Positions 1 to 64,000 of a stretch of DNA of 64,000 nucleotides are shown here, piece after piece (positions within the stretch are counted from its first letter, which is position 1; each line of letters begins with the position of its first letter). A program made the position numbers and the translations under genes. Location: NCBI GenBank assembly GCA_944383245.1, contig CALWOU010000004.1, forward strand, positions 888 to 64,887. The letters run 5' to 3'. The notes under the pieces were generated by a model. It was given only the letters and a program-made list of their open reading frames with translations. It was not told where the DNA came from and ran no database searches. Origin of the DNA: an uncultured Clostridia bacterium (GTDB taxonomy: Bacteria; Bacillota; Clostridia; Christensenellales; UBA1242).

Positions 1-158
1 AAAGCTTGCTTTTTAATTTCAAAATTTCTACCAAACAAAATAACATCTTTATCTAAAATGTCTAATATATTTTTTCTAGTTAAATACAAAATGATTACCG
101 CAAAGATTGAAACAAACAATCCAGCAACACCGCCCCACATAGCAATAGTTTCCCACAT
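1..158 (-). CDS. Small membrane-anchored hypothetical protein (3' end runs off the window)
   Basis: ATG at 158 after GGGGGA RBS; reads MWETIAMWGGVAGLFVSIFAVIILYLTRKNILDILDKDVILFGRNFEIKKQA with no stop to the window edge; one hydrophobic helix. Confidence 0.6.
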   Translation of the reverse strand, partial: MWETIAMWGGVAGLFVSIFAVIILYLTRKNILDILDKDVILFGRNFEIKKQA

Positions 159-337
159 AATATCCCCCTTAATACATTCTTATTATAACAAAATAATTTA
201 AATTTAACAAATTATTTTATAGTAAAAATAATTATTTCACACTTTTAATTAAAATTCTAATAAATTGCTATGCTTACAGAAAAACACTTTCAATATTTTT
301 ATTAATTACCTATTTTTAATATCAGAAGGATTTATCT

Positions 338-470
338 GGAAGCGCCGAAGGTGAATGCAGCAAATTTTAAAGTTGAGATATTAAAGTATAAACTATGTAA
401 TGTTAAAATTTTGCTATCGCAAAATTTTATGTTTGTTTACACATTCACCACAATAAATTGTGGCATTCCG
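338..470. repeat. Dispersed palindromic (REP/MITE-like) intergenic element
   Basis: Nested inverted repeats GGTGAATG...CATTCACC and AAAATTTTGC-tatc-GCAAAATTTT, plus CCACAAT-aaa-TTGTGG; internal 25-mer 387-411 is identical to 63976-64000. Confidence 0.5.
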
Positions 471-543
471 CTTGAATTATAATATACTCAAGTCACATCA
501 CAGTTTGATTTAAAAACCTTTAAAAATAAAATTTCTATTTTAC

Positions 544-572
544 TTGACAAAATAAATGAAGTCTGCTACAAT
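544..572 (+). promoter_or_regulatory. Sigma-A promoter of tRNA-Leu
   Basis: TTGACA(544-549)-17 bp-TACAAT(567-572) with TG extended -10. Confidence 0.7.
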
Positions 573-678
573 CTCTTTTGTTAATTTCATTTGATAAAAT
601 TTTTACACAAAATGAAATTAAATGCCAACACTATTAGAAATATACTGCAAACAACGAATGATTTAATATCTTAAATAT

Positions 679-763
679 GCGGATATGGCGGAATTGGCAG
701 ACGCGCAAGACTAAGGATCTTGTGGGTAACACCTTGCAGGTTCAAGTCCTGTTATCCGCACCA
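679..763 (+). tRNA. tRNA-Leu, anticodon AAG (A34), CCA encoded
   Basis: GCGGATA/TATCCGC acceptor stem, GGCGGAATTGGCAGACGC D-arm, anticodon arm CAAGA-CT-AAG-GA-TCTTG, long variable arm, GGTTCAAGTCC T-loop, ends ACCA. Confidence 0.95.
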
Positions 764-783
764 GAGAAGCATAAAACGAACCT
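755..783 (+). other. attL (core TCCGCACCA + element arm ending ACGAACCT)
   Basis: Core shared with 13022-13030; 776-783 is the reverse complement of 13000-13007. Confidence 0.8.
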
Positions 784-820
784 TGAAGAAAACTCAAAAT
801 CAAAGTTCGTTTTATTTTTT
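772..820 (+). terminator. Element-supplied hairpin terminator after tRNA-Leu
   Basis: TAAAACGAAC...GTTCGTTTTA stem followed by a T run. Confidence 0.55.
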
Positions 821-864
821 AATAAAGAATATTTTGGATTGAAGATGGAATATTAAACATCAAA

Positions 865-890
865 AAAGGATAATTTTAAAATTATCCTTT
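865..890. terminator. Perfect 26-bp palindrome, likely bidirectional terminator at the end of the defence operon
   Basis: AAAGGATAATTTTAAAATTATCCTTT is self-complementary and sits 5 bp past the stop at 895. Confidence 0.65.
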
Positions 891-894
891 CATT

Positions 895-2496
895 TTATTT
901 TTTTATCATTTCAATAATATTCAATGGTTTTGCAATAATTGTTGTACCATCTGGAGTTTTGCCAGTAGCAAAAACTGTATTCCAAAATTCATAATTATTT
1001 TTACCGCCAAATACAGTCGCGGACATAGAACGATCTCTCCAAATTGGCATATTTTTTAGATTAATAACAAAAGTTCTTATATTATCCCATAAAGTATCTG
1101 AAAATTTTTGTTGAAGCAAATTATCTTTATCATACATGACACCAGAATAAGCAAAATGATTATTTATTAGCAGTTCTATATATTTCAACCAGTTATACAT
1201 AATTTCTTCTTTGAACAATCTATACGCAATAAGATGGTCATCTGGAATTGAATCGCCCTTTCCTGCAACAATACTATTTTCTATTCTATATGTACCAATA
1301 TTATCATCATATTTATCAATTAAAATTTCTTCAGCTAAAATATTACATAAATGAATTGCTTGTTCTCTTTCAAGCATTCTAGGATTCAATCCTTCATCTA
1401 ATTTATAATCCATTGGAGTTGTTAATATTGTCTTCGCATTTATAAATCTTGATAAAAATGTTTTTTCAAAAGTACTATAAGATAAAGGCAATTCATTTCC
1501 TCTACCTTCAAAATTAATATATGATTGCAATTTATTTTCATTTGTTCTTGTTATTGTATTTTTTTGGCTATTTATAATGTATAATTTTACATTACCTTTT
1601 TCACCTTTAAAATAATCAACCAATTTTTGTTCAGAAAAGGATAAATCATCTTCATTAAGGTTATTTTCTTCTCTATATCTTTGAATTCTACTAGCATATA
1701 ATTAATCATGTAATTGCCTTACTATTGCCTTATCAAAAGCTATTTGTTTCAGTTGTTTTCCCGCATTCAAATTTGTAGTCATTAATTTATCAAAATCTGA
1801 ATCAATAAATAAACGTACAACAATTTTTGTTACTCCCAACATAATTTGCGCAACTGTTTTATGTTGTCCATCAAAAATTTTAATTTTGTTATCATCAATT
1901 CTTGCTAAACTTATCTGCAGTTGTGGATTAGGTTTATAAAATTCTTTTATTAGTAAATTAACAGATTTATTTAATCCTCTTGGATTTAAATCATCGTCAT
2001 GATACAAATATTCAAGAGGAACTTCAATAAATGCAGTTTTTTCTCCAGATAAAACATCTTTATAAATGGTAGACTTCTTTATTTCTACATCCCCTATTTC
2101 GTCAAAAGAATATAATAAATCATTATTTTTGATCTTACACTTAAAATCATATTTAGATCCATTGAATACTTTTAAAACGTGTTTTAAAGATGCAGTCTCG
2201 CCATTATTTTCTGCTTCCTGTATTATTTTTTCAAGCTTGAGTATTTTTTTTGCGACAATTAAGTCGGCATCCTGTTTCGTTTTGTTGCAATGTTCATGTG
2301 TAATAGCAAAATTCATCAATTCGTCTTTACCATTATTGGCTAATGGTTTTATATGGTCAATATTTGTATTATTTAAATCTATATCAATCTCTTGCTCGCA
2401 AATAAAGCATTTATGATTTTGAATATCCCACAATTTTCGACTTAATTTATCATATTCTTTTTTATTTAATGAATCTAAATATTTCGAATTACCCAT
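895..2496 (-). pseudogene. HNH endonuclease + ParB/Srx-like (DGQH) domain protein interrupted by a single in-frame TAA
   Basis: ORFs 1702-2496 and 895-1623 are in one frame (1602 bp total); the linker reads HD*LYASRIQRYREENNLNEDDLSFSEQKLVDYF; N-terminal CxxC...DHIKP...HEHCN HNH motif; central NPR...IFDGQHK motif. Confidence 0.8.
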
Positions 2497-2515
2497 ATTC
2501 GTCTTTTCTCCTTTA

Positions 2516-3088
2516 TTAATGCATTGTTATATTTATTAAATTTAATGTTTTTAATCTATAGCGTAAAGCGGATTCTGATACTCCATAGCGTTCTATTAAA
2601 TATTTACAAATGGTAGCCCATATTTTATAATTGCTTTTAGTTATACAAAATGGGGTGGTACATGAGCCTTTGTTTAAACGATATAACATGCTTGTTACTG
2701 CTCGGATTACTTTTTCTTCAGGCATAAGTAAACAAGTTGCAAAATAATCTGCCTCATATTCTATAGGGTCTTTATTTGAACATTCTTCGTTTATGGCAGT
2801 ATCTACATGCGATTTTAGTTGATGACCTAAAAAATAATGTCCAAGTTCGTGTGCTATTGTGAAATTTTTCCTGCCAACATTATCCATATTTGAATTTATT
2901 ATAATATATTTTTGCTCATTTGTTGCTTTTGTAAAAACTCCAGCAAATTTATATGGATTAGATTTAATTTCTCTATATTTTATATTTTCACTTTCACATA
3001 TTTTATTAAATTGTTTATGTGCACCGCCTCTTGAAACATATTTATTTAATATTTCATTTGCCAATTTTTCAATTTCACTTCTTGTCAT
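2516..3088 (-). CDS. ImmA/IrrE-family Zn metallopeptidase
   Basis: RKNFTIAHELGH (HExxH) and EYEADYFATCLLMP motifs, C-terminal VSESALRYRL HTH; ATG at 3088 overlaps the hsdS stop (ORF track extends to 3106). Confidence 0.9.
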   Translation of the reverse strand: MTRSEIEKLANEILNKYVSRGGAHKQFNKICESENIKYREIKSNPYKFAGVFTKATNEQKYIIINSNMDNVGRKNFTIAHELGHYFLGHQLKSHVDTAINEECSNKDPIEYEADYFATCLLMPEEKVIRAVTSMLYRLNKGSCTTPFCITKSNYKIWATICKYLIERYGVSESALRYRLKTLNLINITMH

Positions 3089-4520
3089 CTTCATCCATCG
3101 CATCATATATTTGTTTTAAAATTTCTTCATCAGCATTACCGCGGAGAGCATATCCTTGCATTTGTTTCCATTGATTAAATCCATCAAGATAAGGTATTGT
3201 AATAACTTGTTTACTTTCGCTATCCAATTTCTCGTTTTCCTCTTTAAATGTCACTTGTCCGTTCATAAGAAGCGGTAACAAGAAATCACGCAAAGAAGAT
3301 AATTCTTGATTTTCTTTTCTATTTTTATTCAACTTTTCTATTAAACCAGTAACTAAATTGGCATATTTTATCAAAATATCATCACTTGGTTCAATTATAG
3401 GAAATAAATTCAAATCTTCCTCATTTATTCCTTCTTGTGTAGAGCCACCTGAACGATAATCCTTTAATTTTTCAAAGTATTTTGAAGATATAAAGCCTAC
3501 AATATAAGGAAAAGAATTTTCACCACATTGCAACCCCATAAAACCAGTTGAAATAACATATTTATCTATCATCCAATTATCACTCTTTGAGATAAAAATA
3601 TGCTTTATACTGTTTTTCATCTTTGCAAACCATACAGAATTTAATGTTGATTGCATATTTGCTCGTCCTTCTCTATTCTCATAATCTACTACATTTCCAT
3701 CAATAATATCATTACCAATTACATTTGCGGTAGCCAAATAGATTTTTTTTGAAAAATACTCTACACCTTGTTTTATAATTGAGAATAATCTTGAATTTTT
3801 TAATGTTTTTACTTCCCAGCCTTCGGGAATTTCTCGTTTTAATTGCTCATTATAAACCATTTTGCCACCTGATGATTTATAAGGTCTGCCTTCTTCGTTT
3901 GGAAATTCAAATTGCAAAAACCAATAATCGTAAATTATCTTTGCTAATGCTTCAAGTTTTTCATTATTTTTTTTGTTTATTTCAATTTTTTTATCAATAG
4001 GTTTCAAAATTGATACAATTTTTTCTTGGATATCTTTTGGATAATCTATGACTAATGTATTACGAATCGCTTCCATTGTAATATTTGGCTGTGCAGAACC
4101 CTGTTTACTTTGAAATAAATAACTTTGCCCTATCGGGCTTTGTAAATAATATTTTAAATATTCTAAATCAAAATAATCATCTATTAATTCTATTTTTGCA
4201 ATATTGCTAGCTAAATGACAATCATAAGGATGATAAAAAATGCCAACCTCACCTAAATTGCTCCCAACATAAGGAACTAATATACATCTCTTTGTTAGTT
4301 TACTTCTAATTAAATGATCTGAAATTTCTTTTTTTATGTACCAATCATATTGTTCTACAAAATTACCATCTCTAATGTTTTTGCCTTGAACTAATGGTAT
4401 ATCGCTATCATTTCTTTTATTAACTGTTTGATTATGTTGTATATATTCAGAATGTTCAAACCCTGCAAGTTTAGTAACAAAAACATGAAGACCTAATAAT
4501 TCATATTTAATATTACTCAT
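3075..4520 (-). CDS. hsdS: Type I R-M specificity subunit with an extra 55-aa C-terminal tail
   Basis: Two TRDs with conserved spacers (GSAQPNI...IDKKIEINKK...IPEGW; LRDFLLPLLMNGQV); overlaps hsdM stop. Confidence 0.93.
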   Translation of the reverse strand: MSNIKYELLGLHVFVTKLAGFEHSEYIQHNQTVNKRNDSDIPLVQGKNIRDGNFVEQYDWYIKKEISDHLIRSKLTKRCILVPYVGSNLGEVGIFYHPYDCHLASNIAKIELIDDYFDLEYLKYYLQSPIGQSYLFQSKQGSAQPNITMEAIRNTLVIDYPKDIQEKIVSILKPIDKKIEINKKNNEKLEALAKIIYDYWFLQFEFPNEEGRPYKSSGGKMVYNEQLKREIPEGWEVKTLKNSRLFSIIKQGVEYFSKKIYLATANVIGNDIIDGNVVDYENREGRANMQSTLNSVWFAKMKNSIKHIFISKSDNWMIDKYVISTGFMGLQCGENSFPYIVGFISSKYFEKLKDYRSGGSTQEGINEEDLNLFPIIEPSDDILIKYANLVTGLIEKLNKNRKENQELSSLRDFLLPLLMNGQVTFKEENEKLDSESKQVITIPYLDGFNQWKQMQGYALRGNADEEILKQIYDAMDEDDKK

Positions 4521-6132
4521 ACTTCAACTCCTTAAGACTGCTTTTTATCTCATCTTCAAGAGTTTTGCCTTCAGCGAACAACTTTTCTAAACTAGTTGTA
4601 TATTCTTGTATTTTTTTATTAAACTCTTCTTCAGTGATATCAATATACTCAATTTTAACATCAAAGTATTGTCCTGCAGACAATGAATATCTTTCTTTCA
4701 ATTTATCATAAGAAACAACAACTGAAAACTCATCTTTTGCTTCTTCATTGATAAAAGTATTCACAATTAAATCTATTTCATCATCTGTTAATCTTTTCTT
4801 TTTAAGTCCATCTTCTTGATAATCTTCGCCTAATTTTGATGCGTCAATCAAAACAACATTTTCATGATTTCTTGCGTTATCAAAGAATAATACTGAAACA
4901 TTAGTCCCTGTATTTGCAAATACATTTGATGGCATGCTAATACAGCCATAAACAATTTTATCATCTATAATTTTATGCAATATATTTTTTTCAACACCAG
5001 AAGATGCTGTTATAAAACCAGTTGGGACAACAATAGCACCTTTACCTGTATTCGGCTTTAAAGAATTGATAACATGTTGAATAAAGCAGGTGTAAATTGC
5101 CATGCTAGATTTCTTTTTAGCAGGCACTTTTGGTACACCTGCCCAAAATCTTACAGGCATTGCTGCAATTTTTTCTCGTGTATCTGAGAAATCCATTTTA
5201 AATGGCGGATTTGACACAACAAAATCAAATTGTTTTAAAGATTGTCCATCATCACTTTTATGATACGGATTTGTTAAGGTATCACCTTGTATTGCATGGT
5301 CTAGTGAAGAGATGAGTCCATTAAGAATCAGATTTAATTTTAGCATTTTATTGCTTCGCTGTGAAATATCTTGCGAAAAAATAGTACATTTATCTTCTCC
5401 AATTTGATGAGCAAGTGCCATCAATAATGTTCCCGTTCCAGCTGATGGGTCATAACATTCTATATTATGAAATTCTTTCTGCTTACCAACTAAAAGCCTA
5501 GCCATAATTGTAGCAATTGAATGTGGAGTATAATATTCTGCATATTTACCGCCACCTGCTGTGTTGTAATCTTTTATTAAATATTCAAAAATTGCCGCAA
5601 AAAAGTCATAGTGTTGTGAAAACGCATCTTCAAACGAAAAGTTTACCAATTTATCAACTAATGCTCTAGCAAATGATGCTCGTTGTGATGCATCTGTCAC
5701 ATAATTTGTTAATGGCTCAAACAATGCTATACTTGTATTTTCAGTAGTATGAGTGGCGAATATATCTGCATTCTTCTCAGCAATATCAACCATTGTTCTA
5801 TCAAATATTAATTCAAAATCACCTTTTGCTTGCTGATTCCACAAAAATGAAATCAAATGTTGCGGTTGTAACCTAGGAACATCAACCATTGAATCAAGTA
5901 ATTTGTTTCTTTCTTCTTCTGATAATTCACTGTAAGCAATTTCCCATTTGTCTGCTTTTGCTATTTTAGAATTTAATTTCTTTATCTCATATCCAAATTT
6001 ATCGTTTAAAAATTTATACAAAAACACTTGTGTTATAATTTTATATTCATTACCATCGTTTCCCAATCCATAGGTTTGACAAGTTGCTTTTAAATCATCA
6101 ATCAACTTTATTGTATTTTCTTTTATATCCAT
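4513..6132 (-). CDS. hsdM: Type I R-M N6-adenine methyltransferase
   Basis: EYYTPHSI, YDPSAGTGTLL (motif I), VSNPPF (motif IV). Confidence 0.96.
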   Translation of the reverse strand: MDIKENTIKLIDDLKATCQTYGLGNDGNEYKIITQVFLYKFLNDKFGYEIKKLNSKIAKADKWEIAYSELSEEERNKLLDSMVDVPRLQPQHLISFLWNQQAKGDFELIFDRTMVDIAEKNADIFATHTTENTSIALFEPLTNYVTDASQRASFARALVDKLVNFSFEDAFSQHYDFFAAIFEYLIKDYNTAGGGKYAEYYTPHSIATIMARLLVGKQKEFHNIECYDPSAGTGTLLMALAHQIGEDKCTIFSQDISQRSNKMLKLNLILNGLISSLDHAIQGDTLTNPYHKSDDGQSLKQFDFVVSNPPFKMDFSDTREKIAAMPVRFWAGVPKVPAKKKSSMAIYTCFIQHVINSLKPNTGKGAIVVPTGFITASSGVEKNILHKIIDDKIVYGCISMPSNVFANTGTNVSVLFFDNARNHENVVLIDASKLGEDYQEDGLKKKRLTDDEIDLIVNTFINEEAKDEFSVVVSYDKLKERYSLSAGQYFDVKIEYIDITEEEFNKKIQEYTTSLEKLFAEGKTLEDEIKSSLKELKYE

Positions 6133-6148
6133 TTTTTATTTTTTCTCC

Positions 6149-9100
6149 TTATGCTACCATATATGTCGCATGGTATTGGTCTAAATATTGTTTTGCAACT
6201 CTTTGTAAAATAAAAATTCTATCATTTCTATTGTTTTCGATATGCATTTCGTCTAGTCCGAGAGTAACTTGAGCCAAAACTGTCTTTTCAAAATAGGCGT
6301 CTTGTTTCAATATATCATTTCTGTCATACACTTTTTGATCTACGACTTTCTTTATATTTGATAGAACATCAAATATAGTCTCATCATATTCTGAGATAAT
6401 TATTTGACCTCCACTAACTTTGCGCCTTTCATTTTCTTCTTTAATTCTTTTATGAACTCTCGCGAATTTAGCATCGCCATTATATTTCTTTGCTAATATT
6501 TTATTTTTCTTTTGCAATTCATTTAACTTATCTAAAATTTCATTTAATGCTTTTGATTGTTCATTAAAATGAGCAATGCTATCAATAACAAATCCTCGCT
6601 CCTTAAATCTTTGGAAAAATGCTTCCCTTAAAGTAATATATTCAGGGTCATCCTGATCTAAATTATCAACAAAGCCGCCAATAACTTTCTTCCATAAATC
6701 ATTTAATTCTTCCTTTTGACTTGTCGCAATACGAAGTTCTTCTTCTCCAATCTTATTAAAGTTAAAAGTTATATCTTGCATAGCCTCATTAACTATTTGT
6801 TGAGTTGTATCATCATTAAATATTTCTTTTTGATTAATATAATTTATATGATTTTGAACTTCAGCCAGCATTGGAGTTAAATTTGCAATATTTAAATGGC
6901 TAAAAGCTTCTTTCAAGTCATCATCACCAAATGTTCTAACAATATTTATACAATCTCTTGCTGAAATCAAAACTTTTTTAAGTTTTAGTAATTCATCTTT
7001 ATCTTCTATAGTTGATATCTCAGAACTAAATTCTTCTAAATTGTCTATTGTATAATTAAATAATACCTGTCTTACATCTTTCATCTGCTTAATTAGAGCA
7101 TCTTTATCTTCTATAATTTGATTAAATGTGTCGGTGACATTATCTTTACCAACTTCTTCTGGATCATTGAACCTGTTCAATTCCATCAAATAGGCTTGAT
7201 TTGTTTCATCAAAGTTCTTTTTTATGTCGGCAAAATCAACAACATAACCATATCTATTGTCTTTATATGGACGATTCACACGAGTTAGTGCTTGTAGTAA
7301 ATTGTGATCTTTTAATTTTCTTCCTAGATACATTCTTTTTAATCTTGGAGCATCAAATCCAGTCAACAACATATTATAAACAATAAGAATGTCTATTGTC
7401 ATATTTTTCTTAAAGTCTGTAATAATTTGTTTTCTTGTTTCTTTATCATCGCTATCAAATAGTACTATTCCTGCTTTAAAATCGCTTTGCAGTGATGGTG
7501 ATTGCAAATTTAACTCTTGCTGAATTTCATCAAAATAAGCAAATAATTTTCTAGCCTGCTCACTTGTCTCACATACAATCATACCACCAAGTGTATCATC
7601 ACCGCGAATTATACGGAATTTTTTCAAGTCAGTTATTATATATCTCAACAGTTCTTTAACATAATTATCATGTTCTATTATTTGGTTTCTTCTAACATCC
7701 TTCTTTTGTACAAGTGTTTCAAGCCGTTCATATATTTGTGATAACTTTTCTCTGTATGAAGTTTCAATATCTTCACGAATGAGTTTTAAAGTATAACCAT
7801 CTTGAATTGATTTATCGTAATAGTATGTATGATAATATTCGCCAAACACTTTCCAAGATGCTCTTTCTTCTTTTAGTAATGGTGTTCCTGTTAATGCAAT
7901 TTTAATAGAATCTTTATCAGCATCAAAAAGATTAGCAAGAAAGGTCCCTTTGGGATTGTAACCTCTATGAGCTTCATCTATTATAAAAATGCGTTGCAAA
8001 TTGGTTGCATAAGATGGAATATTAACTTTTTCTGTATCCTCTTCAAATTTTTGAATATTTACAACAGTAATTTCATCTCTGCCGCTTGTACTTTCCTGTG
8101 CCTGTTGAGTTCTAAATTGTTCCATCAACTCCGTTCTTGTATTTGCAGTTTTAACAACAAGACCTCTTGCTTCAAATTCTTGCGATGCTTGTTCAAGCAA
8201 ATCTAATCTATCAACAATGAAATAGAATTTTGCAACTTTATTTTGTTTAGCAAAATAATCTTTTAAAACATTCGTTAAATGATATGACAATGCTGTTTTA
8301 CCACTTCCTTGTGTGTGCCATATAACACCTGAACACATACCATTATTAATTTTATCACGAACAATCATTGATGCAAAAAATTGTTGATATCGCATAATAT
8401 GTTTCTCGTCTGTAGATTCTAAAACTCCATCAACCTCGCGTTCCATTTTAACATAAGCGATACCATATTTAATTAAAAACAAAAATCTTTCAGGAGAACA
8501 CATTGAAGTAATAATTCTATTTGTCGGTGTGTTTATATTAAGATTAGTTTGATATTCTATTGAATGGTGTATAACTTGGCAATTATAATCAGTTAAAATT
8601 TTCTCTTCTAAATTTTTATCAATATCAAGATAATTAAAATTTTTGATAAATGGTGCTACACTATCATTTAATTTGTTTTCCTCACGAAAACAATTGAATT
8701 TAGCTTCTTTTCTTGCTGTCGTACAATAAAAAGCACCTTGGATAGGAACTATTCCACCTTCGGCATCATATTCCATATTATTCGAAAATATCATTAATTG
8801 GGTTATATTTAAAAATCTTCTAAATTTTCTATTAGGGAACCTTAAATCATTCATTCGCTTACTTTCAGTTAACATTCCACCATTATTATTAGGCTTTTTT
8901 ACTTCTATAAAACATAGTGGCAATCCGTTCACAAAAAGTGTAATATCTGGGCGAAATTCTTCCTGATCTCTTTTGCAAGTAAATTCGCCGGTAAAATGAA
9001 ACACATTATTCTTTGGATTGTCAAAATCTACTAATTTATATGGCGACAAGGATACCAATTTTTTATAAAAACTTTTTCCCAAATCATCATAATCTAATTC

Positions 9101-9322
9101 AGTAACTATATCATGCAAAACTTGATCTGCCTTACCTGCATTGTTTGGATTTAATTTTGCAAATTGATTTTTAAAAACATCAATTAAAATATTAGTATTT
9201 TGCTCATAAATACTACCAGTATCTTCTTCATGAATTTTCCCAAAATATTTATATCCAATTCTTGTCAAATGAACCATAGCGGGGATTTGAACACGCGTGG
9301 CTTCATTAAATTTTACTTCCAT
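6149..9322 (-). CDS. hsdR: Type I R-M restriction subunit
   Basis: RPDITLFVNGLPLCFIEVKK nuclease motif, HTQGSGKT Walker A, IDEAHR, TGTP, MLLTGFDAP, QALTRVNR helicase motifs. Confidence 0.96.
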   Translation of the reverse strand: MEVKFNEATRVQIPAMVHLTRIGYKYFGKIHEEDTGSIYEQNTNILIDVFKNQFAKLNPNNAGKADQVLHDIVTELDYDDLGKSFYKKLVSLSPYKLVDFDNPKNNVFHFTGEFTCKRDQEEFRPDITLFVNGLPLCFIEVKKPNNNGGMLTESKRMNDLRFPNRKFRRFLNITQLMIFSNNMEYDAEGGIVPIQGAFYCTTARKEAKFNCFREENKLNDSVAPFIKNFNYLDIDKNLEEKILTDYNCQVIHHSIEYQTNLNINTPTNRIITSMCSPERFLFLIKYGIAYVKMEREVDGVLESTDEKHIMRYQQFFASMIVRDKINNGMCSGVIWHTQGSGKTALSYHLTNVLKDYFAKQNKVAKFYFIVDRLDLLEQASQEFEARGLVVKTANTRTELMEQFRTQQAQESTSGRDEITVVNIQKFEEDTEKVNIPSYATNLQRIFIIDEAHRGYNPKGTFLANLFDADKDSIKIALTGTPLLKEERASWKVFGEYYHTYYYDKSIQDGYTLKLIREDIETSYREKLSQIYERLETLVQKKDVRRNQIIEHDNYVKELLRYIITDLKKFRIIRGDDTLGGMIVCETSEQARKLFAYFDEIQQELNLQSPSLQSDFKAGIVLFDSDDKETRKQIITDFKKNMTIDILIVYNMLLTGFDAPRLKRMYLGRKLKDHNLLQALTRVNRPYKDNRYGYVVDFADIKKNFDETNQAYLMELNRFNDPEEVGKDNVTDTFNQIIEDKDALIKQMKDVRQVLFNYTIDNLEEFSSEISTIEDKDELLKLKKVLISARDCINIVRTFGDDDLKEAFSHLNIANLTPMLAEVQNHINYINQKEIFNDDTTQQIVNEAMQDITFNFNKIGEEELRIATSQKEELNDLWKKVIGGFVDNLDQDDPEYITLREAFFQRFKERGFVIDSIAHFNEQSKALNEILDKLNELQKKNKILAKKYNGDAKFARVHKRIKEENERRKVSGGQIIISEYDETIFDVLSNIKKVVDQKVYDRNDILKQDAYFEKTVLAQVTLGLDEMHIENNRNDRIFILQRVAKQYLDQYHATYMVA

Positions 9323-9431
9323 TTTTCTTCTCCATCTATAATTTAATTAATTATAACATAAATTTTTATATTTTTACATAGTTTTTTATAAGGTTTTAGC
9401 AAATAATTATAAAAAATTTTCAAAAATGAGA

Positions 9432-9499
9432 TTCTGGCGTGTGCTTGTCTTGATACAAGTGGCGTCGCTAAAGCTCCGCCAGACAAGCACACGCCAGAA
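9432..9499. repeat. Perfect 19-bp inverted repeat; left arm belongs to a 28-bp motif repeated at 11274 and 11310
   Basis: TTCTGGCGTGTGCTTGTCT (9432-9450) / AGACAAGCACACGCCAGAA (9481-9499). Confidence 0.85.
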
Positions 9500-10150
9500 A
9501 AACTAAATCTGTCAATTTTTGAATAGAAAAGTAAAAATAAAAACTTTGACACAACTAAAATTTGATATAAAATCAAAAAATTTCAAAACTTACTTCCGCA
9601 AACAAAACGGCATCTAAAATGAGAGGCTGGCAAAGGGTGAACCCATATTGCCCCACGCCTCCTCATTTTTTTACGATGCCGTTTTTTGTATTTGCTTGTT
9701 TTTTGCAATGCAAAATTTTTGCTTTTTAAAATTATTCATTGTTTTCTTACAATAAATGAATTTAGTTTTAAATTTGTATATTTGCTTTTTATCTATAAAT
9801 ATAAAGCAAATATTAAAATCGTTTTGTAAGTTAAAAATCACTCCTTTTCTTCGCCTTTTGGCTGGTAGTTGTGGCATAGTTTTCACAACAATTCAAGGGA
9901 AATATATATTTTAGTTTTCTTTTAAGATTAAGGTTTTACCTTAGTCTTTTTTTCATTGCACAAAATATATATTTCTTCTTCCTTGACTTGTTGTTCCCCA
10001 AATACAAATATATTGAGTTATATTTTAAAGATTTATTGTGTATTCAAGTGTATAAACATCTATTTTCTATTGTTTAACAATATAAAATAAATTATTAATC
10101 AAACTATGCTCTTTTTGTTTGTGCCAAAAGGCAAATAAAAGGAGCAATAT

Positions 10151-10783
10151 ATGAGAGAAGTAAAAAAGAAAAAAGGAATTTTAGATGATAACACAGTTAT
10201 CACCTTAGAAAACATTGAAAAGTTATCTCAATGTTTCGCACAATCTGCACTCAAAAGCATTAAGAAATATGCTTATAGTGCAACACCAAAAGTCGAAAGA
10301 TTGCAAAGTCTATTAAGGCAAGATATTTGCTATCACAAAAAATTAGATACTTATTCAGATGCATATGATTTAGTCCAAGAAGCAAGTTTGTTTCTATGCA
10401 AATTCATAGGACACAGACTTGGCGAACTTTGCAAAGATTCCAAATCAAAATCTGGAAAGATAGATAATCTCAAAAATGCTTGCCTTAGAGTTTTGCAAGT
10501 ATATCTACGAAAAGAATTAAAGTTTTCAAACAACACAGTAGACGAAAACGAATGCTTTGAAGTTATAGATGAAAGACCTATCATTCAAGATAAGCCTGAC
10601 TACACGAAAGTTAAAGAAGTGTTATCTAAAATCATACAAAACAGGTTCGAATACCAAATATTTGAATACTATTACAACGGAGTTGAGCCAAAACTAATAG
10701 CAGAATTTTTAGGAATTAGTGTAGATAAAGTTTACAAACGAAGAAGAAAATTCAAAGATAGATATGCAATGCTTTATATGTAA
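10151..10783 (+). CDS. Sigma-70/ECF-like regulator of the element
   Basis: AAGGAG RBS; region-2-like DAYDLVQEASLFL; C-terminal region-4 HTH (YYNGVEPKLIAEFLGISVDKVYKRR). Confidence 0.7.
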   Translation: MREVKKKKGILDDNTVITLENIEKLSQCFAQSALKSIKKYAYSATPKVERLQSLLRQDICYHKKLDTYSDAYDLVQEASLFLCKFIGHRLGELCKDSKSKSGKIDNLKNACLRVLQVYLRKELKFSNNTVDENECFEVIDERPIIQDKPDYTKVKEVLSKIIQNRFEYQIFEYYYNGVEPKLIAEFLGISVDKVYKRRRKFKDRYAMLYM

Positions 10784-11158
10784 AAATTTCAAGTATTCCA
10801 CAATAAAAAGTGGAATATTTTTTTGAATATTGCCTTAACTTCCACATATTTTCGTGGCTATATATAGAGAAGAATAGTAAAAATTGTGCGACTTTTTACC
10901 AAAAACTACAACTTTGTTTGCAAAAAGTATGTGAAAAGTACTAGTTTACTACCAGTTTTGTTCCTTACAATACAACCACATTTGTGCTATTCTCTTATTG
11001 AAATTAAATTAGACAACGCAAAATGGCAAGCCCTGAAGTTAGTTTTATTGGTATGCTCTAAGCCAAAATTTGAGAGTCAGTGGTTGCATTTATGGGCGTA
11101 GAAAAAATTTTTTCTATGTCTTTTTTAATTCCAAATTTTAGAAAAAAGGAGTTAAAAA

Positions 11159-11293
11159 ATGCAAACATTAAAAGTCGAAAATGTGAATGATTTGGACTTA
11201 TCGTTTCTCTCAAATGATTTTTTCATTGAAATTTTAAGTTTAATCATTCAAAACAAAAAAAGGCAATGCAACCCTGGCGTGTACTTGTCTTGA
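11159..11293 (+). CDS. 44-aa small protein upstream of the recombinase (not in ORF track)
   Basis: AAAGGAG RBS then MQTLKVENVNDLDLSFLSNDFFIEILSLIIQNKKRQCNPGVYLS*. Confidence 0.45.
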   Translation: MQTLKVENVNDLDLSFLSNDFFIEILSLIIQNKKRQCNPGVYLS

Positions 11294-11337
11294 ACAAGTG
11301 AGTGAGATCCTAGCGTGTGCTTGTCTTGATACAAGTG
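11274..11337 (+). repeat. Two tandem copies of the CTGGCGTGTGCTTGTCTTGATACAAGTG motif
   Basis: 11310-11337 differs from 9434-9461 at 1 of 28 nt; 11274-11300 has one substitution and one deletion. Confidence 0.85.
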
Positions 11338-11512
11338 ATTAGTCTTTCGGGTGCAAAGTTTAAACGAAAACTCACTCTTGTCAAAGGTAAAATGCATTGT
11401 TTCACAACCTTTGACAATAGTATAAGAATTTTGAAGATAAAATATAAATTCGTTTCCGTTTGTTTCGCCCCTGTCGAAAGACAAAATCTATAAAATAAAA
11501 GGAGAAAATAAA

Positions 11513-13075
11513 ATGAAAACAGCAGTAATATATGCCCGTTATAGTTCGGACAGTCAATCTGAGCAAAGTATTGAAGGACAAATTCATGTTTGTAAAGATT
11601 ATGCAGAGAAAAACAACATCGTCATTGTTGATACCTACATTGATAGAGCAATGACAGGAACAAATGATAACCGAATTGCTTTTCAAAAGATGTTGAAAGA
11701 TAGTTCAAACCACCAATTCTCAATCGTGCTTGTCTACAAACTTGATAGATTTTCGAGAAACAAATATGAAAGTGTTATCCATAAGAAAACACTTAAAGAC
11801 AACGGAGTAAGTCTTGTCTCTTGTATGGAAAACATACCAAACACTCCAGAAGGGACGCTTATGGAAACACTACTTGAAGGCTTTAATCAATATTTCAGTG
11901 AAGAACTAACTCAAAAAGTGAATCGTGGACTTCGAGAAAGTTGGCTTAAAGGTAATGCAACAGGTGGTAAAAAGGTTTTTGGATATGACATAGTAAACAA
12001 AAAATATGTGATAAACGATTATGAAAAAGAAATTATCTTAAAAGTGTTTCAAATGTATGCAAGTGATTGCAGAGCGAGAGTGATTGCTGAAACTTTGAAT
12101 GAATTAGGCTATCACCGAAATAATGGCAAAAAGTTTGATGAAAAATATGTTTTATGGATACTCCACAATTCAAGATATACAGGAGTCGTAGAACATCACG
12201 GCATAAAGTATGAAAAAATCTTTCCACGAATTATTGATGATAACCTTTGGAATAAAGTCAATACAATAAATGAAGAAAATAAATTTGCACCAAGCAGAAA
12301 GAAAGAGATTTATGACTATATCCTATCTGGCAAACTGATTTGTGGCGAATGTAAACATAAAATGTATGGCGAAAGCGGAACGAGCCACACAAAAGATATT
12401 CACTACTACTATGTTTGTGCTTCACGAAGAAAGAAAAGATGCCCATGCACTATGAAGGCGATTAAAAAGCAAGTGCTTGAAGATATGGTGATAAACACAA
12501 TCACTCATCTTTTGAATAGCGAGCAAAACATACAACTCCTAACAAATGCAATTTTTAACTATCATCAAAAACACTCACAAGATAATGCCAATTTAAAACT
12601 ATTAGAACAAAAAAGAAAAGAAACTTATAAAGCAAGCCAAAATATCTTGAAAGCCATTGAGCAAGGAATAATTACGGACTTAACAAAATCTCGCTTACAA
12701 CAACTTGAAAATGAACTTGCCGAGTTAGATATTGAAATAACAAAAGAAAAGTATAGAGATAACTCGCTTTTAACAAAAGAAGAAATCGAACAATTTTTAC
12801 GAAAACAAGTGTTTGAAGATACGCAAAACATAAAAATTCGCAAACTACTTGTAAACACCTTTGTTCGAGCAGTATATCTCTACAATGATAAAGTGGTAAT
12901 TCTATTCAACTACACTGACTCACCCGACAAACCGAAATTCACAGTTGAAGAAAACATAGAAACCGAAAAGCAGATAAACTCTGCTTTATCTAATACCTCA
13001 GGTTCGTGCTTATACCTTCACTCCGCACCACACTTTAAAACCATCTATTTTATAGACAATCTATGTATTCGATGA
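11513..13075 (+). CDS. Large serine recombinase (integrase)
   Basis: AVIYARYSSDSQ catalytic Ser motif, VYKLDRFSR, recombinase domain, Zn ribbon (LICGECK...YYVC...C), coiled coil. Confidence 0.95.
   Translation: MKTAVIYARYSSDSQSEQSIEGQIHVCKDYAEKNNIVIVDTYIDRAMTGTNDNRIAFQKMLKDSSNHQFSIVLVYKLDRFSRNKYESVIHKKTLKDNGVSLVSCMENIPNTPEGTLMETLLEGFNQYFSEELTQKVNRGLRESWLKGNATGGKKVFGYDIVNKKYVINDYEKEIILKVFQMYASDCRARVIAETLNELGYHRNNGKKFDEKYVLWILHNSRYTGVVEHHGIKYEKIFPRIIDDNLWNKVNTINEENKFAPSRKKEIYDYILSGKLICGECKHKMYGESGTSHTKDIHYYYVCASRRKKRCPCTMKAIKKQVLEDMVINTITHLLNSEQNIQLLTNAIFNYHQKHSQDNANLKLLEQKRKETYKASQNILKAIEQGIITDLTKSRLQQLENELAELDIEITKEKYRDNSLLTKEEIEQFLRKQVFEDTQNIKIRKLLVNTFVRAVYLYNDKVVILFNYTDSPDKPKFTVEENIETEKQINSALSNTSGSCLYLHSAPHFKTIYFIDNLCIR
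13000..13030 (+). other. attR (element arm AGGTTCGT + core TCCGCACCA)
   Basis: Core identical to tRNA 3' end; lies in frame in the recombinase (GSCLYLHSAP). Confidence 0.8.
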
Positions 13076-13286
13076 ATAAAATAAAAAAAGATGATTAATA
13101 CAAGTTTTATAAGATTTGACAACACGTGTATAAAAAAAACTACCACAATGTTAATTTTTAGGCACAAAAGTTGGTCAAATTTGGATCAAAATATTATTAC
13201 ATAAAAGACATAATCATCAAAACAGAACACACTTTTCTTTTTAAATATTTTAGCAATCGTTGACATTCCATAAAACGGAGATAAAA

Positions 13287-13985
13287 ATGAAACAAAACAT
13301 TAAAAACTCAAAATATGAATATATATTTTTTGATTTAGATGACACCTTGCTAGATTTCCAAAATGATTGCAAAAAGGCTTTTAAGATGTCTTGCGATGAA
13401 ATAGGATTAAAATTAAAAAATGCATATGAAATCTATAACAAAATTAATATGCAATTATGGGATGATTTTGCTGATAAAAAAATAGAATTAGCAAAATTGT
13501 TAAAATTAAGATTTGAATTATTTTTTAAAAAAGTAAATTTTAATTTTGATAATGAAAAATTCCAACAAATACTAACAAAGTATATGTCAACTTGTGGTAA
13601 AAGAATACAAGGTGCAAAAAGTATCGTTAAATATTTGCACAAAAAATACACACTTATTGCAATTACCAATGGCGTAAGCAAAGAGCAAAAATGCAGATTA
13701 AAAAATGCCAATTTAGATAAATTTTTTAATAAAGTATTCATTTCACAAGACATAGGAACAGAAAAGCCAAATCCAGAATTTTTTAAATACTGTTTAAGGT
13801 CTTTAAAGTTAAAAAACACCAACAATATTCTTATAGTTGGAGATAGTTTAAAATCTGATATCAAAGGTGGCATTTTGGCAAACATAGAGACCTGCTGGTT
13901 TAATAGGCTTGGCATTGATAACAATACAAACATTACACCAAACTATGTAATTAAAAAATTAAAAGAGCTAAAAAATATTTTATAA
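13287..13985 (+). CDS. YjjG-family HAD nucleotidase
   Basis: FFDLDDTLLDF motif I, ITNG, EKPNPEFF, VGDSLKSDI; GGAG RBS before ATG 13287. Confidence 0.88.
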   Translation: MKQNIKNSKYEYIFFDLDDTLLDFQNDCKKAFKMSCDEIGLKLKNAYEIYNKINMQLWDDFADKKIELAKLLKLRFELFFKKVNFNFDNEKFQQILTKYMSTCGKRIQGAKSIVKYLHKKYTLIAITNGVSKEQKCRLKNANLDKFFNKVFISQDIGTEKPNPEFFKYCLRSLKLKNTNNILIVGDSLKSDIKGGILANIETCWFNRLGIDNNTNITPNYVIKKLKELKNIL

Positions 13986-14017
13986 ACTTTTAATTAACCA
14001 ATAGCAATTAATATTAT

Positions 14018-14050
14018 GTCGGTTCGGATGCTTTATCACTTGTCGCACCA
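14018..14050 (+). repeat. att-like relic 1 (GGTTCG-N18-GCACCA)
   Basis: GTCGGTTCGGATGCTTTATCACTTGTCGCACCA; 29/31 identical to 15701-15731; same spacing as attR. Confidence 0.7.
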
Positions 14051-14147
14051 CAAAATACAAAGAGAGAAGTCCAATCCAAGCTTCTCTCTTTTGTTTTGAA
14101 ATATAAAAATTTTATGATACACTAAAAATGTTAAAAGGTGGGCGTTT

Positions 14148-14546
14148 ATGAAAGATTTAATGAAAAGTAATATCTATGATTGTTCTGATGAAATTGTAAT
14201 TGTAGGAAGTTGTTTAAAATCTATGCAACCAAGGGCTTTTGAAGAGATTGAAAAAATGAAATTACCTATTTTTGAATTATGTTTGGAACAAACACATATC
14301 AATATGGCACTCACCAAAATTTTGGGAATGATAAGAGCGAAGAAAATTAAAAAAATATTATTTGCAAGTGTTGACAAATCACCACATTGCATTCAATTAC
14401 ATTATATACAAGATGAAATAAGAAAACTTGGCTTTGAATTAAACTTTGAAAATTATGTAGCGGTTGACGATACACTTTTCAAAATTTCAAAAGAAACAAT
14501 TGCTCTATCAAAAAATTTAAGCAAATTAAGTTTAATAGATAAATAA
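14148..14546 (+). CDS. Small conserved Cys/His protein, possibly metal or Fe-S binding
   Basis: GSCL, CLEQTH and KSPHC motifs; followed by a hairpin terminator (~14586-14615). Confidence 0.7.
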   Translation: MKDLMKSNIYDCSDEIVIVGSCLKSMQPRAFEEIEKMKLPIFELCLEQTHINMALTKILGMIRAKKIKKILFASVDKSPHCIQLHYIQDEIRKLGFELNFENYVAVDDTLFKISKETIALSKNLSKLSLIDK

Positions 14547-14661
14547 ATTATTAAATTTTACTGTTATTGTTTTAAACTAGCATAAAAAAGAAGTTAATTT
14601 TAAAACTTCTTTTTTCTTGTAACATATTGAAAATTTAGATTTGGTGTGTTAGTATATCTAT

Positions 14662-15636
14662 GTGATAAAAGATTTATGCTTTGAGATTATACAAAAATGT
14701 CCAAATAGTTGTGTGTTTTGTTCTTCAAATAGCGATTATCAAAAAAATAATGTAATTGATTTTCCAACTATTAAAAGAACAATCGACTTTTTTATGGCAA
14801 ATGGCGGGATTAAAGAAATTTCTTTATCTGGTGGCGAACCTTTATTGCACCCAAATATAATGCAAATAATATCTTATTGCCATAATTTGGGTATATACAC
14901 AACACTTTATACTAGCGGAATAATAGAAAACACTTTTAATGAACAAACTGACAATAAATATTTTCAAAAAATATTAGAGCAATACAACAATAGAAAATTT
15001 TCTGAAATACCATTGAATATATTACAACAATTAAAACAAGCAGGGCTAAATAAGATTGTTTTTGATATGCAAGCATCCGAAGTGGATGAATACAACTCAT
15101 TAATGGGAACAAAAAATAATTTTACAAACATATTAGACTCTATTCTTAACACATCAAAATTTGATTTTAAAACATCCATTCATTTTGTGCCTAATAAAAT
15201 AAATGTTGACCAATTTAGAGATATTGTTGAACTTGCAGAGATTGCTGGAATAAATGAAGTTAGATTGCTAAAATTCGTTCCACAAGGTAGAGGTCGAGAA
15301 AATAAAGAAGCCCTGCAACTGACTAATGATGAACTACTTATGTTTATTAAAGATTGCCAAACTATTAGAACAAAAAATACAAAATTGAAAATAGGCATTC
15401 CCTTACAACAACAAAATAGTCACAAATGCACAGCAGGATTTGATAAAATCGACATTAGATTTGATGGTCAGGTTTTACCCTGCCCTGCATTTAAGGATAC
15501 AAGAGAAGAACTCTTAAAAAAGAAAGGTTTTGAAAGTATAAATATTTACAAAAATTTAACCGATTTTAAGTTTTTACAAGGTATAGCAAGAGAAATTCCT
15601 TTGTGCGAACAAATAAACGACGAAAAATGTTTTTAA
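14662..15636 (+). CDS. Radical SAM protein with a short Twitch/SPASM-like C-terminus
   Basis: CPNSCVFC (CxxxCxxC), SGGEPLLH, C-terminal CTAG...GQVLPCPAF...C; GTG start. Confidence 0.88.
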   Translation: MIKDLCFEIIQKCPNSCVFCSSNSDYQKNNVIDFPTIKRTIDFFMANGGIKEISLSGGEPLLHPNIMQIISYCHNLGIYTTLYTSGIIENTFNEQTDNKYFQKILEQYNNRKFSEIPLNILQQLKQAGLNKIVFDMQASEVDEYNSLMGTKNNFTNILDSILNTSKFDFKTSIHFVPNKINVDQFRDIVELAEIAGINEVRLLKFVPQGRGRENKEALQLTNDELLMFIKDCQTIRTKNTKLKIGIPLQQQNSHKCTAGFDKIDIRFDGQVLPCPAFKDTREELLKKKGFESINIYKNLTDFKFLQGIAREIPLCEQINDEKCF

Positions 15637-15700
15637 ACTATGAATAATTAATTATTAAATTTTCTTAACCACACATAACCAATGCCAACTTTGACTTGTG

Positions 15701-15733
15701 GTCGGTTCGGATACTTTATAACTTGTCGCACAA
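15701..15733 (+). repeat. att-like relic 2 (GGTTCG-N18-GCACAA)
   Basis: GTCGGTTCGGATACTTTATAACTTGTCGCACAA; near-identical to 14018-14050. Confidence 0.7.
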
Positions 15734-15882
15734 AAAAATGACACAGCTTTTTCTTATTGCGGTTCTCAATCGCATTAATAAAATCTCTGGTGGTCATCTT
15801 TTCTTTTGTTTTTCTTAATATAAATTTGACTATATAATTTTTTTGTGTTAGACTAAAAAATAAAGGAGAAATAATAAAAATT

Positions 15883-16926
15883 ATGGTGAATAAAAATAAA
15901 AGTTTGTTTATTGCACAATGCGTGCTATTGGTTATTATATTTTTATCTTGCTTTGAGTTTATATTTAATGGTTTTCATTTATTTGAATTGTTAAATCAAG
16001 ATCAATCTTTTTCAACCAAAGTATACATAAACTCAATAAAATATATTCCAATCGTTTTAAGTGTGGCACTTTTTGTTATAGTGATAATTTCTGCTTTTAA
16101 AATAGCCTATAACAAATATATAAGGCTAACCAAAATTTTAAATATAATATTGTTGATATTTATCTTTGCGCTAATGATTTATATGCTAGTAAGTTTTGTG
16201 CAATTATTCACTTCACTAGATAAATATTATCAACGTGACTCATATCTAGGTAATTCTATTTATTCTATAAGTAAAGATTATTACTTTGTTACGGCTTGTT
16301 ATGAATTATGTTTGGAATTTCAGTTAACACTAATAGTTGACATTTTGATTATCTTCACTTATGGAATTTTAGTTTTTGTTGAGCAAATTTTGGGAAACAA
16401 CAGAAAGCCATTATTTGCAATCCTTTGTGGTGTTTGTTTAATTGTTAGTTTTGTGTTTTGGGGAGCGTTTGGAATGCTTACCAAAAGCAACGCCGATATC
16501 TCTTTGAGTTATTATTACAACTATGGTTCTATAAGTTATTCATCTAATTACAAACCACAAATAACGTATTATTTTGTAAATATAACGGACCAAGAACTAA
16601 CTAATTTAGAAGTTACTTACACATACAAATTAAACGGCGAAGAAATCTCTAACACCTACACTATTGATTCATTCCCTGCGATTGCAAGAGTTGAACTATT
16701 TGAATGTGACTATGAAGGTTTTGAATTTGTTTCTATTGTTGTAAATTGTGATCAATATTCTAATTTAACGCTTGCGCAAAATTATACTTTAAATTCAAAA
16801 TCTAAACCTATGTTAGGCTTAGCAATTCCATCATCCGCACTAGCCTTGACATTTGGTATTTTATATTACACCCCACTAAGTAAAAGGAAAATAGATAATA
16901 CTGAATTATTAGAAAACCCTGTTTAA
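15883..16926 (+). CDS. Multi-pass membrane protein of unknown function
   Basis: AAAGGAG RBS; about 6 hydrophobic segments plus an extracellular beta-rich domain; terminator AAATAGACCT/AGGTCTATTT at 16947-16972. Confidence 0.8.
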   Translation: MVNKNKSLFIAQCVLLVIIFLSCFEFIFNGFHLFELLNQDQSFSTKVYINSIKYIPIVLSVALFVIVIISAFKIAYNKYIRLTKILNIILLIFIFALMIYMLVSFVQLFTSLDKYYQRDSYLGNSIYSISKDYYFVTACYELCLEFQLTLIVDILIIFTYGILVFVEQILGNNRKPLFAILCGVCLIVSFVFWGAFGMLTKSNADISLSYYYNYGSISYSSNYKPQITYYFVNITDQELTNLEVTYTYKLNGEEISNTYTIDSFPAIARVELFECDYEGFEFVSIVVNCDQYSNLTLAQNYTLNSKSKPMLGLAIPSSALALTFGILYYTPLSKRKIDNTELLENPV

Positions 16927-17057
16927 ATTTCTTTATATTAAAAATAAAATAGACCTATGTCAAGGTCTATTTTTTTAAAATTTTAATTGTTTATAAAAGT
17001 TATGGTAACGTTGCCGTTGTTGCAGTTGGTTATTAATCGTTTTGCGCCTTCTAGTTT

Positions 17058-17342
17058 TTGAGTTGGGAGATTGCGGGCATATACGAAACAAACAATGAAA
17101 AAAGTCTATTCGCCGTATGTACAAAGTATAGCAACGACGAAAATATCAAAATTTTACCTAAGGGAAAATATCTGTGCGCAAATTGTGATGAGTTAGAGCG
17201 AGATAAAACGCGTGAAAAACTTATTAGCATTGCAAAAAATGAATATTTAATTGAACCAAAATTTATAGTGGAAATTATTGTTTTAACAGGTATACTTAAG
17301 TGGGATTATCAAATTCAAATTTTTGTAGAAAAGAATAAATAA
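17058..17342 (+). pseudogene. 5'-truncated MerR-family regulator (effector-binding C-terminal fragment)
   Basis: LPKGKYLCA...EIIVLTGILKWDYQIQI resembles BmrR/BltR-type C-terminal domains; no RBS/ATG and no HTH upstream. Confidence 0.55.
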
Positions 17343-17363
17343 ATTTTATGAAAAAATATTACG

Positions 17364-18626
17364 CTATTTTACTTTTATTCCTACAATTGTTTCGCCTGAA
17401 GTGTTCATCGCAGAAAATTGAAGAGTTTTTGATTCTAAGTAGTTATCAAAACCCTCGGCTATTACGCCATAATAAACATCATTATCATAAATAAATTCTA
17501 TATATTGGTGCGATTTTTTTAAGTTTTTATTTAGTTCAATTTTTATTTGTTTGCTTTCATTTGTTTTATTGCTAGTTAAGTGTTTAAATAGGATTATGTT
17601 ATACATTCCGTTTATATTTTTATTCGACAAATACAATTTATCTTTATAATATCTATTTGGCATAACAACCGGCCAACCAAGGCGGTTAAAATACATTTTC
17701 CTAACATTTAAATAATGCTTATCCACTTTGCAATTTAGGCGGGTGTGATGGATGAGATAAAAATTGTTGTTATCTAATAAAACACTGTTATGCCCAGGTG
17801 CGGTGTAGGTATCTTTTTGATGAGAAAAATGATAATTCGCTAAAATCATTCCGCCAAGATTGTCCCAATCCGAATCCGTCATCAATCTATTGTTTGGGTC
17901 AAGATAGGGACCATTTATCTTTTTTGAACGCGCCACACGAATATTGTAACTATCAGTCAGTCCGCCGAAAGATAAAAATAGATAATAATAGCCCGTTTGT
18001 TTGTTATAAATTATATACGAACCCTCAACAGGCGCCATTTTGCCACCTGCAATGTGATGACCAATATCGTTTTTCTTTTTTGTTAATCCGTTAGATTTAT
18101 TTAACTCCACAATATAAATTCCGCCAAAAAAACTTCCATAACTCATCCACAATTTTTTTGACTTATCCACTCTCACGCACGGGTCAATCGCGTTTGGAAG
18201 GTCAACCCGACCGCCACCCTTTGATTTCACGACGCAACCAACTTGGCAGTACTCACCAAAAAGGTCTTTTGACTTACATAGCCCAATATAACTCAACGTG
18301 CTTCCAAAAGATGAAATGGAGTAATACATATAATATTTTCCACCGATTTTTATAATATCAGGCGCCCAAAAAGGCGAACCCTCACTTCGCGAAATAGGAA
18401 CATCCACATTGCAATACTTAATTCCCTCACTAAGTTCTCTTTTAATGGAGGTATTATCAAAACAACTTTTCTTTTCGTCCACCCAATGAATCAAATCGCT
18501 AGACACCCTAAATTGATAAAATCCGTGCGTGGAAATAGTGTAATATTTGCCCTTATCTTTTATAACAGACGGGTCGTGCACGCCAAATTCGCCCAATTTT
18601 TCTGAATAGTCTAAAATAACTTTCAT
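17364..18626 (-). CDS. GH43 glycoside hydrolase (endo-arabinanase-like)
   Basis: HDPS, FWAPD, NAIDP, EGSYI catalytic motifs, GHNS; no signal peptide. Confidence 0.88.
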   Translation of the reverse strand: MKVILDYSEKLGEFGVHDPSVIKDKGKYYTISTHGFYQFRVSSDLIHWVDEKKSCFDNTSIKRELSEGIKYCNVDVPISRSEGSPFWAPDIIKIGGKYYMYYSISSFGSTLSYIGLCKSKDLFGEYCQVGCVVKSKGGGRVDLPNAIDPCVRVDKSKKLWMSYGSFFGGIYIVELNKSNGLTKKKNDIGHHIAGGKMAPVEGSYIIYNKQTGYYYLFLSFGGLTDSYNIRVARSKKINGPYLDPNNRLMTDSDWDNLGGMILANYHFSHQKDTYTAPGHNSVLLDNNNFYLIHHTRLNCKVDKHYLNVRKMYFNRLGWPVVMPNRYYKDKLYLSNKNINGMYNIILFKHLTSNKTNESKQIKIELNKNLKKSHQYIEFIYDNDVYYGVIAEGFDNYLESKTLQFSAMNTSGETIVGIKVK

Positions 18627-18831
18627 ATTCTCTCCATTTTATTTAAAATCTAAAATTTTATAATAACAAATAAACTAAGAATAAACGCAACAAAACAGGT
18701 GTTAATTTAAACATAAAACATTAACTTATAGACGATGAAAATAAACACAAGTTTCATATTTAGTAACTTTATAACTAGTATATAAAATGAAAAACAAAAA
18801 GTAAAAAGATTTAACGTGCAATTATTTTATT

Positions 18832-19704
18832 TTAGATAAATTTAATTACTAATTCAACAGGTGAATCAAGGGAAGAAAATGTTAAGGTTATTGTTGTTTC
18901 GCACTTTTCCTTTGCTGTGAAATGAATAAATGGCGAATCAAAACTAAATACCACTAATTTAGATTCATCATAATCGATGCTAATTAAATCCTGATTTGTT
19001 ACTATCGTTCCGCCCTCTAAAGTGAATTGCAACGTATAAACTTTGTTTTCTTCATAAATAAAAGTGTAATTAAAAACATTCACTTTGTTGGCATTTGTTG
19101 AAATGACATTAATATCAATTTCGTTTAAAATTTTAAAATATGTGTAAGTTTGAATTACGTCTAAATACGTTTCTCCAACTTCAACGGGAACAATGGTGTC
19201 ATTAACAATATCAATACATTCGTCATCATACAAAAAACTTACATTTGCTAGTTCATCTGCGTTAAAAATTTCTGTTATATCTTGCGGACTATCTATGTAT
19301 AAAATAACACTATTTTCATTGTTGTTTTCTTCAACAACAATAACAATATTATCTCTATATTCTTCACCCGCAATTTTAATAGAAAATGTGACAGTGTAAT
19401 TTCCAACAATCTTTGCGCTGAACACTCCGTTTTCATACACCAATCCACCCTCATATTCTTCAGATTTTGGTGTGATAGAAATGGAAAAGTCAGACAAAGA
19501 TTTTTCATTTAAAGTGACAGCATTTTCCTCTAATTTTAATTTTGATGAATTCAAAATGCTAATTTCACGCGTGCAATTTATATGAATTTTTGTTGCATTG
19601 GGCTGTGCGTTAACTTCATTGATATTTAGAAAAACAAGTAGAAGCGCCAATCCTACTATTGCCACACCACCAAATATGCCGTACATCAATTTTTTCATAC
19701 ACAA
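18832..19704 (-). CDS. Secreted or anchored beta-rich hypothetical protein
   Basis: N-terminal hydrophobic signal (GIFGGVAIVGLALLLVFL) then Ig-like beta-strand pattern. Confidence 0.75.
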   Translation of the reverse strand: MCMKKLMYGIFGGVAIVGLALLLVFLNINEVNAQPNATKIHINCTREISILNSSKLKLEENAVTLNEKSLSDFSISITPKSEEYEGGLVYENGVFSAKIVGNYTVTFSIKIAGEEYRDNIVIVVEENNNENSVILYIDSPQDITEIFNADELANVSFLYDDECIDIVNDTIVPVEVGETYLDVIQTYTYFKILNEIDINVISTNANKVNVFNYTFIYEENKVYTLQFTLEGGTIVTNQDLISIDYDESKLVVFSFDSPFIHFTAKEKCETTITLTFSSLDSPVELVIKFI

Positions 19705-19854
19705 AATTTTATCTCAATTTCCATATTTTGGCAAATAAATTTATAAAATCGACAAAAATTTTTTAAAAAAAAGTAAAATAAGGTCTTATATTAGATTATT
19801 AGAGTCAAAATGTTGGACAAATCAATAATATTTTTAGGTATAAACAAAAAATAG

Positions 19855-19883
19855 TTGAAAAAATTTTTTATTTTGTTTATAAT
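19855..19883 (+). promoter_or_regulatory. Sigma-A promoter of the nucleoside hydrolase gene
   Basis: TTGAAA-17 bp-TATAAT. Confidence 0.55.
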
Positions 19884-19996
19884 AATGGATACGAAATTTG
19901 TGGTTTTATAAATTTTAATTATTTGCAATTAGATTAAAACTATTTGATAATTTAAATAATTAAAAAAACTTTTACGTATAATAAAATGGAGAAAAT

Positions 19997-20953
19997 ATGA
20001 AAAATGAGAAAAAAATAAATTGTATAATTGACACTGACCCCGGAGTTGACGACGCGGTTGCCATCATTCTTTCTTTGTATGATAAAGTGATGGATATAAA
20101 ACTAATCACCACCGTTTCTGGAAATTTGGAATTATCTAAGGTCACTCGCAACGCACTTCACATACTTGAAAAGTTCAATAGAACGGATATTCCGCTTGCA
20201 ATGGGAGCGGTTAAGCCAATGGTGAGAGAGAGTAAGGACGCAAAATTTATTCATCAAAACGAAGGGCTTGGAGGTTACATTCCGCCTGAGAGTGTGAAAA
20301 CAAAACCTATTGATAAGTCCGCAGTGGAAGCAATGTATGAAACGATTTGCAAGTATAAAAATGATATTGTAATCTTTGAATTTGGCCCGCACACCAACCT
20401 CGCCTATTTAATTGAGCAACATCCAGACGTATTAGATATGGTAAATCATATATATTGCGAAGGTTGCGCTCCTTACGGATTAAAAAGTGAGGGCGAAAGG
20501 TGGGAAAATTATATTTCATTTAATGTTTCAAGCGACCCTGAAGCATTTGAAATTGTTATGAATAGCGGAATTCCTATTACAATTATTCCGTCACGTATGG
20601 GGCGGGAACTTGCAAACTTTAACGAAGAGCAAGTTGAGTATATTAGCAATATTAATGACACGGGAAAATTCATTGCAAAAATGTATTCAGAATATTGGGA
20701 ACACGGCTACAAAGATAGGCGCATCGCCACTAACGACACTTGCGCGTGTTTAATAATGCTTTATCCAAAAATTTTCAAAACAAAAAAATGTTTCTTCACC
20801 ATTAACACAACTGACGCACCAGGAAAAACATTGATTGAATTTTCTCGCCACGGAAATATAAACTACGCTTATAAAGTGAATAGAAAAAAACTTCACAACA
20901 TTTATTTTAACGCGGTTAAAAAACTTAAAGACTTTAAATTTTATGATAATTAG
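19997..20953 (+). CDS. Inosine/uridine-preferring nucleoside hydrolase family
   Basis: DTDPGVDDA motif, TVSGN, FNVSSDPEA; terminator at 20952-20977. Confidence 0.9.
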   Translation: MKNEKKINCIIDTDPGVDDAVAIILSLYDKVMDIKLITTVSGNLELSKVTRNALHILEKFNRTDIPLAMGAVKPMVRESKDAKFIHQNEGLGGYIPPESVKTKPIDKSAVEAMYETICKYKNDIVIFEFGPHTNLAYLIEQHPDVLDMVNHIYCEGCAPYGLKSEGERWENYISFNVSSDPEAFEIVMNSGIPITIIPSRMGRELANFNEEQVEYISNINDTGKFIAKMYSEYWEHGYKDRRIATNDTCACLIMLYPKIFKTKKCFFTINTTDAPGKTLIEFSRHGNINYAYKVNRKKLHNIYFNAVKKLKDFKFYDN

Positions 20954-21158
20954 AACTGAAAATTTCAGTTCTTTTTTATCTTAAACTCAACAAAGTTTTT
21001 ATTTTTAAATATAATGAAAAAAAGATAAATTTTTAATTTGTCAACTAATTTTTAATATTTTTTGCAAATTTTTAGTGTTTTTTGCAATTTTTTTGAAATT
21101 TATTTGCATAAAAAATTTATTTTTGTTATATTTAAGTTAATAAAAGAAGTGGTGGGTT

Positions 21159-22235
21159 ATGGATGAAATAATTTTTTTTGATGGAGCAAAAGAAAAGGTT
21201 ACAGGTTTTTTTGAGCGCGAATTTGAAAATTTTCCACCACTGATAATGTCGCACTTTTTAAATAAGTTTAACGACATTATGAATTACAACGAAGAAGATG
21301 ATAGAATAAAACCAAAAATTGTTTTTACTGATAATGTTGAAGCAGTTTCAAAATCTATTCCAAAATCTTATGCGCTCACAATTTTCACAGATAACGACGC
21401 ATCAATGTTCAATTTGCGCCTTAAAAGTTTGTTTGCAATTGCGGATAATAATTGGTGCATATTTATAGAGATTAAAGAAAATAAAGTTTCGTACGGATTG
21501 CTAATGAGTTTTCGTTCAATCAAGGATAGAAACTTTATCTTGTCGATAGAAGAAAATGCAACTCTAAAAGATAAAAAAGTTCATTGCATACTCGTTCGTG
21601 CGCTGAATTTTTATTCTATGTCGCTCCACTCAATATCTGGAAATGATTTAATCGTTAACTTTTCGCTTGACAAAACTAAAAATAACTATTATTCAAACGA
21701 AATTAGAGATTTTGTGGACGCATCGTTTTCAAAACTAAGAACCACTCAACGCAAACTCCAAGATATGAAAAATATGTATCGCAACATTTTCTTTGATGTG
21801 ATGAATAATGTGCACGGTGCAATTTGCGTCATCGTGGATAAAGATTATAAAGATAATGGCTTGTTTGAGGACGGTGTTTGGCTAAAAGAACCTATCAGTT
21901 TTTCAAAACTTTTTGCTCAATCTAAAAGTTATAGCGAAACAAAACTTCGCGCCTTCTCTGACCTTTTTATCAATATGCTAAACTTTGACGGAATAACTAT
22001 AATAGATAATCAAGGACGAATTCGCGCATACAACGTTTTTGTTGAACCAAACTCTAAAAAAGTAGGTTTTATTGTTGGTGGTGCTAGAAAGCGCGCCGCG
22101 TATCATATACTCAGTTCAAAGCGAAAAAACATAATTGGTGTATACTTTCAATCGCACGAAGGAGAAGTTTTCTTCCAAGCAATGAAAAAGAATGATCCAA
22201 AAGAAACAAAAAAGAAAACCACAAAAGAAAACTAA
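21159..22235 (+). CDS. Protein with a C-terminal diadenylate-cyclase (DisA_N)-like domain, degenerate motifs
   Basis: HGAICVIV, NFDGITIID (DGA-like), GGARKRAA (GxRHR-like); terminator at 22234-22257. Confidence 0.6.
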   Translation: MDEIIFFDGAKEKVTGFFEREFENFPPLIMSHFLNKFNDIMNYNEEDDRIKPKIVFTDNVEAVSKSIPKSYALTIFTDNDASMFNLRLKSLFAIADNNWCIFIEIKENKVSYGLLMSFRSIKDRNFILSIEENATLKDKKVHCILVRALNFYSMSLHSISGNDLIVNFSLDKTKNNYYSNEIRDFVDASFSKLRTTQRKLQDMKNMYRNIFFDVMNNVHGAICVIVDKDYKDNGLFEDGVWLKEPISFSKLFAQSKSYSETKLRAFSDLFINMLNFDGITIIDNQGRIRAYNVFVEPNSKKVGFIVGGARKRAAYHILSSKRKNIIGVYFQSHEGEVFFQAMKKNDPKETKKKTTKEN

Positions 22236-22474
22236 AAACTGCAAAACGCAGTTTTTTGTTTGTTATTAGATAGTTTAAATTTTTGTTTTTAGTTTGACAA
22301 AGCAAAAAAAGTAAACTTAATTAAAAAAGGAAGAAAATTAAATTTCTTCCCTTTTTTATTGCATTTGGTTATTGCCATTATCACACTTGATTATAGTATT
22401 GACCACACTTTGTAATAGTACTATTCGCATTTGATTACTAGTTTTATTTACAAATAATTTTAATTTGTGTTTGT

Positions 22475-23206
22475 TCATTCTTTGCATTTAATTATGGCTC
22501 TAAAGATAGTTTTATCTTCAAGTTTGCCCTCTATGTAATAATAATTGTTGTCTTTTATTTTATAAATATCTATCTTGTCGCCCTCTTTACATTCTGCTAC
22601 GAAGTGTATTTCGTACTCTAAAATATCCATATTTTTTAATTCGTCAACACTAAATGCGTCGAATGTGAAATAGTTATATCTTAAATTATTAGTGTGAAAA
22701 TTTAAATCAATATCGGTTGAATAGATAATTCGCGAATATACGAAGTCATTTTCTGTAACTTCTTTTTTAGTGTTACTAAACGAAATGTTTAATTTTTTAG
22801 TTTCAGCCATTTCAAGTTCGGGATAATACACGCTCGACGACTTTCTAGGTTTTCTTGTGCTCCAATCTAGGCAACACCACTCGCTTATACCTTTAACTAG
22901 CATTTTATTTGCGCGTTTAACTGTGGTGTTACGATTAAATCTTAAAATTCCTGGAGTTTCAGTCCACGTTTTGATATTGACTTTATCATATTGAACTAAA
23001 TCATCTAATAATACTAGTTTTATTTTACTAACAATCCAAAACGCATTGCTAGTTTTAATCATATTATTGTGGTCTAGCCCCATATTGTTTGCGTGAGTGA
23101 AAATAACTTGTTGCATAAGCCTCATCAACACAGGGACTGAAACTTTTTGATTAAAATCGATATCTACATCTTTTATTTCTACTTTTTCACTATAACAATT
23201 TTTCAT
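22475..23206 (-). CDS. Acyl-ACP thioesterase (double hotdog fold)
   Basis: DIDFNQKV...LMQ, FWIVSK, STDIDLNFHTNNLRY motifs. Confidence 0.85.
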   Translation of the reverse strand: MKNCYSEKVEIKDVDIDFNQKVSVPVLMRLMQQVIFTHANNMGLDHNNMIKTSNAFWIVSKIKLVLLDDLVQYDKVNIKTWTETPGILRFNRNTTVKRANKMLVKGISEWCCLDWSTRKPRKSSSVYYPELEMAETKKLNISFSNTKKEVTENDFVYSRIIYSTDIDLNFHTNNLRYNYFTFDAFSVDELKNMDILEYEIHFVAECKEGDKIDIYKIKDNNYYYIEGKLEDKTIFRAIIKCKE

Positions 23207-23251
23207 AATTTTAGCCTTTTAAATGAATAATGTATTTTTATTCTAGTTATA

Positions 23252-26200
23252 TTAACGAATACGCATTTTTCTTCTTAGCAATATGATAGTTACAATTATT
23301 GCAATCACAATAACACTAACAACCACAATTATAACAATTGCCCAAGTGTTTAAAGGTTCTTTAATAACCGCTTTAAAACTTGTAATAACCTGACCGGAAG
23401 CGGAAACTAATCTCACATAATAATCGCCCGCACCATATTGCGCTTCACTAATTTCAAGAGATAACACACTTAGAGGAGAGGTGCTGTTGATTGTGTAAAT
23501 CAAACTATCGTTTACATAAATTAGCGATTCGCCAACTTGTTCGTAAATAATTCCTGGGTTAAATGAGATTGTGAAACCGCTTGTTGTTGTTTCGCCTGAT
23601 TCAAGCGAACAATAAATGTTTGGAATTTCATTATTCATTGTAAATGAAAAACTTACTTCTCTTATTGGATAAACACCATCATCCACTCTATAAGTTATTG
23701 TGAACAATTGTTTTCCAGAACTGATATTCAACTCTTCTTGATGGTCAAGAAGCATATTGTAAGTTAACAATCTACCGCTTGAATTTGGATTGAATAGACT
23801 ATTGAAAAGTTCGGTAATATCTGTTTCTCCGTGCAAAACTTGAATAAATTCAAAACCACTTAAACTTGTTAAATCAATAGACTCTCGCGCCTCATTTGGA
23901 TTGATAATTGTGAACACGATAACCTTTGTTAAATTGTAGGTCACAGCAGTCGAACTTGAATTAGATGTTGTGTAGTTCGCAGTTATAACTACCCTATATG
24001 TGCCGTATTCTAAGAATGTGTAATCATATTGAGATTTTATAGGAGTGTAGTTCGCGCCATTTCTTGTGGCAGTTACTGCTATAGTTCCAATATCGTAAGT
24101 TGCAGGGTTATAAACATTCAATACAACTCCGCCATTATAATACGCATTATCAATTGGCGCCATATTATTTACAGATATAATTGGCTCTTTTAAAATTGTG
24201 ACATCAATGCTCGATTGTTGTGAACCAAGATTTGACGTGAAAGTGTGGACATTGCCCGCTAAATCTTTAAACACAAATGTGTATTTTCCGTTTCCAAGCA
24301 ATCTATAACTGCCTACGTTAGAATTAGTTGTGTAGTTATTTAAATTTGAACTTGTTATAAACTCATCGTTTAAATAAATATCTAATACTAACGTGTTTTT
24401 GGTGATAATAACATTGTTTAATAAGTTGTATGTGTTGTTTGGAGTTACACTTAAAGTGAAACTATCTGAACTTGCTCCTGGATAGATGAACGAAAAACGT
24501 GAAGATGTGGCAAGAGTTTGTGAATTAGTGTTTTGCGTAAGTGTTATATTTGAAACGATGTCGTTTGTTTCGTCGACTATAAGTGAGGCAAAATACAAAC
24601 TATATGTGCTTGCGTGAGCGCGATAAATTGTGAATAAGTATCTGCCATTTTCTAGCGAGATAGACGATTCAAATAACTCCACATTTTTATCGGTTGCAAT
24701 TTGAATATTTAAATCTTGATTGTAAACATATAAATCAACATTTGCACTTGGCAAATCGGTTCTAGCAACTACCAACTGACTCAATCTTTGCTCTGTTAAA
24801 TACTCTTCTATTTCACTAAACTTAAAGGACGAATTAACTTCTGCTATGCTGTTATCTGGAAGTGTTACATAGTATAATTCGTTTGAATTTTGAAGCACCT
24901 GGAAAGTGTAGATAACATTACCTAAAACCGCTCCCGTTGGAGATAAAACATCAATTACAAATTTATATAATCCTTCGCTATCCGATTGCGTTGATATTAC
25001 ATAACTTGATAGCGAACTTAAGTCGGTTGAAACATACTCGCCATTAGATTTTAATTCGTATAATGTGTAAGCATAATTTAGTATATCGTTTGAGTTAGGT
25101 CTTGTCCAAGTTAAGTTGCTTGTGCCAGAAGTAATATAGTTGCTTTGCGTTGACTGATAATCGGCATTAAAATCAATTTTCATTCTCTGATCTAATCCAT
25201 TTGTGGTTAAATTTACTTGACCCGCATTAGAATCTAACATAACGTTATATGAAAATTCCTCACTATTATCAATTCTTAACACAAATTTAACCGTGTAACT
25301 AATCTTTGCACCTGTATATTGCCTTTCATTTGTTATTGAATAATAAGGATATAGATATAAAACGTTTCCGTCACCATTTAATTCTACAACTGTAACTCCT
25401 AAATATTCCCAAGAGTTTAACACTCCGTTAAACGTTTGCGTTTCAGTTAATCCATTGTTAACTGATCTAGTGACTATAACATAATATAGTGAATTATCAA
25501 ACTGAATATTTACTTGATCAAACGCATAATAAACTTTTGAATATTCATAGTAATTCGCCTCGCCGTCTTCACCAAACGAAATTGAATAGAAGCGTGTGCC
25601 TGTTGTGTTAAATTTATAAGTGTAATTCTCGCCGAATGCGTCCGTCATTCTAATTTGATACGTTCCATTTAATTCAGTTATATATTGAACAGGCGTAGTT
25701 CTATCATCATTTAAATAGTAGTTAAACTGCCCGTTATTATAAACATATTCATATTTGTCTGTTTTGTCACCTTGAGTTATTTCAATAGTTGACGCATAAT
25801 ATAAAATTCCGTTTGTGTCACGAACATTTGCACCGTGCAAATTGATTTGATAACTACCATTAACCACTTCCACTAAATTTTCTATATTTAGTTCAATTCT
25901 ATAATTTTCATCATAATAGTTAATGGTCACTTGATAACTGCCTGTTCTTGTTTCAACTCGCAAAATGTAATTACCATTTCCCGCATCTAAAATTAGATTC
26001 ATAATATCGGTCATAAGCCCGCTATTTGTAAATTCGGTTGTTGCATTTGTTAGGATATAATGTGTGTCGGTTTCATCATTTATAGAAGTTAAACTAATTC
26101 TATAAAATTTATCAACAACTGAAGTTAAATATTCCTCTGCTAAGTCAACATCAAAAATTGTAAAAGTCTTACCATTTTCCAATTGCGAAATATTAACCTC

Positions 26201-29200
26201 TTGCTTACTTATTCCGCTACTGCTAGATAATGTGAATTTTAATAACAAACTAAGGTTGTCACTCGTGGTGGTTTCGGAATCCATAGCGTCGTAGAAAACA
26301 ACATATTGCGTGGTGTTTCCCGCCTCGTCCATTTCTAAAATCTCATAGTGTCCCGTATTATTGCCTGTGTTATTAGTTAAAAAGTTATAATATGCAATAT
26401 CTGATGTATTATTAACACTTGTGTAATTAGATAAATTTGCAATTGCTGGAAGCGATAAATTTACAGACGCTATATCTGGAATATATCTATAATACAAACT
26501 ATAAATATCATCACTATTAAATTCGGTGTCATTTTGCACTCTAAATGCGTAAATCTTTGAATTATCGCCTGTTGCATAATAGGTTTTATATTGATTAACA
26601 AAGTAGACATTTGAATTTGTTTCAATGTAACTACTTTCAAACATATCTTCGCCGTTATCTTCAATATAGTAACGCACTAACGGGTCATTTCCAACTAAAT
26701 AATTTATGTTGTTAGTTGGTGCAACGCGGTCGATTATAACTGTTATTGTTGCCTCGTAGTAAGTTTGAAGATTGCCTGAATTATCGTAATAATAGTAACA
26801 ATTAATATACCTATCATTTATTGAAGCATCCGAGTTGGCAAGTCTAAATCTTATAGTTATATTATAACTTAATGATTGCGATAAATTTTCAATGTCAATA
26901 TTGCCTGATTCATCGCGCAAATAAGTGTTTAAATAAATAACTCTACTAGTTAATTCACCATTGTCTCCGTATGTGTTTTCAACGACCTGCGGATTAGAAT
27001 CATTAAGTTGATATGTTCCATTAATATTTTGATAAACGTGATTTATATAATTAGTTGTTCGTTCATTTAGTGTTTGAGTTACAACTAAATAATTTAAATC
27101 AAGCCCAGCACTTAACGAATTATCAAAATACTCATCCATATCGATTTTTACAAACTCTTCGCTAGTCACTAAGCTATATGTGTTTTTGCCCGTTCGATTA
27201 ACTAAATTTTGAGATTCATCCACGGTCATATTACGTTCTGGCACTGAATAGACGTCTGTGTAAACCTCGCTTTGCTCTATTCTAAAACCAATAACTTTTT
27301 CGTGCGCTCCGTCGTCGTTACCTGCACTTTCAACCGTGTCTTTTATAACAACGATATAATCGCCCGGCAAGCAAATCCAATTTCCTTGATTGATAGAACG
27401 AATAATTCGCTCAATGTCTGCGTTTGTTTCGGTTGAGTTTGCTCTAGTTAGATAGTCGCGCAAATCAATTGTATAAATGCCGTTTGAATAATTGTTATCG
27501 TTAAAATCATTACTATTAATTTCGAATAGTTTTACAACTCTGCCTTCTTTATTATCCAATTGATTTTGAAGATCTCTAAAATAGAATTCAAAACTTAGCC
27601 TGCCCGCATAATACGTGCTACCAGAGTTTGCATTGCCACCAAAGTATTTTGCAATAGGAATATTTAGTGTGATAGGAAGTTTATCGCTTGTTAAATATAA
27701 ACTATATGGTTTATTTTGATATATTGTTTGATTTCCTTGTGAATAACTAAAATATTCGGTTTGCGTGTTTATTGTGTTAAACTCATTGAATAGGGTTTCA
27801 TCCTCTTTTAGCCCAAGATTGATATAACCACCAATGTGTGCTTGATTTTGGTCGATAATTCCATTTCTATCAACGATTACATAGTAAGTTTGATGCAATG
27901 TGTCATCGCCCAAATCTGCGTCTGTGTCATTATACTCTCTATGAATTACATACAAACCCTCACGCGTTCTAGAATTTTCGACGTTTAGTAATGCAAAAAC
28001 TCTTCCGTCGGATAACTCTACGCCTCCATTTTGCACTGAGCCGTCCGCGTATATTGTTACACTATTTATATAGTTATAATAATAAATCTTATCTAATTTT
28101 TCTTGCTCATTTATATTTTTTTCATCATTCCAAGCGGTTGAATAACTATCTTCGCTTAGATTTAATTCGTAATAATCATAACTAACCGAACTAACCTCAA
28201 AACTGCCTGTTCCAACATTAAACACAAAGCCAAGATAGTTTTCACTCGTTGCGTGCGCACCCACCATTCCAATTGTTTGAATTGAACCGTCGTCGTTATA
28301 CACATTTGAACCAGTGTTAATTCTATAAATTCCTAAACCCTCATTAGAAGAGCCGTCAGTTGGAACATTTTCGCCTGTAAATGAATTTGCGCTATAGTAA
28401 ACAAAACCGCGTGAATTATCCACATTGATTTCAATTGTTACTCGCGAATTTGATGTGGTTACACCATTGCTTTGCGCTGTGTAATACTGATTTTCGCCAA
28501 TCATATATAACGTTCGAATTGTTGAAGTTGCACCATTTGCTACATAGTTAATTCTTGTTGTGCGGTTATTGATTGAAATTTGCGTTATGCTTGTGTTTGG
28601 ATCATCAGCATTTTCACCCGTGCGAGATGAAATTGAGTTGTTTCTAACTGTTAGATAATATGTTCCTTGCACACTTCCAAAAAGTGATTTTAGTGCGTTA
28701 ATATTAGTATCTGACTGAACATAGTAACCAGCTTGCGAAAAAGCATTGTTGTTTGCATCACTAACTAACAATTGAATAAGTGTGCGCAAGTCACTATTTG
28801 AATCATTATTTGAACCCAAATCTAATTCGATTGCTTTATGTGTTCCAACCTCAACGGTCACACTATTGCTAAACATTTTTGATGCGTTTGATTCATATGT
28901 TGTTTTATTATCAGAATCTGTTATTTTGAAAAACGATTCAGTGCTATCAATGATAAACATAAATTTAGCGCTGTTGCCCGCCTCGTCGGTTAAAGTGAAA
29001 ATATAAATTCCTTGCCTATAGAGCACATTGGTAAACGGAACTTCGTTTCCAAGATTTTGCACTTTTTCAATATCAAACGAACCTACAGTTGTGCCTAACT
29101 TATAATTAGTGTTAAACCAAACTGCACTGCTTGAATTGTTCACTTCTTCAATTTCAATACTGCTATCTCTAACAAACGGAGTGAATGTGTAAGTTGCTTG

Positions 29201-31606
29201 AATTCCTGCTCCGCTCACTTTATCCGCCCAATACAAAGTGGCAAGTGAATCGGTTATAGAATTTGATAGTTTAACATAATTTCCGTTTAATATCAAAAAC
29301 TCATAACTTGTGGCATTGTTCGTTGTTGAAACTCTATTAACTGCATACGCGCCAATCTCTTGAATTGGTGTTCTATCAATTGTGAAAATGTGGTAACTAG
29401 CGCTCATTCCTTCGCTTCTAAGTTCTATTAGGAAAGTTGCACCCTGATTATCATTAATATTTGTTCCTAATATTCCGCCATTAGATAGGTTATATGCAGT
29501 TGTGTTTAATAACTGCGTCCTATTTAAATACTGATTTGTAACTGAATAATAATATGCTGAGATTTTTCGCTCAAACACGCCTGGCTCTTTCCAACTAACT
29601 TGAACGTTTTTGTTTGTATACTGCCCCGAACCAAGAGGCGCTAAAGCATCTCCGTCGTCATTCAATGTTTCAACGTTTATGTTAATCGTGTCTGTTGTGT
29701 ATTGGAAAGCAAAGATTTGAGTATAATCGTAATTATTAGAGGTTTCTCCAGCAATATCAACATTAATAAACAACAAGTAATAACCCGTGCGAGTGAACGT
29801 TGTGGTGTTAACAAAACTTGACTTTGTGCCAGAAATCTCATATACGTTTTCTGCATCGCCTGTTACAACAATAGGTTGACTGCTATAATAATAAAAACTT
29901 TCCGAAGTGTTAAAATTATCGTTTCCTGTTGCCCAAATCGAACCTTGATTTGTTTTAACATAGTAATTGTTATCTCTAATATAATCTAAAATAGTTTTAA
30001 CGTGCTGATTAGGACTATTTATATTTGCTAATAAATAATTGAACACATATTCATCTTGATCTATAACTTGTCCGTTAGCATTTAAACTTTCCTTCAATTC
30101 TGCATTTTCAATTCTGTGATTTAGTGAAGGGTTTTCGCTTGCAACAATAGTTCCAACCTTGCTATTTCTGAGAGAACTATCTTCTAAAGTTGAACTATCA
30201 ACAAGAGAATACATAACGCCCACAACCGAGTCGGACGGAACTTCATTTAATCTATATCCGTTTGGCACAATAATATCAACTTGGTCGACACTATTCGATG
30301 AAATTGTTAAATATCTAAAATCTGCCTCGTCTTTTCCTGCCAATGTATATTTTAACTCAAAACCAGACATAACAAGCGCAGTGTTAGGAATAGTTAAATT
30401 CATTTCAGGCATACTCGCACTATTGTAACCCGAATATATGTATTCAAACGAAAAATCGTAATTTCCCGCCTCTGTGAACACTAGTGTTACAAAATTTAAT
30501 CCTAAACTATTGTCGCCATAATAATCTAGATAATAAGTGTTGGTTGTGGTTACACCAAAACTTGTAACTGATTGGATTATTTGACCATTTGTGCCACCCG
30601 CAGTTGAGTTTGTTACAAACGAATAATCATAAGTTGTAACCACTCCGTTTGCTGTGTGAGTGTAACTAAGTTTGTAGCGCGTGTAATCATAAGTTAAAGT
30701 TGGATAATTTAGGTTTTGATTGTATTGACCCATATAGTATCTATAAACGTTTTCTCTTACGGTTGCATTTTCAATAGTTGGTGTGGTTGGATATGAGTTG
30801 TTTGTGTTGCTAGATTGATAAACTGAGTTATATGACGTGTTAAATAAAATGTAAAAATTAAAAGTTTGAGTGTAAGAAAGTCCACCATAAAAATATGTAA
30901 ACGTAAATTCATAATAACCCTCGTTTGCAACCGATTGAGGAATTATGCAAACAAAGTCCTCATATAAATTGTTGCTATAATTTCTAGGTGCAGGAAGAGA
31001 GATAACTTCGCCGTTTCTTCGCGCAACAACATTGATGGTTTGAATTTTTGCACCTTCATTTTCGTCCGCAATTTCATATCGATTAGTTTTCGTATTAAAA
31101 TAATACTGACCAAAACTTACCATTATTGCTTCTTGCATATTTTTAACTGTGCCATCAGCATTATATGCGCTGAAGTTTGGAGTGTAGTATGTTTCGTCTG
31201 TATTTCTTTGGTTATTTAGCATAACAAAATCGCCATTTCTAACAATATATTTGCTGTTGTCATTCTCAGCAATATTCGAATAATAATACTTGTTGTTTCC
31301 TTGAACATACATTGAAGACAATTCCGCCTGTGCTTCTTGGTCAGAATACAAAACAGTTTTAAACACACTATCATCGCTTAAACCGTCGGATAATTCAAAA
31401 TCACCATTCGAGATAGCATACACTTTTTCAACCGATAAAATAAGCCCTTTATCATCAATTGCGCTAAACTCTTCGTGATCATAATTAATGGCAGCATAAG
31501 TTGATTTATCTCGATTTAAATTTACACCAACTAAAACAGAAGCGGTAACTAACACCACTGCCAAAATCAAAATTTTATAAATTGATTTAACTTTCCCCTT
31601 AAACAT
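23252..31606 (-). CDS. Giant (2784 aa) cell-surface protein with degenerate Ig-like modules
   Basis: N-terminal signal/TM, C-terminal TM plus basic tail (RRKMRIR), recurring GxYxF...DxAGN motifs, N/T/S/Y-rich. Confidence 0.85.
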   Translation of the reverse strand: MFKGKVKSIYKILILAVVLVTASVLVGVNLNRDKSTYAAINYDHEEFSAIDDKGLILSVEKVYAISNGDFELSDGLSDDSVFKTVLYSDQEAQAELSSMYVQGNNKYYYSNIAENDNSKYIVRNGDFVMLNNQRNTDETYYTPNFSAYNADGTVKNMQEAIMVSFGQYYFNTKTNRYEIADENEGAKIQTINVVARRNGEVISLPAPRNYSNNLYEDFVCIIPQSVANEGYYEFTFTYFYGGLSYTQTFNFYILFNTSYNSVYQSSNTNNSYPTTPTIENATVRENVYRYYMGQYNQNLNYPTLTYDYTRYKLSYTHTANGVVTTYDYSFVTNSTAGGTNGQIIQSVTSFGVTTTNTYYLDYYGDNSLGLNFVTLVFTEAGNYDFSFEYIYSGYNSASMPEMNLTIPNTALVMSGFELKYTLAGKDEADFRYLTISSNSVDQVDIIVPNGYRLNEVPSDSVVGVMYSLVDSSTLEDSSLRNSKVGTIVASENPSLNHRIENAELKESLNANGQVIDQDEYVFNYLLANINSPNQHVKTILDYIRDNNYYVKTNQGSIWATGNDNFNTSESFYYYSSQPIVVTGDAENVYEISGTKSSFVNTTTFTRTGYYLLFINVDIAGETSNNYDYTQIFAFQYTTDTININVETLNDDGDALAPLGSGQYTNKNVQVSWKEPGVFERKISAYYYSVTNQYLNRTQLLNTTAYNLSNGGILGTNINDNQGATFLIELRSEGMSASYHIFTIDRTPIQEIGAYAVNRVSTTNNATSYEFLILNGNYVKLSNSITDSLATLYWADKVSGAGIQATYTFTPFVRDSSIEIEEVNNSSSAVWFNTNYKLGTTVGSFDIEKVQNLGNEVPFTNVLYRQGIYIFTLTDEAGNSAKFMFIIDSTESFFKITDSDNKTTYESNASKMFSNSVTVEVGTHKAIELDLGSNNDSNSDLRTLIQLLVSDANNNAFSQAGYYVQSDTNINALKSLFGSVQGTYYLTVRNNSISSRTGENADDPNTSITQISINNRTTRINYVANGATSTIRTLYMIGENQYYTAQSNGVTTSNSRVTIEINVDNSRGFVYYSANSFTGENVPTDGSSNEGLGIYRINTGSNVYNDDGSIQTIGMVGAHATSENYLGFVFNVGTGSFEVSSVSYDYYELNLSEDSYSTAWNDEKNINEQEKLDKIYYYNYINSVTIYADGSVQNGGVELSDGRVFALLNVENSRTREGLYVIHREYNDTDADLGDDTLHQTYYVIVDRNGIIDQNQAHIGGYINLGLKEDETLFNEFNTINTQTEYFSYSQGNQTIYQNKPYSLYLTSDKLPITLNIPIAKYFGGNANSGSTYYAGRLSFEFYFRDLQNQLDNKEGRVVKLFEINSNDFNDNNYSNGIYTIDLRDYLTRANSTETNADIERIIRSINQGNWICLPGDYIVVIKDTVESAGNDDGAHEKVIGFRIEQSEVYTDVYSVPERNMTVDESQNLVNRTGKNTYSLVTSEEFVKIDMDEYFDNSLSAGLDLNYLVVTQTLNERTTNYINHVYQNINGTYQLNDSNPQVVENTYGDNGELTSRVIYLNTYLRDESGNIDIENLSQSLSYNITIRFRLANSDASINDRYINCYYYYDNSGNLQTYYEATITVIIDRVAPTNNINYLVGNDPLVRYYIEDNGEDMFESSYIETNSNVYFVNQYKTYYATGDNSKIYAFRVQNDTEFNSDDIYSLYYRYIPDIASVNLSLPAIANLSNYTSVNNTSDIAYYNFLTNNTGNNTGHYEILEMDEAGNTTQYVVFYDAMDSETTTSDNLSLLLKFTLSSSSGISKQEVNISQLENGKTFTIFDVDLAEEYLTSVVDKFYRISLTSINDETDTHYILTNATTEFTNSGLMTDIMNLILDAGNGNYILRVETRTGSYQVTINYYDENYRIELNIENLVEVVNGSYQINLHGANVRDTNGILYYASTIEITQGDKTDKYEYVYNNGQFNYYLNDDRTTPVQYITELNGTYQIRMTDAFGENYTYKFNTTGTRFYSISFGEDGEANYYEYSKVYYAFDQVNIQFDNSLYYVIVTRSVNNGLTETQTFNGVLNSWEYLGVTVVELNGDGNVLYLYPYYSITNERQYTGAKISYTVKFVLRIDNSEEFSYNVMLDSNAGQVNLTTNGLDQRMKIDFNADYQSTQSNYITSGTSNLTWTRPNSNDILNYAYTLYELKSNGEYVSTDLSSLSSYVISTQSDSEGLYKFVIDVLSPTGAVLGNVIYTFQVLQNSNELYYVTLPDNSIAEVNSSFKFSEIEEYLTEQRLSQLVVARTDLPSANVDLYVYNQDLNIQIATDKNVELFESSISLENGRYLFTIYRAHASTYSLYFASLIVDETNDIVSNITLTQNTNSQTLATSSRFSFIYPGASSDSFTLSVTPNNTYNLLNNVIITKNTLVLDIYLNDEFITSSNLNNYTTNSNVGSYRLLGNGKYTFVFKDLAGNVHTFTSNLGSQQSSIDVTILKEPIISVNNMAPIDNAYYNGGVVLNVYNPATYDIGTIAVTATRNGANYTPIKSQYDYTFLEYGTYRVVITANYTTSNSSSTAVTYNLTKVIVFTIINPNEARESIDLTSLSGFEFIQVLHGETDITELFNSLFNPNSSGRLLTYNMLLDHQEELNISSGKQLFTITYRVDDGVYPIREVSFSFTMNNEIPNIYCSLESGETTTSGFTISFNPGIIYEQVGESLIYVNDSLIYTINSTSPLSVLSLEISEAQYGAGDYYVRLVSASGQVITSFKAVIKEPLNTWAIVIIVVVSVIVIAIIVTIILLRRKMRIR

Positions 31607-32165
31607 ACTTCCCCTTTTATTTTTCTCTAAAACGTTTGAAATTATTATAATTTGCGCATTTTAATAGACCAATTAAAATTTTATTTACAATAATTTGTTT
31701 TTATAAAGAACAAAATAATTCTATTTAATTATAACATAATTAAAATTAAAAAACAAATAATTCGTCATTATATATTAAAAATAAATATTATTAAAATAAA
31801 CATTAATTTTAATTCGTCGTTTTAAAAAAATTTAAAAGAAATACTATTTTTAAGAAGTTTTTTAAATAACAAATTTTAAGAAAATTATAAAAAATTTTTA
31901 AAATTTTCAAAAAAAATCGCATTTTTTTAATTTTTTTATTAAATTTTTTAATATTTTTAATTTTTTTATTATTTTTTAAATGTTGTGCTTTAATTGTAAA
32001 TAACTATTTTTTGTTTTATGTTTTTTATTTTCTCTTATATTTTCCAATTTAAGTTTTATCTTGTTATCTTCGCTTTTTATTAACTAAAGCATTTTATTTC
32101 TTATTGCTAGTTTCAATTTTATTTTGCACAAATAAAAAGAATAGGATTTAACCTATTCTAAAATT

Positions 32166-33599
32166 TTAAACTAATTTTTCTACCCCTTCAACTGACACCA
32201 ATTTCATAGTGCGCGCAACTTCGCCTGTGTTTGCATCAATGTAGTAGAAATAAATTCCGTCGATTCTCTCGCACATAAATTCATATGCCGAAATTTCACG
32301 TCCGCCGTCAAGCCTTATCACAGTTTTACTTGTTTTTAAAATATTGTAATCAAATCCTAACACCTCTTCACATTCGCTTATGGTTAGGTTAAATTCTGGT
32401 TCTCTTTGGGTGTGATTGAACGCATAATTAACAGCCTCAAAACCTATAATTTGCTGGCTAGCTAAATCAACTTTTACTTTAACTAAGTCTGGATAGTAAA
32501 TCACATCGTCAATAACAGGGGCAAGATTAATGTAGGCAACATTATCGTGAATTTCAAGCCAAACACTTTTCATACTCTCAAAACCTATTTTATTTGCAAA
32601 TTTTTCAGCAATTTCTATTGCCTTTTCGCCACTCATAACAGCATCGCCATTTTCTGCGAAACTTGAAATTGTGATTACAAGCGAACCAACTTTACTTACT
32701 TGAACGTCATAATCTTTGCCGTCTAAATTAACTTCAAAATCATAGGTGGAGATATCACCATTTGTTTCTCTTAAATAGGTAATTTTTGCATTTTCTCCTT
32801 CAAAAACGGTATTTTTTAGGTAGTTTTGTGCATATTCAACACTAATTTCCTCGCCGACAAGCCCTTTTACCTCTTGAGTTTCAAGTGCAGTTGAAAAAGG
32901 CCCGTCGAAAATCATTGCAGGGTAATCGATTGATTCGCTCGTCATATCTCCCATTCCAAGAGATAGCTCGTTCATTCCCGAATCATCGAAAATCGACGCA
33001 TCCACAAAACTAAAATTTCCTTCATACATCCCCGCGTTTTGTTTATTAAAATTGGTTTTGATTTTTCCAACAACTAAACTAATTTTATCGAACATAAGAG
33101 TTTCCTCTTGCGTCAATTCTTCGCCATTATTTAGTTTTTGCATATACGCCTCGCTAAGCCCACTCACTTGGTTAAAAAATTTAATTGCAGAAACTGAATT
33201 CGCCTCATCAATAGGTAGCACACTAAGCCCCGCCAAAATGTAATTACAATCTCCCATAATATCTTGCAAAGTGTTTAACTTTGATTGCTTAGTTGAAAGT
33301 GTTGAAAATTTGGAAACGTCAACGTGAAGATTGTTGACGTTATCCACCATAGAATAATAACTAGAAGCATACACCCCTTCTAAAACATTTGCATTTTGTT
33401 TGCTTGAATTATACACTTGATAATATGCTATAATAACGCAAGTTAAAATAATCAGTAAACTCACAATCGCAACAATAAGACCAGGAATTGCTTTTTGCGC
33501 GTTACTTTTTTTCTTAGTTTCTTTATCTTTGTTTACATTGGATTTATTTTGTTCTTTTTCTTTTTCATAATCCACACTTGTAATTTTTTCTTTATCCAT
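32166..33599 (-). CDS. ypeB: Spore germination protein YpeB (PepSY domains)
   Basis: N-terminal TM, YPAMIFDGPFS motif, IYYPDLVKVKV, downstream of sleB. Confidence 0.88.
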   Translation of the reverse strand: MDKEKITSVDYEKEKEQNKSNVNKDKETKKKSNAQKAIPGLIVAIVSLLIILTCVIIAYYQVYNSSKQNANVLEGVYASSYYSMVDNVNNLHVDVSKFSTLSTKQSKLNTLQDIMGDCNYILAGLSVLPIDEANSVSAIKFFNQVSGLSEAYMQKLNNGEELTQEETLMFDKISLVVGKIKTNFNKQNAGMYEGNFSFVDASIFDDSGMNELSLGMGDMTSESIDYPAMIFDGPFSTALETQEVKGLVGEEISVEYAQNYLKNTVFEGENAKITYLRETNGDISTYDFEVNLDGKDYDVQVSKVGSLVITISSFAENGDAVMSGEKAIEIAEKFANKIGFESMKSVWLEIHDNVAYINLAPVIDDVIYYPDLVKVKVDLASQQIIGFEAVNYAFNHTQREPEFNLTISECEEVLGFDYNILKTSKTVIRLDGGREISAYEFMCERIDGIYFYYIDANTGEVARTMKLVSVEGVEKLV

Positions 33600-33896
33600 T
33601 TTTCGCCCCTTTTATTTTTAATTTTTTTATCTATAATTTTTATTTTTTTAATATTTTTTTTAAAAATTTGCCTATTTTTTAGTATTTTTTGTGATTTTTT
33701 CGCTATTATTTTATTATTTTTAAATTATTTTATTATTTTTAAATTATTTTATTATTTTTAATTTTTCAATATTTATTGTTAATATTTTTAATCATATTTA
33801 AATAAACAAGTTTGTTAAATTTTTTCATTGGTATTTAAACAATTTAATTACTGAGTTTTAACAAACTATCACAAGACAAAAAACACTTAGTTTTTA

Positions 33897-34601
33897 TTAC
33901 ACTGCAAACACGTGTTTTCCAATTTGCGTTACGGTTGTGGTTGTCCAAATCCAACTGCTGGTTGCAGTCTCAGGATTGTAATAATACACACAACCATATG
34001 TTGGGTCCCAACCATTTAGCGCGTCGTCTGCTGCTTGATATGCAGTTTGATTTGGCTCTAAATTTATTTGTCCGTCATTTACTGCAGTGAATGCCCAAGG
34101 TTGATAAATTACACCTGCAATAGTGTTTGGAAATCTAGAATCTTCCACTCGGTTTAACACAACCGCGCCAATTGCCACTTGACCTGTGTAACTTTCTCCT
34201 CTCGCCTCTGCATAAATCACTTTTGCTAGCAAATATCTATCGTTTGAACTATAGTTTGACGAACTAGACGATTGGTTTAAATTTATTCCCATTTTTGCAG
34301 CAGTTAATGGACCCACTATTCCGTCTTGAGTTAGACCATATTTCTTTTGAAATGCCTTAACCGCAGCAATAGTTTTTGGGCCATTAATTCCGTCAACGTT
34401 GCCTGTATAGTATCCCCACTTTTTTAGCCTTGTTTGAACTTCTTTTGTGTCCGCAGTGACAGCATATGCTGGTTCTAAAGTTGCAATGGTTGGCGTACTT
34501 TTTTCCTCCAACTTAACAGAGTTGTTGAATGCCGCAAATCCAAACACACTCATAACCCCCGTTAACAACAACAAAAATGCAATCAATATTTTCTTTTTCA
34601 T
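33897..34601 (-). CDS. sleB: Spore cortex-lytic enzyme
   Basis: Signal peptide, PG-binding domain (VQTRLKKWGYY), catalytic LAKVIYAEARGE...QVAIGAVVLNRV...YYYNP. Confidence 0.93.
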   Translation of the reverse strand: MKKKILIAFLLLLTGVMSVFGFAAFNNSVKLEEKSTPTIATLEPAYAVTADTKEVQTRLKKWGYYTGNVDGINGPKTIAAVKAFQKKYGLTQDGIVGPLTAAKMGINLNQSSSSSNYSSNDRYLLAKVIYAEARGESYTGQVAIGAVVLNRVEDSRFPNTIAGVIYQPWAFTAVNDGQINLEPNQTAYQAADDALNGWDPTYGCVYYYNPETATSSWIWTTTTVTQIGKHVFAV

Positions 34602-34733
34602 TTTTCCTCCTAAAAACTAAAATCAATATTAAATTGCACTACATTTTCAAATTTATTTAAATTTTTTATATTTTTTCTAAATTTTTTATAATTTTTTTAA
34701 TTTTAATTAAATTTTATGAAAATTATTTTTATT

Positions 34734-35258
34734 TTAATTAAATAGTGATTTAAACCATTCAACAATTTTTGATTTAAAATTTATTTCTGTTTGGTTTTCG
34801 CGTGTTATAAAGCATAGCGGTGGATACATAACGCACCACCAATTATCACCAACCGCTTCGCCGAGTTCAACAATCACTGCGTCGTAATATCCGCTTTCTA
34901 AAGTTGTGTTTGAATACGTTCTAGTTGGAAAATATTCGTTGTTTATTTTCACATTTGCAGAATAATTAAATCCATTTTTTCTAAGCACTTCAACGCATAT
35001 CTCACTCATCTTTTCTTTTAAATTATTCACAATTTCAATTGCTTCATTTTTTGAAGTTACATTGCAAAAATAAGGTGTTAAAAATTCAACCAATTCATCC
35101 TTAATTTCATACTTTATATTTTGGTCTATCTCACTGTTTGAATTAGCGCGAATATGAAGGCGCAAATAATCATATTCCACTTCTGCCGTTGGAAGAAAAC
35201 TTGCACCAATAATTAACAACAATATTAAAACCACAATCACACAAATTTTATTTTTCAT
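34734..35258 (-). CDS. spoIIR: Stage II sporulation protein R
   Basis: LRLHIRANSNS, YFPTR, GDNWWCVMYPPLC. Confidence 0.93.
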   Translation of the reverse strand: MKNKICVIVVLILLLIIGASFLPTAEVEYDYLRLHIRANSNSEIDQNIKYEIKDELVEFLTPYFCNVTSKNEAIEIVNNLKEKMSEICVEVLRKNGFNYSANVKINNEYFPTRTYSNTTLESGYYDAVIVELGEAVGDNWWCVMYPPLCFITRENQTEINFKSKIVEWFKSLFN

Positions 35259-35366
35259 ATCTAGATTTTTTCAAAAAAAAATAAAAAAATACGCGTGTAA
35301 CCGCGTAAATTTTAAAAATAATTGTAATTTTTTTGAAAATTTTTACATTTTTTTGATATTTTTTAT

Positions 35367-36425
35367 TTATTGATTGTTTGGGCGACCTGTGCTGTTTTGT
35401 AAAGCGCGCCAAGTGTTTGGTCCAACTATGCCGTCGGCAACAAGTCCGTTTTCTGTTTGAAAGGCGCGAACTGCACGTTCGGTTTCTGCGCCAAAAATTC
35501 CGTCTAGCATTGTTATTGGATATAGGAAAGATAAAAGAAGTTTTTGAAGATATAACACCGCACTTGCTCTGCTTCCACGCCTTAAAATTTTGCTCGTTGG
35601 GTCTAGGTTTAAGAGTGCAGTCCAAGTATTTGGTCCAACTATGCCGTCTTGTGATAAATTATTGTTTGCTTGAAAATTTAACACGGCGCGGTATGTGTTG
35701 CCACCAAAAATTCCGTCGGTTGAAAGATTATAACCATATTGATTTAGTAAAATTTGCAAGATTGTTACAAAATTTCCTCTATCGCCTTGCCTTATAGTTG
35801 GATAATTAGATAACGTTAGCGGAATATATGTGACGCCGAGATAATTGCAAACACCACTACACGTTCCTTCACCAACTCCGCGCGTAAAGTTTGGATTGAG
35901 CATAAGTTTTGCCTCTTCAAAATTGGTCATAAATCCCGCTTCAACCAAACTAGACGGGCAATTTACATTAGACAGCACTCCTATTGACGTTGTTCCAACA
36001 AAACGTTCTCTTGCTCCCGTGAAGTTAATAATTTCGCTAAAAATTTCCTCACTTAACGCACGCGACTCACTTGGATATGGGTTATATGGGCTATAATACA
36101 CTTCCAGCCCGCGTGCCGAATTAAAAGTTGTGCCTGTGCCAAATGCGTTGTATGCAAAAGTTACAAGCAAAGTGAGTCCTGCTCGATTTGCCCGCACCAC
36201 TCGCGTGGAAATTGATGTATCTTGCACCTCTGGATGAATATCATATACTCTAAACCCACAACGCAAACATGCCAAAATAAAATTTGTTTTAGCCTCTCTA
36301 TTAAACTCATTTTCATAAAAACTTCTGCCAATGTATGGCATAATTGGAGTGCGCTTTCCTGCTGTTGGCGGATTTAAACCGTGTTCATCATTCGCACCAA
36401 TTAAATAATCGCTTGCATTTGCCAT
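35367..36425 (-). CDS. N-acetylmuramoyl-L-alanine amidase (Amidase_3) with two C-terminal PG-binding domains
   Basis: NDEHG, YEN, LVEAGFMTN motifs; two DGIFG...F...DGIVG..TW repeats; GAGG RBS before ATG 36425. Confidence 0.85.
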   Translation of the reverse strand: MANASDYLIGANDEHGLNPPTAGKRTPIMPYIGRSFYENEFNREAKTNFILACLRCGFRVYDIHPEVQDTSISTRVVRANRAGLTLLVTFAYNAFGTGTTFNSARGLEVYYSPYNPYPSESRALSEEIFSEIINFTGARERFVGTTSIGVLSNVNCPSSLVEAGFMTNFEEAKLMLNPNFTRGVGEGTCSGVCNYLGVTYIPLTLSNYPTIRQGDRGNFVTILQILLNQYGYNLSTDGIFGGNTYRAVLNFQANNNLSQDGIVGPNTWTALLNLDPTSKILRRGSRASAVLYLQKLLLSFLYPITMLDGIFGAETERAVRAFQTENGLVADGIVGPNTWRALQNSTGRPNNQ

Positions 36426-36731
36426 AAATACCTCAATTGTATTTATGAGAGCAAGCGACAATTTGTTAATTTAATAAAATTTTAATTTTTTTAATATTTT
36501 TAAGTAAAGTAATAATATTTTTCTTCTTAATTATATAATTTAAAATAATTTTTTATTTTTTTAAAAAATATTTAAATTTATGATTTTTTTGCTATTTTTT
36601 AGTATTTTTTAACATTTTTTTAAATTTTTAAGATTTTTTATATTTTTTTAGTTAATAATTAAATTTTGTTTTTATAAAATATTTATATAAATTTATTTTT
36701 TTAAGACTTAAACGTTACATATTAAATTATT

Positions 36732-37331
36732 TTACTTTATAACAATCTCATCTAAGTATGTTGCTTCTAGGTCGGATATATGGAAAAGCAAAGCGGTTGG
36801 AAAACGAGTGAATGCATCGGACAAATCAGAACTATTCATTGCGCGCGCATCAAATCCACCCATATGCCAATTTATACACATTGCCTCTTCCCTCGTCAAT
36901 CGTATAAATCCACTCACAATATACACACTCTTTTCTCCGTGACCATAAGGCAGGGTGTTTTCATATGCGTAATATGGCACTTGCACCCACGCACCATTTT
37001 CTTTTTTGTTGCGATAATCAACTATGTATGTGTTAACCTTGCAAACATCGTGCATAAGCGCAATGATTGCAATACTTTCGTCACTTATCTTTTCTTGATA
37101 ATTTTCGCCGTATTCGTTTATTATGTTATTTTTAAATCTTTTATACACATTTAATGAATGAAAACAAAGTCCGCCTTCAAAATTAGAGTGGCGCCTACCC
37201 GATGCAGGAGCAGAAAAGAAATCGGACGAATTAATAAGATAATCCAACAATTTATCCGCACCCTCTCTTTTTATATAAGTTGTGAATATATTTATAAATT
37301 CTTGTTTGTTTTCTTCAACACTCTTTTCCAT
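36732..37331 (-). CDS. HD-domain phosphohydrolase
   Basis: APAS...HSN..GGLCFHS, MHDVCK, GHGEKSV, HMG, LFHISD. Confidence 0.85.
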   Translation of the reverse strand: MEKSVEENKQEFINIFTTYIKREGADKLLDYLINSSDFFSAPASGRRHSNFEGGLCFHSLNVYKRFKNNIINEYGENYQEKISDESIAIIALMHDVCKVNTYIVDYRNKKENGAWVQVPYYAYENTLPYGHGEKSVYIVSGFIRLTREEAMCINWHMGGFDARAMNSSDLSDAFTRFPTALLFHISDLEATYLDEIVIK

Positions 37332-37574
37332 TTTTATCCTTTTACATTACAATTATTTTTTAATTATTTAAATTAATTTTTAAAAATTTATAAAATTTAA
37401 CTATAAATTAGTATTTTTTTAAATTTTTTAACGTTTTTTTTGATATTTTTTAAATATTTTTTATTTTTTTAATTTTTGGGATTTTAATTGTTATGTATTT
37501 TTCATAATTTTTATTTTATAAAATTTTATTGGTATTTTTGTTTTATTTTATCTATGAATTTTTTAGGTAGTTTT

Positions 37575-38942
37575 TTATTTTGAGTATTCTCTTTGTTTAT
37601 AAGTTGTGTGCAAATATTTCTTTGCTTTTTCACTTAGTGGAGACATTAAAAATTCATCATAAATGCCTTTTAAAATTAAATTTTCATAACTTGAACGAGA
37701 TTTCATTTTTTCTTCTTGCGCGTATAAACTATTTCCGCGAAGAGTTACGGCAGCATCGTTATCCGCTTGTTTTGGTTGACCACCTCCGCCAACGCAACCA
37801 TTCGGGCAAGCCATAACTTCAATCATATCATATTTTTTGGTTTTTAGTTTGTCTAGCACACCTCTTGCGCTCGCCGTTCCAAAAATTACACACAATTTAA
37901 CTTCTTTTCCAAGCAAATTCACACTTGCCGTTTTCACGTCTTTATATCCGCGCAATTTTTTAAACTTTAGTAAGTCTACCGGTGGATTTTGACCCGTTGT
38001 TAGGTGATATGCCGTTCTAACTGCTGCCTCCATAACACCACCGCTTGTTCCAAAAATTAACCCTGCGCCACTACCGGTTGGAAATGCTTTGTCGTATTCA
38101 CTTTCAGTTAGTTTGTTTAAATCAATTCGCTTCTTCTTTAAAAGTTTTCCCATTTCTCTAACGGTTACCACAATATCAGTATCCTGCCCATAAAGACCGC
38201 GCAATTCTTCGCGCTTAATTTCAAATTTTTTGGCAACACAAGGAGTCATTGCAATAAGCACAATATCACTAGGTTTTTTGCCAATTTTTTTGGAAAAATA
38301 ATTTTTTATAACGCTTGCCTGCATTGAAATCGGACTTTTGCAACTAGACAAATTTGGAATGTACTGTGGATAAAAAGTTTCAATAAATTTAACCCAGGCT
38401 GGGCAACAACTTGTAAATTGTGGGAGATTGTTTCCGCTTTTAACGCGCTCAATTAGTTCGCTCGCCTCTTCCATAATTGTTAGGTCCGCACCAAACACAA
38501 CGTCAAACACATAATCTGCACCCAATTTTTTAAGCGCACTCACCATTTTCCCCGCCACAAATTCGCCCGGATTTAAACCAAACATTTCTCCAAGAGAAAC
38601 TCGAACAGCAGGGCTAGTCATAATAACAACGGTTTTTGTTTTATCTTGAAGAGCGGACAAAAGTTTATCTGTATCGTCCTTTTCGGTGATAGACTCAACC
38701 GGGCAGACGTTTGCGCACTGCCCACAATTAATGCAAACTATATCTTCACTATCATACTTCCAATACCCTGCCACACCTATTTTTTTCTTGCAAACGTCCT
38801 TACATTTTCCGCACAAAACACATTTGCTTTCTTTTCGCATTATGCTAGGATTATCTTTTGATATTGGCACTCTAATTTCGCTATACTTATCCATATTTTT
38901 CTCCTTTGTGTTGTTTATGTTTTTGATTATTTTATTTGACAA
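37575..38942 (-). CDS. hydA: Monomeric [FeFe] hydrogenase (2x[4Fe-4S] + H-cluster)
   Basis: CVLCGKC and CINCGQCANVCP ferredoxin motifs; TSCCPAW, MTPCVAKKFE, EVMACPNGCVGGGGQP H-cluster signatures. Confidence 0.92.
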   Translation of the reverse strand: MSNKIIKNINNTKEKNMDKYSEIRVPISKDNPSIMRKESKCVLCGKCKDVCKKKIGVAGYWKYDSEDIVCINCGQCANVCPVESITEKDDTDKLLSALQDKTKTVVIMTSPAVRVSLGEMFGLNPGEFVAGKMVSALKKLGADYVFDVVFGADLTIMEEASELIERVKSGNNLPQFTSCCPAWVKFIETFYPQYIPNLSSCKSPISMQASVIKNYFSKKIGKKPSDIVLIAMTPCVAKKFEIKREELRGLYGQDTDIVVTVREMGKLLKKKRIDLNKLTESEYDKAFPTGSGAGLIFGTSGGVMEAAVRTAYHLTTGQNPPVDLLKFKKLRGYKDVKTASVNLLGKEVKLCVIFGTASARGVLDKLKTKKYDMIEVMACPNGCVGGGGQPKQADNDAAVTLRGNSLYAQEEKMKSRSSYENLILKGIYDEFLMSPLSEKAKKYLHTTYKQREYSK

Positions 38943-39071
38943 TACAAACTTAAATTGTATTTAATTTTATGTTGACCTTTTAATTCTTAATTTGACTTAT
39001 ATTTTAATTTTAGAATATAAATTAAACTTTTTAATTTTTAAAGTCAATTTATAAAAATTTAAAAATGTCTA

Positions 39072-40319
39072 CTAATTTAAAACTTTAATTTCTTTTCCGT
39101 CCAAATAATCTTTGGTTGTGGTGACCATATTTGCTACAGACACAATCTTTTCATAAAAGTTTTTCATATTTTTTGGTTGCATAAAGAGAGAAACATTGTA
39201 TTTTTTCATTAATTCGCGCTTTATTTCATAAACTTTTAAAATATCATCCTTAGGATAATAAATGAGTGCTAGGTTGTTGTTTTTAATTTCAAAATTTGAC
39301 CTTTCATTTAGTAGCATTGTGATAGGTTCAAAACCGATACTGCAACCAACCGCTGGAATATCCACACCAGCAAACTTGTTTAACATTTTATCATACCTTC
39401 CGCCACCAACAATTGCACCTGAAAAACCTTCTGTGTAGATTTCATAAACTGTGCCTGTGTAATATCCTTGACCACGCACAATAGAAACATCGAATTTAAC
39501 ATTGCAATCTTTATTTAACTTTTTAAGCGTTTCAATTAAAAATGATAAATCGTTTTTAACCTTACTATCGACCCCGTAGTCCGTTACACAATCAAGCCCA
39601 CGTGACAATACCGCATTCAAAACGTCAACAAGTTTATTTATTTTGTCTGTTTCATAACCTTTTTCAACAAGTTCCATCATAACACCTGTGATTGCGATTT
39701 TATCAAGTTTATCAAGAGTTATGCAAACAGAAGGAATATCATCTTCACTAAAACCCGCATTCATCACAAGTGCATTTAAAATTTGCCTATTATTAATTTT
39801 CACTGTTAGATTTTTAAAACCAAGAAGATTTAAAGTTGAAATGGTTGTGTTTAATAACTCTAGTTCTGCATTTATTGTTGCGTCGCCAAAAATATCAATA
39901 TCACACTGCGTGAATTGTCTATTTCTTCCTCTTTGCGGTCGTTCCGCTCTAAATGCCCAACCAATTTGAATTGATTTAAATGGGCGAGGAAGTTTCTCAC
40001 GATTTCCAGCATAAAATCTACAAAGTGGCACAGTTAAATCATAGCGCATTCCTTCTGCAACAATATCTTTCTCAGTTAAATCAGGCTTTGTTAAATCTAA
40101 TTTATCCTTACGTTTAATTGTTTTAAACATAAGTTTTAAATTATCCCCACCCTCACTGCTATCTAAAAAATCTAGGCTTTCCAAAATCGGAGTATCTATA
40201 AGATTAAAGCCGTTACGCGCATAACTATCTAAAATAGTGCGACGAACACTCTCGCGCATACTCGCCTCTTTTGGCATATAATCTAACATTCCCCTTACAG
40301 GACTAAAATCATTTTTCAT
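39072..40319 (-). CDS. hisS: Histidyl-tRNA synthetase
   Basis: MRYDLTVP, FRAERPQRGRNRQFTQCD, RGQGYYTG, GGGRYD, GFEPI. Confidence 0.93.
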   Translation of the reverse strand: MKNDFSPVRGMLDYMPKEASMRESVRRTILDSYARNGFNLIDTPILESLDFLDSSEGGDNLKLMFKTIKRKDKLDLTKPDLTEKDIVAEGMRYDLTVPLCRFYAGNREKLPRPFKSIQIGWAFRAERPQRGRNRQFTQCDIDIFGDATINAELELLNTTISTLNLLGFKNLTVKINNRQILNALVMNAGFSEDDIPSVCITLDKLDKIAITGVMMELVEKGYETDKINKLVDVLNAVLSRGLDCVTDYGVDSKVKNDLSFLIETLKKLNKDCNVKFDVSIVRGQGYYTGTVYEIYTEGFSGAIVGGGRYDKMLNKFAGVDIPAVGCSIGFEPITMLLNERSNFEIKNNNLALIYYPKDDILKVYEIKRELMKKYNVSLFMQPKNMKNFYEKIVSVANMVTTTKDYLDGKEIKVLN

Positions 40320-40514
40320 ATACCATTCCTTTATACATTTTAATTATAATAAATTTTTTAAATGCTTTTATCAATTAGTTTATATAAACAAGCAAAATAC
40401 ATTTTGTTAATTAATACATTCATTATAAAGAAAGTGCAAAAAAAAGTCAATTATTTGACCGATGTATTTGACTAGACCGTCTTAATATGATATATTTGTT
40501 TTAAGGAAAAGATT

Positions 40515-42227
40515 ATGAATAGTAAAGTTAAAAATTTTTATTCGTTTTTTTTGCATCATATGTGGATACTTGTTGTTATATTATCAACATTGATTTTGCT
40601 TTTTGAATGTGGTTTTTTGGTTTTTACTACTTCAAACAATTCAACAATGCTTGGCTCAGCAGGTGGCTGTGATATATTGTTTCACACCAATCGAATTCAA
40701 GGCATAGCTGATGCGTGGCGCGGAAGTTATCTTTTTTCTTTAGTTCCTATTTATCCGAATGCGGCATATGGATATGGGTATCTTTCAAGTTATTTTTATT
40801 CAGACTTATTTTTATACATTCCTGCAATATTTGTGTATTTTGGAATGCCTGTATTTTCCGCTTATTTTATATTTGTGTTTGCAATAGGCATAACGATGAG
40901 TTTAATAATGTATAACTTCTGCAAAAAAATATTTAAAAGTAAAAATTTGGGCTTGCTAGGCTCTCTATTATACATATCACAAAATTTTATTATTTTAGAT
41001 ATGTTTAGAAGAAGCGCACTTGGTGAAATGCTTGGACTTCTATTTATTCTAATAGGTTTTATTGGAATTTATAATATGCTATATGAAGATTTCTCTAAAC
41101 CTTATATATTACTTATTGCAATGTTTGGGCTTACTTACTCACATCTAATTAGTTTATTACTGTTTACATTAGCACTAATAATAATAGTTTTAATTAACTG
41201 CAAAAAACTATTTTGTAAACAATTTTTTATAAAAGTTTCAATAATTTTTGCAATATACTTATTTCTTTCAATTGGTTTTATAATTCCTTTTGCTAGGATG
41301 ATGTTAAGTGAAAAATATTTACTATCAAACCCATGGACTAAAGCAGTTTGGAATCAATTTAACATTTTGGATATATTATTAAGTGAATCGGGTATAGGAA
41401 TTCTTACTGTGATAATGCTATTAGTTTTACGTTTAATAATTAAAAGCACAGACGAAAACAGAAATAGAGTGAAAATTATAGATAAATTGTTAATATTTAT
41501 TGGTATTATTCAATTAATTACAACCGGCCTTTTCCCGTGGGGCTATCCTGTTATTGAAACGACACTAGGCTTAATTCAATACCCTTGGCGACTAAATATG
41601 TTAACCACTCCAATTGTGCCAATTGTGTTAATATTGCTTTTTAAAGAATTAGCATTAATAAAACCAAAATTTACATTAAAAAGAGTGTCGGTTGTGTTTA
41701 TTGTTTTAGCAGTTCTTATTAATATGTGGTCAACAATTAGTTACACAGGAACAGAAGTAGTCTCATTTACATATAACAACATCAGTATGGGCGAATACCT
41801 TCCTTTAACTGATTATGATATTTCTGAAATGTTGGACGATTATTATGCTTCACATAGTGATGTGACAAACAGCGAAGGTTTGCAAGTTGATTATACCCGT
41901 GATGAAAACACAACAAACATTTACTTCACATCAAACGAACTAGATGATTATTATGATGTTCCACTAGTGTATTACATAGATTACGTCGCAACAATAACAA
42001 ATGAAAGCGGAACTCACAATCTTGAAATTGAAAAAACTGAATACGGCTCTATTCGCGTTATGACGAATGGAGAGGTGGGCGATATTGCTATAAAATATCA
42101 AGTGCCAACAATCCATAAGGTCCCTATAATAGTTAGTTATGTGTCAATTCCATTGTCAATAATTGCTTTTGTGGTGTATGAAACAATGAAAAAGCGCAAA
42201 GCTAAAATGCAAATATCTAATTTATAA
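40515..42227 (+). CDS. Multi-pass membrane protein, GT-C/YfhO-like (PTPS-related membrane family)
   Basis: DILFH..RI, YFYSDLFLYIPA, RSALGE, IQYPWR, EYLP motifs; more than 10 TM helices. Confidence 0.7.
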   Translation: MNSKVKNFYSFFLHHMWILVVILSTLILLFECGFLVFTTSNNSTMLGSAGGCDILFHTNRIQGIADAWRGSYLFSLVPIYPNAAYGYGYLSSYFYSDLFLYIPAIFVYFGMPVFSAYFIFVFAIGITMSLIMYNFCKKIFKSKNLGLLGSLLYISQNFIILDMFRRSALGEMLGLLFILIGFIGIYNMLYEDFSKPYILLIAMFGLTYSHLISLLLFTLALIIIVLINCKKLFCKQFFIKVSIIFAIYLFLSIGFIIPFARMMLSEKYLLSNPWTKAVWNQFNILDILLSESGIGILTVIMLLVLRLIIKSTDENRNRVKIIDKLLIFIGIIQLITTGLFPWGYPVIETTLGLIQYPWRLNMLTTPIVPIVLILLFKELALIKPKFTLKRVSVVFIVLAVLINMWSTISYTGTEVVSFTYNNISMGEYLPLTDYDISEMLDDYYASHSDVTNSEGLQVDYTRDENTTNIYFTSNELDDYYDVPLVYYIDYVATITNESGTHNLEIEKTEYGSIRVMTNGEVGDIAIKYQVPTIHKVPIIVSYVSIPLSIIAFVVYETMKKRKAKMQISNL

Positions 42228-42296
42228 TAATAAAAAAATTGGTGTTTATGTTATAATACCAATTTTTTTAATCAATTTTTAATACTAAATATTTCT

Positions 42297-42569
42297 TTAC
42301 ACTTCAATTCCGCTATAACGATAAAGTTCTTCGCGGTAGCGCTCTAATGTGTCTTTTAATTTTTCATGCGGAAAAATTGTTATGTCTATTCCACGAAGAC
42401 CTTTTAATAACACACCCATATCATAACCAATATCATTTACATATTTAAGTGCATTTGGAATAATCTCGCGTTCGATATCCAAATCACTATTTGCAACTAA
42501 AACAACTTTACCACTTTTTAAACGTTTTTCTATAAAATAAATCATAATAATCTCCTTTTTGTGTTTCAT
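42297..42569 (-). CDS. Hypothetical protein
   Basis: AAGGAG RBS before the second Met; ordinary composition. Confidence 0.6.
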   Translation of the reverse strand: MKHKKEIIMIYFIEKRLKSGKVVLVANSDLDIEREIIPNALKYVNDIGYDMGVLLKGLRGIDITIFPHEKLKDTLERYREELYRYSGIEV

Positions 42570-42668
42570 TAGATGCGTTTACCATTCTATTAAAAAATTT
42601 AGAAAAATAAAACTAATTTTATTATGATTTTTTAGTTTCGACAATATTCGTGTTTTTTCGCTATAGAA

Positions 42669-43349
42669 TTAAAGAATTTCCACAGTGTAGGTCACAGTGT
42701 CAGCACAAAAATATCTTCCATAACCCTCTATATCTTTAAATGATTTTGCGTTTGCTTCGTTTGTCCAATATATTTTTTGGTTATCGATAAACATTGTTGA
42801 ACTAAAAATTTCGCCGTAACAGCCATAATTTAGGGTTAGATTTGTTTTAGGGTTTCCTTTTAGTGTGAAGTGAATTATTATATCCCAAGTTGTGTCTAAA
42901 ACTATGTTAATTTCATCCTTGTTTTTTGCTATGTCTTTAACAAAGGCATCGTGAAAATCTGTTAGATATAACAAGTCGGAAACATCTTTTCTATTTTTGA
43001 TAGTATATTTATCCTCAATCCTTACGTTCTTTTGCATTTCTTTGCATTTGTTTAAAATTTCAGCGCTAACTTTTTCATTTTCGCAATTTACGGCAAACTT
43101 ATCCGCAATAAACCAATCGTAGCCCGAAAAGTTTTCATCCTCACTGCTTTCAATCCAATCTTTTGTTGGACTTTCAAAGAAAAAAACATTGTAATGAAGA
43201 TTTTTATCACTATTATTTAAAATTTTATACCTTTTTAATTTCTCATTGTTTTCATCCAACGCGATTATGTAACTATTGTTTGAATCAAAAACGTCTGCAT
43301 ACGCAACTCTTTCAATAAATCTATCTCCAACCCTAATTTTTACTTTCAT
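42669..43349 (-). CDS. Hypothetical protein
   Basis: 226-aa ORF with GAGGG RBS. Confidence 0.75.
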   Translation of the reverse strand: MKVKIRVGDRFIERVAYADVFDSNNSYIIALDENNEKLKRYKILNNSDKNLHYNVFFFESPTKDWIESSEDENFSGYDWFIADKFAVNCENEKVSAEILNKCKEMQKNVRIEDKYTIKNRKDVSDLLYLTDFHDAFVKDIAKNKDEINIVLDTTWDIIIHFTLKGNPKTNLTLNYGCYGEIFSSTMFIDNQKIYWTNEANAKSFKDIEGYGRYFCADTVTYTVEIL

Positions 43350-43733
43350 ATTACCCTCAATTCTATTTTATTAGAATTTTGTAAAATAGTAAAGAAAAAC
43401 TTACAAATTTTTAAGATTTATTAATTTATGTTGAGTTGTTTAGTATAAAATAACTCTATGATTTTATAACTTTCCCACAAAAAATCAGTGTTTTTAAAAA
43501 AATTTTTCATCAACTTTCTCCAATTTAACAAAAGTTTTCCACAATTTTTACAAAAAATGTTGACAAAATTATATTTTTATGCTAATAATATATAGTGTTG
43601 CGTCAAAAAGGTTTGTAAACATTATAAAATTGCAATTATAAAAGTATAAAAATGCAGATTATTTTATAATTGTACAAAAGATTATAACTCAAAAATTGAT
43701 TGCTTCAATAATTACATCAATGCACAACAATAA

Positions 43734-43810
43734 CGCGGGATAGAGCAGTCCGGCAGCTCGTTGGGCTCATAACCCAAAGGTCGTTGGTTCAAATCCAACT
43801 CCCGCAACCA
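43734..43810 (+). tRNA. Initiator tRNA-fMet (CAT)
   Basis: CGCGGGA...C1:A72 mismatch, GGG-CT-CAT-AA-CCC anticodon arm, GGTTCAAATCC, ends ACCA. Confidence 0.97.
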
Positions 43811-43819
43811 AAATGTATT

Positions 43820-43850
43820 CAACTGAACCACCTAGGTTCAGTTGTTTTTT
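43820..43850 (+). terminator. Rho-independent terminator of tRNA-fMet
   Basis: CAACTGAACC/GGTTCAGTTG stem + T run. Confidence 0.8.
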
Positions 43851-44052
43851 ATCAAAATTTAAGATTAAAAAAATAAGGTCAATTTAAGTTTTAATTAACC
43901 TTATTTCCATACATTTATTTTGAATTGTTAATGAGTCTACTAACCCATTTATTTATAAGATATTCATATTGCTCTTCTTGCCCTAACATTACAAATTTTT
44001 TCCCATATTTTTTTGCTATCAATCATTTTTTAATTTCCTCCTATTTGTAATA

Positions 44053-44901
44053 CTAATTTAACCTATTTTCAAATTTTAATAAAATTGATTTAAATTCGTC
44101 GGGTAGGAATTTTTGCACTTGTTGTTTTAATTCGTCAGAGATGCCATAATATGCGCCAGCGATTGCACCTGAAATGCAAGCCATAGTGTCGGCATCACCA
44201 CCCATTGAAATTGCCGTACGAATTGTATCTTCATAACTATTTGCAATTTTAAACGCAAAAATAGATTGTGGCACAGACCCTGGGCAAGTTTCGTCAAATT
44301 TATATGTTTGCCTTAGTTCTTCATAATCAAAATCTAGTTTATAATAATTTTGTTCTATCTCGCTAAGTATTTCTTCTTTTGAATAATTATGTAGCGCCAT
44401 CCAAATTGCAACCGCCACCGCCTCAGCGCCTTTTATTCCTTCCGGATGATTGTGTGTTACTTCACTCACCATTTTAGATAACTTTTTAACCTCGTCTATA
44501 TTCTTTGCAAAATATGGAACAGCACTTATTCTCATTGCACTGCCATTGCCAAGAGAGTTGTATGGTTCAACGGTATCTCTTAGTAACCATTGTTGAAAAT
44601 TAAATCCATACCCGCGATAAGGATATCTTTTACCAAAATCTTTTAAGTTTTTAACAACTATTTCGCTGAGATTTTCGAAATTCCAATTTGCTTCAATTAG
44701 CGCATTGGCAACAGCAATTGTCATAACTGTATCGTCAGTAAAATGACTGCTTTTAAATAAATCCTCAACTGTCTGATTTTCTGTGTAACCCAATCCACTA
44801 AACGAATAAAGCAATTCAAAATCTTTATCTCTATGTGGTTTAAACTCAAATCTCGAACCTGCAATATCCCCAATAATTGCTCCATATACACCACTTTTCA
44901 T
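44053..44901 (-). CDS. ADP-ribosylglycohydrolase (DraG/ARH family)
   Basis: GAIIGDIAGS, FTDDT, GNGSAMR, THNHPEG, GGDADT; GGAGG RBS before ATG 44901. Confidence 0.92.
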   Translation of the reverse strand: MKSGVYGAIIGDIAGSRFEFKPHRDKDFELLYSFSGLGYTENQTVEDLFKSSHFTDDTVMTIAVANALIEANWNFENLSEIVVKNLKDFGKRYPYRGYGFNFQQWLLRDTVEPYNSLGNGSAMRISAVPYFAKNIDEVKKLSKMVSEVTHNHPEGIKGAEAVAVAIWMALHNYSKEEILSEIEQNYYKLDFDYEELRQTYKFDETCPGSVPQSIFAFKIANSYEDTIRTAISMGGDADTMACISGAIAGAYYGISDELKQQVQKFLPDEFKSILLKFENRLN

Positions 44902-45283
44902 AGTTAATATATCCTCCATGAATTTAATATATTTTATAAATATCAATTATTTGTAAAATTCTTTATTTATTTTGTGATTGTTTCAAATTTTCTTAAGACA
45001 ATTCTAATTGATTTTTAATTAAAAGTAAAACAAATGCAAAAACTATATTTATTAAAAAATGTCAATTCACAATAATATATAAAATTTGCTATCAAAAAAA
45101 CCTCAGATAAAATTTTTATTGAGGCTTTTTAAGTTTTAGTAAAATAGTATTAGTTTATATCGTTAATCAAAATATTAAATTTTTTATTATTCTCTTCGCT
45201 TTTACAAGCACAATTTACCTATTAATTGCATTTAATTTATTATAAAAGCATTAAATATTCATTATAACTCAATCCTTAGTAAT

Positions 45284-47002
45284 TTAATCATTTTGTTGTG
45301 AAATGTTATCAACAAATTCCTTAATTGTTTTTATCTCTTCAAGCATTTCTAATAAAGAGTCTTTCATTTCTTCTTTTTGCATAATTGTTTCATCTTCAAT
45401 ATTAATATTTCCAAGCACTATGTTTCGAATTATTTCGTTGATAGCAACTTGGCTTCTAAAAATATGATGATTATTTGCATAACAAATTGCTTGATCAATA
45501 ATATCATTGTTAATTTCGTAAGTGTTGCCAGATATGGTATAAGAATAAGTAGATTTTGGTCTTTTATAAACATTAACAGCTCTACCTAAATTTGTTTTAA
45601 CGTTCGCTAACTTCCTTATATACTCATTATCTGCTGGAGACACTAAATATTGTTTTATAAACGTGTTAAACTTATTATATAAGGACGTTTTATGTGAATT
45701 ATAGTCAAGAAAATTCATATCATTTTCAGTGAACGTTGTTGCATCCTTTGAAACATAATAATCTATAATCTTTTTACAAAAAGCTCTTTTTACTTCATCA
45801 TCCGAACTCAATCTTATAAATTTTTCTAATGTGTAATTATTATTAAAATTTTCATTCATCAATTCATCTGTGGACATTTTGTTGTCTACAATCTGGGCTG
45901 TAACAGATCTAACTCTTCTAACAAATCGATTTTGAACATTATCTTTAATTTCTTTAATTTTCATTCCTTCAATATAGCTTTCTGCATTAATCCGTTCAAG
46001 CATTTCATTAAAGCCGTTAATAGAAGAAATTCTATATTTTTTGCAAAATGCCTCTACTGAAATTTTTTCTTCAAGATATTTATTATATATTATCATATAA
46101 TCATTCTTATTTCGCGGTTGTAAATTATTACCTAGTGTAAAATAATCGACTATTTTTCCCGTTGCAGGATCAATCCATTCATCTGTTAGATTTTGTTTAA
46201 AAGTGTTTCCTCTATTAAATAATTTTTTTATGTTTTCTCTATCTCTGATCTCTTTAGGTAAAAAATCATAATTTTTAGAATCTTTTTTCAAACATTCTAA
46301 AAATTCTTCTGAACACAAAAAGTTATCAGGCAATTCAGCAATTATTGCGCGTCTCTTATTATATGGCAATTCATTAAAAATATGCAAAAATTCTACATCT
46401 GAATAAATTGCTTTTATCCATTCATCACTTAAATGTTTGAAAATTTCAGCTGGCAAAAGATTTAACACTTCTTCATAAAACAAATGTTCAAAAATAATAT
46501 TTACATCAAAAATACCATAATCAAACAGATTTTTAAAAATTCCGCTGTTAGTTTCTGCAAAATGCTCAAACACTTCGATTAATTGATCCTCGGTTTTAAT
46601 TCGTGAAATTATTGCTGGCACTACTTGATAATTTGTTGGATCTAATTTTTCATTATCAAAAAGTAATGATATGTCTGCACGAATTTCAGGATCTTCAATT
46701 TTTTCATATAAAAACTCCAAAATATCGGTACTGTTTTGTAAGCTTCTTATTGCATAATCTTCAAAAACTCCATAATATTCTTGAGGATTTGAATTTATCA
46801 ATTTTAATAATATATACTCTTTTTCCGCTAAAGTGTAAAATTTATAAATTTCATCTTCAATCGGTTCATTTAGATAGTCATTCCCTTGTGGTTTAGAATT
46901 GTCTGTATAATACATCAACTGTCTAACAAATTTTAGTCTCTTAGATATTTTCAATTGTTTTACTTTTTGAATTATATTATCAAGGTCAACTTTATTCGCC
47001 AT
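45284..47002 (-). CDS. Large all-alpha hypothetical protein
   Basis: 572-aa ORF, AAGGAG RBS; one DUF4116-like segment and a possible internal HTH. Confidence 0.8.
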   Translation of the reverse strand: MANKVDLDNIIQKVKQLKISKRLKFVRQLMYYTDNSKPQGNDYLNEPIEDEIYKFYTLAEKEYILLKLINSNPQEYYGVFEDYAIRSLQNSTDILEFLYEKIEDPEIRADISLLFDNEKLDPTNYQVVPAIISRIKTEDQLIEVFEHFAETNSGIFKNLFDYGIFDVNIIFEHLFYEEVLNLLPAEIFKHLSDEWIKAIYSDVEFLHIFNELPYNKRRAIIAELPDNFLCSEEFLECLKKDSKNYDFLPKEIRDRENIKKLFNRGNTFKQNLTDEWIDPATGKIVDYFTLGNNLQPRNKNDYMIIYNKYLEEKISVEAFCKKYRISSINGFNEMLERINAESYIEGMKIKEIKDNVQNRFVRRVRSVTAQIVDNKMSTDELMNENFNNNYTLEKFIRLSSDDEVKRAFCKKIIDYYVSKDATTFTENDMNFLDYNSHKTSLYNKFNTFIKQYLVSPADNEYIRKLANVKTNLGRAVNVYKRPKSTYSYTISGNTYEINNDIIDQAICYANNHHIFRSQVAINEIIRNIVLGNINIEDETIMQKEEMKDSLLEMLEEIKTIKEFVDNISQQND

Positions 47003-47141
47003 TTTTCTTTCTCCTTAATTTTAAAACTCTCTTTACCAAAAAATCGTTGATTTCAACTAGTTGCTCAAAGTTTAACTTATCTACTAAGTCTGGTGATTTT
47101 TCAATTTTCTTTAAAATGTTTTTAATTTCTTTATTTTCCAT
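46992..47141 (-). CDS. 49-aa small protein overlapping the start of the 572-aa gene (not in ORF track)
   Basis: GGGGAG RBS; MENKEIKNILKKIEKSPDLVDKLNFEQLVEINDFLVKRVLKLRRKKNGE*. Confidence 0.6.
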   Translation of the reverse strand: MENKEIKNILKKIEKSPDLVDKLNFEQLVEINDFLVKRVLKLRRKKNGE

Positions 47142-47369
47142 CAATCTCCCCTTTTTATGAATTATAGATTATATTTTTTATTTTGTCAATATTAAACTTT
47201 AAAATGTGTAATGAACATTTTATCAAAATATATACAATATTGCTGAAGCATAAAGTATGAAAGTCATTATAAAGAAGTGAGATTTTAACTGCTTTTATCT
47301 GTTATTTTTGATAATAATTTATATCATTTTAATTTCTGTTTAAAATAAATATTTTTTTAAATTTTACAT

Positions 47370-48701
47370 TTACTTGATAATTTTCAAATAATTTATTAAG
47401 GGTTGTTTTTTGTTTTCTACTTTTTCGTCTAGGACGGCGTTTAGTAAGAATTTTAGTGCGTCGCCTATTTCTTTGCCTTTTAGACCAAGAGATAACACAT
47501 CTCTTCCATTTACTTTTAAGTCTTTAAGAGAAAATGAAAGTTGCTTTTTTTCAATTTCGTTTAAAATTACATCAATTTTATTAAATTTTTCAATTCTCTC
47601 GTTGTGGATAGGTGCTTGACCAAAATTGTCCGCCCTTTGCAACAATATTAAATCTCTTGCGCATTCAACGCTTCCTAATTTATACATCAATCTATTAATG
47701 TACTTTTCGCTCGCCTGCAAATCCAAATCGTGATATTTAATTAGTTTTGTGACATGATCGATTGTTTTATTATCATACTTTAATCGTTTTAAAATTTTTC
47801 TGGATATTTCATAACTTTTTTCTGCGTGTCCGTAAAAATGCCCCACTCCGTCGCTAGACATAGAAAAACTAGCAGGTTTTCCAATGTCGTGAAACATAAC
47901 AGCAAGCCTAATATTTTTATCTTCCACCGTGCCATCAAGCGCAACACAGGTGTGAGTTAGTACGTCGTACCTATGGTGAGGATTAAATTGATTGAAATCT
48001 TTCATTGCAAGAAGTTCGGGAATGACCACTCCAAAAATGTCAACATATTCTAGCATTGCAGACTTTGCATTTTTCCCAAGCAACGTTTTTTCAAATTCCA
48101 CGCGAATGCGCTCAGCGGAAATATGTTTTAATAAACCCTTTAATGCAAACATTGCATTTTTCGTGTTTTCCTCGATTTTAAATCCTAACACGGATGAAAA
48201 CCTAATCGCTCTCAAAATTCTAAGCGGATCCTCTTTAAATCTCTCAACAGGGTCTCCCACACAGCGAATAATTTTATTTTTTATATCTTCAATTCCGTTA
48301 AACTCATCAACAATCCTTTCTCCGTCGTACGCAAGCGCATTTATTGTGAAATCTCTTCGCTTTAAGTCATCAATCAAACTTTGCGTAAATGTGACCTCAT
48401 TAGGATGCCTAAAATCATCATATTTTCCGTCTATTCGATAGGTTGTTATTTCAATTGGAAGCGAGTTGACTATAACAGTAACTGTTCCGTGCTTTATCCC
48501 CGTTTCAATAATTTTATAACCGCTTAACACTTTTTCCACTTCGCTAGGAGTGGCATTAGTTGTTAAATCTAAATCCTTATATGGCGCACCTAAAACGAAA
48601 TCTCTAACGCAACCGCCCACCAAAAAACACTCAAAACCCACACCACATAACGTTTTGATAATCTCTATAACCTCACTTGGAATTTTTAAATGTTTTTGCA
48701 T
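47370..48701 (-). CDS. cca: tRNA nucleotidyltransferase (CCA-adding/poly(A) polymerase family) with HD domain
   Basis: LVGGCVRD, DLDLTT, EITTYR, DLKRRDFTINA, EDPLRILRAIRF, HDIGK. Confidence 0.88.
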   Translation of the reverse strand: MQKHLKIPSEVIEIIKTLCGVGFECFLVGGCVRDFVLGAPYKDLDLTTNATPSEVEKVLSGYKIIETGIKHGTVTVIVNSLPIEITTYRIDGKYDDFRHPNEVTFTQSLIDDLKRRDFTINALAYDGERIVDEFNGIEDIKNKIIRCVGDPVERFKEDPLRILRAIRFSSVLGFKIEENTKNAMFALKGLLKHISAERIRVEFEKTLLGKNAKSAMLEYVDIFGVVIPELLAMKDFNQFNPHHRYDVLTHTCVALDGTVEDKNIRLAVMFHDIGKPASFSMSSDGVGHFYGHAEKSYEISRKILKRLKYDNKTIDHVTKLIKYHDLDLQASEKYINRLMYKLGSVECARDLILLQRADNFGQAPIHNERIEKFNKIDVILNEIEKKQLSFSLKDLKVNGRDVLSLGLKGKEIGDALKFLLNAVLDEKVENKKQPLINYLKIIK

Positions 48702-48731
48702 AATATTTGTATTTATTTTTTTACACTTTAA

Positions 48732-49577
48732 CTACTTATCTTCTTTTATATTTTTTACTTCTAATAGGATTTTATTTTTTGCATTTAACGAACTTACAAC
48801 CTTTCTGCCTGTTTCTTCTTCAAATCTTCGCTTTGCATCGTTTGCAACACTACCTCCACGTCGCGCCACATTTTTATTTTCTTCAAAAGTTTGAGGTTCT
48901 TCTTGTTTTGATAACGTCGTTGTTGTAACCTCTGCTAGCATATTTAAAACTAATTCTATATTTGTCATATTGTCTCTTAAATTCTCTTTTTTAAGACCTT
49001 TTAGTTTTTTATATTCTTGAACGGAAAGTCCACTCCAAGCCTTTGTCATCTCATTTGTTAGAATTGCATAATCTTTTTCTTGAGTGACCCCTCGATTTTT
49101 CCATTCATCTGTTAGTTCTTTACGCATTTCAATAGTTTGAAGCCTTTGATTTATCCAACCTTCAGTGTATCCTTTCGCACGATAGAAATCAGCACCACGA
49201 AGAATTGCTTTTTCTGGATCGGCAATTTCGTTTAATCTATCACTACCAACTTGCGCAAGCCACATTTTAAAAGGTTCTGCCTTAGAACTTGGAATAGATT
49301 GAACAAGCCTTAAAATTCCCTTTGTGTCAAGAACATCGGTATCTCTCAATTTCCCGTCTTGTGCAACCAATTTCAACTGGTGACAAAATGTCACCAATTC
49401 ACTTCCTTCCTCTTTTAACCTTTGTTTTAGTTTGTTCCAATACTTTCTTGCGGTTTGATAATCTTTACTATCAGTGAGTATCCACACAACATCCACAACT
49501 GAAAAATACCAATCTTCTTTTTCCGCATTCCATTGAGTTCTAACTTTCTTATCTTCAAAAACTTTAATGCTTGACAT
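48732..49577 (-). CDS. BRO-N domain protein (phage antirepressor-like)
   Basis: KVRTQW...WYFSVVDVV, KAEPFKMWLA, LRDNMT..ELVLNMLAE. Confidence 0.85.
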   Translation of the reverse strand: MSSIKVFEDKKVRTQWNAEKEDWYFSVVDVVWILTDSKDYQTARKYWNKLKQRLKEEGSELVTFCHQLKLVAQDGKLRDTDVLDTKGILRLVQSIPSSKAEPFKMWLAQVGSDRLNEIADPEKAILRGADFYRAKGYTEGWINQRLQTIEMRKELTDEWKNRGVTQEKDYAILTNEMTKAWSGLSVQEYKKLKGLKKENLRDNMTNIELVLNMLAEVTTTTLSKQEEPQTFEENKNVARRGGSVANDAKRRFEEETGRKVVSSLNAKNKILLEVKNIKEDK

Positions 49578-49886
49578 TTCTCTCTCCCTTAATTAAAAAA
49601 CTTAAATTGTTATTCAAGTTTAACATATATTTAGAAAAATGTCATCTAGATTAATAAACGATAAATATATTTAAATTTTTAAAATAGTTATATCTTTAAA
49701 TATAAGTTTAAAAGAGTTTTTTGATGATCCTTTATTTGATAATACTAATATAGATATTTAATAATTTTTCATAATTATTTTTTTTGCTAAAAAATAATAG
49801 CAATCAAATTGGATTGCTTTAGACTAATTTTTTACACCAAAAAACTACAATCCTTATAGATTGTTGATAACTCAATTTTTTAATTT

Positions 49887-50099
49887 TTACCAAATTTCGT
49901 TGAGCCCAAGAAGATAATCGGAAGTTACGCCAAAAAATTTACACAATTTAACCACATTTATAACATCTGGATAACTTTTTCCAAGTTCCCAAAGTGAGAT
50001 TGTGTCCTGCGTGGTTGATATTTCTTTAGCAAGTTCAGTTTGAGTGATACCCTTTTCCTTTCTTAGTTCTCTTATTAGTTTTCCTATTTGCATATTCAT
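49887..50099 (-). CDS. XRE-family HTH regulator
   Basis: IRELRKEKGITQTELA...ISLWELGKSYP...FGVTSDYLLG. Confidence 0.88.
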   Translation of the reverse strand: MNMQIGKLIRELRKEKGITQTELAKEISTTQDTISLWELGKSYPDVINVVKLCKFFGVTSDYLLGLNEIW

Positions 50100-50325
50100 A
50101 TTTTACGTAATTGCGCAATTCCAATATATAAATACGTAAAACTCTCGTTTCCAATTTTTGGAAAATAATGTACATTTTAACAAATTTTGTTTAGTATTTT
50201 TTAATAAAGACAATATTTTCGACAAATTTTCAAAAATATTTGTCGAAAAATGAAAAATAATCGCATAAAAGCGACATTTTGTTTGCAAAAAATATTTAGT
50301 TATGCATTCATTAAAAACCATTATT

Positions 50326-50565
50326 TTACTTTTCATTATTTATTTTTACTTCACCGCAAAGAATATCGTTATACGAATAGGTGTTTATATTTTCTTCCAC
50401 ATTTAAACTTTTAACAGTGAAAACGGATGCATAAACATTTTCAATTCGCGCGCGATACGTACTCACTTTTCTTCGCCCGCGATTAATGTGTAAATCCACA
50501 ACCTGACCTTTTAGTTCCATTATTTTTTGTTTGATATTATCCACAGTGTTTGGCATTTTTTTCAT
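50326..50565 (-). CDS. veg: Veg-family protein
   Basis: NRGRRK...IENVYASVFTV...YSYNDIL. Confidence 0.85.
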   Translation of the reverse strand: MKKMPNTVDNIKQKIMELKGQVVDLHINRGRRKVSTYRARIENVYASVFTVKSLNVEENINTYSYNDILCGEVKINNEK

Positions 50566-50703
50566 AACTTCTTTCCTTTTAAAATACTTTTATTCTTAAT
50601 TTTCAACTCATAGATGAGTATAATAAAAATTAAAATAAAAAATATTCTCTCTGCATTATTTTTTACATTTAGAGAGAATATTAGTCATATTCGACAAATA
50701 TAG

Positions 50704-51534
50704 TTAAATTTTTCCAAACACTTTTTCTTCCAACACGTCGTGCATTAAAGTGGTTTTAAAATCTTTAAACACTTGGTCAACCTCATAATCTTTTTCAAGC
50801 ATTAAATAAATTTTATTCACGTCTTCATCTGACATTTTGCTTGCTTTTATCGCAAAATTTATAAAGGCTTTTTTCCTTCGTTCAGAGTTTAATTTTCTAT
50901 CAAACAATTTTCTTACAATCCTTACAAAAGACATTCTTTTTATTAACGGCAAATCGTGGATTGCGCGCTCAGTATCATATGCGCCAAATTTAAAAATGTA
51001 TCCTTCAATTGCCGCCATCATTAAATCCCTATCGTTATCATTATAGTCATTAACTAGATTATTAACAAGTGTTGCGCCATTGGAATTTCTTATGCATTCA
51101 TAAAACACAAAGATATGAGGAGTTATACTTTTTTTGGAATTTATTTTCCTTTTTACACTATTAAACCAAGGTAAATTGTAATTGTAATCTTCGCTAGTGT
51201 CATAGTTTGCTTTAAAAATGTGATAATTGCTAAAAACACAACCTTTTTCGTCTATAACAAAAGTGTTGTAATCATAATAGGCATTATAAAATTTAAAATT
51301 TTTAGTGTCGTACACAACAAAAGCAAGGTCTCTATCATTTGTTTTAAATCCAAACAAATAAATATGGTTTTGCCCAACCACTCTACCTAAAATAGGTTGC
51401 AAATTTTTATCTATAATTATTCCTAAATCTCCGTTATATTCGCTAAGCGAAAAAGTTATGTTTCCCGCTTCACCAAATAGCGGAAATTCAGATAATATTG
51501 TTACGTTGTGCGTGTTTATATTTTTGTTTTCCAT
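50704..51534 (-). CDS. Hypothetical protein
   Basis: 276-aa ORF with coding-like composition; no recognised motif. Confidence 0.7.
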   Translation of the reverse strand: MENKNINTHNVTILSEFPLFGEAGNITFSLSEYNGDLGIIIDKNLQPILGRVVGQNHIYLFGFKTNDRDLAFVVYDTKNFKFYNAYYDYNTFVIDEKGCVFSNYHIFKANYDTSEDYNYNLPWFNSVKRKINSKKSITPHIFVFYECIRNSNGATLVNNLVNDYNDNDRDLMMAAIEGYIFKFGAYDTERAIHDLPLIKRMSFVRIVRKLFDRKLNSERRKKAFINFAIKASKMSDEDVNKIYLMLEKDYEVDQVFKDFKTTLMHDVLEEKVFGKI

Positions 51535-51619
51535 AACTTAATGATAAACTAAAAATGTCAATTTGTCAATACCAAATTTTAACTTTATTTTGTTGTACAA
51601 TTAATTGTGTTGTTTTAAT

Positions 51620-52297
51620 TTAACCCTCACATTTAATGCAAACTGACGCACTTATTTCTATATCTTGTGAAAAGTTTTCTTGCATAACACTTTCTGCTTT
51701 CATATATTTTGTTGGCAAGTAAAATCTAGATTCCTCCTCGACCTCTAAAACGATAACACTCTCTGTTTCAAGAAGAATTTTTGCATTTTCAATTGCGTTT
51801 TGTTTTGCTTTTACTAAGCAATCTAAATACACTTCATCCGCGTTAGATAGTTTTAAATTTATATAACTAATGCACGCATCGTTTGAAGATATTGTACTAA
51901 TAATTTCATCTAAATTTTCAAGATTATCTAAGGAAATTACACAATTTAAAACCGCATAGTAACCAACAATTTGTTTATCTAAAGAATAGTCTATATTTGG
52001 ATTGGTATAAAAACTATCTATTTTAATTTCGTAATTGTTTAAATTGTTTTTTAACGCGCTAAACTTAACAAAACTTTTTTCTTTTGCCAAACTTAAATCG
52101 GTGTCTGCTGACTCTACGCGAACAAATATATCCGCACTATCCGCTTTGATACTCTCAGTGCAATTTCCGTAGACTGATGCCTCTATTTTTTCGCTAGATA
52201 TTGCGTAAGACGTTGTGGTTTTAGGTTGAATAAAAGCGCAAGCCAAGATTAGGCAAAACACAGCCAAAAAACAAACAATTTTAATTGATTTTTTCAT
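51620..52297 (-). CDS. SIMPL (DUF541)-like secreted protein
   Basis: Signal peptide, V.G.......D.A pattern, AKQNAIENAK, I.ASV C-terminus; AGGAG RBS. Confidence 0.65.
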   Translation of the reverse strand: MKKSIKIVCFLAVFCLILACAFIQPKTTTSYAISSEKIEASVYGNCTESIKADSADIFVRVESADTDLSLAKEKSFVKFSALKNNLNNYEIKIDSFYTNPNIDYSLDKQIVGYYAVLNCVISLDNLENLDEIISTISSNDACISYINLKLSNADEVYLDCLVKAKQNAIENAKILLETESVIVLEVEEESRFYLPTKYMKAESVMQENFSQDIEISASVCIKCEG

Positions 52298-52521
52298 AAT
52301 AACTCCTATGCTAGTTTGCGCAAATTTTTAATAAAAATAAGTGTGTTACAAAATAAGTTTGTAAGTCCTAAATAAATCAATTTTTTTAAAAATTTGTATA
52401 TTTTTTTATCTTTTTCAACAAATTTTTTATTCCTTTTTATTTTGCTTTACAAAATTTTTGCCTTGTTTTATAATATTCTTAAACTCATTATAAGTTTTAA
52501 AATTTATAATGAAAATATATA

Positions 52522-52797
52522 ATGAAAGTAAAAGGGAGAAGCATTTTGATAGAGTTTAGATACGACACACAACTTTTAATAGAAGGAAAAAATTTAGATG
52601 AAGATAAAATTAGAGATTATTTTTTAAATAATTTCAAAGGCGACTGCTTAATTGCTGTTGGCGATAGCGAACTAATTAAAATTCATTTCCACACAAACGA
52701 ACCTTGGCAAGTGCTAGAATACTGCGCAAGCCTTGGCGAAATTTACGACATCGTGGTCGAGGATATGGACCGACAATCACGCGGATTGAAAGGTTAA
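52522..52797 (+). CDS. Small stand-alone homologue of the DAK2/FakA middle domain
   Basis: YDTQLLI...GDCLIAVGDSELIKIHFHTNEPWQVLEY...G.I.DI.VEDM. Confidence 0.8.
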   Translation: MKVKGRSILIEFRYDTQLLIEGKNLDEDKIRDYFLNNFKGDCLIAVGDSELIKIHFHTNEPWQVLEYCASLGEIYDIVVEDMDRQSRGLKG

Positions 52798-52915
52798 AAA
52801 TTACCAATAAAAATAATTTAAATTTGCATTTCAATTGTTGCACTAAATATATAAAACTAAAAACATACAGCAACTACTATGTTGTAGTTTTTAAAAATAG
52901 TAAGGAGAAAAATTT

Positions 52916-53314
52916 ATGAAAAATGTTAAATTTTATATTTGTGAAAATTGTGGTCAAGTTATTGTAAAGGTTAAGGATACCACCGTGCCTGTGGTTTGTT
53001 GTGGTAAACCTATGAAAGAAATTGTCGCAAACAAAACAGACGCCGCTCAAGAAAAGCATGTGCCGGTTGTAAATATCAATGGAAAAGATGTTGAAGTTCG
53101 CGTTGGTTCAACTCTTCACCCAATGACCGAGGAGCACTACATCTCACACTTCATACTTGGAACAAATAAAGCCGTTCGCGAGATAAAGATAGTCGACCCG
53201 ACAAAGCAGCCTGAACCGGTAGTTCATTTTACCTTAGACGAAGGCGAAGTTGTTAAAAACGCGTATGCATATTGCAACCTCCACTCACTTTGGAAAACTG
53301 AAGTTAATAAATAG
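52916..53314 (+). CDS. Desulfoferrodoxin-type superoxide reductase
   Basis: CENCG...VVCCG, EKHVP, HPMTEEH, YCNLHSLW. Confidence 0.92.
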   Translation: MKNVKFYICENCGQVIVKVKDTTVPVVCCGKPMKEIVANKTDAAQEKHVPVVNINGKDVEVRVGSTLHPMTEEHYISHFILGTNKAVREIKIVDPTKQPEPVVHFTLDEGEVVKNAYAYCNLHSLWKTEVNK

Positions 53315-53336
53315 TGTTATTAATAAATCGTTTAAT

Positions 53337-53371
53337 AAAAAAGGACTTATCTTTTGCAAAAGTCCTTTTTT
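53337..53371. terminator. Bidirectional terminator between convergent genes
   Basis: AAAAAAGGACTT/AAGTCCTTTTTT. Confidence 0.7.
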
Positions 53372-53462
53372 AAAAATCTTAATATATCTTTTAATTTTTA
53401 CTTATGTTTTTAGCATTTAAAAGTCGTATTTTACTTTAATTTTTTTTATTTTTAAACTATAT

Positions 53463-53996
53463 TTATAGTTGTTTTATTTTAGTTAAATCAAATGTGTAAT
53501 ATTCGTCAGTGCACGGGCAATCATCCCACATATAATCACGCGTTTCTGAGAGCACTCCACCCTGTTTTTGATAAAATTCACGCGCGCTATTATTTTTAAA
53601 TACGGTTAAAACAAATCTTTCTATTCCTTCGTCTTTTAATTTTTTCATTGCAGTAGCAAATAATTTTGAACCAATACTCATATGCTGACATTCTTTTAAA
53701 ACATAAATATTGCCAATTTCTCCATAACCTAAATATTTTTCATCGTCTGATTCAATATAACAGTCAACCACACCCACAACTTTTTCATTAACCGTTGCAA
53801 CAAACACAAACGCGTCCTTTGTGTTAGGCGCTGTTTTCCAATTTTCAATTCGTTTTGCACGTTCTTTTTCTTTCTTTTTGAGTATTTTATCCGTTAAAAT
53901 ATGTGAGTAGGTTGAGCGCCAAGTTTTTTCTAAAACATCCACAATAGGTTCTGCGTCCTCAACTTTCATTGGTCTAATCTCAATTTTTTCTTTCAT
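53463..53996 (-). CDS. GNAT-family N-acetyltransferase
   Basis: IYVLKECQHMSIGSKL motif A, N.SAREFYQKQGG. Confidence 0.88.
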   Translation of the reverse strand: MKEKIEIRPMKVEDAEPIVDVLEKTWRSTYSHILTDKILKKKEKERAKRIENWKTAPNTKDAFVFVATVNEKVVGVVDCYIESDDEKYLGYGEIGNIYVLKECQHMSIGSKLFATAMKKLKDEGIERFVLTVFKNNSAREFYQKQGGVLSETRDYMWDDCPCTDEYYTFDLTKIKQL

Positions 53997-54153
53997 AATT
54001 CTCCTAAATTTGTTTTTATTATATTAAATTAATTGAAGTTTTGTCAAATTATATGTATGTTGTTTGTTATTAGCTTCATAAATAAAAATTAAACTAAAAA
54101 ACTCAAATGTTTTGTTAAATTTTTAGTTTTGACAAAAATCTCATTTTTTATTA

Positions 54154-54182
54154 TTGACAATTTGTCTTTATTTTGTTATTAT
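54154..54182 (+). promoter_or_regulatory. Sigma-A promoter of the rpmH operon
   Basis: TTGACA-17 bp-TATTAT with TG extended -10. Confidence 0.6.
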
Positions 54183-54249
54183 AGACTTGTATATTTATTA
54201 ATTATACGCAAAATGAGCATATAATTAAAATTCATTAAAAGGAGAACTT

Positions 54250-54384
54250 ATGAAACAGACTTATCAACCTAAGAAAAAACAAAGAAAAAAAGTTCACGGA
54301 TTTAGAGCAAGAATGAAAACTTTGTCTGGCAGAAAGGTTTTAAAGAGACGCAGAAACAAAGGCAAAAAAGAACTTACTAAATAA
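54250..54384 (+). CDS. rpmH: 50S ribosomal protein L34 (not in ORF track)
   Basis: [44 protein letters not shown]; AAGGAG RBS. Confidence 0.97.
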
Positions 54385-54398
54385 CATATGGGTAGTTT

Positions 54399-54740
54399 AT
54401 GCTAAGCAAAATTAATCGATTAAAAAAGAAAAAAGAGTTCAATTATATATACAAACGTGGAGAGGTGTTTCATTCTAGCAGTTTTACAATGCACGTTGTT
54501 CGCTCATACAAACGTTTTCCGCAAATTGGAATATCGGTTAGTAAGGCGGTTGGCAACAGTGTTGTGAGAAGCAGAGTGAAACGCATTTTTTCAGAAGCGT
54601 GCAGATTAAATATTGATAAATTCGCAATTAAAAATTATGTTATCACACCAAAACAAGCGAGTGCAGATAAAACTTCAACCGAAATCGCGCGCGAACTTAT
54701 CCACGTTTTAAAGAAAAACGGGCTTTATAGAGATGTTTAA
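54399..54740 (+). CDS. rnpA: Ribonuclease P protein component
   Basis: RLKKKKEF, GISVSKAVGNSVVRSRVKR. Confidence 0.95.
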   Translation: MLSKINRLKKKKEFNYIYKRGEVFHSSSFTMHVVRSYKRFPQIGISVSKAVGNSVVRSRVKRIFSEACRLNIDKFAIKNYVITPKQASADKTSTEIARELIHVLKKNGLYRDV

Positions 54741-55008
54741 GTTCATCTACATTTTAACCTACCCTCTCACTCTAATTGAACTTTTATTAATTGAAATTTA
54801 TCGCATATTTATTCGCCACTTATTAGGAAAATCTTGCAGATTTATTCCGAGTTGTAGCACGTATGCAAAGTATAGTTTAATCGAGTTTGGTTTTATGCTT
54901 GGTAATTATTATGCGTTCAAGCGCTTAATTAGGTGCAATCCTAAAAACAGCGGTGGATATGATTTTGTAAAATTAAATTTATTAGGGAATTATAAATGGA
55001 AATGTTAA
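54733..55008 (+). CDS. yidD: Membrane protein insertion efficiency factor
   Basis: CRFIPSCS.Y...RLIRCNP...GGYD. Confidence 0.9.
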   Translation: MFKFIYILTYPLTLIELLLIEIYRIFIRHLLGKSCRFIPSCSTYAKYSLIEFGFMLGNYYAFKRLIRCNPKNSGGYDFVKLNLLGNYKWKC

Positions 55009-56033
55009 CAAGTATGACGTTGGCTAGTATGTGGTCAACAATAATCAATGCGTTTGCGGGTTGGATTGTAAACTATGGTTGGGCAATCATAGTTTTTACT
55101 ATCGTTTTGAAACTAATCCTATCTCCTCTAGATATTTTGCAACGCGTTTCAAGCCAAAAACAAGCGCGCGTTATGGGTGCAATGCAACCAGAACTAGATG
55201 AGATTAAGAAAAAGTATGCAAATAATCCTGAAAAAATGAATGCTGAGCAAAACAAATTATATCAAAAATATAATTCTAACCTAAAAGGCGTGTGCTTGCC
55301 AATGCTAATTTCACTTATTGTTACTCTTGTTGTGTTCTTCACGCTTTATTCAAGCATTAGAAGTTTAGGTAATGAAAAACTTTATGAAACGTATAGATCA
55401 CTTGACACAACATACATCGAGGCGAGTGCAAATGTGGAAGAAAGTTGGTCAGAAGATGAAAAAAATGAATATATCGCGCTAGCGGTTCAAGAAAAATATG
55501 ACGAGCAATCGAGAGAAAACAGTTGGCTTTGGGTTAAAAATGTTTGGAAGGCGGACACAAACACAAGTCAATTTGTGGACTTTGAAGATTATTGGAATTA
55601 TCTAGAAAGTAACGAGTTGACCGCTGGTAGCACAAAAGAAGAGGCGCAAGCAAGGCACGAGTTTATTGTTAGCACTATAGTTGGCGATAGCAGTGATAAC
55701 AATGGTTATTTTATTTTGATAATACTTTGCGCACTAGTTAGTTTCTTATCTCAATTTATATCAACAAAACTACTTAACGGCAAAGGTCAAAAGATTAACA
55801 CAATGAATAAAGTTATGATGGCAATTATTCCAATTTCAATGTTGATATTTGCCTATACCTCAAACGTTGTGTTCACTCTGTACATTATAACCAACTCACT
55901 TATGACAACAATTATCTCAACAATAATTTCGCTAATTATGAGGCGTATGAATAAAGGAAAAACAGATAAAGAAATTATTCTAAAAAAGAAAAATGTTGAG
56001 ATTATGGAATATAGCAGGAATTATAAAAAATAA
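54996..56033 (+). CDS. yidC: YidC/Oxa1/SpoIIIJ membrane insertase
   Basis: YGWAIIVFTIVLKLILSPL, MQPELDEIKKKY, GVCLPML, LYIITN; operon context. Confidence 0.92.
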   Translation: MEMLTSMTLASMWSTIINAFAGWIVNYGWAIIVFTIVLKLILSPLDILQRVSSQKQARVMGAMQPELDEIKKKYANNPEKMNAEQNKLYQKYNSNLKGVCLPMLISLIVTLVVFFTLYSSIRSLGNEKLYETYRSLDTTYIEASANVEESWSEDEKNEYIALAVQEKYDEQSRENSWLWVKNVWKADTNTSQFVDFEDYWNYLESNELTAGSTKEEAQARHEFIVSTIVGDSSDNNGYFILIILCALVSFLSQFISTKLLNGKGQKINTMNKVMMAIIPISMLIFAYTSNVVFTLYIITNSLMTTIISTIISLIMRRMNKGKTDKEIILKKKNVEIMEYSRNYKK

Positions 56034-56084
56034 TTAGGTAAATATAAAAAATTTATCGAGATTGCACAATAAATAGGAGGAAAT

Positions 56085-56840
56085 ATGCAAATAGAAGCAA
56101 GCGGAAAAAGTGTTGAAATTGCCATTCAAAATGGTCTACTAGAATGCGGAAAAAAGCGCGAAGAGGTGGAAGTTAAAGTGCTAGACCAAGGCGGATTATT
56201 TAAAAAGGCGCGCGTTGAACTTAGTTGGAAAGAACCAGGCGATGTTGACACTATAGACGAAACAAAAATTGAAAATGTAACCATAAACGAAAGCGAAAAT
56301 GAAAAAGCAAGCGAACAAATTGATGTTTCTGAAAACGTGGAAAAAGAAGAAACTCACGAAGAAAAACCTAAACGCGTTGTGGACACATCTAGGTTGGTTG
56401 AACGTGGAAAAGAGTTTTTATTAGGGCTTGCTCGCATTGTGGATGAAAATGCGAACGTGCAAGCAGAAACTAAAGAAAATGAAATTTCATTTTCAATTAC
56501 AGGCGAAAATTTGGGAAAACTCATCGGCTATCACGGCGACAATATTCAAGCAATCCAAATGCTTCTATCTGGATTAAAATTAAGAAGTGAGTGGCCGGTT
56601 AGAATGTATGTTGATATTGGTGGCTACAAGCAAAATAAAGACCAAGCAGTGATAGATTTAGCTATAAAAACTGCCGACCAAGCAGTTAAAATTGAACGCA
56701 ACATTCATTTAGACCCTATGAATGCCTACACAAGGCGCATTGTTCACACCACCTTGCAATCTCGTGACGACGTAACGACCGAATCAACCGGCGAAGGCGA
56801 AAAGCGCCACGTTGTAATTAAACCAATCTTCAAAAAATAA
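56085..56840 (+). CDS. jag: Jag/EloR (KhpB) RNA-binding protein
   Basis: Jag_N (GKSVEIAI), KH (GKLIGYHG), R3H (MNAYTRRIVH); terminator at 56847-56876. Confidence 0.93.
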   Translation: MQIEASGKSVEIAIQNGLLECGKKREEVEVKVLDQGGLFKKARVELSWKEPGDVDTIDETKIENVTINESENEKASEQIDVSENVEKEETHEEKPKRVVDTSRLVERGKEFLLGLARIVDENANVQAETKENEISFSITGENLGKLIGYHGDNIQAIQMLLSGLKLRSEWPVRMYVDIGGYKQNKDQAVIDLAIKTADQAVKIERNIHLDPMNAYTRRIVHTTLQSRDDVTTESTGEGEKRHVVIKPIFKK

Positions 56841-57010
56841 ACACACAAAAAACGGACTACTTTAAGTCCGTTTTTTACTAAACATTATTGATTTTAATTT
56901 TTTTTATGCTTTGCAAATAAAGTACTTTAACTTATCGCAAAATGATTTAATATTAGTTTTTATTGTATAGTAAACATTTCATAAAAGAAAAACTAAAAAT
57001 TTCTTTTGAA

Positions 57011-57547
57011 TTAATCGTCATCATCCTCATCGTCATCGTCCGAATCGTCGTCATCTTCATCTTCATCGTCAAAATCATCATCGTCATCCGAATCATCGTC
57101 TTCGTCATCATCATCTATTTCATCTAAGTCAAGGTCATCGTTGTCTTCATCTAAATCTTTATCTAAATCGTCATCAAAACCAAAGTCGTCAACAATTCCG
57201 GTTGTGTCCTCATCGTCATCAATTTCTTCGTATTCCTCTTCATCGTCATCGTCATCCGTATCATCGTCAGCAATATATTTGTGCCAATCTGCCACTTCCT
57301 TATCTTCATCCTCTTCACTTGCAACTATTCCTAACTCTTGCTTGCAACTATCACAAATTTCTTGATCGTTTTGCACAAAGTTGATCTTGCAAATTGGGCA
57401 AAGTTCAAGGTCTCCAATATCATCCTCGCTCGCTTCAATAAGTTTCATTTCCTTTTTGCACACGTTGCAATATTGGTCGCTCTTTTTTATATAATTTAAT
57501 TCACATCTTGGGCAAAGTATCCATACAGGTTTTGTTGATTTAGCCAT
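57011..57547 (-). CDS. Double Cys4 Zn-finger protein with a long Asp/Glu-rich tail
   Basis: LCPRCELN...CNVC and LCPICKIN...CDSC, then ~100 aa mostly D/E; AAGGAG RBS. Confidence 0.85.
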   Translation of the reverse strand: MAKSTKPVWILCPRCELNYIKKSDQYCNVCKKEMKLIEASEDDIGDLELCPICKINFVQNDQEICDSCKQELGIVASEEDEDKEVADWHKYIADDDTDDDDDEEEYEEIDDDEDTTGIVDDFGFDDDLDKDLDEDNDDLDLDEIDDDDEDDDSDDDDDFDDEDEDDDDSDDDDEDDDD

Positions 57548-57898
57548 AAACACCATCTCCTTATATAAATGAAATTTTATTTAAAAACTAAAGATAATAG
57601 ACCTTTAATTTTCACTTAGTATATTATAATTATCCGTTAACAATTTGTCTACTAAATTTTACATAAATTTAAAAATTTATTTTCACTTTTTTATTACAAT
57701 ATACACATAAATCCCAAAATTATACACACAAAAAAAACTTATTAAACACAATTATTAATAAACTTACATAAAGATAATGAAAAAAATTGGTAAAAGTACC
57801 ACTTTTTTTCAATAGAGATAGAAAATGTGTGAAAAGATAGAAACTAGAATGAATGTTTAACTTTAAAAAAGATGAAGTTTAATAATTTTGCAAAAAAT

Positions 57899-57934
57899 TG
57901 TCGAAAAAGAACGAAAAAATGTTGTGTTTCGACA
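57899..57934. promoter_or_regulatory. Pair of inverted Spo0A (0A) boxes
   Basis: TGTCGAA (57899-57905) and TTCGACA (57928-57934) match the TGNCGAA consensus. Confidence 0.5.
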
Positions 57935-57958
57935 AATTCTGTAATTTAAAAAAATTCG

Positions 57959-58702
57959 TTACGCGCCCTCGATAAGCATTTTATCTGCAACAAGGGCTAT
58001 AAATTCACCATTTGTAGGTTTTTCGTTGCTTGAATACACTTTAATTCCAAACAGATTGTTTATATTTTCAATTTTTCCTCTGTTCCAAGCAACTTCAATT
58101 GCGTGACGAATTGCTCGCTCAACTTTTGATGCACTTGTGGAATATTTTTCTGCAATTGTAGGATACAATTTTTTAGTGATTGAATTTATAATTTCTGGAT
58201 TTGCGATGGCAAGTTTTATTGCCTCTCTTAAGAACTGATAACCTTTAATGTGAGCTGGAATGCCAACTGTAATAAATATGTTTGTGATTTTCTCTTCAAT
58301 TTGGTTAGATTTTCCGTTATAGGCTTTTCCTCCCGTTGAATTTTGCCCCATAATGTCATTAATTCTATCCAATAGAGTTTCAAAATCAAAAGGTTTAATG
58401 CAATAGTAACTTGCGCCCAACGATATGGCTTTATTTATAAATCCATCAATTGATAAACTTGATTGAATAATTATTTTTGTTTTAGTTAGGTTTGAATTTT
58501 CTAGCACCTTAAATCCGTCCGAACCTTCTAGCACAATGTCCATAACAACAAGGTCTGGTTGGTGCTTATTTATTAGTTCAATCAATTCATCACCATTTTT
58601 TGTTGTGGCAACAACAACGCATCCAATACTTTTAAAATTTTTATCTAAACTGTCAATTAATTGACTGTCTTCATCTGCTAGTATGATTTTTAAATTTTTC
58701 AT
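57959..58702 (-). CDS. spo0A: Sporulation master regulator
   Basis: Receiver domain (LVVMDIVL, IKPFD) plus GIPAHIKGYQFLREAI, ITKKLYPTIA, ASKVERAIRHAIEVAWNRG, KPTNGEFIALVAD. Confidence 0.97.
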   Translation of the reverse strand: MKNLKIILADEDSQLIDSLDKNFKSIGCVVVATTKNGDELIELINKHQPDLVVMDIVLEGSDGFKVLENSNLTKTKIIIQSSLSIDGFINKAISLGASYYCIKPFDFETLLDRINDIMGQNSTGGKAYNGKSNQIEEKITNIFITVGIPAHIKGYQFLREAIKLAIANPEIINSITKKLYPTIAEKYSTSASKVERAIRHAIEVAWNRGKIENINNLFGIKVYSSNEKPTNGEFIALVADKMLIEGA

Positions 58703-58828
58703 TTTTACCCCCATACTTTTAAGTGATTAACACGATTATATTTTAGCAAAAAATAGTAGGTTTTTAAAAGATTTTATGTGATAAAAATTGTATGTTTTAA
58801 TCGATTATTAGGTTATAAAAAGATAAAA

Positions 58829-58835
58829 TGTCGAA
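58829..58835 (+). promoter_or_regulatory. 0A box upstream of spo0A
   Basis: TGTCGAA ~130 bp upstream of the spo0A start, consistent with known spo0A autoregulation. Confidence 0.5.
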
Positions 58836-59117
58836 AACGTTGCAAAAGTTTGTTCAACTTAACTTTTTTAATCAAAATTACACTAATTTATGTTAAATTT
58901 AAGTTTATTTGTTGAATTATAAAACTATTAAATTATGGAGTTATCTAAGATTTTGTTTGTATCGCCGTAGAAATTTAATAGTAAAATTAATGTCAATTCA
59001 AATGTGTTTCTAATATTTTTTCATAAATTGAAATTTAAAATAATAAACTATTATGGTTTTTTAAAAAATAATCATAATTTTTTGATTTATTTTATAGATT
59101 AGTAAAAAGGAGGCTAT

Positions 59118-60629
59118 ATGCAAGAAAATAGCGCAGGTTTAAAAATTACATATGCAAAAAATTTAGATAAATATAATTTTAATTTGCCAATAACTGTTCC
59201 CGTTGATAATAACATACACATTAAAAAAATCTTAGATATAGAAAGTTATGTTTTTGATGATAGATTAGAATGCGGAAATAGTAAAGCGGTATACGCGGGA
59301 AAGGTTGGTATAAAGGTTTTGTATCTAGATCAAGATAACGTGGCAGGCACCCTCACTTGCGACCAATCATTTAGCGAAACAATTGTGGATTCATCTATCA
59401 CGTCGGATTGTTATATTTGCAATGTTAACACAAGCATTCAAAACAATCTAATTTCGTTTGATAGCAACATAAAACTAAGTTTAGAGATAACGCTTAGTAA
59501 TGTTCTTTATTTAAATATGCCAATGAACGCAAACACCAACCAATTTGAAAATATGATTGTTAAAAAAAGTGAAATAAACACCTACACTATTCACGACTAT
59601 ATCAACACATCGTTTGAATACACAACAAATTTAGAGTGCAAAGAAAATCTATCTAAAATTTTATCATACAATGCGTATTTTACGCCAACAAACGTGACTG
59701 CAGAAAACGGTTATGCAGTGATTGAAGGGAAAATTTATTCCACCCTTATATATGAATGTATGAAAGACGAAGATAGTGAAATTTTAGAACTTACAGACTT
59801 CCAAAACATAAAGCAAGAATTAAATCTTGAAAAATTGGAAAAAGATTGTGTTTTGGATTTAAATTTTAGTTTAGATAAGTCTAAAGAGGTTATATCCTCC
59901 GAGGTTGAGGACGGAACTAATGAAATAACCATTTCTCACACTATTAAAGTTAGCGGTGTTAGTTTAAATTCAATTTCAATTGATGTGATTGACGATATTT
60001 ATAGTGTGGATAATGACGTTGATATAACCTTAAACACGCGCGAATATAATAAAAGTGTGCAATGCAATAGTTTTTCAGATGATATTTCTAGCGAAGTAAA
60101 ATTAGAATCAAACGAGCCTGCAATTGATGAAATTATTTGCAACACAAACATTTGTGCAGAGATAACTAATCAATATATTAAAGATGAAAATGTGTATTTT
60201 GAAGGAATTGTAACCTCAGATTTAATCTACATTGATGAAAACAAAGAGCGCTCATCTAAAACTATTGAAGTGCCTTTTGTTATCAACTCAAAAATAAAAA
60301 TGGATAAAATCGACTCATCTCATCATTCAATTTCAATCACGGACTGCAAAGTTCGTGCAAAGCGCGGAACAATTATTGATGTTCAATACTCATTATCTAT
60401 CAATTTTTGTGCCTACATTATAGACTCAAAACCTATGGTGGACAATATAACAATAGGAAAACCAATCGAATATGGTGATATTGATTATCAAATCTTCCTT
60501 GCAAAACCAAACGAAAGTGTTTGGGAGTTATGCAAACGCATCCATATCCACCCAGACGACCTCCCAAAATACAATAAAGACTTGCCTCTCATTATGAATG
60601 GTGGCGAAAAAGTGATTATAAAAAGATAA
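59118..60629 (+). CDS. SPOCS (DUF3794)-domain spore coat protein with degenerate C-terminal LysM (SipL-like)
   Basis: Three KILS...G.I...LY SPOCS-like repeats; C-terminal AKPNESVWELCKR...KVIIKR; divergent from spo0A. Confidence 0.75.
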   Translation: MQENSAGLKITYAKNLDKYNFNLPITVPVDNNIHIKKILDIESYVFDDRLECGNSKAVYAGKVGIKVLYLDQDNVAGTLTCDQSFSETIVDSSITSDCYICNVNTSIQNNLISFDSNIKLSLEITLSNVLYLNMPMNANTNQFENMIVKKSEINTYTIHDYINTSFEYTTNLECKENLSKILSYNAYFTPTNVTAENGYAVIEGKIYSTLIYECMKDEDSEILELTDFQNIKQELNLEKLEKDCVLDLNFSLDKSKEVISSEVEDGTNEITISHTIKVSGVSLNSISIDVIDDIYSVDNDVDITLNTREYNKSVQCNSFSDDISSEVKLESNEPAIDEIICNTNICAEITNQYIKDENVYFEGIVTSDLIYIDENKERSSKTIEVPFVINSKIKMDKIDSSHHSISITDCKVRAKRGTIIDVQYSLSINFCAYIIDSKPMVDNITIGKPIEYGDIDYQIFLAKPNESVWELCKRIHIHPDDLPKYNKDLPLIMNGGEKVIIKR

Positions 60630-60783
60630 CTAATTTTAAATTTAGATTTATATCCTTTTATAAACACAATGTGATTTTATAAGCACAAAATAATTTTATA
60701 AAATATTTTAAATTCTCGAACTCAACACAAAAATAAACTTTAAACTAAAAAATTAAACTAACAATTAAGTTGTTAGTAGCCCT

Positions 60784-60811
60784 AAAAAACCTATCAATAA
60801 GATAGGTTTTT
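60784..60811. terminator. Bidirectional terminator
   Basis: AAAAAACCTATC/GATAGGTTTTT between convergent genes. Confidence 0.75.
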
Positions 60812-61832
60812 ATTTCATTTCTAATGCTTCGGTTATTTTTTCACTTATGTATTTACCAGCGATTTCAAGAGGAATTCGTCCGTTTACAATATCGTTTACC
60901 GCCTCACAAATTGGCATTTTTAATTGTTGTTGTTCGCTTGCGCGCGCGTTGAATTGATTTTTCTTTAAAATAAGTGCATCGCTAGTTTTAATTCCTTCAA
61001 CCGTGCAAGGAATAACATATTCTCTAATCTTATCGCTATCGAGTGAAAATTCTTTAACAATCTCTCTACCATAAGTTAAGTTTTTGCTGTTATGGTCAAA
61101 AAGAGTGGCTTGGAAATCGCCCAAAAAAGCAAGCCCAGACGCGCTATCCTTATCTCCACCAAGCGCATCAATAAACATTCCCAATTCTTTCACGCTTGCA
61201 GGCATAAGTGGACCTTTTTTCTGCTCCATATTAGACCCTTCCAAAATTCCCGCAGCGATACCAATAACGTTTTTTGCAGCAGCGCCATACTCTGTGCCAA
61301 TAATGTCGTTAGAATAGGTTACGTCTATCACTTTTTCACGCGTTAATACTTTTGTAAGCCTTTTTGCGTACTGCTCACGATATGCAGAGATTATCATATT
61401 CGTTGGTTGACCTGCAAAAATCGATTGCACGTGACCAGGGCCAACCCAAACTGCAATATTATCTTTTTTAACGCCGTTATCAAGCAAAATTTCACTTAAC
61501 CTTCTACCGGTTGAGGCTTCCACACCCTTCATAGCAACAATATAGTGTTTATTTTCATAACCTTTTATTTTTTTAACATTGCTCATAAGGTTATCAAGTG
61601 CTTGGCTAAGTATGGAAATAATTATAATATTGCTATGCTTCACTGCACGTTCTAGGTCGTGCGTGAAATTCACGTTTTCAGACAAAGTAACATACTTATT
61701 TTTGCGCGTTAAAAACAGCGGATTTTCCTTTTCCTCAGTTCTCTCCCACATTAACACGTCATAATTTAGTTTATCCATACAAAAGGCAATGTTACTTGCC
61801 CACCTACCAGCACCTAAAATACTAATCTTCAT
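60810..61832 (-). CDS. gpsA: NAD(P)H-dependent glycerol-3-phosphate dehydrogenase
   Basis: ILGAGRWAS, AMKGVE, GPGH, GAAAKNVIGIAAG, FLGDF, VEGIKT. Confidence 0.88.
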   Translation of the reverse strand: MKISILGAGRWASNIAFCMDKLNYDVLMWERTEEKENPLFLTRKNKYVTLSENVNFTHDLERAVKHSNIIIISILSQALDNLMSNVKKIKGYENKHYIVAMKGVEASTGRRLSEILLDNGVKKDNIAVWVGPGHVQSIFAGQPTNMIISAYREQYAKRLTKVLTREKVIDVTYSNDIIGTEYGAAAKNVIGIAAGILEGSNMEQKKGPLMPASVKELGMFIDALGGDKDSASGLAFLGDFQATLFDHNSKNLTYGREIVKEFSLDSDKIREYVIPCTVEGIKTSDALILKKNQFNARASEQQQLKMPICEAVNDIVNGRIPLEIAGKYISEKITEALEMK

Positions 61833-63363
61833 CTTTATCGTCCTTTTTATCGTCTTTATCCAATGGTTTAGTTAAAGGGAATAAAATCGTGTCACGAATG
61901 TTTGGAAGGTCAAATATCATCATAATAAACCTATCAATACCAAACCCAAGACCAGACATTGGTGGCATACCGTGCTCCATAGCAAGCAAGAAATCTTCGT
62001 CAACGTCCATAGTTTCGTCGTCACCAAGCGCTTTATCTTTTAATTGACTAACAAGCGCCTCTCTTTGCTCGATTGGGTTAACCAACTCGCTATACGCATT
62101 TAAAATTTCCGCACCATTAACAACAACTTGGAATACGTCTGTTATTCTATCGTCCTTATCATTGCGCCTTGCAAGCGTTTTTAAGAATGCTGGATAGTTA
62201 TATAAAATTGTAGGGCCTACAATGTTTGCACGAATGAATTTTTTATAAACAAAGTCTATAATTGCCCTAACTGATTTATAATCTTCAAGTTCAGCGCGTG
62301 TTAGTAATTTCTTTTCAACAATTTTATCAAGTAATTCACTTGCATCCTTAATAGATAAAAAGTCAAAACCTAAAACTTCACGCATTTTTTCAACGTAGTT
62401 TATTCTCTCCCAATTATCCGCACCAAAATCAATAACGCTACCTGCAACCGTTATCTTTGTTGTGCCAATCACGTACAACATAAGTTCTTTAATAAATTGT
62501 TTGAAAAACTTAATGTTGTCCTCAAAATCCCAGTATGATGCGTACCATTCAACTTGCGTAAATTCTTGCAAGTGTGTTGGGTCCATTCCTTCGTTTCTGA
62601 AATCTTTTCCTAGTTCAAAAACTTTGTCAAACCCAGCAGCATTCACCATTTTAAGCCAGGTCTCAGTTGCAATTCTAAGGTTACAATCAAGGTTTAATGC
62701 GTTGTGGTGAGTAAAGAATGGTTTTGCACTTGCACCACTAACATTTACTTGCAAAATAGGTGTTTCCACTTCAATAAAACCATGGTCTTCAAGGTAACGC
62801 CTAACAAACGAAACCGCGCGCGAACGTGCAATAAAAACATTGCGTGATTTTTCGTTTGAAATAATGTCTAGATAACGTTGGCGGTAACGTGAATCTGTGT
62901 CCACAAGTCCGTGGAATTTTTCAGGCAGTCCTCGAAGTGCTTTAGATAGTAATTCAAAGGTTTCAACTTGCACAGTCAACTCGCCTGTTTGAGTTCTAAC
63001 TAATTCACCTGTTGCACCAATAAAGTCACCAATATCACAAAAATCTTTGAAGTATTTTAGCCTATCTTCTCCAACCACACTCATAGATAAACTAATCTGC
63101 ACACTTGTTCTAATTGGAGCATTAAAATCAATTTCAAAATTATCACCAATAGCATAAAGGCGCGCAAAAATTAATTTACCAAAAGTGCGTTTAAAAATCA
63201 TACGCCCTGCAATACTTACGCGCGTTCCTAACTCATATTTTTCAAGGTCGTGAATTTCGTGAGTTTTGTTAAATTTTGCCTTATATGCCTTTTCGCCCGA
63301 CTCTTCCAATCTCTTAATCTTATCAACCTTAATTTCAAACTCGCTTTGTGGTTCGTTTTCCAT
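61822..63363 (-). CDS. lysS: Lysyl-tRNA synthetase, class II
   Basis: RYRQRYLD, EVETPIL, GASAKPF.TH, LRIATE, FRNEG, NAYSEL, HGMPP..GLGFGIDR. Confidence 0.96.
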   Translation of the reverse strand: MENEPQSEFEIKVDKIKRLEESGEKAYKAKFNKTHEIHDLEKYELGTRVSIAGRMIFKRTFGKLIFARLYAIGDNFEIDFNAPIRTSVQISLSMSVVGEDRLKYFKDFCDIGDFIGATGELVRTQTGELTVQVETFELLSKALRGLPEKFHGLVDTDSRYRQRYLDIISNEKSRNVFIARSRAVSFVRRYLEDHGFIEVETPILQVNVSGASAKPFFTHHNALNLDCNLRIATETWLKMVNAAGFDKVFELGKDFRNEGMDPTHLQEFTQVEWYASYWDFEDNIKFFKQFIKELMLYVIGTTKITVAGSVIDFGADNWERINYVEKMREVLGFDFLSIKDASELLDKIVEKKLLTRAELEDYKSVRAIIDFVYKKFIRANIVGPTILYNYPAFLKTLARRNDKDDRITDVFQVVVNGAEILNAYSELVNPIEQREALVSQLKDKALGDDETMDVDEDFLLAMEHGMPPMSGLGFGIDRFIMMIFDLPNIRDTILFPLTKPLDKDDKKDDKDED

Positions 63364-63593
63364 ACTTTCTCCTTAAAACAAAAATAACTATTGATTTATC
63401 AATTATAACAATTAAATAATAAGTTGTCAAACTTTTAGTATTGATATAGTTACGATTTTAACAATAGAAAAATAAAATCTTAACAGTTTAGATTGCAACA
63501 AAAATTTTAAAAATAAAATACTTAATAATTTCTACATACACTAATAAATCTAAAATAAAACTATAATAAAAAATAGGGGCTAACCCCTACTTC

Positions 63594-63818
63594 TTATAAA
63601 GTTTCTGTTGCTTGCGCTTGCGATTTAAAGTAATCTAACCAATTCAAACGACTTTTTACTTTGCTTGCGTCAACTTCGCAACCACATTCTTGCACTAAGA
63701 ATATAACTTCGTCTGAATCAAGTTTTCTACCATTGGTGAATTTTTCAAACTCTCTCTTCTTGGCTTGATATTCTTTAGGATTCTTAAGAAAGTGTTGTTT
63801 TATTTCTTTTTTAGTCAT
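63594..63818 (-). CDS. Small hypothetical protein
   Basis: AAGGAG RBS before ATG 63818; 74 aa. Confidence 0.6.
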   Translation of the reverse strand: MTKKEIKQHFLKNPKEYQAKKREFEKFTNGRKLDSDEVIFLVQECGCEVDASKVKSRLNWLDYFKSQAQATETL

Positions 63819-63975
63819 ATCTCTCTCCTTTATTATATAATAATACAAATTTTGAATTTGTCAACCCCTAAATTAAAAATACTTTACGAAATTTTTGCCT
63901 TATTTTAAGTGTTACTAAAAGAATTTACATATTTTTGTTTTTTATTAAATTTTTTATTCCTTTATATGGTGGTAA

Positions 63976-64000
63976 TATAAACTATGTAATGTTAAAATTT
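63976..64000 (+). repeat. Second copy (cut by window edge) of the element at 338-470
   Basis: TATAAACTATGTAATGTTAAAATTT identical to 387-411. Confidence 0.7.

Follow-up and report, generated by a model that had tools for sequence, protein, structure and literature searches.

A candidate protease and tag module joining an M78 peptidase to the specificity subunit of a type I restriction-modification system

The window analysed here is a stretch of 64,000 nucleotides from an uncultured Clostridia bacterium. It carries a small integrative island that encodes a serine recombinase, on which hsdR, hsdM and hsdS are all complete and form a single operon on the reverse strand, constituting a type I restriction-modification system with a gene order common to its relatives. 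The hsdR gene (6149..9322) encodes a restriction subunit of 1057 residues with matches to the Pfam domains HSDR_N, SWI2_SNF2 and ResIII and a T1R_D3-like region, hsdM (4513..6132) encodes an N6-adenine methyltransferase subunit of 539 residues (N6_Mtase, E 1e-59), and hsdS (4520-3075) encodes a specificity subunit of 481 residues. Directly behind hsdS, on the same strand, lies a gene for a 190-residue zinc peptidase of the M78 (ImmA/IrrE/CapP) type (2516..3088). The longest reading frame for the peptidase begins at 3106; its start was assigned to the ATG at 3088-3086, which, with the hsdS stop codon TGA at 3077-3075, gives the overlap of 14 nucleotides (3075..3088) described in an earlier note on this DNA. 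The identical overlap is found in eleven related loci (L001-L011), and it measures 8-11 nucleotides in more distant ones; to judge from the sequence, this arrangement is translational coupling. When RNA evidence was sought, the only sequencing runs found to hold the locus were chicken-gut DNA metagenomes.

The body of HsdS (3243..4520) consists of two target-recognition domains with the central and C-terminal conserved regions, and ends in ...LLPLLMNGQVTFK. It matches Methylase_S in domain searches, and residues 30-430 match the PADLOC type I specificity model Specificity_I (E 3e-81); AlphaFold2 places long helices at residues 162-202 and 380-420. The protein then continues for 55 residues (427-481, positions 3242-3078) past the usual end of the family, with exactly the sequence that the earlier note had quoted. 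This extension is real, because among 130 HsdS proteins sampled from this family 102 carry the LLPxLMNGQ motif but lack a tail, most of them ending 4-12 residues after the motif.

The structure predicted by AlphaFold2 for the extension is simple. An acidic linker (residues 421-441, 3198..3260), which has no secondary structure and a pLDDT of 31-36, and which differs in length and sequence between relatives, joins the HsdS body to two helices. The first helix (residues 442-456, 3153..3197, PYLDGFNQWKQMQGY) contains a conserved F448 and an invariant W451. The second (residues 465-480, 3081..3128, EEILKQIYDAMDEDDK), predicted as two segments at 465-474 and 477-480, includes the most strongly conserved part of the tail (FDAMDDEDK) and is the putative docking helix. 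Between them, in a break predicted with low confidence, falls the sequence A458-L459-R460-G461 (3138..3149), which on the basis of its conservation and predicted setting is the putative scissile site; the L459/R460 junction lies between 3144 and 3143, where the earlier note had put it. The tail is left undocked on the HsdS body. The alternative that it is a ribbon-helix-helix DNA-binding domain (strand-helix-G-helix) was considered and rejected, as the tail matched no family and the prediction shows a disordered linker followed by two helices, without any pairing of strands.

The earlier note had asked whether (A/L)RG is the conserved core, and A-(A/L)-R-G proves invariant. The A, R and G are unchanged in about 60 tail clusters; the site reads A-L-R-G only in the window and one sister cluster, and A-A-R-G in all relatives outside these two clusters. 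Since the A, A, R and G make use of every synonymous codon family, selection on A-A-R-G is, as far as the sequences tell, at the level of the protein. The tail is also rare and specifically placed: only 64 clusters match its profile among 1.84 billion representative proteins, in all but one of them (a weak 51-residue hit) the match lies at or within 4 residues of the C-terminus, and HsdS is the sole ORF among the 1757 of the genome to carry this C-terminal motif.

The peptidase matches Peptidase_M78 (PF06114) with 73.3 bits against a curated cut-off of 22, covering profile positions 1-123. M78 is the family of ImmA, IrrE and CapP (COG2856), and the model shows the peptidase fold together with a small helical (HTH-like) domain. 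The zinc-binding motif HELGH (H80-E81-x-x-H84) is encoded at 2851-2837, and E110, which aligns with the Glu of 'IEAQAD' in CapP, is probably the third zinc ligand; none of H80, E81, H84, E110 and E112 varies among 30 relatives. AlphaFold2 predicts the peptidase with a pLDDT of 90.3, and the best Foldseek matches of the model are CapP (7t5t, E 3e-6) and IrrE/PprI (3dti and 8sln, E 4e-6), with a TM-score (query) of 0.55. CapP is likewise the best PADLOC model, and 7t5t the only sequence match in the PDB. These targets of 240-290 residues align in their first parts only, and the capP model is matched only at 3-123 of its 242 positions, so that no C-terminal GAF domain is present. In CapP and IrrE this domain supplies half of the groove for single-stranded DNA; its absence makes single-stranded DNA sensing of the CapP kind unlikely for this peptidase, and the trigger by DNA damage or single-stranded DNA suggested by the earlier note is not supported. 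In the loop expected to hold the switch cysteine, some 13 residues beyond HExxH, phi-phi-C-(S/D/N) is found in most relatives; in the subclade of the window three residues are deleted at this point, and an N-E-E-C seven residues further on is invariant. The peptidase is the only M78 member in the 1.17-Mb genome. RmrA and spr1629-type proteins were also among its hits, and members of the M78 family have been grouped with toxin-antitoxin modules.

The association of tail and peptidase is strict. The earlier note had proposed to test whether the two occur together, and in 21 of 21 tail-bearing loci with readable downstream DNA, all gathered without the peptidase as a query, an M78 peptidase follows. 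The tail is present in 14 HsdS clusters, and all seven that were looked up (11 loci) have the peptidase and the same 14-nucleotide overlap; a scan of metagenome contigs with the tail alone gave 14 loci, with a peptidase in 13 of the 13 that had room downstream. No peptidase stands behind four of four tail-less HsdS proteins of the same family (6 loci), giving a Fisher p of about 8e-5 for a small control of 4 proteins. This control stays small because the HsdM family is too sparse in the phylum: a search of 300 genomes of the phylum with HsdM at E 1e-60 returned only the genome of the window. Searching in the reverse direction, on contigs from one genome per species, we found that 17 of the 18 closest peptidase relatives (29-71% identity) lie behind an HsdS-like protein that ends in ...AARG and a helix. 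Peptidase relatives found behind tailed restriction proteins range from 33 to 71% identity, and their hosts comprise at least six lineages (Clostridia, Bacteroidota, Flavobacterium, Spirochaetales, Opitutales and Peptococcaceae), with Flavobacterium adhaerens, Pseudobacteroides cellulosolvens, Emergencia timonensis and Anaerocolumna jejuensis as cultured carriers.

The tail is carried by the type I family of the window, by an EcoEI_R_C-type type I family and by further HsdS types, and also by an HsdM-HsdS fusion (L100) and a type III Res subunit (L098; PADLOC REase_III, E 2e-170). The module is not confined to HsdS. Tail identity follows peptidase identity (Mantel r 0.92; partial r 0.85 given HsdM) and does not follow that of HsdM (partial r -0.19). 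This co-divergence could come from linkage alone, because the two genes adjoin. Neither the tail nor a mimic of it was found in the cultured phages and plasmids searched. Small tail-like proteins that keep both helices and lack A-A-R-G do occur in viral contigs, where three contexts were seen; two such proteins are encoded at 3950-4114 of L142 and at 1962-2414 of L141.

The M78 peptidases with known partners offer the obvious comparison. ImmA of Bacillus ICEBs1 and phage phi105 is a small anti-repressor peptidase of about 170-190 residues, without a GAF domain, encoded on a mobile element by a gene that overlaps or adjoins that of its substrate ImmR. The present peptidase is similar in its size, in its lack of a GAF domain, in its place on a mobile element and in the overlap of its gene with that of its putative substrate; however, the substrate of ImmA is the XRE immunity repressor of its element and the output is excision and transfer, whereas the island of the window has no XRE gene. 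The absence of an XRE repressor had been noted before and is borne out at the level of Pfam HTH_3, the nearest match on the contig being near window position 49.9 kb. HsdS itself has no HTH in domain searches, in contrast to substrates of the CapH, DdrO and ImmR type, which have an XRE HTH at the N-terminus. IrrE/PprI of Deinococcus shares the M78 fold, and its substrate DdrO is cut at L|R-G in the C-terminal domain, against A-L|R-G in the window; but DdrO, an XRE repressor, governs a DNA-damage regulon and has no known link to restriction enzymes, and IrrE has HTH and GAF domains and binds single-stranded DNA. The ImmA-ImmR pair is also cited in a study of CapP and CapH, which reported that helix 2 of CapH docks onto a hydrophobic surface of CapP (10.64898/2026.05.16.725639). 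The cut in CapH is at F82|R83 and is blocked by the substitution R83A (10.1101/2022.04.27.489752). The comparison with DdrO and CapH drawn in the earlier note is apt, as is one with the docking of the helix that follows the cut. As in CapP-CapH, the partner gene lies directly upstream of that for the peptidase, the partner is predicted to end in two helices, and the system belongs to a phage-defence locus. Most relatives of the peptidase keep a cysteine-switch motif 'S-F-x-C-S-D' at the CapP position, where the subclade of the window lacks the cysteine. The differences are that the peptidase has 190 residues and no GAF domain against about 280 residues, that P2-P1 is A-A in the tails (A-L in the window) and F-F in CapH, and that the partner is a restriction enzyme subunit and not an HTH repressor, so that transcriptional de-repression cannot be the output here.

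The XRE and HTH_17 partners of more distant peptidase relatives end in a like layout (for example LFRN..L.KEDQDIL, AYRNKKELSERDKKLL and IAARSSNGEISDHDYEII). Homology of the tails to the C-termini of these XRE-type partners was rejected, the hhalign comparison not being significant (probability 6%, P 0.006), and a PDB search with an XRE partner matched HTH domains alone and no C-terminal domain of CapH or DdrO. For this reason we claim only a shared layout: in its order of a hydrophobic residue, the putative cut, an Arg and then a helix, the tail resembles the region of cutting and docking at the C-termini of CapH and DdrO.

Taken together, the strict linkage, the conservation and this resemblance suggest that the tail is probably the cognate partner of the peptidase. 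With somewhat less assurance, we favour the view that HsdS tail and overlapping peptidase form one two-part module, a protease with a tag of its own for recognition and cleavage, which is grafted onto a restriction enzyme subunit in place of a helix-turn-helix repressor. A floppy linker of about 20 residues would present the helix-break-helix unit; the peptidase would dock on the second helix, EILKQIYDAMDEDD, and would cleave between the helices, immediately N-terminal to the invariant Arg (A-L|R-G in the window, A-A|R-G in relatives). By analogy with CapH and DdrO, cleavage at this place seems slightly better than an even prospect. It would remove the final 22 or so residues and so alter the state of the restriction complex.

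The consequence of such a cut is more tentative. It would expose a C-terminus ...(Y/L/V/I/M)-A-A, akin to the ssrA tag of the host and to cleaved RseA, and ClpXP would then destroy the clipped subunit, turning restriction down; of the possible consequences we grade alleviation the most likely, but that an unmasked degron acts in this way is in itself doubtful. For EcoKI it is established that a type I enzyme can be turned down by proteolysis, which is the work of host ClpXP alone, acting on HsdR. The putative new end resembles unmasked ClpXP degrons such as those of RseA (...VAA) and LexA; EcoKI, in contrast, is not known to need a dedicated protease or tag. Both clpP and clpX are present in the host genome, whose tmRNA tag is ANNNKLAYAA, and the readable tags of 11 other tail-carrying genomes all end in x-A-A. 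We also considered a match between the residue before A-A in the tail and the tmRNA tag of the same host, and rejected it: there is no systematic agreement, and what the two have in common is only the general x-A-A class. RseA-type anti-sigma factors are delivered to ClpXP once a site-specific cut has exposed an x-A-A end (10.1101/491043). The degron step fits the relatives better than the locus of the window, because a cut at A-L-R-G would leave ...YAL, a poor match to such a degron.

The same cut could have the opposite effect. The tail may keep the enzyme inactive or limited to methylation, by self-association or masking, and clipping, for instance upon entry of the island into a different host or in response to a phage signal, would then switch restriction on. 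The tail does sit on restriction-governing subunits in three enzyme architectures, delayed restriction would help a system on a small integrative island to establish itself, and the C-terminal domain of CapH, which the tail resembles, is an oligomerisation domain (10.1101/2022.04.27.489752). The stand-alone viral proteins, with two helices and no A-A-R-G, have the look expected of phage decoys against a pro-defence protease, and if they are decoys the peptidase would favour defence over alleviation; but they are few, and none was found in cultured phages. Nothing was seen to indicate that the tail inhibits the enzyme, on whose HsdS body AlphaFold2 does not dock it, and the invariant A-A at P2-P1 of restriction-linked tails, compared with F, Y or L in repressor-type partners, would be left unexplained. 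We regard this reading as unlikely.

Less likely again is that the tail merely docks the peptidase, as a pseudo-substrate or in the manner of an antitoxin, and that the peptidase is really aimed at some other protein, for instance a repressor or an anti-restriction protein of a phage; in one variant any disturbance of the complex would let the protease loose as an effector of abortive infection. Strict linkage and co-divergence are equally expected of a docking partner, the grouping of M78 peptidases with toxin-antitoxin modules is compatible with it, and toxic cargo (HNH, RES, deaminase, AAA_21 ATPases) often follows the peptidase. However, a pure docking tag needs a helix only, whereas the tails have an invariant Arg and preceding small residues at the position cut in CapH and DdrO; no other ORF of the genome carries the motif; and the cargo is variable, with at least 9 of 31 loci having none or having it on the other strand, and is found behind hsdS genes without a tail as well. 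Finally, the tail could be a relic, left from a lost partner gene whose 3' end happened to fuse to hsdS, or be kept for its overlap with the start and ribosome-binding site of the peptidase gene: its last 8-14 nucleotides overlap that gene, and the acidic DEDDKK covers the likely ribosome-binding site. This we disfavour as very improbable, because A-A-R-G lies 60-70 nucleotides upstream of the overlap and is conserved through all synonymous codons, the tail is maintained in several phyla on at least five types of carrier, and every match is at the C-terminus and comes with an intact peptidase.

The module of protease and cleavable tag can be put in its most inclusive form as a portable, protease-addressed tag on type I HsdS, M-S fusions and type III Res subunits, where an M78 cut at A-A|R-G would create an ssrA-like end and lead to removal by ClpXP, giving a self-encoded switch for alleviation or arming that phages would jam with uncleavable copies of the tail. 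That all these parts hold together is rather unlikely. Self-restriction becomes a hazard when DNA has been damaged, when a system is establishing itself in a new cell and when its specificity changes, and the ways in which hosts are protected from their own restriction systems are well understood only for a few systems of E. coli and for type II systems controlled by C proteins. No published description of a protease switch acting directly on restriction enzymes was found in the literature. If the module is what we propose, a protease and a tag on a restriction enzyme would be a new, self-contained layer of post-translational control that travels by horizontal transfer between phyla and enzyme classes, and the substrates of ImmA, IrrE and CapP peptidases would widen from repressors to enzymes. 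For protein engineering, tail and protease could also make a compact, transferable pair with which to control proteins.

The cargo downstream was considered as a conserved third gene of the module and rejected as such; its variability and its occurrence behind tail-less hsdS place it outside. Besides the types named above, the peptidase may be followed by a 516-residue protein of unknown function or by nothing. In the window the cargo is an HNH nuclease gene of 533 codons on the reverse strand (895..2496), whose translation is broken by a single internal stop, TAA at 1702-1704; the gene is intact in L001, L009 and L012.

The type I restriction operon of the window lies on the minus strand and consists of hsdR (9322-6149), hsdM (6132-4513) and hsdS (4520-3075, encoding 481 amino acids), followed by the gene for an M78 (ImmA/IrrE) zinc peptidase (3088-2516; the longest ORF starts at 3106), whose ATG overlaps the hsdS stop by 14 nt. 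HsdS profile matches end at about residue 430, and residues 427–481 (3242-3078) form an extra C-terminal tail. An earlier note had recognized this extension past the usual family end and proposed it as a peptidase substrate; the extension is confirmed, and every coordinate given there for the tail, the overlap and the proposed site between L459 and R460 (between 3144 and 3143, minus strand) was correct. In the AlphaFold2 model of HsdS, a disordered linker (421–441) leads into a helix (442–456), and A-L-R-G lies inside the low-confidence break after this helix, with further helices at 465–474 and 477–480.

The tail is rare. This HsdS family is very large, with more than 8000 proteins containing its central conserved region; of 130 sampled members, 102 carry the LLPxLMNGQ motif without the tail, most stopping 4–12 residues past the motif, and 16 have the tail. 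A tail-only query found 14 HsdS clusters with the same tail at 58–68% identity and differing target-recognition domains. A profile built from 22 tails and scored against 1.84 billion representative proteins matched only 64 clusters, always at the C-terminus or no more than four residues from it, except for one weak 51-residue match. Within the host genome, the C-terminal tail motif occurs in one of 1757 ORFs, HsdS itself. All strong profile matches contain x-A-A-R-G (LAARG 26, IAARG 6, YAARG 6, VAARG 4), and A-L-R-G is restricted to the window and one sister cluster. The xRG core suggested in the earlier note is thus conserved, R and G being invariant within A-A-R-G or A-L-R-G. The A-A-R-G residues are invariant while their codons span all synonymous families (Ala GCA/GCT/GCC/GCG; Arg CGT/CGC/CGA/AGA/AGG), and we therefore conclude that selection acts on the protein, rather than on RNA or the overlapping gene start. 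We note that a different extension recurs on HsdS proteins of this family (P0021, P0025, P0045, P0050, P0053, P0058, P0098, P0103), mainly from Flavobacteria-like sources: 21–32 residues beyond NGQV, reading ...LGMVAEP..(E/D)YK(T)K. It is also seen at locus L015 (4590-6008), where it stands ahead of the A-A-R-G tail.

Tail and peptidase consistently occur together. An M78 peptidase of 191–192 residues with the same 14-nt overlap lies behind all seven tailed HsdS proteins examined (11 loci). When the tail by itself was used to scan metagenome contigs, 14 loci emerged, with a peptidase overlapping the stop in 13 of the 13 with downstream room. No peptidase follows the four tail-less members of this HsdS family used as controls (six loci, same hsdR-hsdM-hsdS order). 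The co-occurrence expected in the earlier note is therefore seen in 21/21 tailed and 0/4 tail-less cases (Fisher's test, p ~8e-5 by our own arithmetic). In a reverse search from the peptidase, with a single genome for each species, an HsdS of 460–507 residues ending in ...AARG plus a helix precedes 17 of the 18 closest relatives (29–71% identity); the hosts are Clostridia, Bacteroidota, Flavobacterium, Spirochaetales, Lentimicrobiaceae, Opitutales, Peptococcaceae, Emergencia, Pseudobacteroides, Schaedlerella and Anaerocolumna. In one Peptococcaceae locus (L023 4502-5986) the tailed hsdS is split by a single in-frame stop into 400 residues and a 95-residue tail-bearing piece, and is either a pseudogene or a case in which the tail is naturally a protein of its own.

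The tail and peptidase module is portable between restriction enzymes. Besides the type I family of the window, the tail is carried by another type I family, whose HsdR is of the EcoEI_R_C type and whose tail has different flanks but keeps A-A-R-G, and by further HsdS types (L101, L104, L107). It is also found, with an overlapping peptidase gene, on an HsdM-HsdS fusion of at least 1033 residues (L100 1-3102) and on a type III Res subunit (L098 1-3141; PADLOC REase_III, E 2e-170). Across 13 loci, the identity of the tail goes with that of the peptidase (Mantel r 0.92; partial r 0.85 given HsdM), with no such relation to HsdM (partial r -0.19), although physical linkage could add to this co-divergence. 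Relative to the window, locus L017 has 72% identity in HsdM, 42% in the tail and 50% in the peptidase, while L003 has 49%, 84% and 72%, respectively. The genes after the peptidase differ by locus (an HNH nuclease, a 516-residue protein of unknown type, AAA_21 ATPases, a RES protein, a deaminase, or none on that strand), and similar cargo also follows tail-less hsdS, so the conserved unit is the tailed restriction gene plus peptidase.

The peptidase is closest to CapP, which is its best PADLOC model, its sole PDB sequence match (7t5t) and, ahead of IrrE/PprI, the best structural match to its AlphaFold2 model (pLDDT 90.3). H80, E81, H84, E110 and E112 are invariant. In CapP and IrrE, ssDNA is bound in a groove that has the peptidase domain on one side and the GAF domain on the other (10.64898/2026.05.16.725639); the 190-residue peptidase has no GAF domain, and a groove of that form is therefore impossible. 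In most relatives, the site of the CapP cysteine switch still reads S-F-x-C-S-D; the subclade of the window shows a deletion at this site, followed within a few residues by an invariant N-E-E-C. The 1.17-Mb genome encodes no other M78 peptidase. The earlier remark that the element lacks an XRE repressor holds, in that the island contains no HTH_3 gene.

DdrO is reportedly cleaved between L and R of L-R-G. In CapH the cut falls between F82 and R83, inside a two-helix C-terminal domain of 41 residues, and R83A blocks cleavage (10.1101/2022.04.27.489752); in the predicted CapP-CapH complex, helix 1 unwinds to present the site and helix 2 rests against a hydrophobic face of CapP (10.64898/2026.05.16.725639). 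More distant peptidase relatives are partnered by XRE or HTH_17 proteins, whose C-termini (for example VLFRNLKGLNKEDQDILMNVY, ATAYRNKKELSERDKKLLDDL and QIAARSSNGEISDHDYEIIKK) have the same layout as the tail: two hydrophobic residues and Arg, a short spacer, and an acidic-capped amphipathic helix. The residue before Arg is F, Y or L in these repressor-type partners, whereas restriction-linked tails always have A-A (A-L in the window). Profile-profile comparison of the tails with XRE-type partner C-termini gave no significant homology, and we therefore claim a shared design, common descent not being proven. The arrangement would be an M78 peptidase-substrate pair with its substrate module moved from repressors onto restriction enzymes; in full-text literature searches, no account of a restriction subunit with such a tail and an M78 peptidase as partner came to light.

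We propose that the tail acts as a tag dedicated to the peptidase, which would dock on tail helix 2 and cut before Arg; translational coupling would ensure that the two proteins are made together. The consequence we favor is that the cut would expose a degron at the new C-terminus. Since A-A always precedes Arg in restriction-linked tails, cleavage would leave ...(Y/L/V/I/M)-A-A; at the window's own site it would leave ...YAL, a caveat to the degron step. The host tmRNA tag is ANNNKLAYAA (contig C23 of the host genome), every tag readable in a further 11 genomes with the tail ends in x-A-A, and the host has clpP and clpX together on contig C34. LexA is passed to ClpXP after a cut that exposes a degron. 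Cuts exposing x-A-A likewise deliver RseA-type proteins to ClpXP (10.1101/491043). The degron and alleviation step, which we infer in its entirety, would lower restriction through loss of HsdS, Res or M-S and, if the degron step is true, would be a self-encoded form of restriction alleviation.

Clipping might instead arm the restriction enzyme, a reading that would be favored if viral tail-like proteins are decoys. The weak tail-profile matches are stand-alone proteins of 40–110 residues that keep F..W and ...TLR(E/D)IFDAMDDEDK but lack A-A-R-G. Three small proteins of this kind (L141 1962-2414; L142 3950-4114; L140 976-1161; 54–150 residues) have C-termini that copy the tail (F..W..QG ... LRDIFDAMDDEDK), with A-A-R-G replaced, for example by GVEASD or GVQGVKVRE. 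Two are in IMG/VR viral contigs and one lies amid small phage-like genes; no peptidase or restriction gene is close to any of them, and none was found in cultured phages. They may be uncleavable mimics or decoys of the tail. Alternatively, the tail may only tether or hold the peptidase, whose target would be elsewhere. A relic or overlap artefact is disfavored by the codon usage at A-A-R-G and by the range of carriers.

In the window, the gene after the peptidase encodes an HNH nuclease (895-2496, minus strand, 533 codons) broken by a single TAA at 1702-1704; it is unbroken in L001, L009 and L012 (94–100% identity). In the closest relatives, the opposite strand repeatedly carries a DUF4238 gene immediately past the peptidase or cargo (L003 10064-11077; L005 7014-8033; L007 7753-8778; L011 9748-10761). 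Upstream of hsdR, a conserved divergent ORF of 210 residues (window 10151-10783, plus strand; L001 1713-2345; L011 45-677) has no Pfam match in the window copy and a faint Sigma70_r4_2 match in the L009 relative. Its C-terminus (...LIAEFLGISVDKVYKRRRKF) resembles sigma-70 region 4 or an HTH, and it may be a regulator of the restriction operon.

Follow-up and report, generated by a model that had tools for sequence, protein, structure and literature searches.

Stacked attachment-site-bounded blocks at a tRNA-Leu gene and a wider family of small integrase-less elements in gut Clostridia

The tRNA-Leu locus and its blocks

The window analysed here is the whole stretch of 64,000 nucleotides from an uncultured Clostridia bacterium with a 1.17-Mb genome, and all features described below lie on its forward strand. 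A tRNA-Leu(AAG) gene (679..763), called by ARAGORN and Rfam, is followed directly by an integrated island of 12,267 bp (764..13030) that was delimited with Pfam and with empty-site contigs and appears to be the newest insertion. Its genes encode, by Pfam, an HNH nuclease, an M78 peptidase, the hsdS/M/R products of a type I restriction-modification (R-M) system, a 210-aa protein and a large serine recombinase (LSR; 11513..13075) with Resolvase, Recombinase and Zn_ribbon_recom domains. The LSR shares PF00239, PF07508 and PF13408 with the integrase found in related autonomous elements such as G065. LSRs are the sole recombinases in these elements and are encoded at the element end over an attachment (att) arm, and a Pfam domain search found no tyrosine recombinase in the island or the autonomous elements.

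Two small integrase-less blocks follow the island. The first, the HAD block (13031..14050, 1,020 bp), was defined from strain contigs with and without it and consists of a 256-nt leader, one gene (13287-13985) and a 72-nt end unit (13979-14050). The gene product is a YjjG-family HAD pyrimidine nucleotidase scoring above the NCBIfam TIGR02254 cut-off, and a search for it in an integrase-bearing context found the exact protein at this locus only. The second, the CysHis-rSAM block (14051..15733, 1,683 bp), was defined from strain junctions, Pfam and homology to autonomous elements. It contains a hairpin (14061-14089), a promoter-like TTGAAA-16-TACACT (14096-14123), genes for an AF_0155-family Cys/His protein (14148-14546) and a radical SAM/SPASM-like protein (14662-15636), and an end unit (15662-15733). 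The promoter was called because it is conserved between elements; in this AT-rich DNA a consensus scan was uninformative, with 33 promoters found against 28 expected. With one gene in the HAD block and two in the CysHis-rSAM block, neither encodes a recombinase, as had been claimed from the sequence. Beyond them lies a distal variable block (15734..16976) recognised by strain comparison, which encodes a 347-aa membrane protein (15883-16926) and has no arm of the kind described below at its right edge; other strains carry an unrelated 713-716-nt block there.

The earlier note had described the form GGTTCG-N18-GCACCA at three places. It is exact at 13001-13030 and 14021-14050, but the copy at 15704-15733 ends in GCACAA, one mismatch away. 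Searching for GGTTCG-N(10-24)-GCAC gave these three matches in the window (13001, 14021 and 15704) where 0.23 were expected, and three or more occurred in none of 100 shuffles. Every copy follows the 3' end of a gene, as the note held, these being the genes for the LSR, the HAD nucleotidase and the radical SAM protein. The two later copies were rightly given as 29/31 identical: the 31-mer GTCGGTTCGGATRCTTTATMACTTGTCGCAC lies at 14018-14048 and 15701-15731 (none expected) and occurs just twice in the genome with up to six mismatches allowed. Homology, both between the two copies and with relatives, runs ~42 nt further 5' than had been noted and thus defines the 72-nt unit.

The translation of the motif (GSD...), likened in the note to the integrase end, is a by-product of the 9-bp motif GGTTCGGAT. 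Cognate integrases read over the opposite arm (P') of their element instead of this one (P), and in family-B units stop codons interrupt the GGT-TCG frame; the 72-nt unit as a remnant of integrase coding sequence was rejected on both counts. It was likewise rejected as a structured or tRNA-like RNA, having no conserved fold or covariation, and the only Rfam match in 1-20000 was the tRNA itself. RNAalifold on 19 units, applied in search of an attC-like fold, returned -2 kcal/mol and 6 pairs with 0 compensatory changes.

Strain variants and attachment-site geometry

Comparison of chicken-gut strains revealed a nested series of states at this locus. In some the tRNA is followed by the CysHis-rSAM block, in others by the HAD block and then the CysHis-rSAM block, and in the window by the 12.3-kb R-M island, the HAD block and the CysHis-rSAM block. 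Contigs L070-L074 lack precisely the HAD block, which L069, L075 and L076 contain. The last three, which are ENA contigs, also carry the empty site of the island, and so do three independent metagenome runs, as a join of 754 to 13022 through the common TCCGCACCA (9-nt overlap); depth in those runs was ~1 over the island versus 20-30 in the flanks. No repeat was found joining the high-depth spots near 436 and 9438. Every strain-variant junction falls immediately 3' of GCACCA, and the base at +2 of the junction differs, HAD-free strains reading CTAAAT and HAD-bearing strains CAAAAT. The blocks are not invariant, which the earlier note had named as an outcome that would refute it; the island, the HAD block and the distal block are each present in some strain contigs and absent from others. 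Among the assembled contigs of eight chicken-gut runs there were no circles or back-joints, only joints that skip a block, and assemblies drop rare forms. Two further joints (14050 to 18118 and 14052 to 16980) have sides of 22-29 nt with 90% likeness that may come from other species, and are not relied on. A caveat that must be applied throughout is that all genomes are metagenome-assembled (MAGs), so that misassembly at a repeat is possible for any single locus.

By their geometry the three motifs are element-side (P) half-sites of LSR attachment sites. The P half-site of the island, GGTTCGTGC-N15-GCACCA (13001..13030), was located by motif search, is overlapped by the 3' end of the LSR gene and is shared by a homologous element in G005 that ends alike. 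Its inverted partner with the same spacing, the P' half-site GAGAAGCATA-AAACGAACC, lies at 764..782; in the G065 type it is the P' arm that the integrase gene overlaps. The family attP is an imperfect palindrome of 49 bp, GGTTCGGAT-N15-GCACCA-N10-ATCCGAACC. Its outer inverted repeat matches at 9/9 positions in 13 of the 14 elements with a reconstructed attP, including minis (minimal one-gene elements) of 687-1860 bp, and at 7/9 in the island of the window. Published LSR attP sites are imperfect palindromes of ~50 bp whose half-sites each contain, at roughly positions 16-24, a 9-bp outer (ZD) motif that is moved 5 bp inward in attB (PMC3783163).

The tRNA-Leu(AAG) gene contains GGTTCA-N13-GCACCA, so that the 13 nt between these words stated earlier were correct. 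Its 3' part provides the host-side (B) half-site GGTTCAAGT-N10-GCACCA (739-763), in which the 9-bp outer motif stands 10 bp from GCACCA compared with 15 bp in the elements. This difference of 5 bp matches the published attP/attB signature. The shift is seen in the B arm; the right half-site (B') has no recognisable motif and is not conserved. Junction comparison places the exchange within the common GCACCA, or for the island within the 9 nt TCCGCACCA, and the symmetry of attP suggests GC as the crossover dinucleotide.

That the copies might be a generic intergenic repeat or terminator, or fragments of tRNA 3' ends duplicated by tyrosine integrases, is suggested by their position after gene 3' ends and by the tRNA-like words GGTTCG and GCACCA. 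A motif scattered through the genome had been named beforehand as the outcome that would tell against element ends. Instead there are two copies in the genome, the motif occurs in 17 of 64 genomes of the genus at 1-3 copies per genome, and in 33 of the 34 loci that were informative, drawn from many Clostridia MAGs, the first tRNA upstream on the same strand is a tRNA-Leu. Identity to the tRNA is confined to 6-9 nt, the spacing is 18 rather than 13 nt, neither ARAGORN nor Rfam calls a tRNA in the copies, and tyrosine recombinases are absent from the elements as described above. Copy number and the tRNA-Leu association refute this explanation, to which we give hardly any weight, and the earlier view of the motifs as element arms rather than tRNA duplicates stands.

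A family of small elements and how it may have formed the stack

The motif was found in 94 stretches of a collection of species-representative genomes. The tRNA-Leu genes upstream of the 72-nt end unit span all five anticodons at distances of 657-4156 nt. Some of the elements carry an integrase (2.9-6 kb), others a remnant of one (2.1-2.4 kb) and others none (0.66-1.8 kb); many of the last retain both arms as well as a terminator and a promoter of their own. The genes immediately preceding the units fall into 23 distinct protein clusters, and the cargo includes predicted GNAT acetyltransferases and RlmN/Cfr-like methyltransferases from gut bacteria of farm animals. One integrase-less element of 1,750 bp is 99.9% identical at tRNA-Leu(TAA) of one MAG and at tRNA-Leu(AAG) of Ca. 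Onthoplasma faecigallinarum, with unrelated flanks. Another of 1.3 kb occurs once next to tRNA-Leu(CAA) and once next to tRNA-Leu(CAG), and elsewhere stands second in an array. Such near-identical copies at different tRNA-Leu genes and genomes argue that the elements move as units. These tiny one-gene elements constitute a widespread and apparently undescribed family among Clostridia of the gut, namely Ca. Onthoplasma and its relatives.

Our preferred reading, to which we give a probability of about 0.8, is serial LSR insertion at tRNA-Leu, with both small blocks belonging to this family. The T-arm of the tRNA would supply the outer motif at the shorter spacing expected of an LSR attB, and strands would be exchanged inside GCACCA, probably at GC. 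Each insertion would restore the tRNA end, so that the next element enters at the same place and older ones are shifted downstream. The order of arrival in the window would then be the CysHis-rSAM block, the HAD block and lastly the R-M island with its own LSR. The family includes autonomous elements, integrase-deleted derivatives and minis made up of a terminator hairpin, a promoter, one cargo gene and the 72-nt unit. Having no integrase, minis would move either in trans, provided that both arms are intact, or together with an autonomous element next to them, through cis-mobilisation following accretion. The motifs, junctions, nested strain states, tRNA-Leu association, att geometry and near-identical copies are observed; that the LSR catalyses the insertions, where precisely strands cross over and how the elements are mobilised are inferred. 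In this genome no homologue above 70% of the cognate G065-type integrase was found; the nearest, with 48% identity, is an incomplete gene on contig C6 that lies at tRNA-Ser(GCT) and has a P' arm almost identical in sequence.

The blocks in the window may be past moving. Both have kept their P arms, but their left ends (CACTTTAAAACC... in the HAD block and CAAAATACAAAGAG... in the CysHis-rSAM block) lack the outer motif of P'. Canonical LSR excision or integration of either as it stands is doubtful, and judged by these ends both are probably fixed relics. Over positions 7-516 the CysHis-rSAM block aligns with 85% identity to the right end of L081, L158 and L096, which are integrase-bearing elements, and on this homology the block is eroded, probably the cut-down right end of an autonomous element. 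The HAD block may either have been small on arrival or have been shortened where it lies.

These features also fit pure decay in place, in which all small blocks were once full integrase-bearing elements, the integrase-less units never moved and the array is a graveyard. Integrase-remnant elements of intermediate size exist, the left breakpoint of several minis lies exactly at the crossover as expected from integrase-mediated deletion, and the HAD protein was found at one locus only. Against this are the 1,750-bp and 1.3-kb elements at two and three positions respectively, which would call for identical independent deletions that are very unlikely, and the many minis in which both arms are perfect and the P' arm is not the integrase-coding version. 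We consider decay alone improbable. The earlier note had offered eroded elements or minimal cassettes as alternatives; both find support, the former in the autonomous homologue of the CysHis-rSAM block and the latter in the near-identical minis.

A further possibility, tentative but somewhat less improbable than decay alone, is a serine-recombinase counterpart of the integron. Self-expressed one-gene cassettes, each made of terminator, promoter, ORF and a 72-nt unit that ends in an attP half-site, would be captured by small autonomous elements at their right ends, exchanged among these and stacked at tRNA-Leu genes, and the 42 nt that precede the P arm would act as a functional recombination or accessory site. 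A ~150-nt 5' module and the 72-nt 3' unit are common to at least 20 unrelated ORFs, and the unit begins 3-25 nt past the stop codon. "Empty" modules of promoter and unit occur in G065, G066, G069 and run X12, and G020 holds an array of three one-gene cassettes. However, the 5' edge of the cargo revealed no second recombination site, the 72-nt unit is without a conserved fold, and homologous recombination between conserved modules could equally swap cargo. Arrays of more than three units were found neither in the species-representative and genus genomes nor in metagenome contigs, a scan of which gave 17 stretches, all single-copy. If the counterpart were real, gut Clostridia with genomes of ~1 Mb would have a dedicated route to sample accessory genes and the conserved 42 nt would be a second functional site.

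Under serial insertion, the preferred reading, the natural intermediates show how insertions by serine integrases turn a tRNA gene into a stack of accessory and defence genes that keeps growing. We found no description in the literature of kilobase-scale, integrase-less, self-expressed one-gene LSR elements with a complete 49-bp attP. In their B arm, formed by a tRNA T-arm, the sites are also a natural case of the LSR rule that the ZD motif of attB is shifted by 5 bp relative to attP, which makes integrase site choice and mobilisation of the minis directly testable on plasmids. Compact attP/attB pairs with integrases aimed at a conserved tRNA sequence could interest tool builders.

Comparison with known systems

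Among known systems CIME accretion, SCC composites and the ssrA islands of Dehalococcoides come closest. SCCmec composites and ccr-less pseudo-SCC elements (described in part in PMC3146451) are likewise LSR-driven, insert at the 3' end of one conserved gene and form tandem composites delimited by repeated att sequences, and their recombinase-less members depend on Ccr from another element. They differ in targeting rlmH (orfX), in their size of tens of kb and in the paired CcrA/CcrB, compared with the single LSR, tRNA-Leu targets and kb-scale units here.

The CIMEs that accrete in tandem with ICEs and IMEs, as with ICESt1/ICESt3 of Streptococcus thermophilus, are also att-bounded and integrase-less, stand beside an autonomous element of the same site, originate by deletion and build a stack that grows through repeated site-specific insertion (PMC5704250). 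Both small blocks of the window lack integration and transfer genes, and immediately before them, at the same tRNA-Leu, comes the island with its LSR. The functional attL and attR that a CIME keeps are not seen in these two blocks but are present in many minis of relatives. Classic cases involve tyrosine integrases and long direct repeats, whereas here there is an LSR, a shared core of 6-9 nt and a tRNA-Leu target, and many minis consist of a single gene with a terminator and promoter of its own in 0.66-1.8 kb.

The ssrA islands of Dehalococcoides, with the CcrB-like serine recombinase DsiB, insert in the 3' part of a tRNA-like gene and lie in tandem downstream of it; 15 islands without an integration module were proposed as CIMEs, and, as in the present case, an element-side motif beside the repeat has no alignable counterpart in the host gene (PMC3146451). 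They differ in their tmRNA target, 20-bp direct repeat, multi-gene content and six-gene integration module; miniature promoter-bearing cassettes were not described and ZD-motif geometry was not analysed in that study (PMC3146451). In the tycheposons of Prochlorococcus cargo is also placed at tRNA genes, newcomers push older elements inward and degenerate remnants persist in islands, but 910 of 937 rely on tyrosine recombinases, with partial tRNA repeats left behind, and many have replication modules (bioRxiv 10.1101/2020.12.28.424599). A true copy of the tRNA 3' end, as in tyrosine-integrase islands, is not what the spacing and short common sequence at the present locus represent.

Cassette-like accretion at tRNA-Leu, as the earlier note had it, is supported by the nested strain states and the junctions at GCACCA. 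Its term "integron-like" does not hold in the strict sense, as IntI, an attI/Pc platform and a folded attC are all absent, an LSR would act on double-stranded sites, and in place of promoterless cassettes each cassette has its own hairpin and promoter. As an analogy it stands: mobile integrons too are built of small one-gene units with the recombination site just past the stop codon, stacked at one site and carrying diverse accessory cargo.

Block boundaries and strain variants at the tRNA-Leu gene

The window derives from contig C4 (CALWOU010000004.1, positions 888-64887) of a MAG of 1.17 Mb and 31.5% G+C, and its sequence was found in chicken-gut metagenome runs, the matching records being Candidatus Onthoplasma and related Clostridia. 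Three att-like motifs had been described in an earlier note; all are present, with the correction that the third ends in GCACAA, and the geometry GGTTCG-N-GCAC occurs at 13001, 14021 and 15704 against an expectation of 0.23 copies. The 31-mers at 14018-14048 and 15701-15731 are 29/31 identical (0 expected), and likeness between the copies reaches further upstream to define a 72-nt unit (13979-14050 and 15662-15733), made up of 42 nt plus the P arm, the right element-side half-site of the attP of a large serine recombinase (LSR). In the tRNA-Leu(AAG) gene itself (679-763) just 13 nt separate the two words, and the motif copies draw no tRNA call. A generic repeat was considered as an alternative, and no further copy of the 31-mer was found in the genome with up to six mismatches allowed.

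As had been claimed, the LSR, HAD and radical SAM genes each run to one motif. The R-M island (764-13030) encodes an HNH nuclease, an M78 peptidase, type I R-M hsdS/M/R, a 210-aa protein and the LSR, whose gene overlaps the first motif with its 3' end. Downstream of it the HAD block (13031-14050), with a YjjG-family HAD nucleotidase, ends at the second motif, and the Cys/His-rSAM block (14051-15733), comprising a hairpin, a promoter-like site, an AF_0155-family Cys/His protein and a radical SAM/SPASM-like gene, ends at the third.

Contigs of other chicken-gut samples that encode the identical Cys/His or HAD protein revealed three nested states of the locus. In the first (loci L070-L074) the GCACCA of the tRNA is followed directly by the Cys/His block, beginning CTAAATACAAAGAGAGAAG; in the second (L069, L075 and L076) it is followed by CACTTTAAAACC and the HAD gene, after which a further GCACCA leads into CAAAATACAAAG; the third, found in this window, is the second state with 12,267 bp between the tRNA and CACTTT. 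The empty site of the island was recovered from three metagenome runs, where contigs join 754 to 13022 via a shared TCCGCACCA, and in the same runs the island has a depth of ~1 versus 20-30 for its flanks. The distal block (15734-16976) is swapped in other strains for an unrelated block of 713-716 nt that starts exactly at the end of the third motif. From the nested states and the metagenome joints, therefore, all of the proposed boundaries are true population breakpoints, and the order of arrival is Cys/His-rSAM, HAD and then island, every newcomer having entered at the tRNA end. No circle or back-joint was seen among the assembled contigs of the metagenome runs.

The left side of the same tRNA-Leu is a second variable hotspot. 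Strain homology begins only at ~365-366, and in place of window positions 1-365 other strains carry quite different defence islands, namely CBASS (SMODS and SAVED with M78/HTH), a 1004-aa helicase with Hypoth_Ymh, Z1 with HATPase and Fic, or a reverse transcriptase with an N6 methylase. At positions 400-480, upstream of the tRNA, the depth rises to 170-550 from a nearby level of 20-30, and three runs have loose ends at 479; this stretch has no Rfam match and resembles a short sequence that is multi-copy or widely shared.

Within the island, depth in four metagenome runs was ~2-94 over the integrase-side backbone (9094-13000) and roughly 0-11, mostly 1-3, over the R-M cargo (1021-9093); related elements that combine this backbone with different cargo must therefore be common. 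Joints to replacement sequence lie at several places (9497-9601, 9694-9841 and 9994-10088). The non-coding backbone (9434-9497 and 11270-11335) also holds a perfect 17-bp inverted repeat (CTGGCGTGTGCTTGTCT...AGACAAGCACACGCCAG), with two more copies of GGCGTGT(G/A)CTTGTCTTGA(T)ACAAGTG upstream of the integrase. Since metagenome depth in this region far exceeds that of the rest of the island, reaching ~700 at 9449-9454, the motif is common to many elements, and it could be an operator or origin-like site.

Attachment-site geometry and the integrases

Many elements show GCACCA-N10-ATCCGAACC immediately 3' of the tRNA, and the attP rebuilt from the two element ends is a 49-bp GGTTCGGAT-N15-GCACCA-N10-ATCCGAACC, with a putative crossover within GCACCA. 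In 13/14 elements the outer inverted repeat matches at 9/9 positions, and in the window's island at 7/9 (GGTTCGTGC...AAACGAACC). The tRNA arm reads GGTTCAAGT-N10-GCACCA, with the outer motif 5 bp nearer the centre than in the element arms; the right half of attB (B') is not conserved. In the work of Rutherford et al. (PMC3783163), the 9-bp zinc-ribbon-domain (ZD) motif recognised by LSRs was shown to occupy positions 16-24 in the attP half-sites and to be moved 5 bp towards the centre in attB. The N18 versus N13 spacing of the earlier note is, for the tRNA (B) arm, the signature of this attP/attB shift.

No recombinases other than LSRs occur in the elements. In autonomous integrase-bearing elements of the G065 type the integrase gene adjoins the tRNA on the opposite strand and reads over the left element-side half-site (P' arm), ending ...PSGSDCSH, which accounts for the 'translation' of the motif as GSD. 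A terminator hairpin 3' of the restored tRNA also includes the P' arm. No conserved fold was found in the 42 nt that precede the P arm.

On contig C6 (52504-53472) a tRNA-Ser(GCT) is followed by a P' arm, ATTGTGAGCA-ATCCGAACC, and a partial G065-like LSR (48% identical), whose gene runs off the contig. A tRNA-Ser is thus a further target of this element family, and for the same reason the genome may contain an enzyme that recognises this outer motif. A second arm type, GGTTCAATTTAG-N-GGTGCACCA, was seen at L066 (G018:C1:140837), at L064/L065 (G072) and in the genomes G010, G014 and G020 (contig C5), and probably marks another LSR element lineage. Its GGTTCAA sits within a terminator hairpin (TTGAACCTAG...CTAGGTTCAA), and strains L070 and L076 have this hairpin after the third motif too.

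The element family and the probable movement of integrase-less units

The exact P-arm pattern was found in 6/64 genomes of the genus, and a profile search with the 72-nt unit found 17/64, with 1-3 copies apiece. A scan for the pattern in one genome per species gave 94 stretches. They belong to Clostridia MAGs, among them Onthoplasma, Caccovivens and Scatosoma, with chicken, sheep, deer, rabbit and human as hosts. Where a same-strand tRNA lay upstream inside the fetched DNA it was a tRNA-Leu in 33/34 loci, at a distance of 657-4156 nt and with all five anticodons represented. Many matches break off exactly at position k of k-mer assemblies, where the assembly branches at GCACCA.

The family includes autonomous elements of 2.9-6 kb (LSR, 1-2 variable genes and a conserved Cys-rich protein of 84-86 aa in the elements compared, then hairpin, promoter, optional cargo and 72-nt unit), decayed elements of 2.1-2.4 kb in which integrase fragments are left, and integrase-less elements of 0.66-1.8 kb with one cargo gene flanked by conserved ends, many of them with both arms perfect. 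One subfamily has a common 5' module of ~150 nt (palindrome GTGTTTAC..TAAACAC, hairpin AGAGAGAAG..CTTCTCTCT and promoter TTTACA-17-TATAAT) followed by a single ORF of 110-330 aa, the 72-nt unit starting 3-25 nt past the stop codon. The position just 5' of the units is occupied by 23 unrelated protein clusters, including GNATs, a histidine phosphatase, RlmN/Cfr-like radical SAM methyltransferases (matches below family cut-offs) and many unknowns. Cassettes also form arrays, three in a row in genome G020 and two in loci L156 and L157. The Cys-rich protein, of 81-86 aa over the whole set, lies just 5' of the terminal cassette in every autonomous element (e.g. L018 7786-8040 in G065; L081, L129, L131, L158, L124 and L062; MKNNKMDSLDCCNSS...EIAFQFAHDL...NGGDLINLSAKS); it has no Pfam match and could be a recombination directionality factor or a regulator.

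Near-identical integrase-less copies sit at different tRNA-Leu genes. A 1,750-bp element is 99.9% identical between the tRNA-Leu(TAA) of one MAG and the tRNA-Leu(AAG) of Ca. O. faecigallinarum, the likeness ending at GCACCA and the flanks being unrelated. An element of 1.3 kb was found at tRNA-Leu(CAA), at tRNA-Leu(CAG) and second in an array, where it begins immediately past the GCACCA of the first unit. These sequence comparisons are best explained by mobilisation of both elements as units. The 1,750-bp element is missing the P' outer motif and so fits mobilisation in cis, in which it would travel joined to an autonomous neighbour that later departs, as in the CIME/accretion model (PMC5704250); for integrase-less elements with both arms, movement in trans would also be possible. 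Two copies of one 1.3-kb element, L116 and L085, have 7/10 differences in the first 10 nt past GCACCA, where L116 has AGTGAGAGCA, as integrase-bearing elements typically do; L116 looks like a hybrid from loss of an adjoining autonomous element via the repeated ATCCGAACC.

Both small blocks of the window keep the P arm and are missing the P' motif. The Cys/His block has most likely been cut down from an autonomous element and additionally holds the radical SAM gene, because over its positions 7-516 (hairpin, promoter and AF_0155 gene) it shares 85% identity with the right end of the autonomous elements, where the 72-nt unit directly follows the AF_0155 gene. Several relatives have deletions with the left end exactly at the crossover, which we infer to have been made by the integrase acting against a secondary site; such deletion would also account for the clean GCACCA junctions in the window. 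No relatives of the HAD block were found in the fetched set, the HAD protein being found at this locus alone.

Comparison with known systems

The integron-like array of the earlier note holds as an analogy only: the stack is not an integron, and IntI, an attI/Pc platform and a folded attC are all absent. In its behaviour it is like tandem accretion with CIMEs, the ssrA islands of Dehalococcoides, which are driven by a CcrB-like LSR, SCC composites, and tycheposons, in which older elements are pushed inward. Unlike these four it has a tRNA-Leu target, and its family combines textbook LSR half-site geometry on the tRNA T-arm with kb-scale, self-expressed one-gene units that carry complete attP arms and spread across species.
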